NCBI GenBank assembly: GCA_051294905.1
Contig: CM119371.1
Coordinates: 30,816,001-30,880,000 of the forward strand
Length of the DNA stretch: 64,000 bases
Origin: Botryllus schlosseri
Taxonomy: Eukaryota
Reading direction: 5' to 3'
Made by a program: the position numbers and the translations under genes
Notes under the pieces: generated by a model
What the model saw: the letters and a program-made list of their open reading frames with translations, nothing else
The model's database searches: none
What the model was told of the DNA's origin: nothing
Shown: in pieces, positions 1 through 64,000 of the stretch
How positions within the stretch are numbered: position 1 is the stretch's first letter
Layout of the letters: every line of letters starts with the position of its first letter

Positions 1-995
1 ATATTCTTCTGGCAGAGCACCTGGAGCCTTCAGCACATCATCAACAAATAGCTGAAGAGAAAGTTGAAAGCAACTCAAATTGTCCATGTCTGCAACTGCT
101 CCACCCATCCCCCTTGGGCCTTGACCATGACCAGCATTTCAACAATCAATTGATCAATATTTTACGCTCTCTTGTCAGAATTGGCCAATGTCATCATGGA
201 ATCAAAAATGTTCGGATCTGTTATTGGCTTTACTCCACCTTTGCTTGATTTTCTTGCCCTCTATGCTCGCATATTTCCTATCATGGTGGCCCCGCAGGTC
301 TCAGCCCTCAGTCAGAGTGTCAGACGACTTCATACATTACTGGTATAATTAGCTCTGTTGGTACCGAACCAATAGCACTATCTTCAGAGAAACGTTTCGA
401 CGCGACGCTTTTCTCTATCATCACGAGGGCCAGTCCAGCATGATTGAAGTTCTCATTTCTCTTACTGATTGAAATCTTCTGCAGACAAGAGACTCCCACG
501 AAGGGGATTCCCACGAAGTCAGCGGGGCATAACGGTGATTAGTTATCTACAATATTTTTCAGATAGGAACGCCTACTGCCCTCTATGCAGCATGCACTAT
601 ATGCAGCTTGGCCATTTATTTTTATAATTTACCACCCTCACGTCTTCTATCGACTTCTCTGACTCCCTGCCACCATGTTGTGACGTCACGAAAAAGGCCG
701 ATATTTTTTACCTTCAATGGTCGATACCGATATTTCTCTCCAAGCGTGATATCGACTCGATATTATCGGCGAGCCGATAATCGGTCGGGCTCTACTTCTA
801 ACAATGATGTAAGTCGGTATTTTTCTATGCTACCTATAATTTACTCGAACACTGCGGCAAACCTGGGTATGTGTTGAGGTAGACAAAGTATGTTGCTGTA
901 AACGCGAACATTGAAATTTTCTTCATCGTCTTAAATAGTGATTCAGGTTTCCCTCAAGGCCAGGGATCATTTGAGTCTTTTGTGATGCACTAGTG

Positions 996-1668
996 CAGGG
1001 CCGGACAACCCGTGGCCCGCGAGGTAATTTCCGAACTTGGTAATGTTATAAAAAAAAATGAATTCCACAGATTGTGAACTTGCAAGGCCAACCAAATATT
1101 TGATTAGTCTCGCCGCAACACTTGAGATGTGATGACTAAAATATCAGTTACGACGCATTGGCATTTCCATGAGCCGCACTTTGGTAGATCTTCGTACACT
1201 ACAAAGCAGAATAATTTGCGATAAATTTATGAAAAGTAAATATTTTCTACACGCTTCGCGCAACATGTGGTCATTCGATTTCTTGCTTTTAATATTGTTA
1301 CCCCTTTTTGAAAATGAATGAACGTCTAATGTATCAGATTGAGTCTAACTATATTCTCGATTACGAGACAAAGTGTCGTTCAACATATGCGACCTAGCGT
1401 TTGCGCTCGCAGAAAGACCGTCGACTATGAAACCTAGGCACAAAATAATTGATGCATGTGGGTCGAAGCTTTCGAAATTGATATGTCCAGGCGCTGAATA
1501 GTCCAGTCCTGGCAAACTGAGCCCAGCGATATACTGCAGGCCCGCAATATAGTCAAGTGACAATATTATTGAGCTATGAACTTCGAAAACTTTTCGCGCG
1601 GCTAGTGGCCCGCGCAATATTTCGGCGTTCGAATGTGGCCCTTTGGCTGAAAAGGTTGGTCAGCCCTG
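996..1668. mobile_element. Non-autonomous hAT-type element (MITE)
   Basis: Imperfect TIRs CAGGGCCGGACAACC / GGTTGGTCAGCCCTG; perfect 8-bp TSD CACTAGTG (988-995, 1669-1676). Confidence 0.85.
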
Positions 1669-3354
1669 CACTAGTGCGACCACAGATATTGTAATTATAT
1701 TTTTGTGAAACTATTGTCTTCACCATGTAACTTGCATGTATCAGTTCCGTTTTGGCGTTTGTGCTTCTGTTTTTGGTAATTTTTTCATAGAACTCGGAAC
1801 GCAATATGCATTTTTTCCGCACTCCATATTTGCAGTGTTGAGGGATTATTTATGGAAGTATTTCTTACGGAAATTTCAAACGTTGCATTGCATCAAACAA
1901 GCACTGTTCAATCTATGCAGAATTGCTGGGCGGTCTGCATGTTTGACAGCCCTGATGTAATGGAATTTGGCTTCTTGCCAACATGGGTAGTCGAAGTAAA
2001 AGTAGTCAGTACTGCTCAAGTAATACATGATTTCTAGTGAAGTATATGTAGTGGTTTACAAGACATGTTAAACCTACCTCAAGGAAGCCGTTAGTGTGAT
2101 GTCGTAAATTTGGTCGAGGTGTCGCTTGATTTTTGCATATAACCGTAAGTGGCATTTAACAAATTGAAGTATTCAACGTTGGGACTCTAGTGGAAGTAGA
2201 AGTAACAGGAATTTATACTGGAGTATGTAATGATTTACGAAGTATGTTAAAACTACTCCAAGTTGAAATTGAAGTTGAAAGGTACTCGAGTTGTTTAAAA
2301 ATGGTAGATTTGGTTGTAATGTTTCATTCTTTTACCATGTAATGGTGCGAACATGGGTAGCGAAAGTAAAAAGTAGCCGTTTTTGGTACTTGAGCTGAAG
2401 TAGAAGTAACATCATAAATTTCAACTGAAGTAGAAGTAGCAATTTTCAAGGTATGTCAAGATTATTTCAAGTGGAAGTAGAAATATAAGTTGATAAGTAC
2501 TCGAGAAGTGGTCTTCGTCGAACAGGAGTTAGTTCTCAAGCAGACATGTACCGGTAAGTAACGTAAATCTGTAGTGAAGCATATGTAGCACTTTCCAAGG
2601 CGTTGTATAACTACTTCGAGCAGAAATAGGCAACATACGGAATTCACTGACATTGCTGTATATATTTCAGCCACAAGCGCCGAGAAGAAACGTTTTGGTG
2701 CAGCCACTTGTGATTGACGAAGAAAAAGAATAGGCACTCGACATCCGCAAACGGTGCATTGATTTAATTCTTGCAGAGTTGAATTTTTACGGAACGCTTT
2801 TTGTAATGCTCGTTTTAAATTGTTGCGGTTACTTTATTCCTGCGATACCATTCTTTCATTTCATCAATCTTTTGCACATGGAATGTTCCATTAGCTTCGA
2901 GTTGTCCCAACAGTTGCTGTGTCTTATATTCCTGTGACACCTTTTTTGTATATAATGCCTTTTTACTTTGACTATTTGTCATTAGTTTGAGTGGTATTAG
3001 CAGTTGCTGTTTGCTAAACTACTGTGACACATTTTCTGTGATTGCTTGTCGCAGTATGATTTTTTACTTCAGCCTTGACTGTGTTTGTCGCAGTATGATT
3101 TTTTACTTCTTACTTCAGCCTTGACTGTGTTAAGTGGTAGTTGTTCTCGCCTTATTTCACTTTTTGTTTCGTAAATTAGATAGTTTTAGTTTCGTTGATA
3201 ATAACCAATATCGTATTTGTATTTTACCAGTTTCATTCCCCACTCACCCAATATACGCTGTGTGTGAACTGATATGATGTTGTATCCCATGTTGTTAGTC
3301 GTGAGGCGTTTAACCAGGTATGGAGTGGAGGTGATAAAGGGGGCGAATGACACT

Positions 3355-3690
3355 TCCATAGGGAGTGGCGTCATGTCCACAGTACGTCAGGCGTGTCTAT
3401 AGGGAGTGACGTCATGTCCACAGTACGTCAAGCGTGTCCATAGGAAGTGGCGTCATGTCCACAGTACGTCAGGCGCGTCCATAGGGAACCACGTGACGTC
3501 CAGGCTAGGTCAGACGCGTCCATGACGAGTCTCTCCGTGTCCACAGCACGTCATTGCGGACGTACTCAGCGAGTGGACAGGACGTCTCTAGTTGTCGACA
3601 AACTCACTCCAGGGAGGTAACGGCCGGATGTCCTGCCAGCTATTCCACCGGAAGTCAACTGGACATCGAGTGTTTGCTGGGTAGTATCCC
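3355..3690 (-). repeat. Dispersed repeat with ~37-bp minisatellite; inverted copy of 9008-9420
   Basis: Tandem GTCATGTCCACAGTACGTCAGGCG units; 3500-3690 is the reverse complement of ~9008-9200. Confidence 0.8.
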
Positions 3691-3870
3691 ATCACCCACA
3701 ACCCTAATCTTGGGATACCCCAACCCTAATATCCCCCACTCCCAAAGCTACAGGAATATCTAGAAGGCCATGATCGCAACATGTATGGTACCAAAATTAA
3801 TAAACATGTATAATGAACATAATGTCCAGCCTTGTCATTTCTGAATCTCATCTTGAAGTTATCTTGCAAG

Positions 3871-5630
3871 CAGTGGTTCTCCAGTGTTGGGATGACTCGA
3901 GTCAACGTTTTCGTATGACTTGAATTGACTCCAGTCACTTTGCAAACACGACTTGACTAGAGTTGACTTGGCGCTTCAGAAATGTGGATTTACGCGTGAC
4001 TCGGAGCAAAATCGACGAGTCAATTTCAAGTCATCAAGCAAACGATGTCGATTAAATCACCCTATCTTATATATGTCCGTATTGTTCGCGATACGCCGGT
4101 GTCACTTGTGAGAGCAACCTGTCATACACTGGCTGTACGTTTCACTGATCCTCCCTTGTTTCATCACAAATAACTTGACCGCAAACGAAACGATCACAGC
4201 TAACGATGTCGTAGTGTAGTAGTAGTAGATTGATCTAATAGCAACGTATCTTTGTTTCCTAGACGACTCAGTGCTTAGATTGCGCAGTACTCACCTTTAC
4301 CTAACCCTCTTGCATAATTTAATTAGAACGAACACAGTTTATGCTTTGATATTCTCGCGGATGGGTAGATATCATTTTGCTTCAACTTTTCGAGGCCTCG
4401 TATCCGATCCTCTATTCTGGGTGATAATAACAGACTGTATCATGTAGCATACAGTTACTCACGTATATTATTAACAGTTATACGTGTGCGTGAGCGATAT
4501 AACGTCTTTTTGCATGTATATTTAACTTAATATTCGTTATTTGATTCAAGATAAATGGCCAATTAATCCGTCTTTCACCAAGTTTACAAAATGAAATGAC
4601 TTTGCATCATCACTAACACTTCGAAAGTTCAATTTGACTTGAATCGTGACTTGACTCGAGTCACCTCCAAAAATCAAGTGACTTGACTCGACTCGAGTCA
4701 AAATGTGCAATGACTCGAAATGACTCGTGACTCTAAGGTAGTGACTTGATCCCAACACTGTTGTCAACCGGGGGTTCGCGGACAACTAGGGGTCCACGAA
4801 GCATTCTCAGGGAGTCCGCGAAACCTCTATAGTTACAAAATGGTAGATAACGTAATTTGTATTTTTTTAGTTACGAAAATCAAGAGGCAGTTTCGCTTCA
4901 TTACTGGTAAAAGGCAGGACTATCATCAACAGAATGACCGTCTGAGATGAAATATTCTACTTTGCAAACTAATTTTGATTGCTAAATAGACAATAGCCTA
5001 CTGATACAAACATATGTTTTGTTGGGGATAGGGGATAAAAGAAATAAGTTGGAGAAGTAAGGTCAATCACGTTGACTTCGAAATGATTGCAAAAATTCAT
5101 TTTCTTCTGTGATATACATAACCAGTAACCACTATTCAACAATAACTTCAAGATGAGCTGCTAGATGACGCTGTTGGGCGTTATATGTTCATTAAAAATT
5201 TGTTTCCCAATTTTGGTGCCAATATTTGTTGCGATCATACAGGTCTATCCAAAGATGTTGCCGGAAGCGTTACGCGTTATTATTACATTTGCCACCACCT
5301 ATATTTGTGGAAACGGTATTTTTGGCACTAGTTCATATCAAATCGAAGGCGCGGATTTTCAAGACACGACCACGTATTTCAAGGAATGACGTTGCAGAAT
5401 TTGCTTTGAAATATTAAAAGTCTATCCAATTTCTACATAAATTGTAGGATGTTACTTTAAAGAAAATTCATTTTGTTGCTGTTTATCTCTAGTCTAGAGT
5501 GAATGTTTGCACAAGAAATGCGACGGTTGCACGATAATTGAGTTGAATTGGAACTAAAATTTCGAGGAGTCCGCGAGGTCCATGGCCGTCCAAAATGGGC
5601 ACGTGAAGACAACAAGGTTGAGAACCACTG
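3871..5630 (+). mobile_element. Deleted hAT (Charlie-like) DNA transposon with transposase C-terminal remnant
   Basis: Ends CAGTGGTTCTC / GAGAACCACTG; frameshifted remnant at ~5240-5365 (ALRVIITFATTYIC / ETVFLALVHIKSKAR) resembles the hAT dimerisation motif FATTYLCExxFSxLxxIKxKxR; no clear TSD. Confidence 0.65.
3882..4760. mobile_element. MITE (CAGTGTTGGGAT TIR, GACTCGAGTC-rich subtermini) inserted in the left end of the hAT element
   Basis: TIR CAGTGTTGGGAT / ATCCCAACACTG; a second copy lies in opposite orientation at 60775-61760. Confidence 0.85.
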
Positions 5631-8600
5631 CAATAGAGGTGATATATATAACATGAGAAAATAAATCTGCAGAAGTTGTTGAATCGTGTGTGATCAACTA
5701 CGAACGGAGGTCTTTTACAATACGACCTCCTTTAGGAGGATTTGTCCTCCTTTTCCAGGAAATTGAAAATGTCCTCCGAGGAAGCCCATGTCCTCGGTTT
5801 TGGCAATTCGTCTTCCTTTATAGCTTTTGAGTTGACAGCCAGGCCAGTTGACAGGCAGAACTCAAAAACGCCAGAATTGACACGAAATCTGGGATCTGGA
5901 CAGTCTAGCGCAGTGGTTCCTAACCTTTTTTCCTCCAGCGCCCCCCACCTCATATTATAAGGACTGTAATAAAGACAATGGTAAGAGGCAGGGTCGTAAC
6001 AGCACTTCGTTAGCCCCATAAACAACGATCGTCTTGCGCACATATAGTGTTATAAAACAAACTTTTGTGGGCTTCGCCCCTAAGATCCCCGTTGCGTTAT
6101 TTCGATGGTCAGCAAAGTTTGCGTGGTCTGGTCACCCGAGGCGCCACAATTTTCTATAATGCACGAATGAATATGTGGTAATTGCATATATATGTCGCTA
6201 TAAACTTTTTATCGTCTCAGCTCACGTAATCAGATTTACCAGTAGCGCTGTTGTATTGGAAAATGAAAGCCATATCATTAATAATTGAACATATTCTGGT
6301 GTACCCGTTGGTACAAACTATTCGTTACATGTTGTTATTTTGTTACCTCTTGTCCGTTATATAGTCAAAAGATATTGAAACACATAACCGGATATTAAAA
6401 TAAAGTAAGCACACGATTCAAAATTGGAATTTCTTCACTGGCAAACTATTTTCTCCGTTGGATGTTACTTGTCCTGTGGGGTGTAGATTGCGACGACATG
6501 GTAATTCGGCACCAGTGATTTAAGCACCTACGGTCAATCAGATTAATATACATCGAAATTTACGGTCAACATAAGGGCAATCCTTTTCGGCTAAAATTTT
6601 CTCGCTGACGATCTTTTTGACACACTTCTCGGAGTCCCATATTGAACAGAGCTTCACATGTCTTCGTGCGTCGTGGCGTGGTAATGGCCGACGCCGAAAT
6701 TCTTCTTTTTATTTTCTATAATTATGCGTATTCTTCCGTGGGGGAGTTGGCAAAACATGATGTGTAATTTATGTTCACTCACCGAAATATTTTAGGGCAC
6801 CCTTCGAGCTCACCGATTAAGGGTTTGGGTTGCAGCAGCTTCGGTCCTGGTAAGAGGTCAAAATCCAGTCGGTCTTTTCGGGACTTTGGTATTGGAAATA
6901 TTTCGCGCTTTAATCGCGATCGAGGACCAATCGACTATAATAGACTTTAACGCAGAGCGAATGTTTGTAGTTGTATAATTGTATAACTGACTCCAAGATG
7001 TATTCTTGACTCCAAGAAGGTTGCGTTTACAATTCGCTGCGTGTTTCTTCTTTCGTTCGACGAACCGGCGTAACCGCGCCACACGGCCTTGCTGGCTGAA
7101 GCACCACGAAGCCTGTCTATTGGACACGTATTCGATGGATCACACTGACGAATATATTTGTTTCCGTCTCCACGACTTGTAACTTTTTTGAATCACGTAC
7201 GACAAAGTAACGGACTTCCAAATCGGCGAAATATCATGAATTGAATGACCGTCTCTCATAGCCACGAGAGAGTACATGCCAAATTGTTATCTACGTTCAC
7301 ACGATAGAATATACGACTTACAAAGGTCTTATCGGGTTCCAGTTCAGATAATTATGTAAGGTTTACCAACTCCTTATCGAATAATATTTAAATGGCGTTA
7401 TACCAATATACTCCGTTAAATAGACCATATAATAATTGTGTGTGGTATATCCAGGGTCAAATCAAGGTTGTTATAACAACAATCGGGAACGTTCTCGTAC
7501 CCTGTGGTTCGAACCATCCCGAATTAACTTCTGCGATTGGCAATACGGGGATATTGGTGGTATTGGATTTTGTCTTAGTGCTTTATGTAACTATAAGTAG
7601 GGCAACTGAGAATGAGATGCATATAGGCTATCTGCTCACATTGAATTTAGCACTGTACCCAGTTATTAATTTTAACATGAATGTATTCCAAGCAAAGCAC
7701 TCATATTATATAACGTTCGTGTGAGGTTGTGAACCACGACACTAGATAGTATCATCCTTTATGTCACGATGAAGAAATATTCTGACGATTTAATTTTGTA
7801 TCTCTCAAATAAAAGTGTGTTTAATTATTCACTTCGCGTGCACAAAGCTTCAAAACTTATTTTGTGTACAAGGGGACTCTCACTCTCAAAATTTATATAC
7901 AGTGCCCCCTTCTTCGATTTTCAGTTCACACGCTGTGCGCTGCTGGATATAATACCTAATTCGAAACATTTTGTTGAAAATAACCCGAGAAAGCGTGACG
8001 GCAGTGTTTAAACGGGAAATTGGCGACCTAAAAGTATGCGCAATTCGTTATACATAAATATATATTTGAACAGCTTCTTTGAGGTACAGAACTTCAATAT
8101 ACAATTGAATAGTATATTCATATTAAAATGAACCCGAATATTTTCGGCTGACACTCGTCAGTGGTAATCGTCAGCAACTAGTAGAGAATTCGAAAGAACA
8201 GCTATTCAATTGTATAAATATATATATATATCGACTTTCAATTGAATAAAAGTGCAAAAGAAAACAGGAGACAAAGGAACATCAAGATAATCCGTTTTGG
8301 GCCCTTGTCAAGCGCCTCCAGCGTGGGCGGTCGTGGGCGTCATGAATGATAAAAAACCACTACGTTTATGGAAACATATGTAGCAAACATCGTCGCTTAG
8401 CACGACCAAAAATTTCGGGATTTGACATGTTCTGTGGAATGTTAATTTGCTCTTAATGCTCATTAAGGATATGTCCTACTACCACATCATCTACTGCGAA
8501 GCCATTTTTCTTCAGCGCCCCAGGGGCGCTGGAGGCAAGGTTAAGAACCACTGCTCTAGTGGGTCTTTCGGGAGTCGGACTGAAAAAATGACCTCCGTTT

Positions 8601-9007
8601 TCTATGTCGATAATCTTGTAAAAAGTGTCTTCTTTGCTGGATGAAGAAATATGATAACCGTAGGCTAGCCTACTAAACATATAGCACTGAATAAAGGTAT
8701 TAAATTTCAAACTGCGCGTGCGAATTTTCCAACTTTAACATTGACCTTCGGTTCTGGGACGATGATGAATACGCCGTTAGAAATTGTTTCTTTTCGATGA
8801 ATATTTCATTTATTTCCTATGCTATTCTCATCGATTTCTTATCTAACTTGAGGTCTCAAACGCGACACTGATACGATCGAAACGTTGATATAGACCAAGA
8901 ATTAAACTTTTCACGGTACGCCTTTGTGGCAAGAAGGGATGGCTAATTCGGTGTAGGCTACCTCAAAATGCTGGTATCAATCTTATTGGAGATGCTGACA
9001 AGGGAGT

Positions 9008-9420
9008 AGCCACCCAGCAAACACTCGATGTCCAGTTGACTTCCGGTGGAATTGCCGGCAGGACATCCGGTAACTTACGGCCGTCACCTCCCTGGAGTGA
9101 GTTTGTCGACAACTAGAGACGTCCTGTCTGCCCCCTGAGTACGTCCGCAATGACGTGTTGTGGACATGAAACGACCCCTCATGGACGAGGCTGACCTAGC
9201 CTGGACGTCACGTGGTTCCCTATGGACGCGCCTGACGTACTGTGGACGTGACGCCACTCCCTATGGACGCCAGTCCACGTACTGTGGACGTGACGCCACT
9301 TTCTATGGACGCCAGTCCACGTACTGTGGACGTGACGCCACTCCCTATGGACGCCAGTCCACGTACTGTGGACGCGACGCCACTTTCTATGGACGCCAGT
9401 CCACGTACTGTGGACGTGTT
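9008..9420 (+). repeat. Dispersed repeat with 39-bp minisatellite (~5 units)
   Basis: Tandem CTATGGACGCCAGTCCACGTACTGTGGACGTGACGCCAC-type units; explains the 13-aa periodic ORFs in several frames. Confidence 0.85.
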
Positions 9421-10231
9421 ATTCGCCCCTGCTTGAGTCCTCAGGATTACCATCTCAGGACTCCCTGTGAAATACTTCATGATCTCCATGTTTACCTCCT
9501 CCACTTTGATACCTGCTCCAACTACATGGAAACCAACATCATATAAGCTCACAAACTGTTTATATTGGGTTACTGGAAAACGACAATTGCAAATTACAAG
9601 TAAAACAATAATTAAGGAACTCTTATTATTTAACAAAGTTGAGGATTAAGTGAAAATTCGATCACAAAATTACAAATATATGAAATAAATGTGTCACATG
9701 AATTTTGGAAATATCAGCTAGTTCTAACTAACTAACATGACAAACATTCCAATTGAGGTGCATACTAGAAATTTGAAAGAAACGTGTCAGAGGAATTTGA
9801 CAAAGGACAACTGCAAAGAAAATTAAAAACAGATATAAGCAATCATAAGTAGAAACTACCATTGCAAGACGTAAAACGATGCATCGGCTGCACCGCATCA
9901 TGTTAAGAGCGCGTATTCGTCTTTGGCAATAAACTCTGGTTGCAGCAACAGGTTTCTTCTCAGTCCTTGTTTTGCCTGAAGCACAGAAAACAATGTCAGC
10001 AAATCGTATGTAGATCCACTCTTCATAGCACATGAAATATGTATCAGAACTGCATTATATATTTCCACTGGCATTAATTGTAATATGTCTTGTAAATCGC
10101 TACTTCTATTTGTACTTGAGTGAAAATTTATGACGATACTATGACTACTGCGTCTACTTGAGTGTGGAGAGCTTCTGAACTAGCGATACGGAGTATGCAA
10201 CCAGCCAATCAAATCAACTTGTGGAAACACC

Positions 10232-10736
10232 CAGGGCTGTAATTGTAATGAGTCGGGTTAGGATTTTCTGATGACTCAGTCATTTTCTCAAAATTCGGAA
10301 ATGACTCGACTCGAGTCAATCTAGGCTATGTAATGACTCGGACCAAGTCATATGAATCGAGACTCAGACGGCCAAGACCGATATTACATTGTAATTTCGA
10401 AAAAGAGTAAAGTAACCACACTATTGGTATTTCGTCTAATGGTAGCGGTACTTGAAAATGCGACCAGAAACCTTTGAAGGTGAAAAAAATCAGTAGCCTA
10501 TATTATAAATGTGAACCGTTGATATCACTGAACAGAGTTAGAAAAAGTGGATTAAACAAGAATTCAACTGGAAATTGAGCAGTCAACGCAATGGCTTAAA
10601 CTTGAGTCATAACACCATGACTTAGACTCGGCCCTATACTCGTGGACTTGACTCGGTGGTGAATTGAAAATGACTCGACTTGACTCGAGTCAAAACTATA
10701 TAAGTGAGATTGACTTGTGACTTGGTTACAACCCTG
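10232..10736. mobile_element. hAT-type MITE (CAGGGTTGTAA family)
   Basis: TIR CAGGGCTGTAA / TTACAACCCTG; TSD GAAACACC / GAAACATC (1 mismatch). Confidence 0.8.
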
Positions 10737-10951
10737 GAAACATCTAAAGTACATACTTGAGTACTTATCAGAAATTATACTTTCGCATGAATTGGTTTGG
10801 ACAAGCCTTGTAAATCACTGCTTGTACCGGAGGGGAAATACATGGCGTTATTACTAAGTACTCTATTGATGACACAACAAATACTTCTACTTGAGTGCTG
10901 AAAACAACTACGTTTTTGACCATCTCTGTTCAGAAGCATGCACCTACGACT

Positions 10952-11466
10952 TAGGGTTGTAGCCGAGTCACAAGTCAATCTCAATTTTATAGTTTTGACT
11001 CGAGTCAGGTCGAGTCATTTTCAATTCACCACCGAGTCAAGTCCGAGTCCAAGTCATTGTGTTGACCGCTTAGTTTCCAGTTAAAGCCTTGTTAACCCAC
11101 TTTTTATACCTCTGTTTGGTGATATTGAATGGTTCTCATTCAAAATATAGCCTACTAATTTTCCTCACTTTTACCAGTTTCAGGTCGCATTTTCAAATAC
11201 AAGTACCAATAGACGAATTCCCAATAGTGTGGTCACTTCACTATACTTCGAAATCGCGACGAAATGTTGGTCTCGACCGTCTCGAGTCATATGACTTGGT
11301 TCGAGTCATGCGCAATGAATGGAGTCCAGTCGAGTCAATAAACAGATTGACTCGAGTCGAGTCAAGTCATTTCCGAATTTTGAGAAAATGACTCGAGTTG
11401 AGTCAAGTCAAGTCATCAGAAAATCGTGACACGAGTCGAGTCATGACTCGAGTCATTACAACCCTG
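10952..11466. mobile_element. hAT-type MITE (CAGGGTTGTAA family), opposite orientation to 10232-10736
   Basis: TIR TAGGGTTGTA / TACAACCCTG; perfect 8-bp TSD CTACGACT. Confidence 0.85.
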
Positions 11467-11673
11467 CTACGACTACATGCAATAAGTCTCGACATTTCGA
11501 CTATGTCCAGTCCACTTTTTGAAACTTCTCACCCCAGTAGCCTACTTTTTCAGACTTCACTTTCTACTTATATTTGAAAGGTAGTTTGATGTCTTGTAAA
11601 TCGCTATTGATACTTAAGTACTAACTACGACTACTCTGACCATCTTTGTTTGGAAGTAACCAACTACAATAAC

Positions 11674-12373
11674 TAGGGCTGGCCAGAGTGGCCACAATGA
11701 TTCGAGTACTTGAATCTGAATTGAGTATCAATTCCAATGATTCGAGTCGAGTAAGTGAAAGTAAGTTTCGAGTACAAATATAGAATCGAAATTCTAATTC
11801 TCAGTAAATTATTATATATTTTCAGTTTTCCAAACTATATAATACTTTACCGAGAATTGGAATTTCGATACTATAAATCACTGTGAGGCCTTGAAACTGT
11901 GTGTGATGACCTTTATTTCACAGAGTAACCAAGGCTTTTATTAACTGAAAACGAGCACTATACGCAACACAGCTAGGCCAGTACCTATAAGGTACCAAGA
12001 AATGACAAATTAGGAGCGAGACAATATATAGAGGAAAAGACAGGTAACCAAGTAATAATTGATGTAACTAAATGTAAAGGACGAGACAATTGCGCACAAG
12101 ATTCACCACACCGTGATTGGTCGAATCTCAGAATACGAAAAACGTACTGACATAGCTACGCACGTTCGTGTAAATGACACATGTGTTGTCACATAGTACA
12201 ATGAGCTAGGTATGATCGAAAATTTACCAAACAATCTTCGATGTGATGTAGAACTGGAAATTTTGTCTTGTCATCATTCATAATGTTGTGACGCCATAAT
12301 GAGATAATCGAATCGAAGCTAAATACTCGATTCAGCATCGAATCACCCGGGTACTCGATTTTGCCCAGCCCTA
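11674..12373. mobile_element. MITE (TAGGGCTGGGC family)
   Basis: TIR TAGGGCTGG / CCAGCCCTA with TCGAGTA-rich subtermini; related to 57700-58214; no TSD seen. Confidence 0.65.
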
Positions 12374-13384
12374 CTGACATCTCGCTAAAAGTATGTAATA
12401 CCTCCAATAAATATAGTTTTGGAAACTTCTTACATACATACTTGTGTAGGCCTACTTTTCAGAACTTTCCTGTTTCTTTTTGAAGTGATTTTTACAAGCC
12501 TTGTGAATCGCTAACTATACTGGAGTAAAAGTTAACAGCGTTGCTACTACTTCTACTCAAGTGCAAACAATGATTACTTTGATCACCCCACCAACTATTG
12601 AGTATGCAAAGGTCTGTGGACATACGGGCATGCGACACATGAGCATGCGAGTTAAATTACGGTTAAGGTTAAATTTAAGCTTGGGTTAGGGTAGGGCTTG
12701 GGGTCGGGATACATAGCAGTTGATTTCAGTGTTATGTTTCGGGTTAGGGTTAGTTTTGGGATTATGAAGTCACATACTGAAGTAACGCATGCTAAAGTGT
12801 TCCATGCTCAACTGTCGTTTTCCATTGTGTCGCATGCTCATATGTCGGGCAATCGTATGCAACACATCGACCAAATCTACTTTTTAAAAGTAATTACTAG
12901 AGCATATTTCAGAAGTTGATTTTCGACTTCCATTTCAAATAGATTTGACACACCTTGTAACTTGTGACATCTACGTGTGTATAAATTCATGACATTACTT
13001 CAACTTCAGTACATAAGATGATTACTTTGACCAGCTCTGGTTTCCATATAATGTGTTCAACGTTTTTTACCTTCAATTGCTTTCTGACTTTTTCCCGAGC
13101 ATGGCGCAGCACCGATTTTGTAGAGTAAAAGCAACGCTTGTTCTAGGTGGCAGTAGTTCTTCCAAACGATGTCGGCCCCAGTCTAGAAGGCATTCTTCGT
13201 ACAGTCTGCTTGACGTTGTTGCCATTAATTGAAGACATTGTCGGTCTGGAAAATTTTAATGATTAGAATAGGTTTAGTGAAGGCATTTGTCAAGAACTCA
13301 AGCCGGGTATCCATAACATCCTGTTAAAAAACAAAAACAATGGTGTACAAGCTTGGCTATTCGCACATTCTACTCACTAATCAG

Positions 13385-14115
13385 TAGGGCTGGGCACATG
13401 AGTACTCGAAGCTAAATCAAATATTAATTCGATTATCAGTGAACTTTGGCCATGGTGAATTCGGCCCATAGAACTGAGCCTACGGTAAACTCGGCCTAAA
13501 CCTGAGCCCCTCCAACCCTAATCTTGGGATACACCGAATTCACCATGTGCGATCTGATCCTTGACGTTCTGCACTCTTCGTCAACATTATACAGCTCCGT
13601 ACGTCTAATATCACATTTTATACACCCGACATACGATCCCCCCCCCCAGTGGGAATAACATTCACACAACATATCCAGCACCACCAATTCGCCATTGCCT
13701 TCAATTAATAATACAATTCACGACATTTATATTAATTGGCATTGACAAGGTCACCATGGGCCCAGTTCACCGAAGGCCGAGTTCAATGGGCCGAATTCAC
13801 TGGTGACCATTAGTTCTATTGATTCGAGCCAAGTAGATGCCTTTTTCAAGCCTTCTGAAATTATACGCTCTTTGCCACCAAGAGTACAGTTATCCACAAA
13901 ATATATTTTTGATACCATTTTCCAATGTGGAAGTAGCATACAAAATAGGTATCGGTCGAAAATACACCAAATTATCTGTAATTAAGTGTGATGTAAAACT
14001 TGCATGGCATCATTGTATGTTCTCAGTGGAAACATAAAAGATACGTTTTCAACTTTCCATAATACTCATACTGTTACGAGTATAACATCATAATGAGTGA
14101 TTTTGCCGAGCCCTA
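13385..14115. mobile_element. hAT-type MITE (TAGGGCTGGGC family)
   Basis: TIR TAGGGCTGGGC / GCCGAGCCCTA; perfect 8-bp TSD CTAATCAG. Confidence 0.8.
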
Positions 14116-17100
14116 CTAATCAGAACAGAAGTGATGCGGCCAACCTGAGATATCTATAGAAATGATGCATACCAAAATAGCGATTCAACGAAACAGCGAG
14201 TCGTAGAGGTACAATATCAAAATATCATGCAGCAATTTTGAGCACCACTGGCGAAATCCTGATCGGGAACCACCGTCACAGAGTCTATTCGCGCATCATT
14301 TATGACACTTTTTTCAGGCTAATAAATCGCTGATTAGCCTAATGAACATGAACAATCATAAATCATCACTCCAACTTACATGATTCAACTTCTTAATCCA
14401 TGGACAATGCACGACTGCGATGCGTTGCTCAGAAGTTGAAAAGTACTATATAAAATTGCCCGTTCCATATTTAGACTCCTGCTAAAAATGAAGCGGTGTT
14501 GTATACGCAGACCCAGGTATGCCCCTGCCTCATCCGCATGAAGAATCCATTTAAAATAAGGGTCAATAGTGTGCTTTCTTATTCATGACAACATGACTAT
14601 CAGCAATCAGTCTTCCCTAGGGCCCATTTACTTTGTGAATGTCGCTGTCATGTAGGCAATGTTATTGCCGTGCAATATATTTTGTGAATGTCGGCACAAT
14701 GTCTCCGTGCAATATACTTATCGGAAGGTAATGGGCGAAATATCTAAAGATCAATGTCAACTCAAGGTCCGAGAAGAAGTGAAAATTCAAATGGAATAAT
14801 TATCTACTTTCACCAATTTTAAACTTTCATAATACATGACGAGGAACGTGCAAGATATCCAATGAGCTAAATGCAATTATAATTTTTGCGACTACTATTT
14901 CTTACCAGGGATTTCAAGATATTGTATAGATAAGCTATATGTAAATTATAAGTTATCTTTATATCGCAAGTTATAAGTAAGCATTTTAAGTATGTTGCAC
15001 GGCGACATTGCAGACAACCTGTCTTCCCCATGAGCATGAACATGTTAAAATCCATGTAGTTTATAATTGGTTTAGCATTGGGGTATTAGGCCTATTAAAT
15101 TAGGCTGAGGTTAAAGTTGGGTTAACTATTATGATTGTTCCTAGAATATCCTAACATTAAACTAATAATAAAGCCATACATTTTGACATGTTCACCGAAA
15201 GCCTCGATTAGTATCAATTGTTATAATGTTGTTGTGGACACACACAACACAAAATGAAAACAAATACGATAATAAATACGCCAGTCAATGGGATGCTAAT
15301 ATTCATTAGCATAGGTGCAACTATAGTTTTCAGCCACAAATTCAGCAATCTCACACTGCGTAAAGGAACATCCTATAATGATTACCAGAGAACCCGGCCC
15401 TACCAACTCGGCCCTCGGAGAACCCGGCCCTTGGAGAGCCCGGCCCTCGGTGAATTCCTCGGGAAATTTTGAAATTAAGTGTATTCACCAGTATTAATAT
15501 GAATTAATAAAGTAATAATGTTATTATCAACTGATTTGTCAATCTTGTAAGGAGGTCAGGGCTTTCAAATTATGTAGCTATATAAACCTAGGCTATAATA
15601 CATCCATCGATGCTGCAACTGTTTTGCTGCATGGATCTTGCAGTCTTTGGAAATTCTTGTCAAACTTTTCATAGTATATAACGTACACATCAAACAGTAA
15701 GTGGATATTACAACAACATGAAACTCACTGTGCAGCAAATCGAACTTCAATGATCGCATATAATTTAATATTATCATGATCATGCTCATCGCTATACTAT
15801 GTATTACAAGTACTGCATAAGTTTACGATTAGCAGCGGGTCGATTAGTTTCGGTCGTACATGATAAACCGCGGCGCAGACGTGCCACTAGAATCATAGTG
15901 AAATTCATGACGGTTATCGCAGTTAATGATGACCGAGGCTGTTCAATAAATATAGCACTCAAATACCAAGCTTCCGTGCTCTCTGCCTTTCCAGTATACT
16001 GAAGACAGCGACAATATCAATAATAATCAATAGCACGCACAATCAATCCACGCCGTTAAGTATCCTATTCTAAACCTAACCATTCCTGTGATAAATCCGT
16101 CACTCCGCCATTACTACAAAACCTGTTCTTTCAAATTCCAATCGAATCACGCGCGCATGCTCGCCGGACAGAAGAAGGCAATCTTTTGGTTTTATGGTTG
16201 AATGAATTTCAAGCAACAAGCGTGCTCGGCTCGACACTCGAGACTCGACAGGTATCGGAAGGCCCATATGCATTTTCGCTGGCCTCTTGCGCAGTGCGGC
16301 CTTAATTATCGATATTAGCCGGGCAGACTAAGGCCCGTATTCAAAGAGACGCCTCGAACTCAAACTCAAGGCTTGCTCGACGGAGTAAAGGCGGAGTTCA
16401 ACTCCATTGGAGTAGCTCCTTGGTATTCAAAGACGTTTTCTAGCTTTGCTCAGTTTCGAGTCTCACTCGACACGTCTGGCATCATTCGCAACTGTGCGCC
16501 GTGCGCTCGCTCGGTATGAACTGTTAAGATGCCGGGTTGAAATCCCGGTACGTTTAGCGTAATATATTTGGTGTGCAGTATCACACCGTGAGGACAGTTA
16601 GTAGAATCTTTGGTGTGCACGAGACACCGATTCCATATTGGGTTCTGACACTACCACTACGGTATGCTGCACTGAACTATATAACGTATGGCGATTATCG
16701 ATCAGTCATAAAGTAAAAGCCGGTATGTGGTATATATGGTGGACTTATTCATGTCGCTCTATGATCATTCTGCCGATGCGTAAACGATGGGGTTGGACGG
16801 TTGGTGCGTGAGCACTGAGCAATGAACATTGTCAATTCTACATTGATGATTGAACATGAACATAAACAGTTGACCACTCATCGTTGTTACTGTGTACATT
16901 TATACCTGTCGATTTAGTTAGATGACAAGCGAACTATACTGTTTGATTTTTTGAGTAGTTCTATAGTTTTCGTTACGGATTTTAAAAACAGATCGTTTAG
17001 CGCAGCCGCCGCAGTGAAAGTTGTCATTTAGCGCAGTGATGCTACTGATACCTAATGTTCTGTTGTGTGATGATCTTGAAGGTTGCAGGCAGGGTTGCCA

Positions 17101-17631
17101 TCGACATGGACCCAAAAGTAAGGACAGTCCAAAAATTAGATTAGCATGAAAAAGCGTTTTTGTACATACTTTGTATCTATACGAGGCGTGGCATATCACA
17201 TTCCATACTTTTCGCCAGAAATAATCTGCTCCAGCAACTCCGTGTTAGTAGAAAGTGCTTCATGGATCTCACGACAACTTAGGTCTATGTTTACCTTTAC
17301 CTTTACTCAGGGCCGAAACAGCACTTCGTAAGCCCCCCTCCCAAAAAAACCTTGGTCTTTTCTCACTAGGGTGATAAACCAAACTTCTTCACCTCGTTGT
17401 GATTAGAGACGTCAACCAAGATGGAAAAAGCCATATAACAAGTTTAGACAAAATCATTTTTGAGCGTATGGAGCAAGAATTCCAGTAATAATGCTTGTAG
17501 TCTTGGTCCTGGCCGAAGAAAACTTATGTGCGATGTTGAAATATCGCTTTGAACAATTGCAAAGTGCAATCGTTGGTGAGGAATGATTGCTGGTATTTGA
17601 CAATATGGAATGCCCAGGTACCTTCTGCAGC

Positions 17632-18454
17632 CAGACTTGGACAACTAGAAAATTTTCAGCTTTTCCAAATTAGATTAGAATTAGAGCTACACGGTTTTTT
17701 TCAGATTAGATTAGAATTCGAATTGGAGCTACGCAGTCTTTTCCAAATTAGATTGGAATTAGAATTGAAGCTACACAGCTTTTTCCAAATTAAAATTAGA
17801 TTAGAATTAAAATTACTGAATTCGCGAAAAACTTGGAAATTGAATGAAATTGTGAATGGGAAATAAATTCGGCAAAAACCAAGTTCAGTTCATATCAAAT
17901 CACGGCGCGCCCCCATAACCACGAGAATGGTTAACGTCTGTTCACCACGCTTGGCTCGCTTTGCACTCGCCAGGGGTCACCAAGACGCGGGCCACATATG
18001 CAGCCAGCGATCTGGTTTGTGATTTTGGAAGAACGCGAAGTAAAGCATTTTGAAATGCTGAAATTGGTCTCAGTTGCAAATTATTATTGTTGTTATTTCA
18101 AAATTTGCTATTCGCCTGTGTTCAACAACACTATTCCGCACTAGCTGAAACGGCTTCGGAGTTGTACTAAACGCATGGCTATTATTCGTCACAATAACGA
18201 CTCTGATTGTGATTACGGTATAAGTAATGCGATGGTGGCTTGGCACTTGATTTCCCTGCGCGAGAGGGATATTCTTGTTAACTCGCTGCGAAATGCCGCG
18301 GACAACAAAGTATTTTCATGAAAACAATAAATTAGATTAGAATTAGAATTAGCACATAGGACCATTTCACGAATTAGATTAGAATTAGATTACTGGCATT
18401 TCGCTCTAATGTAGTGAAATTAGACAACTAGAATTATCTAGTTGTCCAAGTCTG
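17632..18454. mobile_element. hAT-type MITE with ATTAGA subterminal repeats
   Basis: TIR CAGACTTGGACAACTAGA / TCTAGTTGTCCAAGTCTG; perfect 8-bp TSD TCTGCAGC; partial relative at ~39561-39945. Confidence 0.88.
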
Positions 18455-19545
18455 TCTGCAGCAGCTGCCTTGTAGTCTGTGGTCATTAGTGCTGATCGAC
18501 TTGTGGAATTATTATTCATAGACTGGCTCAAATTAATCATTATGACACACTTCTTATGTTTTGGGGTATCAATGTGAGTTGAAATAGCGGTCTTTCCTAT
18601 GGCCTCCTGGTTAATGTCACAATTGCAGATATTGCGCAAGTGCAATATCATTTAGAAAAATTTATCACTGATTTATAGCTTTACTACTTTTTAACCAATG
18701 TGTCGACTGCACTGCGTCTTTTTTCACTACGCAATATATGCTGCCTTCCCCACAGCTTCAGCTTATTCTGCTGTAGACCAAACAGCAGGAACCGGGTAGT
18801 GCTATTTACTGCTAAAATGACGTCCGCTGCGATAGCTTGGTACAGACGAAACTGCTATACCACCCACTGCCCTTGCTATTTCACCACTTGGTATTCAAAT
18901 CTTATGGCGTGTACGTCACGAGAGCTCCTTTCATTTATGATGTCATGAAGTCTCGACGCAAAAGCATAATTTAAGAATATGCAACACGGATACCAGAGAA
19001 AAACGATCGAAGTTCTGCAGTGGTTGAAAATAAGACAAAATAAGGACGCAAGTCGAAAATAAGGGCATTTCTTAGAAATAAGGACAGTTGAGTTTTCTAA
19101 GACGTGGCCCTTCAAAATAAGGACAAATCTTAGAAATAAGGACGGTATGGCAACCCTGGGTGCAGCCATTGCTAGCTCAGAATCATCACACCTAACAGTG
19201 GCATAGTCAGACGTGGTTTTAGGGTTCAAAACCCCACCGTACTCCCCAGGTCCTATTTCAAACTTATACTGTGATGTTCATAAGTCGATCCGATTCCGAT
19301 AAAATCAAAATTAATTATTAGCTTTGTAATTTATTCTAATTAATTCATTTGTGTTTTAATCAGTTACAGCCTGGAAGGCCTAGTTGCTGACTTTTCGAGG
19401 TCGTCAGTTGTAGTCTAGTTCTATAGTTACACATTTAGAAAATTCAGTCAGACCATACCAGCAGGCGGTATCTATACCGACATGATTAAATCATAAATTA
19501 TATTTTTTCCAGAGTTTTTTTCAGTTATTTATATCGATCATACAA

Positions 19546-21162
19546 ATGGCTGCTGCTCAGAGATTTCTACGCGAAGCAAGCAAAACGAAATCAAGTCACG
19601 TTCTTAACGAACACATGGAGTTGACCTTTCAGAATCTCAGCTTACTGCAATGCCCTTTCGAGGAGCTTAGAGGGAAGAGCTCCGTCACCATACAAAAGTC
19701 TATGTTTGACAAACCCAATATCCGCGGACTTATCGCTCTCTGTTATTTCTTATTTCACAAGTTGGATCGGAAGAAGTGTCTCGCTGTGTTCAAACATTGT
19801 TACCCGACGTACTATAAAAAGAATGAGCAAGAATTTCAGAAGATATGCATATCGTGGTTGCGAGAATGTGCAAAAGACACTGCGTTTGATTTTCCTTCAA
19901 TCGGGCCTGCTCTATTCATGAAAGCCAGCGGCCCGGAAGTTACGAAGTTCATTTTTACGTTCTCGGCATATGTTCTTGATGCATGCGCTAGAAGACTTTG
20001 TCCGGATGATGATATGATACTTCTGCCGCCTCCATCCTGCCAAGATTCTCGCTTTGAAGATTTCCAAAAAGCAGCCCTGAAAGCTTCAATTGGTTGCGCC
20101 ATGTCTGGTTTTACCGAAACCTTGCAGGTGTCCCAGGAAGTGGATTTTGAGGTGAAACGTTTCATTCATTCCATGCTGTCAAAGTATAGAGAAAGAGGAA
20201 AAAAGATGACGGAACTCGGAAATGAGGAGCGTGATTTGCTTGGAAAGTTGAAGATACCAGTCCCACGCAACGCCACCTCACTGAATCGGGATGCCATCAA
20301 AAAATTGGAAAGCGAGCTGCGATCAGAATTGGAGTCGGTGATGAAAAAATGGGATTTCATCATATCGAAGTGCGACGAAACTGGAGTTGAGAGAGAAATC
20401 GTAGCATCAATACTAACCCAACGCAGCACTGCAAAAACTCTGAGTTCCGCCGATTTAGACCTAAAAATACCTTCATCTTTGATAAAAGATTGCAATCAGG
20501 AGATTGCTGAAAAAGTCGGCACGGATCTTTACCGGTCCGAGAAGCTTGACCTTGTCAGCTTCATAAAATTAACAAACATCGCGCTGCAACAAATATTATC
20601 GAAAATGCACGATGGTATGCCTGATTTTGAAAGCTTCAGTGTCACGCTGAAGGCCAGCAAGATTGTCCATTCAAAGCAGGCGGCTGGTCTCTCTACTTTG
20701 TTGAATGATTTACGGCGTGGAACAATGCTTGCCGAGGAAATGAATGGTAAATTACGTAAGAAAGTGGACGAATGTATTTACAAAGACGAAATGGATAAAA
20801 CTGTCTTAATTCCTGGCCTGGTAGCTCCAGAGAACAGTAGTGCTACCACTAAATTTGATCCTAACGATAGCCTGGACATTCCGCCTGTATTTCTCCCCCG
20901 ACAGTTTACTGACGATGATATATTGGTGGAAACGGGAGCTCCTGAAACACCATTATCCCCTTCCGTGATACGTATGATATCAATTCTTCCTCCTTTCCCA
21001 GAATTCGAATCAACCGCACTGCAGCATACAGACTTTGATCGACCACAAACGCCGCCTACTCTCCAATCTGCTATTAACCTTGTTGATTCTCGAAACCAGA
21101 TTGAATTTTCTCCTGAACCACAAATTAAGTCGCCTGTTCCTGATGTTTTGGATGATCATTGA
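19546..21162 (+). CDS. HAUS6: HAUS augmin-like complex subunit 6 (single coding exon; C-terminus truncated in this allele)
   Basis: 538-aa ORF; N-terminus matches HAUS6_N motifs (MFDKPN, YFLFxKLD, FxxCYP, EFQKxCxxWL, LFMKASGPEVTKF), followed by coiled-coil and a Pro/Ser-rich tail; polypyrimidine-AG acceptors just upstream (19512/19524) suggest a 5'UTR intron. Confidence 0.88.
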   Translation: MAAAQRFLREASKTKSSHVLNEHMELTFQNLSLLQCPFEELRGKSSVTIQKSMFDKPNIRGLIALCYFLFHKLDRKKCLAVFKHCYPTYYKKNEQEFQKICISWLRECAKDTAFDFPSIGPALFMKASGPEVTKFIFTFSAYVLDACARRLCPDDDMILLPPPSCQDSRFEDFQKAALKASIGCAMSGFTETLQVSQEVDFEVKRFIHSMLSKYRERGKKMTELGNEERDLLGKLKIPVPRNATSLNRDAIKKLESELRSELESVMKKWDFIISKCDETGVEREIVASILTQRSTAKTLSSADLDLKIPSSLIKDCNQEIAEKVGTDLYRSEKLDLVSFIKLTNIALQQILSKMHDGMPDFESFSVTLKASKIVHSKQAAGLSTLLNDLRRGTMLAEEMNGKLRKKVDECIYKDEMDKTVLIPGLVAPENSSATTKFDPNDSLDIPPVFLPRQFTDDDILVETGAPETPLSPSVIRMISILPPFPEFESTALQHTDFDRPQTPPTLQSAINLVDSRNQIEFSPEPQIKSPVPDVLDDH

Positions 21163-22412
21163 TCATGTATCTCCAAACAATACGTCACCTCTGATACCAG
21201 ATTTGCCGATACCTGCAATTTCTTGCTGGGCAGCGGATGATTCGTCGTCACAACTGAAAGCTGGACATTTATTACTGGGACCATCGTCACCGTTAAAGCA
21301 TAATTTACTCGACGACAGTTTTGAGCTGATTTGATTCTTTCGCAATGGTGCAGAAATGGAAAATACGGACATATGTTACGATTTAGTGTATCGTTTGTCA
21401 GCTATCAAAAATGATTTAATGAAAATCACAGACGTTTACTTGAAATGCCTACCACACAGCATCTGGCTAATATTATGTTTAGCATGATAATCTGCGAAAT
21501 TATCGATCTTTGCATCTCTGAAAAGCTTTTTTGCGTAGTCCTACCGAATATAGTCTAGTCCGAATATACACTAATATGAAATTCAACATTAATCAGTTGT
21601 TACACGACCGCTGTCAAAATACCAGTGCTGAATTATTTCCAATCTGAGCACATCATGTCAATGTATTCACTGTTGATGATGCTTTATGTGTATTTAGTAT
21701 CCCTTCGTACTTGCGTATTAATCTCCAACAGTGTATGAAACGGTATCATTTGATAATGTGTCTCGTTTCTGCAATGTAGTAGCAATGTAACCAATCATTT
21801 TTGTTATAAATTTTTTGTTGATTGTGCTATTTGTTGAATGATGCAATTACTCAATTTGAAATCATTCTATTTCTGAATTCTAAACCCTCTCTGAAGGCGT
21901 TTTCTGCATGTCCCACACACATGTAATTCCTGTGCATGACGTATGTACTTCAAGTCTGTTTTCACTATTTCACAGTAATGTTTTGCATGCTTGCAAGTAC
22001 TTTGTGAATGATCTTTGTTGTTCGTACTTTCACCATATATAATAAAATACACTGTCTCCTTCGATCGAAGTCATATTTTCATCTAAATGTAGGCTACCTA
22101 TACAGGCTGCTCAGTGCTCACACTATGATGATTTGTCGTCGCATACAAGTTTTGGACTGTCGTCGTCAGATAAGTGCTAATGAATGCTTGGGCTGTTGGC
22201 AAATTCGATACATGAATCGCAGAAGTCAATTGGTTCGATCAAGATGAGGTCAAGATCGAGCTAGCCGGCAGAATAAAATCTGTGGTGTAGGGGTTGGGGT
22301 TGGAATCTCACATTTACTGTCCGGTGTTAGTGTGACAAACTGATATAGTAACTGATCTGAAGCGCTAGGTACTGCCAAAATTTATTCTATGCCGAGCACC
22401 GATTTTCACGGG

Positions 22413-23267
22413 AGTAGTATAGTAGATCGCTGGCACATTGGCGTTGTGGCTTATGGGCGGGGTCGCATGCTAACGCGAAACCGGGGGTCGCATGCTAACG
22501 TTTTCATCTTATGGCGGGGGTCGCATGCTAACGTTTTCATCTTATGGCGGGGGTGGCATGCTAACGTTTTCATCTTATGGCGGGGGTGGCATGCTAACGT
22601 TTTCATCTTATGGCGGGGGTCGCATGCTAACGTTTTCATCTTATGGCGGGGGTGGCATGCTAACGTTTTCATCTTATGGCGGGGGTGGCATGCTAACGTT
22701 TTCGTCTTATGGCCGGGGTGGCATGCTAACGTTTTCGTCTTATGGGTGCGGTCGCATGATAACGCGAAACTCGTGGTGGCATGCTAACGTTTTCGGGTAT
22801 AGGCGGCGGTCCCATGCTAACGTGAAAACTCGTGGTGACATGCTAATGTTTTTTGGTATACGTGCGGCGACATGCTAACGACGATAAATGTGTCTGTCAT
22901 GTATTCTTACGGGATCTGTGGTGACTCGCCATGTGTTCTTATGGGTGCGGTCGTGATTCGCACTTTCAGGCATCTCTCGCGCGGTGTTGAATATGTACGA
23001 GTCACCAACAATAACCTCACAAACGGAAACGCGGCTTGTTGTGGGGATTAAGCAGCGCGACCTATATTTCGAATGACCTGCGCGCTGAATTGTTTCACGT
23101 CCAGCCGCTACTATCGAATATTACACTATTCCATTCAGCGCGAAATAGTTTGATCGTAAATTATGATATATGATGTCGTAGTTTAGTCGTGTCAAATGAC
23201 CGATCGTGTTCTCTTTCCTCGCTATTGATTGCTACCTGAATAATACTTTCGGATTATTCGCTGTTTC
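22413..23267 (+). repeat. Left terminal inverted repeat (855 bp; diverged extension to ~23295)
   Basis: Reverse complement of 37388-38242 with no indels; one mismatch seen (23017 T vs 37638 C). Confidence 0.95.
22490..22753 (+). repeat. 33-bp tandem array in the TIR (8 units plus degenerate CATGCTAA motifs); mirrored at 37902-38165
   Basis: Unit GCATGCTAACGTTTTCATCTTATGGCGGGG(GTC/GTG); produces the spurious 11-aa periodic ORFs. Confidence 0.95.
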
Positions 23268-23432
23268 GCACCCACAAAATAATCTGCTGTTCACAGTCGC
23301 GACTTCACCGCGATGGCACAATTTTCACACCTCAATCAGTAGAACAACACCGCGCTAACCCAGTTGTGGAATCACATAGGTCATACATTTTACGCGAAAT
23401 GAAATATTGTATTGTGGTATACAAATATGCAA

Positions 23433-24044
23433 CTATTCTTTCAATTCAACAAGTCTAGTTAACGGATCGATTTTCAATCTGCCGACACAGTTTTTAACAC
23501 GAGTGAGTTGATATTTCTTCCCGGGTACGAGCGAGGCTTTGTTCCATTGATCCAAAACCACCTCACCAGTATCATCCTTCAATGTAAAACTGTATAATTT
23601 CAACTCCTTTCCGGCGCCGGAATTGATCATCTTCTCCTCTCGAGAAACACAAGTAGCGGCGATCGAGACGTATTCATCTTTATTTCCGTATACCGATTCA
23701 CAGGTCAATAATGGGTATTCTTCAGTCGTATGTCTCGATTTTCCATGCAGAGTTACTGACGAAGCCCGTCCCAGTAATACAGCAGGTTTTCCAGTAAACT
23801 TGTCAATTTGGACCCAACCGGATTTGACCATGAGTTTTTTTCGTTTGGAGAATGCTTTCTCAATGACACCGAACAATTCACGATTGAAACACGTGAAAGA
23901 TATCTCTTCGTTATTGCCGTCGATGAATATACCTTTGAGATATTGGCTAACGCCACCTCTTTTGGGTGATGAGACGAATTTGACGCCGACGTGAAAATTT
24001 GAAGTTGCTCCGACTTGCATAGTGTTGACGCTGTTCGATGTCAT
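23433..24044 (-). CDS. Polinton tandem OB-fold (RPA/SSB-like) ssDNA-binding protein
   Basis: Two beta-rich repeats; the second has the OB signature FTLKDDTGEVVLDQWN...GKKYQLTRVK and the first GIFIDGNNEEISFTCFN; TATAAATATAG (minus strand, 24081-24091) favours ATG 24044 over the track's TTG start at 24074. Confidence 0.7.
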   Translation of the reverse strand: MTSNSVNTMQVGATSNFHVGVKFVSSPKRGGVSQYLKGIFIDGNNEEISFTCFNRELFGVIEKAFSKRKKLMVKSGWVQIDKFTGKPAVLLGRASSVTLHGKSRHTTEEYPLLTCESVYGNKDEYVSIAATCVSREEKMINSGAGKELKLYSFTLKDDTGEVVLDQWNKASLVPGKKYQLTRVKNCVGRLKIDPLTRLVELKE

Positions 24045-24206
24045 ATCGTTTGATAAAGTGGGAGTCATCAACAAATCCGTCTATATTTATAGAATTAGGC
24101 ACGTGGTATTGAGTGAGTTAACAGTCTTTGTATAATCCTGATGACCCGCGTGAATAGACTTGGATTGAAATAAACTTTACAGGAGTTCTGTAAGAAAGGA
24201 TGCCGT

Positions 24207-24560
24207 TCACAAGTGACAAACCACACGAACGAATTTTCTTCTTACCCAGTCACTTATCAATGTACTGTAGTGAGTATTCAAGATGTCTGTTGCTAAATCT
24301 CTGTACGCCGCTAGGGTACGTATGTCACTTTTCATCGCCGCAATGCTTATGACACTAAAAACCCCATTCCAGTCGATGCCGTATGATCGAATCGAGTTAA
24401 CCAATGCGGTAAAATCGCACTTTCGAACACGGCTCACGTTTTGTCCATGTACATAGAAATCTAGTACTCCGTGGATGAATTTTTCCGTTTCGCTCAATGT
24501 GGGGGTTGTCAAGTTATGATAGTAGAGAAGGTAATTCTCAATAATCGCGCTAGTTGCCAT
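24207..24560 (-). CDS. Polinton hypothetical protein (117 aa)
   Basis: ATG-started ORF co-oriented with the OB-fold gene; no recognisable motif. Confidence 0.5.
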   Translation of the reverse strand: MATSAIIENYLLYYHNLTTPTLSETEKFIHGVLDFYVHGQNVSRVRKCDFTALVNSIRSYGIDWNGVFSVISIAAMKSDIRTLAAYRDLATDILNTHYSTLISDWVRRKFVRVVCHL

Positions 24561-24934
24561 AACGAGTATATGTAACTATCAACTGAAAAAGTAAACCATG
24601 AGAATGACACCACAATGTGTTAAAATGGTGAAATACACCGCTCAGATTTCGAAAAAACAGATGTTGGCGGGTGCGTTTGACATGTGTGACACAATAAAAT
24701 CGCCCGTTTCGCTAAACAGGAAACTCACTAAAGCGCTGTGCGCTGCGCAATTTTGAAAAACCAGATGTCTGTGGCGGTGTTTTGACCTGTGTGACACACT
24801 AAATACGTCCGGTTCAGAAATTCGGAAACACGGTCGGTTCTGAGGATTACGCAGTGTGCGTGCGGCCTATATTTCGAATGACCTGTGTGCTGAATTATTT
24901 CCCGTCCAGCCGCGTGCTACTATCGAATTTAATC

Positions 24935-24947
24935 TATAAATAGCCAA
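24935..24947 (+). promoter_or_regulatory. TATA-like promoter motif TATAAATAGCCAA
   Basis: Lies ~77 nt before ATG 25024; identical 13-mer at 31293-31305; TATAAATAG at 33074-33082. Confidence 0.6.
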
Positions 24948-25023
24948 CACCGCGATCTGGTTGTTATATTTCGCTGTCGCAGACATAAACGTTGGTTGGA
25001 GCAGTTAGATTAATTATTGTACA

Positions 25024-25731
25024 ATGGTCGAGGTTCAGATAGATAATCTTGACAAATTTGGTTATGAACCAAATGCATTCGAATCGCAATTTGAAGAGAA
25101 TGCGGATATCTTTGAAGCGATTAATCCTAATGATCTGATGACACCGGATTTAAGAGTTGAATCCGCAGAACGCGACCTTACGACAACGATCGAAATGCAA
25201 CCAAACCCCTCAGATATAGCGCGTCAGGTGGGGCTGAAGTCTGTGAGTCGACGCAGACGGAGTCGTGTTCGCGAGGAAGAAGACACACCACCAGAGACAG
25301 GCGACCAATACCAAGAAGTTGTATCCCAGAACTGGCAAGCGATAAAATCATATGTAGTGAATCAGAGTCGGCGCGTGTATAATATCCGAGTCATCGATCG
25401 TGAGATACCGGATGTTTTCCGCGATATCCAAGCGATATTTTTCTCAGAGTCGACCCTTTTCAAAGTGAATTTCGCGTATGGAATCATTTTACATAACATC
25501 GCGGCTGGGAGATTTCGGTATTTTCATGCGTCGGCGAACATCGATAGCGTATTAGAAGTCCCAGCGGCGATTACATCACTAGCTGAATTCGATGAATTTG
25601 TTGAATCTATAAGGTTGGAAACGGCACTAGATGTGTTACAAGACTCTCGACCAGATACAAAATACAGGGCGGTCTGTCTGGCTAATGTACAGTTTTACGT
25701 ATACCCCACTGATGGTTTGTTGATTGGTTAA
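25024..25731 (+). CDS. Stand-alone terminal-protein-like ORF (paralog of the pPolB N-terminus)
   Basis: 235 aa; contains FKVNFAYGIIL, FRYFHAS and RPDTKY motifs typical of Polinton pPolB N-termini; aligns with the start of the ORF at 26467 and stops at GLLIG*. Confidence 0.8.
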   Translation: MVEVQIDNLDKFGYEPNAFESQFEENADIFEAINPNDLMTPDLRVESAERDLTTTIEMQPNPSDIARQVGLKSVSRRRRSRVREEEDTPPETGDQYQEVVSQNWQAIKSYVVNQSRRVYNIRVIDREIPDVFRDIQAIFFSESTLFKVNFAYGIILHNIAAGRFRYFHASANIDSVLEVPAAITSLAEFDEFVESIRLETALDVLQDSRPDTKYRAVCLANVQFYVYPTDGLLIG

Positions 25732-26466
25732 GCTGATATCGAAATACCGCCAGGACTTACACAATCAAGATGTGCCACATCATTTATACGGCGAAAAAAA
25801 CTACGATGCCGATGTGTCTTTTCATGATCTCAATCATTTTCATAGCGAACAAAGAAAATAATCCTGTCATTGAATTTTATTGAGATGTACTTGTATATAA
25901 TGTGTGTGGTGTTATTGGGGTTTATTTGTACATTATGTTTGCTTAATATGAATTTTTTTTTGTATTGTTTGTTAATGTATCATTTGTTTTTCAGGTGGAT
26001 AACATTATTTCATATCTCAAGTCGGTTATGTCATTAGATTTAAATAGTTTACATATAGAGATTACATCGACGCAGGGATCAATGGTTTAATGAGTAAGTT
26101 ATTCGGTACGAGTACTTTGATTTATGAATATAATTTATTATTTGTTTATACTACAGACAAAAACAATCATCGAAATTTGTGCAAAGAATTGGATTGGTGA
26201 GTTATTACTGTTCAGAACTAGTGAGTGTGACGTACCGATTTTTGTTGTTGAACAGGCAGAGCAAACTCAAGGACTAATAACAACACGCAAGTCTACTGGT
26301 AAGTTATCCGCTATAACACAACGTTAGCGAGCGTAGTTTAATATGTCACTGATTTTATTAAGCATAAAGAGTCTAGGAAGACGCCGACAAAGAAAATAGA
26401 TTGTAAGTAAGACTAGTTTAATGTTCCCCAAGTGCTGAATTTGACTGTGTGTTATCGCTTATACAG

Positions 26467-29400
26467 ATGAGTCGACGACGGGGAAATCACGAGGACGAGA
26501 ATGAGCCACCAGAGATTGACAACCAACACCAACAAATTACATCTCAGAACCGACAAGCGATAAAATCGTATGTAGCGAACTGTAGCCGTGTGTATAATAT
26601 TCGCTCCTTGAACAAGCGGTTGGATGTTTTCCGTGATACCCAATCGTTCTGTCTGATCAACCCACAGTTAAATGTATATCCAGGTGCGGGCTTGTTGATT
26701 GGTTGTATTGGTATTAAAATACCTCGCGGGCTTACACAATCGAGATGTATCATGACATTTACACGCCGCAAAAACACTGTACCATACAATGACAATCTGT
26801 GTGCTTTTCGCTGTATCGCCAACTCGCTAGGAAAAGATACAAAAGCAATGGCCCAACAATTCACTTCGGTATATGGTATCAATGTAGAATCTGGTGTAAC
26901 TCTTGATATGCTTGACGATATCGAGGACTTGTTTAATGTAGCCATATTTGTGTACACAAAAACTGAGGGTAAAGCTGTCGCACTCCGTCGTAGTACGTTT
27001 GAAGCGAAACCTGTGTACTTACATTTAGAAGATCGCCATTTCTGTCTCATTACTAACGTGAACCGTTATGCGGAGAGCTATCGATGTGATGTTTGTCAAA
27101 GATTTTTCAATTTGCAGTATGAATTGACCAGACACAAATGTACAACAGAACCTGTTGAAGTGTTTCCGGGTGGCGTTTATAGCCCTCCGCTGAATATCTT
27201 TGAAAAACTTGATTTAGAAGGGGTGTTCGTTCCTCACCAGCTTCGTTATTTCAAATACCGTATCGCGTTTGATATCGAGAGTATGTTTGAGAAGTGTGAT
27301 ATTCCAGATTCCTCCAAAACTACATGGGAGTGCAAACATATCCCCATTTCTGTTAGCATATCTTCTAATGTGGAAGGATTCTTGGAACCGTATGTAATTG
27401 TCTCGAACGGTGACCCAAACGACTTGTGTGCGGAAATGGTTGATCATTTTCATGATATTCAAAGTGAGTCATTTAGGTTGTTACAGACGGAATATCAACA
27501 CTACTAGGACATGCTCGAAACTAAAATTACCGAAATGAAAGCACTCGATCCTTCCGAGAAAAAATACCACTTGAACGTTTACAAGAGGAGTTCATGCGAT
27601 ATTTAAAACAAATCCCTGTTTTATCGTTCAATGGCGGTCGGTATGACTTGAACTGTCTCAAAGAGTACTTGATGGGTTTACTCGTTGATGAAAATCTGAG
27701 TGTATTGAAGCGGGGTAACAACTTCCTCTCTTTGACAACCAACAGACTTAAATTTTTGGATATTGTGAATTACTTGGCACCTGGGTTCTCGTACGATGCT
27801 TATTTGAAAGCCTTCAAATGTAGCGCCGCTAAAGGTCATTTTCCGTATGAGTTTCTGACTAGTTTGGAAAAGTTGGATTATACTAGTCTACCTAGCCACG
27901 ATGAGTTTTACAGCTCGCTAAAAGGTCGTAATATATCCACAGCCGAATATGAAAACTGTTTGAAGGTTTGGAACGACAACAAAATGACGTCTTTACGTGA
28001 TTATCTCAAATGGTACAACGCAATCGATACTCATTACTTCATTGAGGGGTTAGAAAAACAATTTCAATCTTTCAAAAGTCAATTCAGTGTGGACATATTC
28101 AAAGAAGCTGTCTCCCTACCCGGGGTTGTATCGAGGCATCTTTTCAATAGCATCCCACGTGATTTCACCTTGTTCAATGATAAACACCAAGACCTGGTTT
28201 CGCTATTCAGAGACAATTTAGTGGGTGGACCGTCAGTCATTTTTCATCGATATCAAAAACAGGGTGAAACTCGAATCAAAGAATTTTTTTATAAGGAAAA
28301 CGCTCAGATTACCCAACATGTAACAGGGCTGGACAGCAATTCGTTAGACCTTTTTGCTTTGAGTGAACCTAGTCCAACCGGTTTCCCGGTGCATTGGCAA
28401 CCACTCGATGTTGAGTGTACTAAATTCAAACCGGCAAAGACCGCACCGAAATGGGGGGAGACTGCAGCTCAATGGCTAAACTGGTATTCGTATACCCACA
28501 ATGTACATGTCCACCATGCTTTTAATGGACCTGAAATCCGCGTAGGAGCTCGTAATTACCCTGCTGATGGGTTCTATCGTAATTCAGCTGGTCAAGGGGT
28601 AATCTTGTCTTTTCTGGGATGTCATTTTCATGCACATCAGTGTAGATTTGGTTGTGATGACTTGGAACGTCGAGAACGGACTAAACGTGTTCATGATTAT
28701 TACAAAAGCCTCAATTATCAAGTCATATGTAAATGGGAATGCGACTGGCGCACGGAGAAACAGGAAAATCCTGATATTGTGCGATATCTTAATGGTATTC
28801 AACCACAATTGACTCGAACCAAGTCTGTCACTGCACAAAAATTGATGGAGATGGTAATGACTGGTACATTCTTTGGGTGTTTATCAGTCGATATTTTTAC
28901 GCCAAAACATTTGCAAAGGAAGTTTGTTGAACTATGTCCGATATTCAAAAATACGATGGTGTCTCGCGAGCATTTGTCAGGGCACATGAAACAGTTTGCC
29001 ATTGATCGTAAATTGCTCCCCAAACCCACGCGCATGTTAGTTGCTTCATACTGGGGTAAGAAAATCTTGTTGACCTCCGACTTGATCAAGTGGTATGTAG
29101 AACACGGATTGATTATATCCAAAATTCATGAGGCGGTCGAATTCACAAAAAAGACCTGTTTTGACAACTTTGCGAAAAATGTCTCAGACTGTCGACGAGC
29201 TGGGGACCGCGACCCTAGCCTAGAGATCATTGCCCTGACACAAAAATTAGCCGGAAATAGCAGCTATGGCCGCGTCTTGATGAACCCACGTAAATTCAAA
29301 CGAACCTCCTACTGTGATAAAAGCGAATTAGGCGCCAATGTGAAGGATCGTTTTTTTGTGAAATGTGACGAATTGAACGCTGATCTATTTGAAATAACGA

Positions 29401-30059
29401 AGCGACCTAAAACGATCAAGTGGGGTAACTGTATTCAAGTGGGATTCTGGGTGTATAACAATGCTAAGCTCAAGATGTTGTCGTTTTTTTATGACTGCTT
29501 GTGTAAATATTTCCGTGACGAGTGCTTCATGCTATTAATGATGGACACAGACTCCCTCTATCTCTCGCATTCAGCCTCATTCGATGATATTCTTATCCCC
29601 GAGAAAAGGGATGAATTTTATCTTGAATATGAGAACTGGTTTCCACGCTATTTTCGTGACAAACACCGAGCTGAGTTTTTGGCTGACCCGGTTTCTTTTG
29701 ATCGCTCGAGGCAGTGTTGCAAAGACACGTATGCGTATTACCTTCGGCAACCGGGTTTGATGAAAGTGGAGTATGAAGGCGGTACATCCTTCTGCGGGCT
29801 CCAATCCAAAAATTACTTTTGCGATGGTCCAAAGAAAAAATTGGCTTCCAAAGGTCTCCAGAAATCCAACCCAATCGATTTCGAAACTTTTCTGGGTGTC
29901 TTGACGTCTAAAGAATCTGTCGGGGGAGTGAACAAGGGGTTTCGGTCCCGAGATGGGGGTGTCTATACGTACAAACAACAGCGTAAAACATTTTCCTATT
30001 TCTATGCCAAACGTCGAGTGCTCGAGGATGGTGTGTCAACCCTGCCATTGAATGTGTAA
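26467..30059 (+). pseudogene. polB: Protein-primed family B DNA polymerase (vOTU - Zn finger - exonuclease - polymerase with VSR-like insert), interrupted
   Basis: DNLCAFRC...HFCLI (OTU-like Cys/His), CDVC..HKC, ExoI FDIES, ExoII FNGGRYD, motif A DSNSLD, motif B KLAGNSSYG, motif C MDTDSLY; in-frame TAG at 27505-27507 and a frameshift near 27560-27570 split it into the track ORFs 26449-27507 and 27594-30059. Confidence 0.93.
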
Positions 30060-30688
30060 TTGTATATTTTGTGTGTTATTGCATTTTATTTGTATATTCT
30101 GTGTGTGTGTGTTTGATTTTATTTTGATTTACTTATTTATTACTTGTTTATATGTTTGATTGACTTGTGTGTGGTAACGTGTCATTTGTTTTCCAGATGG
30201 ATAACACTATCTAAAGTCTGTTATGTCATTAGATTTACATAGTTTAGATATAGATGATTACATTGGAGCAGGAATTACCACAGTTCATGATTCTTGACTC
30301 TACCAACAACTCACCACACCGACGATACCCGATTGATACAAAGCAGACAACTAGAACTTGTGCTCCATGGTGAGGTCTATAGTTGTTATAGTAACACTGT
30401 TAGATTTTAAAGCGTTATGAATCCTCTCGTATTATGAACCCTCTTATGCGATTTATTATTTTATAGATTGGGATCAGCTGCTCGACGACCTGAAGCATTC
30501 GTAACACTACAACTTCCACCGATGATGAGGGACAGATGAAGATTTCATAACCCGTGGAAAATTGTTAAATCGAACTCTACTGGGTTTATATATTCCACTA
30601 GAACAAGATGACTACAACAGTGGCTATTCCCAACCTTGTTGATATATAAACACATGCACTTTATCGAGTTTTCAATAAACAACAAACG

Positions 30689-31297
30689 ATGGAATTGATC
30701 CACCCATTCGCGTGTATTGTGAGTGGTCCTTCGAGAAGTTGGAAGACTACTTTTGTTGCAAAGCTGATTAGGCATGCGACATCCATGATTAAACCAAGTG
30801 TTTCCAGGGTCGTATATTGTTACAATAATTATCAGGAGGTTTTCAAGACGATGCATAACGTAGAATTCCACGCAGGTCTAGATATTTTAGAAGAGTTGAA
30901 GGTTTGCTCTGAAGACACTTTGATTATAGTGGATGATTTCATGACTGAGACGGCGAAAATTGCAGACTACTTTACAAGATTTTCTCATCATTCAGCCAAG
31001 TCAATTTGCTACATCACGCAGAACCTGTATCACAAGGGTGAAGGAGCACGTGACTTCAGTCTTTCAAGCTCGTATATGGTGATTTTCAAGAATCCGCGCG
31101 ACCAACAGCAGATCAGTTTTCTTGGTCGACAAATGTACCCAAACTTCAGATTTTTAACAGAGGCTTATCGTGACGCTGCTAGACAACCTCATAGTTATTT
31201 ATTCCTTGATCTCACGCAAGAAGCACCTGAAAATCGACGTGTTATGACCAATATATTTCCTGGTGAAACCATGGTGGTTTATAGCCCGATGGTATAA
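30689..31297 (+). CDS. A32/FtsK-like genome packaging ATPase (Walker A altered)
   Basis: HPFACIVSGPSRSWKTT (GKT changed to WKT), LIIVDDFM Walker B, FTRFSHH, ITQNLY, FKNPRD. Confidence 0.92.
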   Translation: MELIHPFACIVSGPSRSWKTTFVAKLIRHATSMIKPSVSRVVYCYNNYQEVFKTMHNVEFHAGLDILEELKVCSEDTLIIVDDFMTETAKIADYFTRFSHHSAKSICYITQNLYHKGEGARDFSLSSSYMVIFKNPRDQQQISFLGRQMYPNFRFLTEAYRDAARQPHSYLFLDLTQEAPENRRVMTNIFPGETMVVYSPMV

Positions 31298-31330
31298 ATA
31301 GCCAAGCGCGGAGACGATTTTAAATTCAAA

Positions 31331-31678
31331 ATGACCAAGGTACCAGCTCGGACACGGCGGCATATACCCACATTAGAGTTCCTACATAAAAGTAAACCCG
31401 AGATACGCAAGCAAATTATATCGGGAGCCAGCAAAGAATTGATCGAGTGTATATGTGATTGTACAAAGAACATTTTAAACGGCAACATCCCTCTTTCAAA
31501 GTATAAAAGAAAGCGACTAGCAGCTCATAAATGTAGTTTACGTCGACTTGTCAGGAAAGACATCCCTATTCGACATAAAAAACGTATGGTTAATCAGAAT
31601 GGGGGTATGTTTATGACTCTATTATCAAGCATCCTACCCGTCGTCACTGGTTTACTCGGTAATCTTTTCAAAAAATGA
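31331..31678 (+). CDS. Basic Polinton core-like protein with putative adenain site and C-terminal amphipathic helix
   Basis: Lys/Arg-rich; ICDCTKNILNGNIPL; QNGG followed by MFMTLLSSILPVVTGLLGNLF. Confidence 0.75.
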   Translation: MTKVPARTRRHIPTLEFLHKSKPEIRKQIISGASKELIECICDCTKNILNGNIPLSKYKRKRLAAHKCSLRRLVRKDIPIRHKKRMVNQNGGMFMTLLSSILPVVTGLLGNLFKK

Positions 31679-32073
31679 CTTCTTTTAAAAAAATCTTCAT
31701 AAATCCGAATCCGATCAACGAGGTTGAAGTTCAGAAATTGGATTTGGATATCGACAAATGTATGAGCGACATATTACAGATGAACATACCCCAAGAACGA
31801 AAATTAGCCTTATATAACGACGCACTAAATCGTTATCAAACAAAACACGACACATTGAATCAACCGATGAAAATCGATATATCAGAACAAAGGAATCTAT
31901 TTTCGGCTAGTGAGTTGGACGCACTGCGACGCCTGATCAAGGGTGAACCATCAAGGATTCCTAAACCCCACTCACCGAGTAGCCAACGAAGCAAAGTAAA
32001 GACTCAACATGCCAAGACGAAAAGTGGTCGTACACCCAAGACCCTGAGACGATACGGATGGGAGCCATACTAA
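31675..32073 (+). CDS. Polinton hypothetical protein (132 aa)
   Basis: ATGA overlap with the upstream gene; helical core IDKCMSDIL...KLALYNDALNRY; basic tail ending in WEPY. Confidence 0.7.
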   Translation: MTSFKKIFINPNPINEVEVQKLDLDIDKCMSDILQMNIPQERKLALYNDALNRYQTKHDTLNQPMKIDISEQRNLFSASELDALRRLIKGEPSRIPKPHSPSSQRSKVKTQHAKTKSGRTPKTLRRYGWEPY

Positions 32074-33082
32074 GTATTTCACACCAGGGCTACCTGGTAG
32101 TTACCGCGGTGCATACGTATTCTCTAGAGGGCGGAATAGAACCAAAGTCAAGGAGTTTCTTTCGAGCAAGGACGCGTACACAAAACATTTTCCCTATCGG
32201 AAGAAATTTAAGAGACCTAGAGTGATTACGTCGGGTCTTGGTGTTCAGTATCAAACCGATCTCATGCATATGCAAAATCTTTCAAAAGAAAACGATAATT
32301 TTAAATATGTGTTGGTGACGATCGATTGTTTCAGCCGATTTTTATATCTGTATCCGCTCAAGAACAAAACCTCGCAAGGTATTATTCGCGGATTCAAGGA
32401 AATATTTAAGGATCGTATACCTCATGTTATTCAAAGTGATCAAGGTTCTGAGTTTACTAATCGTGCGTTTCAGACTTTCTTAAAAGAGAACAATGTGCGA
32501 CATTTTCATACAAATAGCGAACTGAAAGCATCGATATGCGAGCGTGTTATTCGTACTCTGAAGCAAGTGTTATACCGGTATTTCACGCATAATAAGACTT
32601 TGAATTATGTCAATGTCCTGTCTGAGATATGCCAGGGGTATAACACTACTTTTCACGTGGCGGCTATAGGGTGTCCTCCGGCGGATGTTAATTATTCGAA
32701 TCAAGAACAAATTTTTCATAGGTTATACGGTGACATGACCCCTAAAAAACCCAAACTAACTATCGGCACACCCGTCAGGATTTCGAAATCGCGTGGTAAT
32801 TTTGTAAAAAGTGCCTTGGCGAGTTGGACCGAAGAAATCTTTTTCGTATCTCAATGTCGTAAAGGTGACCCTCCTACTTATCAATTGAAAGACTACCATG
32901 GTGAAGTTATAGACGGTCGCTTTCAGCGTGAAGAGTTACAACCAATAACTAAAAATAATAATATTTACAATATCGAAAAAATCCTGTCTACTCGCAGGAA
33001 AGGAAAGAAAACGCAATATCTTGTAAAATGGTTGGGTTATCCGTCTAAATTTAATTCTTGGGTCTCGGATTTGTATAAATAG
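32054..33082 (+). CDS. int: Retroviral-like (RVE) DDE integrase with C-terminal chromodomain
   Basis: YQTDL, IDCFSR, QSDQGSEF, ERVIRTLK; chromodomain YNIEKIL...YLVKWLGYPSKFNSWV; frame open from 32048 and includes the N-terminal YFTPGLPGSYRG...DAYTKH motif; no ATG, candidate ACG start at 32054. Confidence 0.93.
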   Translation, partial: TDGSHTKYFTPGLPGSYRGAYVFSRGRNRTKVKEFLSSKDAYTKHFPYRKKFKRPRVITSGLGVQYQTDLMHMQNLSKENDNFKYVLVTIDCFSRFLYLYPLKNKTSQGIIRGFKEIFKDRIPHVIQSDQGSEFTNRAFQTFLKENNVRHFHTNSELKASICERVIRTLKQVLYRYFTHNKTLNYVNVLSEICQGYNTTFHVAAIGCPPADVNYSNQEQIFHRLYGDMTPKKPKLTIGTPVRISKSRGNFVKSALASWTEEIFFVSQCRKGDPPTYQLKDYHGEVIDGRFQREELQPITKNNNIYNIEKILSTRRKGKKTQYLVKWLGYPSKFNSWVSDLYK

Positions 33083-33091
33083 ACTCTGAAA

Positions 33092-33325
33092 ATGTTGTTC
33101 AACCAAACTATGGATTCTGATTCCGTCTCATCTCGCATGGGTCAAGTCTCGAACAGTCTGAAAAACCAGATTGTGTTTATTGTACAGATTTGTATGTTAG
33201 TGTGTGTAATCGTGTTTTCATTATATCAAATTTCTGTCGGGGTGGATCGTGAGATATATTTAACGCTACTGTCTTCTTCACTTGGGTATTTATTACCGAA
33301 TCCATCACCTCATCGTATATGTTGA
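33092..33325 (+). CDS. Small two-TM membrane protein
   Basis: Hydrophobic IVFIVQICMLVCVIVFSLYQI and IYLTLLSSSLGYLLPNP segments; preceded by TATAAATAG. Confidence 0.7.
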   Translation: MLFNQTMDSDSVSSRMGQVSNSLKNQIVFIVQICMLVCVIVFSLYQISVGVDREIYLTLLSSSLGYLLPNPSPHRIC

Positions 33326-33338
33326 AAGAAACAATAAA

Positions 33339-34169
33339 ATGTTGTTGACTCTACCTTCGAACGCGAGTTTGGATAAATTTCCGAATACTAGCACAGATTT
33401 TCAAACGGAACTTTACAAAGAATTAGAAATGAATCGCCATGAGCTAGGATTATGTGAGCTGACCTTCCCACATGATTTCCAACCGCGAATTGAAGTGACA
33501 GCGAAAAGTATACGTTTTGGATTTGTCGATACAAATGGATACACCGAACGGTATTATATTCCCGAAGGCTCGTATTACAGCATCGGTGAAATGTTAGAAT
33601 CGTACGAGAAATATTACATGGGCGACATTTTCATTTTACAAGGATTCGGAGACTTTAGAATCACATTCAGAAGATTAGTCACGAGTAAAAAAAGACCCAA
33701 GCGGGGTGTACCCATAAATACCGATACCGCAGACTCTAGCGCCAGACACGTACCCCGTACCACACATGATTCACCCGAACCTTACGGACTGATACCACTT
33801 GGTTCTGTGTTGGATACAATAACATTTAGACGCGTTGTATCTCGTCGCCGCGGAGTGGTAGAATTTATATTTACACCTGCGGTAAAGCTGGAACGGATTG
33901 ATAAGGTTTATGTGTATTGTGATCTGATACAACCAAGACCACACGGTAACAAACTACAACAACTTTTACGGGTGGTTACTGTAACCGCTAAACCGAATGA
34001 AAACCAAATCAACATATTCCCAAAACCATACTTCTTTGCTTTAGCGAGAAACAATTTTAGAACAATACGAATTTATCTACGTGATGCAGCTGGCAACCCT
34101 ATTAAATTTCGAAAAGCACCAGTGACAGTAACCCTACGCTTCCGTCGCAGAGCTGTTGATTCAATATGA
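33339..34169 (+). CDS. Minor capsid protein (penton) paralog 1, 276 aa
   Basis: LTLPSNASLDKFPNT..F N-terminus; YVYCDLI, LLRVV, FPKPYFF, IRIYLRDAAG C-terminal motifs; ATG 33339 is the likely start. Confidence 0.85.
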   Translation: MLLTLPSNASLDKFPNTSTDFQTELYKELEMNRHELGLCELTFPHDFQPRIEVTAKSIRFGFVDTNGYTERYYIPEGSYYSIGEMLESYEKYYMGDIFILQGFGDFRITFRRLVTSKKRPKRGVPINTDTADSSARHVPRTTHDSPEPYGLIPLGSVLDTITFRRVVSRRRGVVEFIFTPAVKLERIDKVYVYCDLIQPRPHGNKLQQLLRVVTVTAKPNENQINIFPKPYFFALARNNFRTIRIYLRDAAGNPIKFRKAPVTVTLRFRRRAVDSI

Positions 34170-34837
34170 GTTACATCACGTTGTCTGACACCAAAGGTGA
34201 ATTCTCGGTGGTGTTGCCGAATGAAATTATTTGTAATGAGCTTGCGTTGATGGATATGAGTTTTGTCAGTGAATCTCGTGATCGAATTATAATCAATCAT
34301 GATCAAGCACTCTGGAAGCTACATAACGAAAAAGGTCGAATAGTAGATGCGTACCTAACACCACTTGGGAATTACGCAAACAACCTCGAGTTGACCCGGA
34401 GAATATTATCTGAAAGTTTCAAACACTGTTTCGCCGAAAGAATCAACGATGAACTTTTCCGAATTCGTTACCCGAAACATATCACACTCCACCCCACGGA
34501 TATATTCACGAATTATTTCAGTGTAGTTGATCAAGTGTCGACACCAGTATGTAATGTCACATCGATCAAATCTAAACCAACTCAACCCCACCTCAGATAT
34601 TTATTTGTGTATATCAATGCACTACGACATCATCCGGTGGGTGATTACATGAGTCAATTGCTTCGTGTGATCCAAGTAAATAACGAGACGTGTATGAGAC
34701 AAGAAGTTGTATATGAAAAACCGTTTTATTTCCCAGTGTCGATTAACCACATCCGCGATATAAAAATCACCATCCGGGACCAATACGGTCAGTTAGTACA
34801 TGATATAGAGACCACATTGACACTCCACGCACGATGA
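34166..34837 (+). CDS. Minor capsid protein (penton) paralog 2, 223 aa
   Basis: ELALMDMSF; LFVYIN, VGDYMSQLLRVI, PFYFPV, IKITIRDQYG; ATGA overlap. Confidence 0.8.
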   Translation: MSYITLSDTKGEFSVVLPNEIICNELALMDMSFVSESRDRIIINHDQALWKLHNEKGRIVDAYLTPLGNYANNLELTRRILSESFKHCFAERINDELFRIRYPKHITLHPTDIFTNYFSVVDQVSTPVCNVTSIKSKPTQPHLRYLFVYINALRHHPVGDYMSQLLRVIQVNNETCMRQEVVYEKPFYFPVSINHIRDIKITIRDQYGQLVHDIETTLTLHAR

Positions 34838-35229
34838 AAATAGTGACGTTAACCACCTCTATGCTTGGTGTTGATTTTGAACACAGACTACTCACCATCA
34901 ATAACATTCCGACGAGATATTGCGAATTAGCCCTCATGGAGATCGATTTCACTTTAACCGAACCGGCGATTGGTCAATATTTGTTTGTGTATTGCGATAT
35001 TATTCGCCCTCACTTACTTGGAGATACGTTAGCGCATTTATTACGAGTTATACCGCTGACACCTGGCGATGTCGCGCATAATTGGATAGCGACAAATCCG
35101 TATTATTTCCCTGTTTCAAAAGATGTTGTAGATTCTGTATGTCTTTACCTCAGGGATGAGTTTGGTGAACCTATAAATATAATAAGTCGTTCATTGCAAG
35201 CTACATTTAACATTAGGAAGCGATTATGA
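34834..35229 (+). CDS. Minor capsid protein (penton) paralog 3, 131 aa (core only)
   Basis: ELALMEIDF directly joined to LFVYCDII, LGDTLAHLLRVI, PYYFPV, LYLRDEFG; ATGA overlap. Confidence 0.8.
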   Translation: MKIVTLTTSMLGVDFEHRLLTINNIPTRYCELALMEIDFTLTEPAIGQYLFVYCDIIRPHLLGDTLAHLLRVIPLTPGDVAHNWIATNPYYFPVSKDVVDSVCLYLRDEFGEPINIISRSLQATFNIRKRL

Positions 35230-35576
35230 AAGTTGTTTTCACGTGTGATCATCATTCTGTCCATCGTCATTATAACCAGACAGGTGATGGTTATGGATAT
35301 TTTAGTGGTGGAGTTCAAGCCGGTTCCGGTATCGGGAGTTTGTTTAAATCACTTGGTCGTTTAGTGACACCTATTGCGAAATACGCTGGCGGTCAATTGT
35401 TACGGACTGGAGGTGAAATAGCGAGAGATCTATTACGGGGTTACTCGATCAAGTCTAGTGTTGTCAAGAGAAGTAAACAAGCCGGCGGTCGAGTGATTGA
35501 TAAAATTTTAACCCCAAAAGCTATAAAAAGGAAAAAAAACAAAGTCAAAGAACACTTCATCCAAACGTCGTCGTAA
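35226..35576 (+). CDS. Basic virion core/membrane-active protein with QxGxG cleavage motifs
   Basis: QTGDG and QAGSG followed by amphipathic IGSLFKSLGRLVTPIAK; basic tail; immediately upstream of MCP. Confidence 0.78.
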   Translation: MKVVFTCDHHSVHRHYNQTGDGYGYFSGGVQAGSGIGSLFKSLGRLVTPIAKYAGGQLLRTGGEIARDLLRGYSIKSSVVKRSKQAGGRVIDKILTPKAIKRKKNKVKEHFIQTSS

Positions 35577-35603
35577 ACAACAGGATATATTCGACTAAGA
35601 ACT

Positions 35604-36875
35604 ATGTTGATGCACGCGGGTTCCAGAGAATGCCATAACTCGGGATTAAACATATTTAGTATACCCCACACACAAACCAGTATTGAGGAATCGCAATATG
35701 TCGTCGTCAAACCCCATAGTTTAGGTAATGTCATGGAAGTACAATTACCAAGGACGGATCGATATATGGATCTACAAAACACATTCTTGAGATTACGTCT
35801 GAAGCTCACTAAACGCGATGGAACTGATTTAGCAAACGATACACAAGTGGGTCTGGTCAATAACATGTTGGATTCTCTTTTCAAACAAATTGATGTAACT
35901 ATTTCAAATGAGGTTATCACAAATTCGGATAATTGTCATGCGTACAAAGCTTATATCTCCCGGTTGTTGAATGATACTCACGGTGCCTCGGAGAGTTTTG
36001 TGCAAGGACAAGGTTTTTATAAAGATGTCGCTGGCTCTATGGATGCTCTTGGTGCAGCGAATACTGGATATGTTAAACGAAAAGACCTTACAAAAAACAG
36101 CACCCCGCTAGAGTTGATCGGAAAAATTCGAATGGGTCTTTTTGAACAGTCTAGATGTATGTTGGATAATGTCGACATGAAATTAAAATTTACACGTAAC
36201 GAAGATAATTTTTGTCTGCTTGGTGATGCGGAAGATGTACAAATTGTTTTACTCGAAATGGAGGTGTATGTCAAACAGATGAAGATCGCTGAAAGTGTAA
36301 GCTTAGCACACAAGTCTGTATTACAGAAGAATACTGCCAAGTACCCCTGGATACGCTTACAAATGTCGACTCATACATTCGCCGCGGGTTTGTCGAAAAT
36401 TGATAGAGAGTTAGTTAGCGGTACCATGCCAAAGAAGATCGTAATTGGTTTAGTTGAGACCACGACATTTAACGGTGTTCGAGCCAAAAATCCATTCAAC
36501 TTTAAACACTTTGATGTTCAAAATCTTTCGTTAAGTGTGGACGGGCGACAAATTAACGGCCGCGAATTTCATTTCGATTTTGATAAACACGGCGGACTGG
36601 AAGGTTATATGACACTATTCTCCCAGACAGGTCGCTGGGAATCCGAGGCACCTTTAAATATTTCACGCAAAGATTATGTCAACGGATACACTCTTTTTGT
36701 GTTTGATTTGACACCCGATAATAGTTTGGGATGTTATCAACTTCATAAGACAGGAACTGTGCATCTGGTTTTGACTACGTCGAAGCCTTTACCAACCTCC
36801 GTAACCTTGTTATGTTTGAAGGAGTTTCAACATCTTCTACAGCTGAATCAAAAAAGACAAGTCGTCGAAATATGA
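35604..36875 (+). CDS. Double jelly-roll major capsid protein (423 aa)
   Basis: LNIFSIPHTQTSIE, VNNMLDSLFKQIDV, PKKIVIGLV, NPFNFKHFDV, YVNGYTLFVFDLTPD typical of Polinton MCP. Confidence 0.93.
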   Translation: MLMHAGSRECHNSGLNIFSIPHTQTSIEESQYVVVKPHSLGNVMEVQLPRTDRYMDLQNTFLRLRLKLTKRDGTDLANDTQVGLVNNMLDSLFKQIDVTISNEVITNSDNCHAYKAYISRLLNDTHGASESFVQGQGFYKDVAGSMDALGAANTGYVKRKDLTKNSTPLELIGKIRMGLFEQSRCMLDNVDMKLKFTRNEDNFCLLGDAEDVQIVLLEMEVYVKQMKIAESVSLAHKSVLQKNTAKYPWIRLQMSTHTFAAGLSKIDRELVSGTMPKKIVIGLVETTTFNGVRAKNPFNFKHFDVQNLSLSVDGRQINGREFHFDFDKHGGLEGYMTLFSQTGRWESEAPLNISRKDYVNGYTLFVFDLTPDNSLGCYQLHKTGTVHLVLTTSKPLPTSVTLLCLKEFQHLLQLNQKRQVVEI

Positions 36876-37315
36876 ATACGTCTGAGATCAATGATATTCT
36901 CTATAACCACCCTGACACACAAAGTCTATATCTAGGCACTTATCCAGTAGACCAGTTACCAAAGAAACCAACTAACGGGAAATTCGCTATCACCATTAAT
37001 TACGACGAATCGAGTTTGCCTGGATCTCACTGGGTGTCTATATACAGAGATGAGGATACTCATTTTCATGATTCACTAGGTTTCGGACCACTAAAACCTC
37101 AGATATTCCAATTCCTGGAGCCAGATGAATTTTCTGTGACTGGGAAACAGTTACAGAGTAAAACTTCGGATGTGTGTGGAGATCATGCTATCGCATTCTT
37201 GATAACAAGAGCTCAAGGGTTTTCAACCGAGGAATACTTGGATAGTTTTGGCGATGATAAAAAAGTGAATGATACGATTGTACGTGCTTTTGTGAAGAGT
37301 TTGATTTCAGAGTAA
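36872..37315 (+). CDS. Adenain-like capsid maturation cysteine protease (147 aa)
   Basis: PGSHWV (His), FHDSLG (Asp), QLQSKTSDVCGDH (Gln/Cys); ATGA overlap with the MCP stop. Confidence 0.92.
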   Translation: MNTSEINDILYNHPDTQSLYLGTYPVDQLPKKPTNGKFAITINYDESSLPGSHWVSIYRDEDTHFHDSLGFGPLKPQIFQFLEPDEFSVTGKQLQSKTSDVCGDHAIAFLITRAQGFSTEEYLDSFGDDKKVNDTIVRAFVKSLISE

Positions 37316-37387
37316 TAAACGAATGTGTAAATGTGTATACTTGTGATTCTTGTTGTGGTTGTGAACAGCAGACTATTTCGTAGGCGG

Positions 37388-38242
37388 GAAACAGCGAATA
37401 ATCCGAAAGTATTATTCAGGTAGCAATCAATAGCGAGGAAAGAGAACACGATCGGTCATTTGACACGACTAAACTACGACATCATATATCATAATTTACG
37501 ATCAAACTATTTCGCGCTGAATGGAATAGTGTAATATTCGATAGTAGCGGCTGGACGTGAAACAATTCAGCGCGCAGGTCATTCGAAATATAGGTCGCGC
37601 TGCTTAATCCCCACAACAAGCCGCGTTTCCGTTTGTGCGGTTATTGTTGGTGACTCGTACATATTCAACACCGCGCGAGAGATGCCTGAAAGTGCGAATC
37701 ACGACCGCACCCATAAGAACACATGGCGAGTCACCACAGATCCCGTAAGAATACATGACAGACACATTTATCGTCGTTAGCATGTCGCCGCACGTATACC
37801 AAAAAACATTAGCATGTCACCACGAGTTTTCACGTTAGCATGGGACCGCCGCCTATACCCGAAAACGTTAGCATGCCACCACGAGTTTCGCGTTATCATG
37901 CGACCGCACCCATAAGACGAAAACGTTAGCATGCCACCCCGGCCATAAGACGAAAACGTTAGCATGCCACCCCCGCCATAAGATGAAAACGTTAGCATGC
38001 CACCCCCGCCATAAGATGAAAACGTTAGCATGCGACCCCCGCCATAAGATGAAAACGTTAGCATGCCACCCCCGCCATAAGATGAAAACGTTAGCATGCC
38101 ACCCCCGCCATAAGATGAAAACGTTAGCATGCGACCCCCGCCATAAGATGAAAACGTTAGCATGCGACCCCCGGTTTCGCGTTAGCATGCGACCCCGCCC
38201 ATAAGCCACAACGCCAATGTGCCAGCGATCTACTATACTACT
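37388..38242 (-). repeat. Right terminal inverted repeat
   Basis: Reverse complement of 22413-23267. Confidence 0.95.
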
Positions 38243-41200
38243 CACGGGCGTCTCATGTAAACTTCGCCGCAAAGTTGGGGTACATCAGAGGTGTAACGGC
38301 GTCACAAGTCATTCTCACTTTCATAGTTTTGACTCCTCGAGTAAGTCGGGTCATTTAGTCATGCCTAAGTCAGTGAGTACGATTAGAGGGTCGAGTGATC
38401 GTGCTGTGAATAGAGTTTTTGCACACTTTTTCAACTCTGATCGAGTGACATATAGAATGGCTCGCATTCATAATATTTTAATTTTTCTCAATCGTAACAG
38501 TTTCTGGCCTTATTTTCCAAGTCCCAGGACTGATGGACGAATTACCAATTGTGGTGACTTCACTATTAGAAGTTAAAATGACATGTCTGTCTTGGCCGTC
38601 CTCTCGTCTCGAGTCATGCACAAAGACTCGAGTAGCCTACAAGTCGAGACAATACATAAATTGATTCGAGTCGAGTCATTTTTCCCATTTGAAAAAGTGA
38701 CTTAAGTCCCAAAAAAATCGTGACTCACGCCGAGTCATTACAACCCCGGGGTAGGCCTACATAAGTTATATGTTCGGCTTCATCCAGGTGGGTCTGCTAA
38801 TTAGGGAATCGCGTTTTCGAGATGTAGGGAAGACCGGGGTTAGTTGTGAAGATTTTGTCCATTTCTGGCCTCACGGCTTTTCTACTCGGCTTGCGCAAAT
38901 GATTTTGTTACACTGTCTACACTAATCACCCACTTACTTTTACAAAGTGGAATGGAACTAACGTGGATATAAGGGAGATTTATTTATTACTGATGACACC
39001 AGTGGAATGGAAAACATGGATTGTTCTCGATGATAATCCAATTGGACTATGGGGATTTCCAACCATTTTACGACCGAAATTCCGATATGACACAATTTTT
39101 CGCAACCCACTTGGTGATTACTAAAAATGCGCGCACCTTCACCCAGACGTAGGCCTACTGTAGAGGAAACCGGCGACTACGTGCGCACTGCACAGTAATG
39201 TTACCACTCTCTTGAAACAAATAGGCTATACTCATTTATTCAATTCATACACAACGCATCACCAGTAAGAGGGCTGCAGTTGCATCTTGGTGACAAGCTT
39301 GTCTCTGCGTGCGGGTGGCGGGACAGCATAGTGTGGTATGATCCACAGCTACAACTACAACACCAAACGATTGGACATTGCTTTTTCGGCTATGGTAATT
39401 GAGTAGAAATTTACCACGTTTATTACTACTACTATACTTCTACTTGATAGGCTATACCGACGATGAATACGCCTACTTGAAACCTCTGCTTACAACTACT
39501 GAAAAGCCTAAATTGCTGTCCATAGTTTCAAGACTTTTTTTACATTTGAGCGGCCTGAGGCAGACTTGGACTACTAGGAAGTTTCTGAATTAAAGCTAAA
39601 CAGTTTTTAGAATTATAGTATCGCTAGAAAAGCTATACACATTTTTTTCAAATTAGACTATATTTAGAATTATTAGAGCTGCATAGCGTTTTCCAAATTA
39701 GATTAGAATTAGAGCTACACAGTTTTCTTCCAAATAAGATTAGAATTAAAATTACTGAATTCGCAAAAACTTGGAAATTGAATGAATTTGTGAATGAGAA
39801 ATGATTACAGCATAATTTCAGTTCATATCAAACTATACAGTGCATTCCCGTGACCATGAGAATAGTTAAAAGCTGTATTTCAAGCTTTGCTCGTTTTGCA
39901 CTATACTAGGGGTAATCAACTCATCAACCCGCAGCTGGCGATCTGACTTTTTGGAAGATTATCGGGCCACGTATGACCTATCGATCTCGCTTTCCATGAC
40001 ATGCCGCCCTATTTCTTGTCGCATTCTTCTTCTATACTATCTTCTCTACTTTCATTCAGTGTGCATGCCTCCTCTTTACATCGCCTAGGCCAAGGTGGGT
40101 GTCAGATTCCATAGACTACTCCTTGTCGCTTCGACATCTTCCTGTCTTTTCATTGTATCGCATTTTTGTGTTGTATTGAACTGATAAAATTGCTAATAAA
40201 CCAATGATGATGATGATGATGATGATTCATTTTGTTTGCCAATTGTGTTAGATTATTATGCAATAATAATGCTGCTCAATTCCTGTTAGAGCGGGAAACC
40301 CTATAACTGCATTTCCTGTCAACTTTCGACACCATGTTGGTACCAGGGTCTTTACCACGGGAAGGAACTCACCAAAGCGGTACGGCATCATCACATTCCT
40401 CGTAGCATTATTTGGAATAAGTCGTAATGCATGGTGTGTTTAGATGCAGAATAAGCCGCTCGAAAAATCCATCGTGACATCTATCCACCTTGGGAATCAT
40501 TGGATTTTTCTGGTAATCCATTTTCTTGATAAAATTTCTGTTGTATGCTGGACCAGTCATACCTCGCTTTGCGTTTTTGTTAAGGCCAGCGACATAGAAG
40601 CAAAGCTTCTTTATGTTTACGATTCCCTTGGCAATGAAGAAGTTACACAGAAACTTTGTTGCAACACTGGAAGTGAGATTATTGAAAAGGTAAAATTAAA
40701 AAAATAATTTCATTGCTCGGTTTATCGAAAATTAGAGGGTACTGGACTCATCACAAGCCCGAGCCCGAGAGTTCCGTGGATTGGACCGTAATATGCTTTC
40801 CACACGATGCCCAAACAGACACTTTTAACTGTGGAGTCCTGGTGCTGAAGGTATGAATTTCATTCATATATATATATGAAAATATGATTTTTTCCGTGCC
40901 AAACGTGAATAGTAATAGTATATTACATTTTCACGATGTTTTTTGGAATACCTATCTGCAAGGTCCCGCCAAAAAGGCCTACTTGGAAATTATACATTGA
41001 ATACCCCTAATAATGATGCTGCGGCGGCCCGCGGCGTCATTAAAAACTAGGAAATTGACCCGCAAGCACGTTTGAGCTGGAGACCTCGGGCTTAAAACAT
41101 GTTTCAATCAACGTGTTTTGAAACACCGTTTGTTGTAAATGCGAGCCTAGTTACATCAATTCTATTCAAACTCCCAGCGACTGATTTATCATTTTGCATT

Positions 41201-42860
41201 GTCTGCGATGAGGCTTCTTTCAGTTTAGAGAACAGTCACCTCTGATCGAATACCAAGAGCATATGACGCCTCGACCAAATCTACTTTTCTAAATTACTTG
41301 AGTTCTTTTGAGACCTATCACGTTCTTGGAAATCGATACCTATACCTGTAATTGATTAGAAATTTAAGATATTACTGGCACTGCTACTGCAGTAGCAACG
41401 ATAACTATACGTCAGCCACCTCTGATTACTCGTATGAAAACATTTGGTTGGTGTTCCTATAGTTTGCGGAAAAGTTCTTGTTGGGTGAGGCCACCGATTT
41501 TCCGGCAAGCACTGATTGCAAACGCTATCGCGAGACCATTGGAAACATGTTGCTCGAACGAACAGGTATAAATGTTAGCTGTTATTTAGTGGTAAAATAT
41601 CATATTGCTTCTTTTACATATAGATGAGAAAGTTCTACTCGAAAGTCGAAATGGGTAAGTAGAATGCTTGCTGACTCTCGAATCAGAAATTAACTTATTG
41701 TTCCAAGCGAGATAGCGTAATGTTGATCGAGTTCGACATTATGACGCAACAATTCTGTCTGGATTGAAGCTCAGTAAAAAGAGCCAGACAGCATAGTTGC
41801 GTCACAAGGTCAAGCTCGATCACCATGCAAAATTCGAGGCTGATTTTGGGGTGTTCAAGGAACATGATCAGAATGAAATATATATTTTCGTAATCAGCAC
41901 AGCAGCAGCTTTCAATTGATGCCCATTTTATCAAATTTAGCGATCGGTAAGCCGGTCAAAATTGGTCGTAAAATTGCCCTTGGACAAATGGAAAGTGTGT
42001 CGTCAGCCAAATGCAGTGGGCCGTTCAATCTCGCTGTGACAACACCACGCTATGTTGGCTTTTATCAAAATACGAAAATGACTCGAGCTTGACTCGACTT
42101 GGACTCGAATCATTGCGCATGACTCGCACCAAGTTATATGACTCGAATCTCAACGGCATTGACCGACAATTCATTGTAATTCAAATGAATAGTGAAGCAA
42201 CCAGCACACTGTTGGTATTTCGCCTTGGTACTGGCACTTGAAAATGCGAGCAGAAACTGTTGAAAGTGAGGAAAATTAGTATATTTTAAGTGCGCACCAG
42301 AGTTGGATCAATTGTAATTTGTAATTGTAATTGAATGTAATTAATTACATTTTTCAATGTAATTGTAATGTAATTGTAATTGAAGCATTTTTATTTTGTG
42401 TAATTGTAATTGTAATTGTAATTTGACAAAAATTTTGCTCAATTACAATTTCAATTACATTAAATTGCTATTGAGACCTGACAAGCACATATAAAATAAT
42501 TGACCTATAATGCATTCTCTTTAAATGTCGACAAGGAATTTGGTGGATCCATTCGCGGAAGCCCTTGACTGCGCCCTTGCGGGCGTAGTTTTTTTCTATT
42601 TTTACCGCTATGCTGGCCTAGGCTGCCATTGTATACAATTTTTAGATTACTAACCAACGGATGTATTCGCAACACGTGACTCACGATTGAATACGCCGAG
42701 AAGCGAACTGTTGAGCCGGCTAAAAGCAGCAGAATTGATATTCCCATAGCTGGCGATCCAAGCGTCGAAATTTGATATGTATGGTCCTAATCGAAAGCTA
42801 GTGTCGCACTGATTCCGCAATAAAAGTATATTTCCAGGCAATGGTATCATCCCAAAATAG

Positions 42861-44946
42861 CAGGGTTGTAACCAAGTCACATGGTTCCGAGTCACGAGTC
42901 AATCTGACTTTTGTGGTTTTGACTCGAGTCGAGTCGAGTCATTTTCAATTCATCACCGACTCGAGTCCGAGTCCAAGTCACCGTTTTAAGGGTCAAGTCC
43001 GAGTCATAGTGTTATGACTCGAGTCGAGTCCAAGTCACAGTATTGAAGTCATATGTTCAACTTATGTTTTCAATCCGGCTTGGGTGATATCGAATTCCTT
43101 GCTTGCCAAACATGCTTATTTTGTCCCTATCATAGTCTTGGCACAAGTTTATTTAGTTAGGCAGATAACAGACAGTTTCTGGCCTCATATACCGATGCTA
43201 CAGATAGACGAGACAGGCCGCCAATACGATAACGTTACTAATCTTAGAACTTTAAATCAAATATATGTCTTGTCAGTCTGATATATCACAAATAAAAGCA
43301 TTCAGTTTTTATTACGAGCACATCGACGACCGCTCACAAATAGCTTATAGAGAATTAACGAATTCACGTCTACATACTATCTGATAGAAGACCTACGAAT
43401 TCACGTCTAGCTAGATACAAGCTGGTAAAGAATCAACAGATAAATGCTTATGTAGAGGTACAGCTTTGCTTTCACATCATATCAGGTGGTTGACCAGAAA
43501 AAAGGTCAACTTTCCTGCTCAGCTGCCGAAATAGTCGCCGGAGCGTTACTTTAGTGCTGAGTTACTGTTGTCTTAGTCTAATTTGCCCTAAATTTACCAA
43601 AAAAATTCTCAAAGCTACTTCTTAAAATTGTTAGATTATCTAAAAGAACTTAAATTTGGCTTAATTCCAACCAGTAGAAAGCAATGCTAAGAGAAAATAT
43701 TTTGGATTAATTACAAATAGAGACTTTCGAAATATACCGGCTACCTCATGATATTGTTAGATTGTGTAAAAATATGATTCATAGAAAATTTGGCTCAATT
43801 CCAACTAGAAGAAGCGGAGTTATTAGAGTGGAATATTTTGGATATGAAAAAGTAGTCGACTTACTGCTAGTATGTAATTATATTATATGAAATCATTTCT
43901 CACTAAAAATACTCCATGTATTTTCAAATCCAAACTTTTCTCCTCTCATTTCATTGATTCCACTTTTTCAAATTAGGCCAGATTCAGTGTTCTTTTTATG
44001 CAACGTAGCAATTTTATCAAGTAGCCACCCAGTAGAACAAAAAAGAAGGTATTTTTGATCGGCCCTATTGTACAAATATCACACAACATTCGCCATTCAT
44101 TATTATCACGTGCACAATGCACATACCTAACAAAACGTCAAATGGACGGAGGGTATTGTGTGTTTTCACAGACAGCAGATCAAATCAATGAGTTACACTT
44201 GAAAAATACTAAAGTGAAAAGGAGATTCTCATATATGTTGAGGCGGCATGGCCTTAGAATAATCCACATCCACTGGATACACGTTCCTCTGGTGCGTTAG
44301 ATGCAGGAATTGAAAAGCAAGTTTGAACCACACTGAAGAACATTAGATACTCTTACTCATCCATTCTAGTCGGCCAAAAATGCAAAGAATCATCGCCTTC
44401 ATATCTACACATGAGCTTATCAGTCTCTTCCAAGTAGGCTACTTGACCATCTGAGTCATTTCTTTGGCTCTAATTGGACGTTGCTTCGGTTGTTTGCTTG
44501 TATAATTGAAATGTCTTGAGTACTTTGTTGGCGGAGGATCTATTACCTCTTCATCACTGGATGATTTTGTACAATGCATTGCTCTTTGCTACTATGTCCC
44601 ATTGTCTTTTGTTTTTACGGCGGCGCACATCTGATATCAGACGAGTGCAACGAAAGCAGTGGTGACAAATAGCGATGTCGACAGAATTCGTCACATGCGT
44701 TGATCTAACCATTGTGATTCGCAACTTTCTTCACCTTCAAGTCACATAAAATAAGCCGAGTCAATGACTTGAATCGAGTCATGCGTAATGACTCGAGTAC
44801 AAGTCGAGTCAATCCAAATATTGACTCGAGTCGAGTCGAGTCATTTTCCCATTTCAAGAAAATGACTCGAGTCAAGTCGAGTCACAAAAAAATCGTGACT
44901 CGAGTCTGACTCGAGTCGAGTCATGACTCGAGTCATTACAACCCTG
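42861..44946. mobile_element. Nested hAT-type element (CAGGGTTGTAA family)
   Basis: TIR CAGGGTTGTAA / TTACAACCCTG; perfect TSD CAAAATAG. Confidence 0.88.
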
Positions 44947-45466
44947 CAAAATAGTCGTGAAAGTCTGGGAATCGGCATTGTTCTGAACAATCGCTAGGCG
45001 TAATTGGTAATTCTTGTGGTCATGCTGCTGCAGCGCTCTCACTTTTCAGAACACTCGGCCTTAAACGGCTATTTTGGAGCAGTTACATTGCCCTGACGAG
45101 ATTTTATTTTGTATTTTCGGAATTAGTATATCAATAGCTTACGATAAAGAACAAATGCATCAAATTTGGACGCATGGATCGCCAGCTTTAGGACCACAAA
45201 GTTTGCTGCTTTTAGCCGGCTCTGCAGTACGTTTGTCGGTGCATTCATCCGTGACTCACATCTTGGGCATCTATCCGTGGGTTGGCAATCTACAATACGA
45301 TTTCAGATCACGATGCTGCATCGTTATTTCGTTTGGCTAACTAACCAGACCACTGGATATTTTATAACGTCTTATCTGACAAAGCACGGTTTTTTTTCAC
45401 TCCTCATCCTAATTCCTACGTCCCTCGATAAAAATAATATTATTTCTTTAATTATATACTATATAC

Positions 45467-46402
45467 CAGTGGTCGGGAACCTATGGCTGGCGAGCCATAC
45501 ATGGCTCTTTTGGATATAAGATATGGCTCTTTGCCAAATATTTATTTTTGTACCGAATTGATCAATATTGCAGCGACTGGTTGGTAAATCTTCATCTCGG
45601 CCAGAATAATTATTCTCGTGGCAATATAAACATGTTTTTGGGAGTCAAAGACAATGTTTTCTTCAGGTTTAGGGGCTAAAACCCCCTATTTTAAAAATCA
45701 TCAAATTTTAGTTACTGTGACGCCGGCGGCCAATATCACTCGCGAATTCTATGTACCCGACTCGAAATCTTGAATTGTGCGATACGTTGATTAATCAAAG
45801 AGCATATAGCAGACATGGCGACGCCCATTTCAATACGCAGTTTTCAAATACGCATTGACTTAATTGATTCATTGATCTATGGCGCGAAATGAACGGTTGT
45901 GGATGTGACAATTACAAACTCGAATTACAAACAACGTCATAGCTATCCACGTTCTCGATTGGTAAGTAGCTCTGTGTAGTACCGGCGATAAAATGTAGGC
46001 GTGTAGCGCAACGTTATGTTACCGCCGAATACTTTGAGAATTGGGAAATCGGTACGTATTTAGATTTTCGGAATCAGTGTGACAGTCACATTCGATTAAT
46101 ATCAGTTATAATAATTTCTATGCTACTTACGATGAATTGTGTTATCAATGGTGAGACTTGGCCCGTCTGTGCCTTACCTCTCGTTTCGAGCTTTATTTTC
46201 GAACAAAAAATAACAGTTTTTACAGAGAAATTATTGCGCATACGAGAAATCCCATGTAGTGAGCTCGCATTAGTACTACCATGACGTCACGACTTTTCAA
46301 TTGTGACGTAACAGTTGATTGGAATGTATGGCTCTTTGGGAGTTGAGATGGAAAAAATAGGGTCAATATGGCTCTTCGGACAAAAAAGGTTCCCGACCAC
46401 TG
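45467..46402. mobile_element. Nested hAT-type MITE
   Basis: TIR CAGTGGTCGGGAACC / GGTTCCCGACCACTG; perfect TSD CTATATAC. Confidence 0.88.
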
Positions 46403-48260
46403 CTATATACGCAAATCCAACACGTGCATATGTTATAATACTTTTTCAACGACATACTGCACCCTATCCTTAATCCTAACCCATAGGAAATTAGGTAAAT
46501 AACATTTTACATTTCCAATTACGTGAGCCATAATTACCAAGCATACAAAACACGCTTATATTACGTCACACTGACATCTCACATAGCATACTATGTACGC
46601 ACATAAACGCATTTATTACCACACAATCTGAACTAGACTTGAATTGTTGTTAAATACGACGCTACGGTTGTCAAGGAGCACGGTTGAATTTATGATTATT
46701 CAATTACATGTTCAACAGCAGCAATTGTAATTGTAATTGTAATGTAATTGAAGCATGCAAGGAGTAATTGTAATTGTAATTGTAATTTGATATTTTTAGC
46801 ATGAAGTAATTGTAATTGTAATGTAATTGAAACATTCATGAAAGTAATTGTAATTGTAATGTAATTGAACTGAAATAATTGTAATTGATCCAACTCTGGT
46901 GCGCACCATTCGATATCACCAAACAACGTTATAAAAAGTGGTTCCAACAAGACTTCAAGTAGAAACTGAGCAGTGAGCAGTCAACTCAATTACTTCGACT
47001 CGGACTTGAGTCAGAATACCACGACTCGGACTGGGCCCATTGCTCGCTGACTTTGACTTGGACTTGGGGGTGAATTGAAAATGACTCGACTTGACTCGAG
47101 TCAAAACTATAGAAGTGAAATTGACTCGTGACCCAGAGCCTTGTGACTTGGTTACTAGCCTGCTATGTTCACGTCATCCCTATTGGTGTAGCCTATTTTA
47201 ATCGAAATCGCGAAGTTCATGTTCAAGTTCAAATAAATTAATTACGGAACTGTAGGTCTTCACAATATTTTCCCTTTTCACTGTGTTATAGGTTACGTTA
47301 TAATTAGACGACAGAGACAGAAAGTTATACATTTTTTAAAATATCACATCAATAAACGTTTTAATTGTTTCAGAAACGATGCTAAAAGACCGCATCTGCT
47401 AATCCAATCGAGCTCTGAGGATGACGATATAGCCACGGAAGAAGGCAAAAAATCTATGGGAAAGCGCCGCAAAATGCCGGAAATTTCTTCAACAGTTACC
47501 TATCAGAGAGTTCCGATTTTCACTACATTTAAAGCACCGATCCCGGAAATGTTATCGGAAGAACAAAGCGAAGATATTTTTGAACACATTAGGAACATTT
47601 GCGTAAGCTCGCAAACCAAATCAAATCAGGAGCAGCAACACCTTCGTCGTCACGGGCTTTTTATGCTATCAAATAATCATGACAGGTTGAGAAAGCATGG
47701 CTATACAAATGATCTTTGGGAATACAATGACGTAGATTCGGTGTGTAAGTACGTCAAGTCGAAACTTTGCTTGCTGAGGACGTTTGCGAATAAATCAAAC
47801 GCATCCGGCCGAATACTTCCGAGACCAGGGGAATTAACAATCGAGGTGATCAACCCTGGCGTCATTGGAGAAAACTGTGATGTAATGAAATTTTTGAAAC
47901 CAGATTTCAAAGTCCATTCATATTTTAGACTTGTAATTTTGATTGAAATTATAATCAAACTAACCATGGTAAAAAAAAATCTCAACTACAAAGACGCTGA
48001 AGATCTTCTAGGATGTTATTCAACGATGGTAATAAGTTGAATAATAGAAGAGCTACAATTTTGAATAAGCTTTCCCGTATTCGTTATGTTGTTGTTGTTG
48101 TTGTTGTTGTTGTTATCTTGTACATTCTTACAGTTCGAAAAATATGATAAAATCGGAATTACTAGAATGATGTTTTATTGTTCCGGCTGTATCATTAGTG
48201 GAGGCTATGTACACTGGATAAGAGGACAGAGCAGAGCCATAAATCACGCGCTCTAAACCG

Positions 48261-49075
48261 AAGGGTCGAACTGGGGCCCTAATTGTGTCCGGATTACGGA
48301 AATTTCGAAAATGTCCGATTTCAATTCGATTCTAATGAGATATATGTAGAGTCCGGAGCCCAATTCTTTTTGAAATGGATTTTATCAGTCTGGCCGCTTC
48401 TATCGAGACCAAAATCATTATTCAAGTCGAGGTCCCAAGGGTCGAACTGGGGCCCTAATTGTGTCCGGATTACCGAAATTTCGAAAATGTCAAATTTCAA
48501 TTCGATTCTAATGAGATATATGTAGAGTCCGGAGCGTAATTCTTTTTGAAATGGATTCTACTAGTCTGGCCGCTTCTATCGAGACCAAAATCATTATTCA
48601 AGTCGAGGTCCCAAGGGTCGAACTGGGGCCCTAATTGTGTCCGGATTACCGAAATTTCGAAAATGTCAAATTTCAATTCGATTCCAATGAGATATATGTA
48701 GAGTCCGAAGCCTAATTCGTTTTGAAATAGATTCTACTAGTTTGGCCGCTTCTATCGAGACCAAAATCATTATTCAAGTCGAGGTCCCAAGGGTCGAACT
48801 GGGGCCCTAATTGTGTCCGGATTACCGAAATTTCGAAAATGTCAAATTTCAATTCGATTCTAATGAGATATATGTAAAGTCCGGAGCGTAATTCTTTTTG
48901 AAATGGATTCTACTAGTCTGGCAGCTTCTATCGAGACCAAAATCATTATTCAAGTCGAGGTCCCAAGGGTCGAACTGGGGCCCTAATTGTGTCCGGATTA
49001 CCGAAATTTCGAAAATGTCCGATTTCAATTCGATTCTAATGAGATGTATGTAGAGTCCGGAGCCTAAATCTTTTA
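48261..49075. repeat. 176-bp tandem satellite, ~4.6 units
   Basis: AAGGGTCGAACTGGGGCCCTAATTG recurs at 48261, 48437, 48613, 48789 and 48965. Confidence 0.95.
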
Positions 49076-50647
49076 AAAAAGTGTTCTACTATTCGTCGTG
49101 ATCATATATTCGAGAAAATGATGATTCTTCGTAGCAGCCGCCGGTGTCAAATCATTCCCGCACTCTTCGAAATATATTTATACCCAAGGATTGTCGATAG
49201 ACATGGTCTGTTGAGCGTTATCACCGACACATTTCTTACGATTCAACTGCAAAATATTCAGTCAAACGGCTGTGTAGTAGGTATCTCTTCGTCTTCTTAA
49301 AATTGTTTTTTCGTCGTAATACCTGGAAATACACCCGAAAACGGTCGTTTACGTGCATTTGTCATTGAATACATCACCAAGAAACAGTATGGCAAGAGGT
49401 TCCTGAATATGCCGATGTAATTTCCAAAGCACAAAATGTAATGACACCCGAGTATATTTTCATGATTCACACAATCACCGATTTTCGCCAAAAATTCTAA
49501 TAGAATCACAGTGGTCCGCGCATCGTCTCTGAATACCAAACAGCTCGAAGTCGAGCTCGACAGACCGTGAAGTACGACTCCAGCCCTGCTCAAACTCATT
49601 CTCGAGTTGCGCTCTCTGAATACCGATTGTTACGCAATTTTGACGCAAAGTGAGTTCGAGCACTGAGTGAGGTTTCTTGAATACGGGCCCATGTAGTTCC
49701 GTGATTGGAATAGTCATCACTCATCACCATACCATTATTACGGTTGTCAAGCTGTCGGAAGATTTCACATGCATTGGGTATGCGGTATATTTGAAATAAC
49801 ATATTTTGCCTTGATGTGGACATTTCGATCCAGTAACGTCACAATAAAATAGCTATATGTCTCTATATCGTACATTATATCTCTAACAATGTGCGACCGC
49901 GATCATCGATAGCCGGGCTTCTGAAGTTCCGCGCGATAGAAAGTCATCGTCATATCATCAATCAACATTCTCGTATTCACTCCGATAGATTTCAAAGGGT
50001 GAAATGTATCATGACATTCATGAGTGTATTCAGAAAACTATTTTCCATTGATTGCACAATGCACACTTGAATTCATAGAAACGATTTCCAAGTAGGGACA
50101 TCCTGACAAACTCCTGTGTAGGTGGCAACCAGGTATCACACCATTATGACATCCACTGGAACGGTCATTGGTGACTGGCACAGGAGCATTCTAAAATTCA
50201 CTTCCTCTGGTAGTCACCTGGAGTTACATAAATTGACGTCCAATGTTGGGAATACTGAGCAAGTCCTCCGTAACTGAGTGTGGGAGGTGGGACGAGTGGG
50301 AACAATTGTGGACATACCAGTAACTCCACGGGATATCGGGTGTTTGCTGGGCAGAGAGGGGAAGGACAAGTTCTTCATGAGTCCAGAGGAACACCCCAGA
50401 TCCGTCCATCCCGCTGAGGGCAGTTTGATCACTACCCTTTACATACGATTCATAGACATACACACCGTCATAACGCAATTCACAGACGAGGTGGATTTAG
50501 TATGGGCGAACTCAGGACTTATCTGTTTATATATCTATTTTGACTTAGCGCGCACCAAACTCCCTAATTTTAATCTTGTAAAGCGTCAGTATGTAATTAT
50601 GTTTTCAAGAAAAAAAATTACTGTCATTGACTGAATTTAGTCAATAG

Positions 50648-51531
50648 CAGGGTTCTAACCAAGTCACAAGTCAATCTCACTCTTATAGTTTTGACTCGAG
50701 TCATTTTCAATTCACCACTGAGTCAAGTCTGAGTCCCAGTCAGCGAGCAGATAGCCAAGTTCGAGTCATGGTATCATGACTCGAGTCCGAGTCCAAGTCA
50801 TTGTGTTGAATGCTCAGTTTCCAGTCTTTGTTAAAACCACTTTTTATAACGATGTTTGGTGATTTCATATAGTTCGCATTTATAATACACCAATTTTCCT
50901 CACTTCTAGCAGTTTTTGCTGGTCGCATTTTCAAATAGGCCTAGATACCAGTTCTAGGGTTACCACGTACCATACGCCCTCATTTAAAATTATTTGTCCT
51001 CCTTTTTCAGATTTTTTAAAATGTCCTTCGAGGACGCCTAAATGTCCTCGTTTTTGGCAATTCGTCTCCTTTACAGCTTTTAGAGCTAGGATGATGGACA
51101 GATTCGAGTGAAAATGGGCAGAAATGACGCTAAACAGGAAATTCGTGGTTCGAACGTAAGCGACGACCTTTTTTTCGTCAACCAACGAAAAATGTGAAAG
51201 AAGAACTGTATTTCGAGAGTTGTGCCGGAAGGTTGACCTTTTTTGTTGTCAACGGACCAAAATTTCGTTGGAAATTCATCATTTTTGCCGGATTTTGCTC
51301 CAGTATTGTGAGTCGGAAAATTCTGAAAAAGTGTCCTTTCCCGATTCCAAAATATGGTAACCCTAACCAGTACCAATAGGCGAAATACCATACCAATAGT
51401 GTGGTTACTTTACTCTTCTTCGAAATTACATAGAGATTGGGTAGGTCTTGGTAGTCTGAATCTCGAGTCAATACAAAAATTGACTCGAGTCATCAGAAAA
51501 TCGTGATTCGAGTCGAGTCATTACAACCCTG
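50648..51531. mobile_element. hAT-type MITE with nested TAGGGTTACCA element (50955-51365)
   Basis: Outer TSD GTCAATAG is perfect; inner TIR TAGGGTTACCA / TGGTAACCCTA with TSD ACCAGTTC / ACCAGTAC. Confidence 0.82.
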
Positions 51532-52834
51532 GTCAATAGGCAATGATTGCCACCTGCATATGTGGTCCGATTCACCGGCCGAGGACGCTTTTCGCTACTC
51601 AAAGAATAGAGAAATCGCTCACAATTACCAGACCAAACTGAAAAAAAACTCCATTAGTGAGACGCACGCGATTCCGAATTCTTATTCTTTCACGGGGTGC
51701 CATTATTTTTTACTGTGTATTGAATTTTTACCTGTGAGCTCTGGTTGCAAGGGCAGGACTATTCGGTCCCGACACTTTCTGCGCCTGGACATATCAATAT
51801 CGAAGGCTTGGGCCAACGTGCGTCTCTTGTTTTCTCACAAGGTTTTATCGCGGTCAATCTTCCGAGAGCGCACTTCCCGAAGTCGCATGATGAAACTATG
51901 TCTTGGTGTGCTATGGCGGCGAAATGCCGGTGTCTAATAGTTCGACCCGGCAAGCTGCACTATTCTAGACTAAACCATTTCAACGACCATAAGCGTACAT
52001 ATTCATATATACCATTTACCGTTCTCCGAAAATTGCAAATACAATCAGATTCAATTCTGTAAATTATGCGTATTAGTTTTCAGGAGTATCCAATCCATAT
52101 TAAAACCAAACAAACTAGTGACCCTAAATCGTGTGAAAAAATATTTCAAATTGACTACATCTTTCCTAAAATACTCTGACCACATTTAAATTTACCAACA
52201 TTTTTTGGGGCAATGGCCTCCTGGCTACGCTTGTGGATGCTGAATATGCCACTGCGAATTAGATTGTATACTTATTGCGGATTTTGCCGCAAAATCTTAA
52301 TCCCGAGACACCGCGCGACAACTTCTTCATATAGTTGCCCGAGCTCGAGCATTAATGACTGCACGACTGAACACTTCATGCCACGATTAACATTCGCGAT
52401 GTACCCGAACAAAGAACCATTCTACGAAAAGTAGGAGTAATCAGGTTTAATACAAGATAATATATGACAGTACAAATTAGGTAAATCCCAACATTATTTC
52501 ACCACTCGAAGCTTTTCGACACGCTCTCGTCAGGAGCAATTGTCCGTAAGCGCAGTTACTCAAAATAAATGCGCATATGACGTAATCATGACAAGTATAC
52601 AGATTCTCGAACGGCGTATTGACTTCATGATATCGACTGAAAACTATATAAAAATCCTTCTCTGCCTGGATCGCGTCCAGAAGAGTCAAGAGTGCAGAAA
52701 TTACTCCATGAAATTTCGCATAGGGTTAAGAAGGTAATGACACAATCTACATTACAAACCAGTCAGATTGGAACTCCAAATATCATGTAAAAATGGAACA
52801 TTCGAATTTTTTGAAGACAGTTTATTTCATTAAA

Positions 52835-55800
52835 TCAGGTGTATTCAATAAGATAAGTCGGATAAGTACTAGCGTCTTTGAACACGACGAACATCGTAGG
52901 GTTATTGACGTCATCGACCACACTGTCGTGCAAATCGTTGTCAGATCTATCCGGCGCCGTTTTCATACCAGGACTGCCTTGCGTGTACGTGCCGGTAATG
53001 ACATTCGCAAGGAAAATGGTACGCGCTCCTCGGTTGGTGAAGTCGTGCGAATATTTCGCCGAGGTAGAAAAGTAGACGCCGTTACCAAACCTGGCACCTG
53101 TCATAAAAAGAGGTGATTGATTTGAAATCATAAAGTACGGAGAGAGATTTGTATGGTTTACCATTAAACATGAAACATTTGCAGAATGATTATATCCAGA
53201 CAACAACAAAGCCGTAAAATTGATTTATCAGCAATATTTTGGAGCAGGCACAAATGATAAATTGCTCCAGCTCCATTAAATACGTTAGCGCAGTGGTTCT
53301 CAAACTTTTTTAGATACGCCGCCCTTTATGAAGGTGGAAATGATGAAACGGGTCAGCCAGTAGTCAGTACCATTGCTTTCATCTATGAAGATCTGACTGC
53401 TCTGTTTTCAAATCCCCAGCTACGTGGTTAGTTAAAAAAGGTGGGGCCAAAGAGGAAACAATTCTTCATTTTGTGAAGGGTTGCTTGGGACACCCGCCAA
53501 TAGTAGTGGCATAGCATCTTATGAAATACATCGGGGCCAGAACTTTTTTTAACGAACGGCTCTGGTTCCTGCTCCAGCTACATTTGAATTTCACATAGAG
53601 ATCTGGCTCCAGCTCCAGCTTTGGCTCCAAAGACCTGGTTATCAGCAATGCTGGTGTAGACAGCGGACTTCATAGTCCATCATAGTCCATCCAGAAATCT
53701 AGGAATTCTCTCAAACTTTTAAACTCAGTTATTGATAAAAGGCAATATCCAAGGCACGACTAGAAGTAATTAAGTCGGTGACCAGACGTTACAGCGGAAA
53801 ACCAAGCGTAGTTTAGAATAAAATAACAGATATAGCAATAATCCATGACTCATCGACTTTGCCTAGGGGGCATTAGATGAGATGCTACAATAAATAATGC
53901 ATTGAACGGTTTTCTGCAAAATCCTATCATCATTCATCACACTTCACTATCTGGAACTGTGTTTCAATATCCGTGCAAGCTCACTTTTCAAACGATATTC
54001 AAGGGTGGTGGCTGAATAACTCCAACCCACGCTAAATGTCACCCAATCACATTTTATATCAAATTTATTTCACCCTTAACCGATATCTATGCAATGTATC
54101 CATGACCATATAATATTAAACATCAATAGACTTTAACTAGTGAATTTAACTCCTACCTAAATTTTCCCTATGCATTTTTTAATTCAGAGAAATGATGATA
54201 ATATGAACAAATAAATTTAATATGTTTCTCATTAAATGTACATGTGTATATCTCTGTTTTAAATGTTTTTATCACCATTCATTGGTCAATTAGGTATTCT
54301 GATAAAACATTGATAAAGTAAACAAATGACTGCTGTGGCCACAGCTCGCTTGTTTAGGCAGTTGTGTCGAAAACTTTTTGCGAATCGAATGTTTGAATCA
54401 ACACCCTCGAGACTATTTTCACTCACCATTTTCGCCGGCAAAACTTCTGTTGAATCCGCGTTTAACAATTTTATCTGCTTTGCCTGTGCCATGGAAAAGC
54501 TCACGTTCAATTCGGACATTTTCATCTTCTAGCTTTTCGGTGACTTCGGCTTTTTCGGCGGCATATTTTTTGTAAAGGCTTATGTTTTGAATTCTTTCGA
54601 TCTGCATACCAGAGTTATTAGATAGATGATTATCATACGCTTGATGATTAACACTCAAAGAGATATAACTGACATGTCAGCAGATAATCTGATGGAAGAC
54701 AGCCATACTGCTGAGATGGTAACACACATTAGCTATTGATGAATAGCAGAATAAATACTGTAATAAGTGAATGGTATAGTATATTCATATTGAAATGAAC
54801 TCGAATATTTTCAGCTGACACTCGTCATGGGTAAGATTTCAATTTATCCAGCAAGGCCGGCTTGATTGTATCCACCATTTTTACAAAATATCTGTCTGAC
54901 AATTTACGGGATATAAGACGTTATTTCCACGTGAGTTTGATACAGATACAATAAAAAATTAGTATGTCAATAGGATTCATGAATAGATGGATAAAATCGA
55001 GTCTGATATAAAATAGTTGTAATGCATGATAGCTATCGACTACCATAAATAAATATGTGGTTTTAAGCCGTCAGGATTTATCGATTCTCGAATATTAATT
55101 TTCATCACAATAAATTAGCATCATTCAAGCCTTTATTTTGACATGAATACTGCCTGCTTGTAAGGAACCTCTGATCGAATATCCATGTCCCGGTATAATA
55201 ATTGAAGTGTAAGAATCACATTACCATGGCAGTTTGGACAGGAAGCCCCTTTTTCTTGCAGACATTCAACACTCTCTTGTATTCTTCCGAAGTATCATTT
55301 AGCACTATTCTCCTTACATGCAAACCTTGCATCGGGTCCCAGCCGGCAGGAAGTTCATCTTAACAAGAGCAATCCCATTCACAATAGAAGTACAGCTGGA
55401 ATAGTGATCTAGTCTTGGCAAACGCAGGCACAAAAGTCACCGAATAGTTCGCCAGTGAGCGCAATTAGTAAATTCTTTCAGGCAAGCTGTACTGTGAAGT
55501 GAATAGCCTTCATCAACAGAATAAAAATTAGATATTGGAAGGTGTTTGACTCAAATCTTACACCACAGCAGCTGCAACTCGATTTGATGTGTTGCTAAAA
55601 TATTTAATTTGCTTTTATTTTGAGTACCTAAAGTAATTGTCTTTAGTTATCTCAGCAAGGTTGTATTGCTTTAATACTCATTAAGTTGCTGATCCCACCG
55701 CATTGCAATAATGGAAGATTTCTAAATTTTGGCAATATTAGTGTGCAAGTCTAGTGAAGTATGCTTCACAATGAGAATGCACACGGCGTGCCCGAATACA

Positions 55801-58800
55801 AACAACCTTTACTAGCAATGAATATAACAACGCTAATGAACATTAGATTGTATTTACTTTTTGCAATTGCCGGACTGTAACATATCATAGTTCACCATCA
55901 TGAAATCGACATTACACAAAAAATAGGTTTTTAGATTGCTGCAAAGTTTTGTCATCAGCTAATGTTTCACCGTTGTAGATTGGTGATAAGGAGGAGTTGC
56001 GAATTGATGAACTGTTTTTAAGAACTCAACAAAACATGCAATATCTATTCACAGGTAGCACATGTTTGGTCCTTCAGATCAAAGGAATTATAGCACACTA
56101 CGTGTATTGTATGTATCAAAAGTGAAATTTGTTAATGCTATTACCGGTATCTAATATTTGTTATTCACCGGCTCACCGCATATAATTGGATAGCATTTTG
56201 GGCCGATTGTAGACAGGGTTTTCTTTATGTGACTATACAGCGTAGGATTCATTGCGACAAAAACATGACAGGGTAAATTTTTGTCACAAAATTACAGTAT
56301 CTTTTATTTAGGATCTTACAATTTTCTGTTTGCCTTCTTCTGATCGTGGAGTTTTTCTTATCCAGAGTCGAGAGGTCGTATGATTTTGAAACAATTTGTC
56401 CGTTTTCAACCACTTTGATCTGCACTGGACCAGGATGGTGTTTATTTTTCTAAATGAAAGAAAATTTATATGGCAACTAGGACCTAGAAGGACTTCAAAG
56501 TACTGAAGCATTCGAAGTTATTGAAGTATGTTGGTACCAGTGATAGCCTGACAGGGGATGCAAGTGAGGCCGAATCTTACCTCTCGCAAGGATGAGTAAA
56601 AGGAAAATGATAAAACTTTTAGTGCTTACAATACCAATTGATATTTTCAGTCAATGTTCAAGTTCCCCAATGAATAAATTTCGAACATTTTTACACCAAA
56701 ATACACAGCATTTGCATATTTATTGTTCTGCTCTGCCTTTGCAGAGAAGGCACAGATGGGCCCATCAACACCTGTGATAGCGCAATTCATCTCAACAGCT
56801 CAGAATTTATTTAACCTTATTATTCGAATGCTATTGTCGCACTGATCCTGAAAATCTAGGCATTAATAATGTCAGAACAGAACCTCATTAGAACTACTGA
56901 ATCAGTTACCATTTTGGGTTTATGTATCTTCAAGTCAGACTCTTCCCGACCCACTTGAAAATACCAAATCACAAAGGCGAAGCATGGTAACTATTATATA
57001 CTGAATTACGTCCAATTCTAACCTAGACTGCATATTGCAGTACAAAGTGCCCCTAACTGTAGAGAAAATATGGAAGATAGTGCTAAACTGATGCAACAAA
57101 TCGATCTCAAATGCACTTTCAAAACTACACCTCTTCAAATCAGTTGACAAATACATTTTCTATGGAAAGTTGATGTGAGCTGTGCGCTACTCACCATTTT
57201 TACTTCTACTTGAAGCAAATTGGAGTAGCCTTTGACAGCACTATTCGAGTTTAGTGAAACTTCTCATTAAAATACAGAAGGTGATAAACGAATGAAGGTA
57301 CTACCTGGTAAGCCTTCTCCAGTAAGTGGGCTGGCCGTGGTGGAAATTCATACCACTTTTGTTCGATTTCAGTTTCCCATGTTACAAATTCAACGCAAGT
57401 CTGGGCCACGACAAGTTCACGTAATATCTTTCTGCTGTAGTCACTGAACACTTTTACATCATTTTCCAATCCAGTGACAAGAAGACCAGTTGAACTGTTC
57501 ACAGGAAAATTGATAAACCAAGAAGCTTAGGTTGTTTAAATATGAGTCACAGACACTGACTATGAAAAGTATTGAAGTAGTCGAAGGCCAATAATAAGTC
57601 GTCAAAATTGTTAGTTAGGGATTTTTGAAGTGAAAACACTATCGAGACCAGGGGCTGTCAGTTCTTAGTTGATTATTCAAATTCAGTACCACTCCTAACT
57701 AGGGCTGGGCAAAATCGAGTACCTGAGTGATTCGATTCTGAATCACGTAAAATGCTTCGAGTCGAGTCGAGTATTCGAGTATCACTCATTATGACGTCAG
57801 AACAGAATGTTCTATGTCAAAGTTCAAATATGTACCTTTTATGCCACCACGAAGAACATAATGCCTGTTACCCGTCACATTAATGATACTTCTGTATGTT
57901 TTCGACCATACCGACTTCATTGCACTTCTTGACAATGTTGTGGAACGATCATGACTTCGGAAATGTGTTATTTCCAGTAACGTTCGTAGCTTTGTACTAT
58001 GTCTATCATGCTACGACACGGCCAATCAAGGTTTCAAGGCTTCCTCAGTGGAAAATATTATCAAAACTAAAATTCTCGTTAGTTCATTAACTTTCAGTTG
58101 CGAGGAGCGTACAATTTCAGTACTCGAGAAAATCGTCTTTTACTACTCGACTCGAATCATTAAAATTAATACTCGATTCAGATTCGAGTACTCGAATCAT
58201 TGTGCCCAGCCCTACTCCTAACATTGAGTATTAAACAATTTAATTTTGTTGTTTCATACAAGCATTGGGAAAATTATGACACACAGGTGATTGTACCAAA
58301 TATAAATTTGCACATACAGCAACAGAGAAATATTCGGAGGTGGTGCATGTATCAAATGAAAGGTTAAAAAAGTTATTAAAATTTATAAAGGTGCATAGAA
58401 CAATAACTCTGATATTTGTCAATAGCCTAGTGGAGCTTTCAATAGGGAATATTACAAACGAAACCATATCGTTGCAGTGGTTTCAAAGTAGCTTATGTCC
58501 AGTTTTTAAATTTTGGAGGTCCATTTTTAAAACTTGAAAAAATCAAGTTTTCGAAAATTTTTCTATTTTTTCAGGCCATATCTTGCCAATGGTTATGTCT
58601 GACTCATTAATTCAAAGGTAATCAGGGTCAGTATGTGGCTGAAAGAGGATCAAAACTTCACGTAAAGTCAATTTTCTCAAAATGTGTAAAATGAACATAA
58701 GTCACTCTGATACCACTGCGACGATATACGGATGGGTAATGGTGCTACAAGCAATTATGATTTCCAAACCTTGGCTGTAGAATCTGAGAAAACGGTGGAC

Positions 58801-61800
58801 CAAATGTTTGAATGAGTAATGTGAATACAGAAGTTCTATTGGAATAATTGTAAAGAAGAAAGAGTAGATTGTTCCTGATCCTTCAGCAAATTCAATTGGC
58901 CTACTTCTAAAACCAGAATTGAGATGATATTACGTGTGTAATAGATGATGCGGTAAAGATATTGCAAATCGGGGAGCCCTCACTTCCTTGATATGCAATA
59001 ATATGTTACTGGAACAATAAGCCTTGTTACTAACTTACAGGTTGATTCAAGGAACTTTAAATGAAAGAGAAATACCATGAGCAACTATGGAGAACTGATT
59101 GTTATTGTAATGTTTTGCACACGTCCCACGTCAAATTAGGAACTCGCAGGGTGATGACATGTCTGCTTCATCATCACAGTCCCTAGTTACCATGCGTGAT
59201 TATGACCAAGTAACAGCATGTAATTCTGCCATCGGACAGCTCCTATTGAAACACCCAGAGTGTGCAAAACATGACGTTCTCTTTTTCATTTAAAGGTCCT
59301 TGAACCAACCATTATAAAGCTGTAAAAGCCGATCCTCTGTCGCCAGAAGGAACATCTCTACACGCTGGGAATCTTCCATTAGTGTTGTTTTGTCATTCGT
59401 CTGTTTTACAGCTGATTTTGTGTGTGCTGCACCGTAACCGTGCGCTGTTTACTGCCGTTCGCGACTATGTGTACTTATCATTATTGCGTCACAACGATAA
59501 TATTCTTTCTATATTTCGAACTTGGTTAACCTCATTTACTGGCGTTCACTGCTGAAGAAAGCTGGTCGAATAGCTTCCAGTGGAATAAATATGACAATAT
59601 GAACGTATTGTTTGCTGCAATATTGAAGTTCTGTACTTCGAATAGCCTAATCCTACGTATGTTGCCATTTTGAATATTAAATTCCAGAAAAGTATCTAAA
59701 TTTCAGGTAAATACATGGATTCAAATCTCTAATATTAAATTGAATCAAACTTTCATGTATTGTTACTTGATGGAAAGTCTCTGTATCGATACATTTTTTT
59801 CTTCTGCCTTTTCCTGAAATTCGAGCATCTCAAGATCTGTCACAGTATCAAGAGCGCTATCTTCTATTTGCTCCTTACAGAGAATTTCTGTCGTCTTTTC
59901 ATCGATGCATTCCAGCGCCTGCAGTATCATATGAACCGGAAATTAAATGATAAAACGCTACATATTAAGAATAGCAAGAAACTAATGCACTTCATATCAC
60001 AGTAGAAGGTACTGAATCAAACATAGCATTCAATTAGTTGTTTCAAAATGACTGTAAGCATTGTAGCGTAGCGGGGTCTGAAACATTACAGGATATAATC
60101 CGACAATTCTCCCTTTATTCTTGATAATTTGCAAACATCATCGCACAACATGACTGCAGATCGTGAGCCATATGCAGCACTGTGAGCCTTTGACTACGGC
60201 TCTTTCGTGATTTCACAGATGCTCATTAGGGCTGTTCAAAAAGAACTTTTTTTCCCGGATTCCAGCCATTCACTGATTAAATTGTCAGGTTACCCTAAAA
60301 AACGCTGCACACCAAATTTGGTCCAATTCTAACATGTATAGGACTCCTCAGATACAATTAAAAATCTTAATTTATTACAGAAAATTAAAAACAAAATTTC
60401 AAATTTTTCTGCCAACCCCATGAAAATGTTGAGCTGTCTTCAAAGACGATGCAAAACAAATTTGACTCAATTCCAACCAGTAGAAGCGGAGTTATTCCAG
60501 TTTTTCATTATAATATAACTCGGATTATTCCTTGATACTAGCAATAACTGAAAAATGTAGCCAAAAAAGTGTGGAGCAATATCTACAAAAAGAACACGTC
60601 AACGCGAAAATAGAATTTTAAGAACAGAATAATAGGAAGAGCTTGCATTCACTGATATTATTATTATTATTACCATGGTAAAGCTGTGTGTGGTAGTGAC
60701 AGGCTTTGCTCAATCAATCATTACAAAACTAGTAACTTGAAATGTCAACAAGCTAAACACAAACACATTCCCACCAGTGTTGGGATCAAGTCACTACCTT
60801 CGAGTCACGAGTCATTGCAGATTTTGACTCGAGTCAAGTCAAGTCAATCGATTTTCAAAGGTGACTCGCGTCAAGTCAAGTCACTCGTTTTTTGGAGGTG
60901 ACTCGAGTCAAGTCGAGTCAAGTCAAGTCAAGTCAAGTCACGATTCAAGTCAAATTAAATTTCCGAAGTATGAATGAAGATTCAAAGTCGTTACATGTTT
61001 CTAACTGTGTGAAAGACAGATTAATTAATCATTTATCTTGAATCAAATAACTAATATCTAGTTAAATATACATACAAAAGACGTTGTATCCATCACGAAC
61101 ACGTAGAACTGCTAATAACCGACGTGCGTAACATTGCAGCTGGTACAGTCAGTTATTATCAGCAAAAATATAGGTTGTAATACGAAGCTTCGAGAAGTTG
61201 AAACAAATTGATATTGCAAAATAGCCTACACTAAACATCTACACATCCATGAGAATATAAACGGACAAACTATATTTGTTCGATTTAAATCATACACGAT
61301 GGTTGGTAAAGGTGAGCACTGCGTAACGTAAGCATTGAGCGCCATCTAAGAAACAGAGACACATTGCTGTTTAGATTGATCTTCTACTACTACTACTACG
61401 ACAACGTAAGCTGTGACTGTTTAGTTTGTGGTCAATTTATTTGTGATCTAACAATCAAGGATCCATGTATCGTACAATCAAGGATCCGTGTATCGTACAA
61501 TCAATGAATGACTGGTTGCTCTCACAAGTGACACCGGCGTATCTCGAACAATACGAATAGTGATTTATTCGACACCGTTTAGGCTACTTGATGACTCGTA
61601 AATTTTGCTCCGAGTCACGAGTCAATGCACATTTTCGAAGCTCCGAGTCAAGTCAAGTCAAGTCATTTTTCCAAAGTGACTCGAATCTAGTCAAGTCATA
61701 AGAAAAATTTGACTCGAGTCTTACTCGAGTCAAGTCATGTCTCGAGTCATCCCAACACTGCTTCCCACCAATTACCCATCCCAGTCGGAGTAACCTAGGA

Positions 61801-63995
61801 ATAAGCTAAATGAGTTGAAGTCTTCCCCAAATGTAGAGCAGAAACTATTGACAACTCAACAAGGAACTGACGGAAGTACTAGAGCCATTTTCCTTGTTCC
61901 ACTGAGTATTTTTGTGTTGCAGTTATTTTAGAACTATGTTTTGTGATAAGTGGCTTGAACATGGAGGAGGTCTGGCCAGTGGCCACTGCAGTCCTTGTAT
62001 ATCGCAATATTCCATATTATTTTTTGTAGATAATATATTCTAAATTTGGTAAACCAGACAATGCATATTCCAATGTACATTGTATTCATAATCGGAAAAA
62101 CAAAAATATCAGTTACATAAAACATCACCTTCACTATATCCTTCTTGTCAGAAGCATAGAAGTGAAAATCAACGGCCTGGTGTGCTGTATTCTTTTCAAA
62201 GACTGATGAACAAAACTCGGCAAAGCCTATAGAAAATACAGGAACTATTTGTTCAGTATGCTGTAATTACTGCTCACTTTCGACAAGCAGATATAGCAAG
62301 TGATGACGAGTGATGGATGCAGTAGAAGTACCCGCAAATTTTCAGTAGATGCATGGCTGGATGACGAAGGTACAGAGCAGGGCTACTGAACAATTTGTAG
62401 CAAAGGTTCAGTTACAAAAGCTTAGAGTTTGCATAGGACCATTATACCTCGAGATCATGAAATAATTAACAGTAACTACTGTAATTTTCCAAGTATAGTA
62501 CGCCCCCTAGGCACCCTTAAAATGGCATGCAAATTCTGGGGAAAAGCCTCTACCCATGTATAGTACGCAACCTGAATTTGCAGTACACGAATAGCTGTGT
62601 TTTAGTATACTATGCCGACATGCCGGTCTGTATTGCGATGTCACTGTTCAACAATCATGACATAACGATCGCTAACCATTATGCAATTAACGCCATTTTC
62701 TCTAAACGATGGTAGATAGCAGCCAAAGCCTGCAAGGCTGGTAACGCGATAGTTCAGGCCAGCGACACGACATATTGAGCACGAGGCCTATCACAGATGC
62801 GTTTGCTAATCATTATACAATTAACGGCATTGTCTCTAAACGAAAGTAGATAGCAGTAAAGCCTGCGAGACCGGCGACGCGATAATTGAGGCCAGCGACA
62901 CGACATCTTGCGCACGAGGCCTCTTACAGATGTCATTGCCCAGGCCAGCGGTTATGTCTTGCGCACCAGGTCTTTTAGAGATGCGACTGATTACGCAAGC
63001 GATTATATCTTGAGCGCATGGCCTGTTGTATATGCGATTGTTCAGGCCTGTCTTCGACGCAATGAATTAGCGAGGATTGCCGCGCGTGCCTGCAGCAATG
63101 CTCGCTCGTGCTCAATGACCTAATTTCGCTCGCGTACAAACAGCAAACTAACTCAGCAGGAGACCGCGTGCTGTGCTGCTCGTTAATTGGTAACACACTT
63201 CTCGCTAATTGGCAGCGCGTAACACTGATAATAAGAATTATTGGGCACGATGGCTGAAAGTGATGCGCGATTGGAAACAAACATGAAGAAAGGTGTGATT
63301 TCAAGTTTTTTATCGGGAGAGATTTTTTCAAACGGCTTGTTGTACCGATGTATAATACGCACCCTCCTATTTTAGGACAAAAAATTGTGAAAATTATTCG
63401 CATTATACATGGAAAATTACGGTATATAGAAAATCCGCTAAGTGGTATTAGCAAAAATAATAAGCAAAATGTATTTATCGCTCTGTCAAATCACAGCTAG
63501 TGGTAAGATAGCATTTCTTATATTTTACTACGGTAGTTAAATTTTGGCTCTAAAGTTGGGAGAGCGAGTCAAAGGTAGTGGTGAGATTTGTTACTGGTTA
63601 TACCAATGCCCAATCTATTCTTTATAAACTTTGTGTGTGAAAATGCCGACTACCAGTAAGTAGAAGTATTAGTGAGAATTTGCACTCCAAATTTGTGAAG
63701 GGGTGGAAAATTATTCGGGAATCCTTCCATCAAGTTTCTCATCAATATCAAGAGATGGTGTAATAATTAGACGATACAATCACAATGAATTCACCTCTTG
63801 CTTTAGCTTTAAAAGTCTTTTTTCTCATTACACGATAACCGACCATGATGGTAATGTAATCCTGAATTAGCGTTTTGTTGTACACAACAACAGTCATTCT
63901 TTTGAGATTTTGAGGGGTCGGATTATTCTGTATGAATTCTTGTAACGCAGAGTGCAGCAGTGAGGCAGCATCTTTGGCCGGCTTGTTTATGTTTC
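52835..63995 (-). CDS. PARP14: PARP14-like mono-ADP-ribosyltransferase (macro-KH-WWE-PARP), 3' part; 5' end beyond the window
   Basis: Phase-consistent GT-AG exons 63995-63795 (macro C-terminus), 62226-62129, 59918-59767, 57494-57305 (WWE start), optional 57240-57195 and 56953-56910, 56449-56320, 55358-55225, 54601-54427 (LFHGT, GFNRSFAGEN), 53097-52835 (GNGVYFS, DSVVD, YPTYLIEY); third triad position is non-Glu (PTMFVVF). Confidence 0.88.
57700..58214. mobile_element. hAT-type MITE in a PARP intron
   Basis: TIR TAGGGCTGGGCA / TGCCCAGCCCTA; perfect TSD CTCCTAAC. Confidence 0.87.
60775..61760. mobile_element. MITE (CAGTGTTGGGAT family) in a PARP intron
   Basis: TIR CAGTGTTGGGAT / ATCCCAACACTG; TSD ATTCCCAC / CTTCCCAC; homologous to 3882-4760. 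Confidence 0.85.
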
Positions 63996-64000
63996 CTGCA

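Follow-up and report, generated by a model that had tools for sequence, protein, structure and literature searches.

A probable spliced, non-coding 5′ leader in front of the protein-primed DNA polymerase gene of a Botryllus schlosseri Polinton

Introduction

Very little is known of how Polinton/Maverick elements express their genes, and it is routine to call the core genes intron-less: in the passages available to us, Barreat & Katzourakis 2021 (PMC8097293) and Widen et al. (10.1101/2022.07.12.499685) describe them with "no introns" or as "intronless genes", and PMC8097293 cites Kapitonov & Jurka 2006 for the statement of "no introns". In a 64,000-nt stretch of the Botryllus schlosseri genome, which we call the window, the polymerase ORF (polB) of such an element is directly preceded by a chain of intron-like GT..AG units, the last of which ends exactly at the polB ATG. 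The question raised by this locus is whether the chain is a spliced untranslated leader, as an original prediction made from the letters of the window had proposed, or whether it has some other origin or role. Our literature search on Polinton/Maverick introns, splicing and intronless genes found no paper on a spliced polB leader.

Results

The polB ORF lies in an element with the Polinton hallmarks of terminal inverted repeats, a 6-bp target-site duplication, a protein-primed family B polymerase and a retrovirus-like integrase (Table 1). Read at both ends, the duplication is CACGGG (22407-22412 and 38243-38248), and the inverted repeats (22409-23295 and 37360-38246) have arms of 887 nt with a complementarity of 99%. 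In a Pfam search of the element's ORFs, P0003 matched DNA_pol_B_2 (PF03175, E 1.2e-7) and the ORF at 32264-33082 matched rve (PF00665, E 5.3e-15) as well as a Chromo domain; the ORF at 30689-31297 gave only a weak match to AAA_14 (E 0.0095), below the cut-off, and the remaining ORFs had no Pfam match. The number of relatives of P0003 found in viral_contigs was zero. The polB of the window is broken by an in-frame TAG (27505-27507) and by a frameshift before 27594, and in other copies the frame is open over 1205-1300 aa.

Table 1. Positions in the window of the element, of the genes discussed and of the parts of the leader
Feature	Position	Strand	Details
Polinton/Maverick element	22413..38242	+	15,830 bp; 6-bp target-site duplication either side
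TATAAATA box (predicted TATA)	24935..24942	+	upstream of gene X
First 73 codons of gene X	25024..25242	+	joined in frame to TP-like piece
Duplicated N-terminal (TP-domain-like) piece of long-type polB	25243..25731	+	BLASTP and DNA matches
Paralogue of polB 3′ flank (30074-30275)	25865..26079	+	blastn 73%, 218 columns, E 4.8e-28
Predicted exon 1 (uncertain)	25995..26093	+	99 nt from TTTTTCAG ending at 25994
Leader intron 1 (putative)	26094..26156	+	63 nt; GTAAGT..TACAG
Leader exon 2 (putative)	26157..26196	+	40 nt, non-coding, A-rich, without ATG in window copy
Leader intron 2 (putative)	26197..26255	+	59 nt; GTGAGT..AACAG
Leader exon 3 (putative)	26256..26298	+	43 nt, non-coding
Leader intron 3 (putative)	26299..26362	+	64 nt; GTAAGT..TTAAG
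Leader exon 4 (putative)	26363..26402	+	40 nt, non-coding; terminates TAG ATT
Leader intron 4 (putative)	26403..26466	+	64 nt; GTAAGT..TACAG, adjoins ATG
Short-type protein-primed polB	26467..30059	+	translations; Pfam DNA_pol_B_2

When the sequence was read directly, the four GT..AG units were found at the positions originally predicted, with the predicted intron and exon lengths and with the final AG adjoining the polB ATG. The joined exons are also closed before polB, as had been said, by a TAG (26397-26399) in frame with that ATG. Two conserved motifs are candidate branch-point or pyrimidine features: TGTTGTTGAACAG, with which intron 2 ends, and a GAATTTGAC block located about 21 nt upstream of the 3′ end of intron 4. 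The two candidate host introns to which the units had been likened, 40380-40443 and 57241-57304, are both 64 nt long with GT..AG on one strand; no clean intron was found in the HAUS6 homologue that was inspected for host introns. The extent of exon 1 is less certain. Only its last 7 nt (26087-26093) are common to unrearranged copies, homology with both the unrearranged and the upstream leaders starting at 26087, and the acceptor-like TTT[TC]CAG before it is present in 19/19 loci of the window's sub-lineage.

The plus strand of the 64-kb window contains 30 GTRAGT motifs, with five at the leader, and because at least four within 320 nt were reached in 17 of 500 block-wise shuffles, this clustering alone is merely modestly unusual. 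Those shuffles, together with the similar size of the units, leave a little room for chance, for an eroded tandem repeat, for mirtron-type hairpins or for introners, explanations that we regard as very improbable even when they are taken together. An origin as a tandem repeat was rejected since Tandem Repeats Finder gave nothing at score 30 and the alignments of introns with one another and of exons with one another were not significant (z at most 2.3), and mirtrons or other structured RNA were rejected since the four introns fold like shuffles (z -0.36 to +0.16) and no Rfam match was obtained at E <= 1. Introners are reported within Maverick-Polinton-like elements of dinoflagellates in the available part of PMC11957031, and the likeness is one of spliceosomal-type introns within Polinton-like elements; as described there, however, those are dispersed transposon insertions, whereas the four introns of the leader are mutually dissimilar and 0 of the 53 genome matches listed were confined to a single intron, so that no stand-alone copies appear among them. 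Chance is ruled out by site-specific conservation, and it is this conservation across copies, rather than motif clustering, that is the decisive evidence for the putative leader introns.

For the comparison among copies we used 41 leader instances from 34 loci of the same genome, which gave 37 distinct rows that are 70-98% identical to the window. Among the 37 rows, the donors (24 positions) and the acceptors (12 positions) show mean pairwise differences of 0.024 and 0.027, respectively. The corresponding values are 0.167 for the interior of the introns, 0.163 for the tracts that precede the acceptors, 0.180 for exons 2-4 and 0.275 for the 33 nt that open the ORF. Treating gaps as a state gives a difference of 0.041 for the 36 splice-site positions and of 0.197 for the rest, which is about five times lower at the sites (Mann-Whitney p 7.6e-7), and when the site set was shifted circularly, none of the 372 shifts gave a value as low as that observed. 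GTRAGT is kept in 36/37, 34/37, 37/37 and 36/37 rows at donors 1-4, and AG in 35/37, 37/37, 37/37 and 37/37 at acceptors 1-4. Intron 1 has GTAAGT in 36/37 and CAG in 35/37 distinct instances and is 63 nt long in 35/37, while GT and CAG of intron 2 are each found in all 37. A second GTGAGT inside intron 2 (26221), which serves as an internal control, is kept in only 9/37. Among copies, introns 1-4 measure about 63, 57-60, 58 or 64, and 63-66 nt (57-68 nt overall), and exons 2-4 measure 33/34/39/40, 35/36/43 (plus a single 67) and 33/37/40/41 nt. Conservation of the sites among copies was a check that had been proposed along with the original prediction, and across the 37 distinct rows the GT/AG sites are conserved. 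The pattern shows purifying selection on the eight putative splice sites in this family, whose polB-bearing copies number more than 300, with the proviso that it was measured among transposon-family copies of one genome, where gene conversion or trans-mobilisation could blur the target of selection.

Sequencing runs give a sparser picture. No RNA run was listed as containing the sequence of 19500-29499. In RNA run X23 (about 6 in 100 read), the depth over the leader and polB was 0-1.4 with no junction read listed, and the family looked silent. The contigs of X1, X2 and X15, which are runs of unknown kind, carry the leader unspliced (e.g. 25808-26142); over 23300-37300 these runs cover all 30 bins, non-coding ones included, in a DNA-like manner, and, like X23, contain no junction at any of the four introns. 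One X1 contig, with a depth of 2.7, joins 26402 to 25244 with a single A between them, as would be expected if intron 4 were removed from a copy that has the long-type start.

A second Polinton family, whose polB core is 70-71% identical to that of the first, also has a chain of this kind in front of polB. The putative introns of its leader number three (73-75, 71-72 and 69 nt), the exons measure 43 and 36 nt, are both ATG-free and show indels of +3 and +2 nt, and the leader ends at the ATG of MSRRRR, which is adjoined by a TAA. Each of the 12 copies that could be anchored, out of 14 fetched, retains the three GTRAGT donors and the three acceptors. Alignment of the leaders between the families scores 33, as against 20.1 +- 2.3 for shuffles, of which 0/200 reach 33; the ORF start scores 213, and the 5′ part of intron 3 is the sole stretch that still aligns, its counterpart in the second family lying in intron 2. 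By its same design and this residual homology, the predicted leader of the second family is shown to be homologous to that of the first. Patterns combining the end of exon 4 with the start of the ORF found an intron-size spacer in 14/14 and 47/47 matches genome-wide. No intron-less genomic copy of the leader was found with these patterns, and 13 spacer-less matches that were considered as such copies proved to be members of an unrelated repeat family. In 20 of 36 pattern matches the last leader acceptor adjoins an ORF that runs without a stop as far as the sequence was fetched, and in 6 further ones it adjoins a uniform 162-aa TP-like ORF.

The conserved sites could also be explained by a role other than splicing, in which GTRAGT and YAG are kept either as U1 snRNP sites (for blocking premature 3′-end formation or for RNA retention) or as DNA-level protein sites spaced by about 103 bp in a promoter or origin. 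The donor spacing is indeed regular at 103, 102 and 104 nt, the conserved donor block reaches GTAAGTTAT in introns 1-3, some blocks inside the introns are conserved too, and spliced RNA was not seen in X23. We nevertheless consider such a role quite improbable. The acceptor AGs and the tracts that precede them are also conserved, at intron-typical distances, and there is a sharp switch in composition between A-rich exons (46% A, 17% T) and T-rich introns (28% A, 39% T). Furthermore, donors and acceptors remain paired in the second family although its introns measure 69-75 nt and its units differ in number, and there is therefore no fixed DNA periodicity.

Coding mini-exons that extend the N-terminus of the polymerase would be compatible with the total exon length of 222 nt, a multiple of three, but we find this reading scarcely credible. 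From one copy to another the exons differ in length by 1, 3, 4, 6 or 7 nt, the variability of the exons equals that of the introns, an in-frame stop precedes the polB ATG by one codon in 29/37 copies, and in the second family the TAA stands directly at the ATG. The leader is non-coding because its exon lengths vary by non-multiples of three and because of this in-frame stop. The joined exons 2-4 contain 6 ATGs in 4,330 nt, with none in 32/37 copies, and the introns contain 220 in 9,248 nt, or 3-10 per intron set, a depletion that does not count as 37 independent observations because it is partly inherited from one ancestor. The leader had been predicted to carry upstream ORFs when joined; the leader itself stands, and such ORFs are confined to the predicted exon 1, which belongs to the duplicated polB 3′ flank of this sub-lineage only.

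The original prediction had also placed a TP gene upstream of the leader, with a promoter that would serve both TP and Pol. The TATA in question is present, as TATAAATA at 24935-24942, and locus L021, in which gene X is a full ORF of 295 aa, has the same box upstream of that ORF. The gene that follows it in the window is not a free-standing TP gene with an ancient promoter of its own, since 25024-25731 is a fusion of 73 codons of gene X with a piece of long-type polB. The homology of the gene X part to other copies ends at 25241, and the fusion junction, GAAGTC[G/T] joined to GTGAGTCGAC, is common to the window and 11 loci. Beyond the junction, the sequence up to 25731 matches long-type polB copies at the DNA level, and aa 74-137 of P0001 match aa 1-60 of P0002 with 55% identity (BLASTP, E 2e-16). 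The start-codon position of the TP-like piece is GTG in the window, and the ORF ends at a TAA (25729-25731) that is TGA in 17 other distinct copies. In 6 loci the piece is a stand-alone 162-aa ORF behind its own leader, and the polB downstream of it is without about 85 residues of the N-terminal part. We thus have a separate ORF that is homologous to the N-terminal (putative TP) domain of polinton pPolB, and the label "TP" is plausible by position, because the N-termini of polinton pPolBs are described as TP domains in the part of PMC11161782 available to us. The leader was duplicated together with the gene in the event that split off the TP-like N-terminal part, and both genes therefore carry it.

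A promoter shared by TP and Pol is likewise unsupported in the form proposed: in unrearranged copies gene X closes with a stop and its own AATAAA, some 230 nt ahead of donor 1. Conserved between the families is a block that lies roughly 100-135 nt upstream of this donor, and it fits a separate promoter for polB. The paralogue of the polB 3′ flank, which contains a TATATAA (25894-25900) in addition to the acceptor-like TTTTTCAG, is present only in the sub-lineage that carries the duplication. For the divergent minus-strand gene, too, a leader intron (24728 to 24583) was considered, and it was rejected because its donor GTGAGT at 24728 is kept in 0/16 other copies.

The prediction can be adapted to these findings. 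A pre-mRNA from the TATA at 24935 would, when unspliced, give the fusion of gene X (73 aa) with TP and, when spliced from an upstream donor to acceptors of the leader, give the polymerase, much as adenovirus E2B does. Where two leaders are present, in the sister arrangement, an upstream donor could pair with the matching downstream acceptor, and the TP ORF would be skipped. The leader of the window's sub-lineage is without the canonical upstream region and stands behind the polB 3′-flank copy, and read-through from upstream is therefore a plausible source of transcripts. The fusion junction makes a GTGAGT at 25243, precisely on a codon boundary, in the window and the 11 loci, and as 25024-25242 is 219 nt, or 73 codons, joining to 26467 would keep the frame. 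The upstream and downstream leaders are, moreover, paralogous, with the splice sites kept in both. We still judge this model to be unlikely, because the GTGAGT at 25243 arises automatically from the deletion junction and is no evidence of use, and because the TATATAA could act as a local promoter. The stop and AATAAA of unrearranged gene X and the between-family block upstream of donor 1 also speak against it.

Discussion

Our results point, with a probability that we put at roughly 70%, to the region 26094-26466 being the intron-exon part of a non-coding spliced 5′ leader of the Polinton pPolB gene. They suggest that an element usually called intron-free may rely on splicing by the host for the expression of its replication genes. 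The host spliceosome would excise four U2-type introns, each about 60 nt long, and the main exon, which follows the last acceptor, would begin with the polB AUG. Only spliced RNA would have an AUG-free leader, of about 120 nt plus exon 1 and with an A from the end of exon 4 at -3, and in unspliced RNA translation would initiate at short upstream ORFs, so that polB and the split-off TP-like ORF would both depend on splicing for their translation. Splicing would also bring the export and translation benefits of spliced mRNAs to an intron-less ORF of 1200-1300 codons. In unrearranged copies the promoter of the leader probably lies within the approximately 150 nt between the AATAAA of gene X and donor 1. 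A conserved TATATT is found 38 nt before donor 1 in these copies; if it were the promoter, the first exon would be implausibly short. In the window the leader sits behind the duplicated polB 3′ flank in place of that promoter region, and it is most likely an intact-looking relic of a family trait in front of a polymerase ORF that is broken.

Adenoviruses make use of spliced leaders, both as the tripartite leader of the late mRNAs and as the short exons at the upstream end of the E2B mRNAs for pTP and Pol. The likeness is that in both cases a nuclear, protein-primed linear dsDNA element would have short non-coding exons spliced by the host in front of intron-less polymerase and terminal-protein ORFs. 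The Polinton leader differs in being private to polB, with a copy for the split-off TP-like ORF, rather than shared among late mRNAs, and in having introns of about 60 nt as against kilobases; the likeness is one of predicted layout. A more far-reaching joint reading, which we offer as speculative and rather doubtful, has three parts. With upstream AUGs in the introns and none in the exons, the replication genes would be gated, polB and the TP-like ORF being translated only after the host spliceosome has acted. The intron chain may also label the transcript of the invader as "self" against host silencing of intron-poor genes. Finally, a cassette of leader, polB and 3′ flank would have been duplicated and its first copy trimmed to the TP part, and the two paralogous leaders would then form a ready-made unit for alternative splicing, in which TP is skipped between an upstream donor and its downstream counterpart; the arrangement would be a living intermediate toward adenovirus E2B with its separate spliced pTP and Pol mRNAs.

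In its inverted repeats, 6-bp duplication, pPolB and rve integrase the element is like the usual Polintons, and the polB ORF itself is uninterrupted; the difference is the conserved chain of three or four introns in what would be a 5′ untranslated leader. As far as its available text goes, Krupovic et al. 2024 (PMC11161782) describe a separate TP gene in a Stylophora polinton and a pPolB layout of TP, vOTU and polymerase. The 162-aa ORF is comparable in that the N-terminal part of long-type polB stands alone upstream of a shortened polB in 6 loci, and it differs in that the TP-like ORF and polB each carry an intron chain of their own; "intron" and "splic" have 0 occurrences in the text of PMC11161782. 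ORF-based surveys would miss introns of this kind because they lie in an untranslated leader, and the present case is a warning that surveys limited to ORFs overlook them.

The leader is a concrete and testable regulatory module. It would add a parallel at the level of expression between Polintons and the adenoviruses, which the available part of PMC11161782 derives from polintons. If our reading is true, the transcription of these elements is nuclear and performed by the host, on whose spliceosome they also rely.

Leader and host element

The original prediction placed a chain of four introns immediately before the ATG of polB, the gene for a protein-primed DNA polymerase, and direct reading of the window confirmed its coordinates, sites and lengths (63, 59, 64 and 64 nt). 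The intervening exons measure 40, 43 and 40 nt, preceded by one of 99 nt that reaches back to TTTTTCAG ending at 25994. We put at roughly 70% the probability that all four are genuine introns, belonging to a polB leader that does not code for protein. The clustering of donor motifs is by itself only modestly unusual: GTRAGT occurs 30 times on the + strand of the 64-kb window, and at least four within 320 nt, where five are observed, arose in 17 of 500 block-wise shuffles.

Coordinates of the leader and of its host element (window positions)
Feature	Position	Strand	Size	Remarks
Leader donors	GTAAGT 26094, GTGAGT 26197, GTAAGT 26299, GTAAGT 26403	+		direct reading
Leader acceptor AGs	ends 26156, 26255, 26362, 26466	+		direct reading
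polB ATG	26467	+		adjoins last acceptor AG
Polinton	22413-38242		15,830 bp	inverted ends and target duplication

The host Polinton has inverted ends of 887 nt each (99% complementary) and is flanked on both sides by the 6-bp duplication CACGGG. Among its genes are those for a protein-primed polB (PF03175) and for an rve integrase that carries a chromodomain. In this copy polB is disrupted by an in-frame TAG (27505-27507) and a frameshift before 27594. The family is abundant in the 495-Mb assembly, with 313 first-look candidates in a polB core search; of the 55 scored, 50 share 92-100% identity, and most of these have open frames of 1205-1300 aa uninterrupted by stops.

Tandem arrays of ~33-nt repeats (GGGGTCGCATGCTAACGTTTTC...-like units; 22482-22764 and 37891-38173) lie within both terminal inverted repeats, where they show up as inverted-repeat pairs in successively shifted registers. 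The 52 nt at 24862-24913 are 90% complementary to 37547-37598, which links the region upstream of the TATA box of gene X, another Polinton gene located upstream of the leader, with the terminal repeats, and terminal-repeat sequence at 23024-23119 resembles the gene X promoter region of locus L021. This recurring element of 50-100 nt, common to the terminal repeats and the gene X upstream region, may be a shared promoter/enhancer module. A ~50-nt direct repeat (GTGTCACACA.GTCAAA...CATCTG.TTTTT) occurs twice on the minus strand (24793-24745 and 24691-24643), in the region from which the minus-strand genes and gene X diverge. The late-gene ORFs 34166-34837, 34834-35229 and 35226-35576 have 4-nt stop/start overlaps, a packing that looks prokaryote-like and for which a eukaryotic translation route has no obvious candidate.

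Conservation of the predicted splice sites

Thirty-four family loci yielded 41 leader instances (37 distinct), 70-98% identical to the window leader. Mean pairwise difference was 0.024 at the 24 donor positions and 0.027 at the 12 acceptor positions; it was 0.167 in intron interiors, 0.163 in the tracts preceding acceptors, 0.180 in exons 2-4 and 0.275 over the opening 33 nt of the ORF. When gaps were treated as a state, the mean was 0.041 at the 36 site positions vs 0.197 for the remaining 337 (Mann-Whitney p 7.6e-7); circular shifts of these positions, 372 in all, gave no value as low (lowest, 0.049). Such comparisons of sites with neighbours are made within a single alignment, where shared ancestry acts on both alike. 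GTRAGT is kept at donors 1-4 in 36, 34, 37 and 36 of the 37 leaders, and AG at acceptors 1-4 in 35, 37, 37 and 37. As controls, a fifth GTGAGT at 26221, within intron 2, is kept in only 9/37, and an opposite-strand GTGAGT at 24728 in none of 16 other copies (13 GTGAAT, 2 lacking the G, 1 GCGAAT). The alignment thereby demonstrates selection on the leader splice sites and marks the leader as a conserved family trait. An origin of the four units by chance, or as a tandem repeat, mirtron or introner, is very improbable. That the conserved motifs serve some role other than splicing is quite improbable.

Exon lengths vary (exon 2, 33/34/39/40; exon 3, 35/36/43; exon 4, 33/37/40/41 nt), whereas introns 1-4 are near-constant in length among copies (~63, 57-60, 58 or 64, and 63-66 nt). 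An in-frame stop lies one codon 5′ of the ATG in 29 of the 37 distinct leaders, represented in the window by TAG 26397-26399. The joined exons 2-4 contain 6 ATGs in a total of 4,330 nt, with zero in 32/37 copies, and the introns 220 in 9,248 nt (3-10 per copy); this exon depletion is suggestive, as it is partly inherited and so does not amount to independent 37-fold evidence. Base composition is 46% A and 17% T in exons, and 28% A and 39% T in introns. By these features the leader exons are established as non-coding, and the proposal that they encode protein is barely credible. At the last acceptor, 36 pattern matches lead into 20 ORFs that meet no stop in the rest of the fetched sequence, 6 uniform ORFs of 162 aa and 10 shorter ones, an arrangement that demonstrates association of the leader with open polB and TP-like (terminal protein) ORFs.

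A second family with the same leader design

Four polB matches at 70-71% identity represent a second Polinton family of at least 14 copies, 92-100% identical to one another; these lie at C11:4968498-4972900 and 13 more places in the same genome (G000; loci L048-L061). Their polB starts MSRRRR and is long-type, a form with ~85 extra N-terminal residues. The leader has three introns (73-75, 71-72 and 69 nt) with GTAAGT/GTGAGT donors and CAG acceptors, and A-rich exons of 43 and 36 nt without ATG; the last acceptor adjoins the ATG, with TAA directly 5′ of it. All three donors and acceptors are kept in 12/12 anchorable copies (14 fetched), and the exons carry indels of +3 nt in 4 copies and +2 nt in 5. 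Between families the best local leader score was 33 (shuffled, 20.1 +- 2.3; 0/200 reached 33), aligning family-1 intron 3 with family-2 intron 2, whereas the ORFs scored 213 over their initial 300 nt. The leaders thus retain a faint homology and share a homologous design, so that the leader is older than the family split. It has diverged much faster than polB, with one intron gained or lost and the splice sites and ATG junction retained.

Upstream arrangements and the TP-like ORF

The unrearranged order is gene X, its stop and AATAAA, ~150 nt, leader and polB; leader homology to the window begins 7 nt ahead of donor 1, at 26087. In L021 gene X is a 295-aa ORF, and its TATA box and initial 73 codons correspond to window 24935-25241. 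Some copies have long-type polB and others, including the window, the short type. In a further group the cassette of leader, polB and 3′ flank is duplicated, giving first leader, 162-aa ORF, polB 3′ flank copy, second leader and short-type polB. The 162-aa ORF is the N-terminal part of long-type polB in a trimmed first cassette copy; it is uniform and has its own four-intron leader in six loci (L012, L013, L014, L018, L019, L020; ORF start at oriented position 1044), and the polB downstream lacks ~85 residues of the TP-like part. A 2024 paper describes polinton pPolB as TP domain, vOTU and polymerase, and reports that TP has a gene of its own in a polinton of Stylophora (PMC11161782). By position, the 162-aa ORF would be the TP part of pPolB. 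Loci L021, L022, L023, L028, L032 and L034 have gene X, one leader and short-type polB, and no TP-like ORF was found in their fetched stretches; such copies could stem from recombination between paralogous leaders, which would leave them without the TP part.

The window sub-lineage falls within the group with the duplicated cassette. In it a deletion took the first leader together with all of gene X beyond codon 73, which became fused to the 162-aa ORF at the position of its start codon, there GTG (junction in the window and 11 loci). The ORF at 25024-25731, originally read as a TP gene, is instead this fusion of 73 gene X codons with a polB N-terminal piece. Its residues 74-137 share 55% identity with window polB residues 1-60, and each of the other 17 distinct copies ends this ORF with TGA. 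The stretch 25865-26079, which holds the first acceptor originally proposed, is a paralogue of 30074-30275 just 3′ of polB (73%, E 4.8e-28). The window copy, with polB dead and the canonical upstream region replaced, is on this reading a relic. A single promoter at TATA 24935 serving TP and Pol through one leader is rather unlikely and would be limited to this sub-lineage; the fusion junction does form a GTGAGT at a codon boundary from which a splice to 26467 would be in frame, a fortuitous junction. A 39-nt block common to both families ~100-135 nt 5′ of donor 1 (score 26 vs 16.3 +- 2.1, 0/200) would fit polB's own promoter and a first exon of ~100 nt.

RNA and contig evidence

No run recorded as RNA was listed as containing the leader stretch. 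About 6 in 100 of the reads of RNA run X23, 12.9 million in number, were compared with 23300-37300, as were three contig sets of unrecorded kind (X1, X2, X15). The run placed 568 reads, 547 of which fit only partly; depth was at most 1.4 across polB and 0-0.8 across 25635-27502, and none of the junctions listed falls at the four leader introns. The polB family is silent in the portion read, and the absence of junction reads there therefore cannot refute splicing. The only strong X23 signal on the element, at 30305-30771 (depth 26 and 21, two orientations), consists of partly fitting reads that continue into unlike sequence; its probable source is a diverged relative or some other transcript.

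The contig sets cover all 30 bins, contain the unspliced leader and look like DNA. In one X1 contig, of depth 2.7, position 26402 is followed by one A and then by 25244; the joint is exactly what intron 4 removal would leave in a copy with a long-type start, and it counts as a lead only. No spacer-less leader copy was found in the assembly, the spacer being kept in 14/14 and 47/47 pattern matches. Thirteen spacer-less matches, considered as intron-less copies, were ruled out as an unrelated repeat family (L035-L047). This repeat happens to contain the 17-mer AAGATTATGAGTCGACG, so that a k-mer search could mistake it for a leader joined to its ORF with no intron between.

Comparison with known systems and proposed role

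Intact vertebrate Mavericks are reported to lack introns (PMC8097293), a result placed there "in agreement with" the 2006 work of Kapitonov and Jurka. Other published accounts describe intronless nematode Maverick core genes (preprint 10.1101/2022.07.12.499685) and introners in dinoflagellate Maverick-Polinton-like elements (PMC11957031), from which the four leader introns differ in kind. None of the papers listed by literature searches on Polintons/Mavericks and introns dealt with a spliced polB leader. Adenovirus mRNAs carry spliced leaders and are the nearest system in working principle.

Comparative support for the spliced leader is solid. Once spliced, the leader would be A-rich and devoid of AUGs, with A at -3 of the polB AUG provided by its last exon; splicing would also confer the usual export and translation advantages on a long intron-less ORF. 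Unspliced RNA would carry several upstream AUGs and short ORFs, such as the 5-codon ORF opened by ATG 26421 in intron 4 of the window. Because the spliced leader would be free of the AUGs that burden unspliced RNA, polymerase synthesis in these elements may be tied to splicing.
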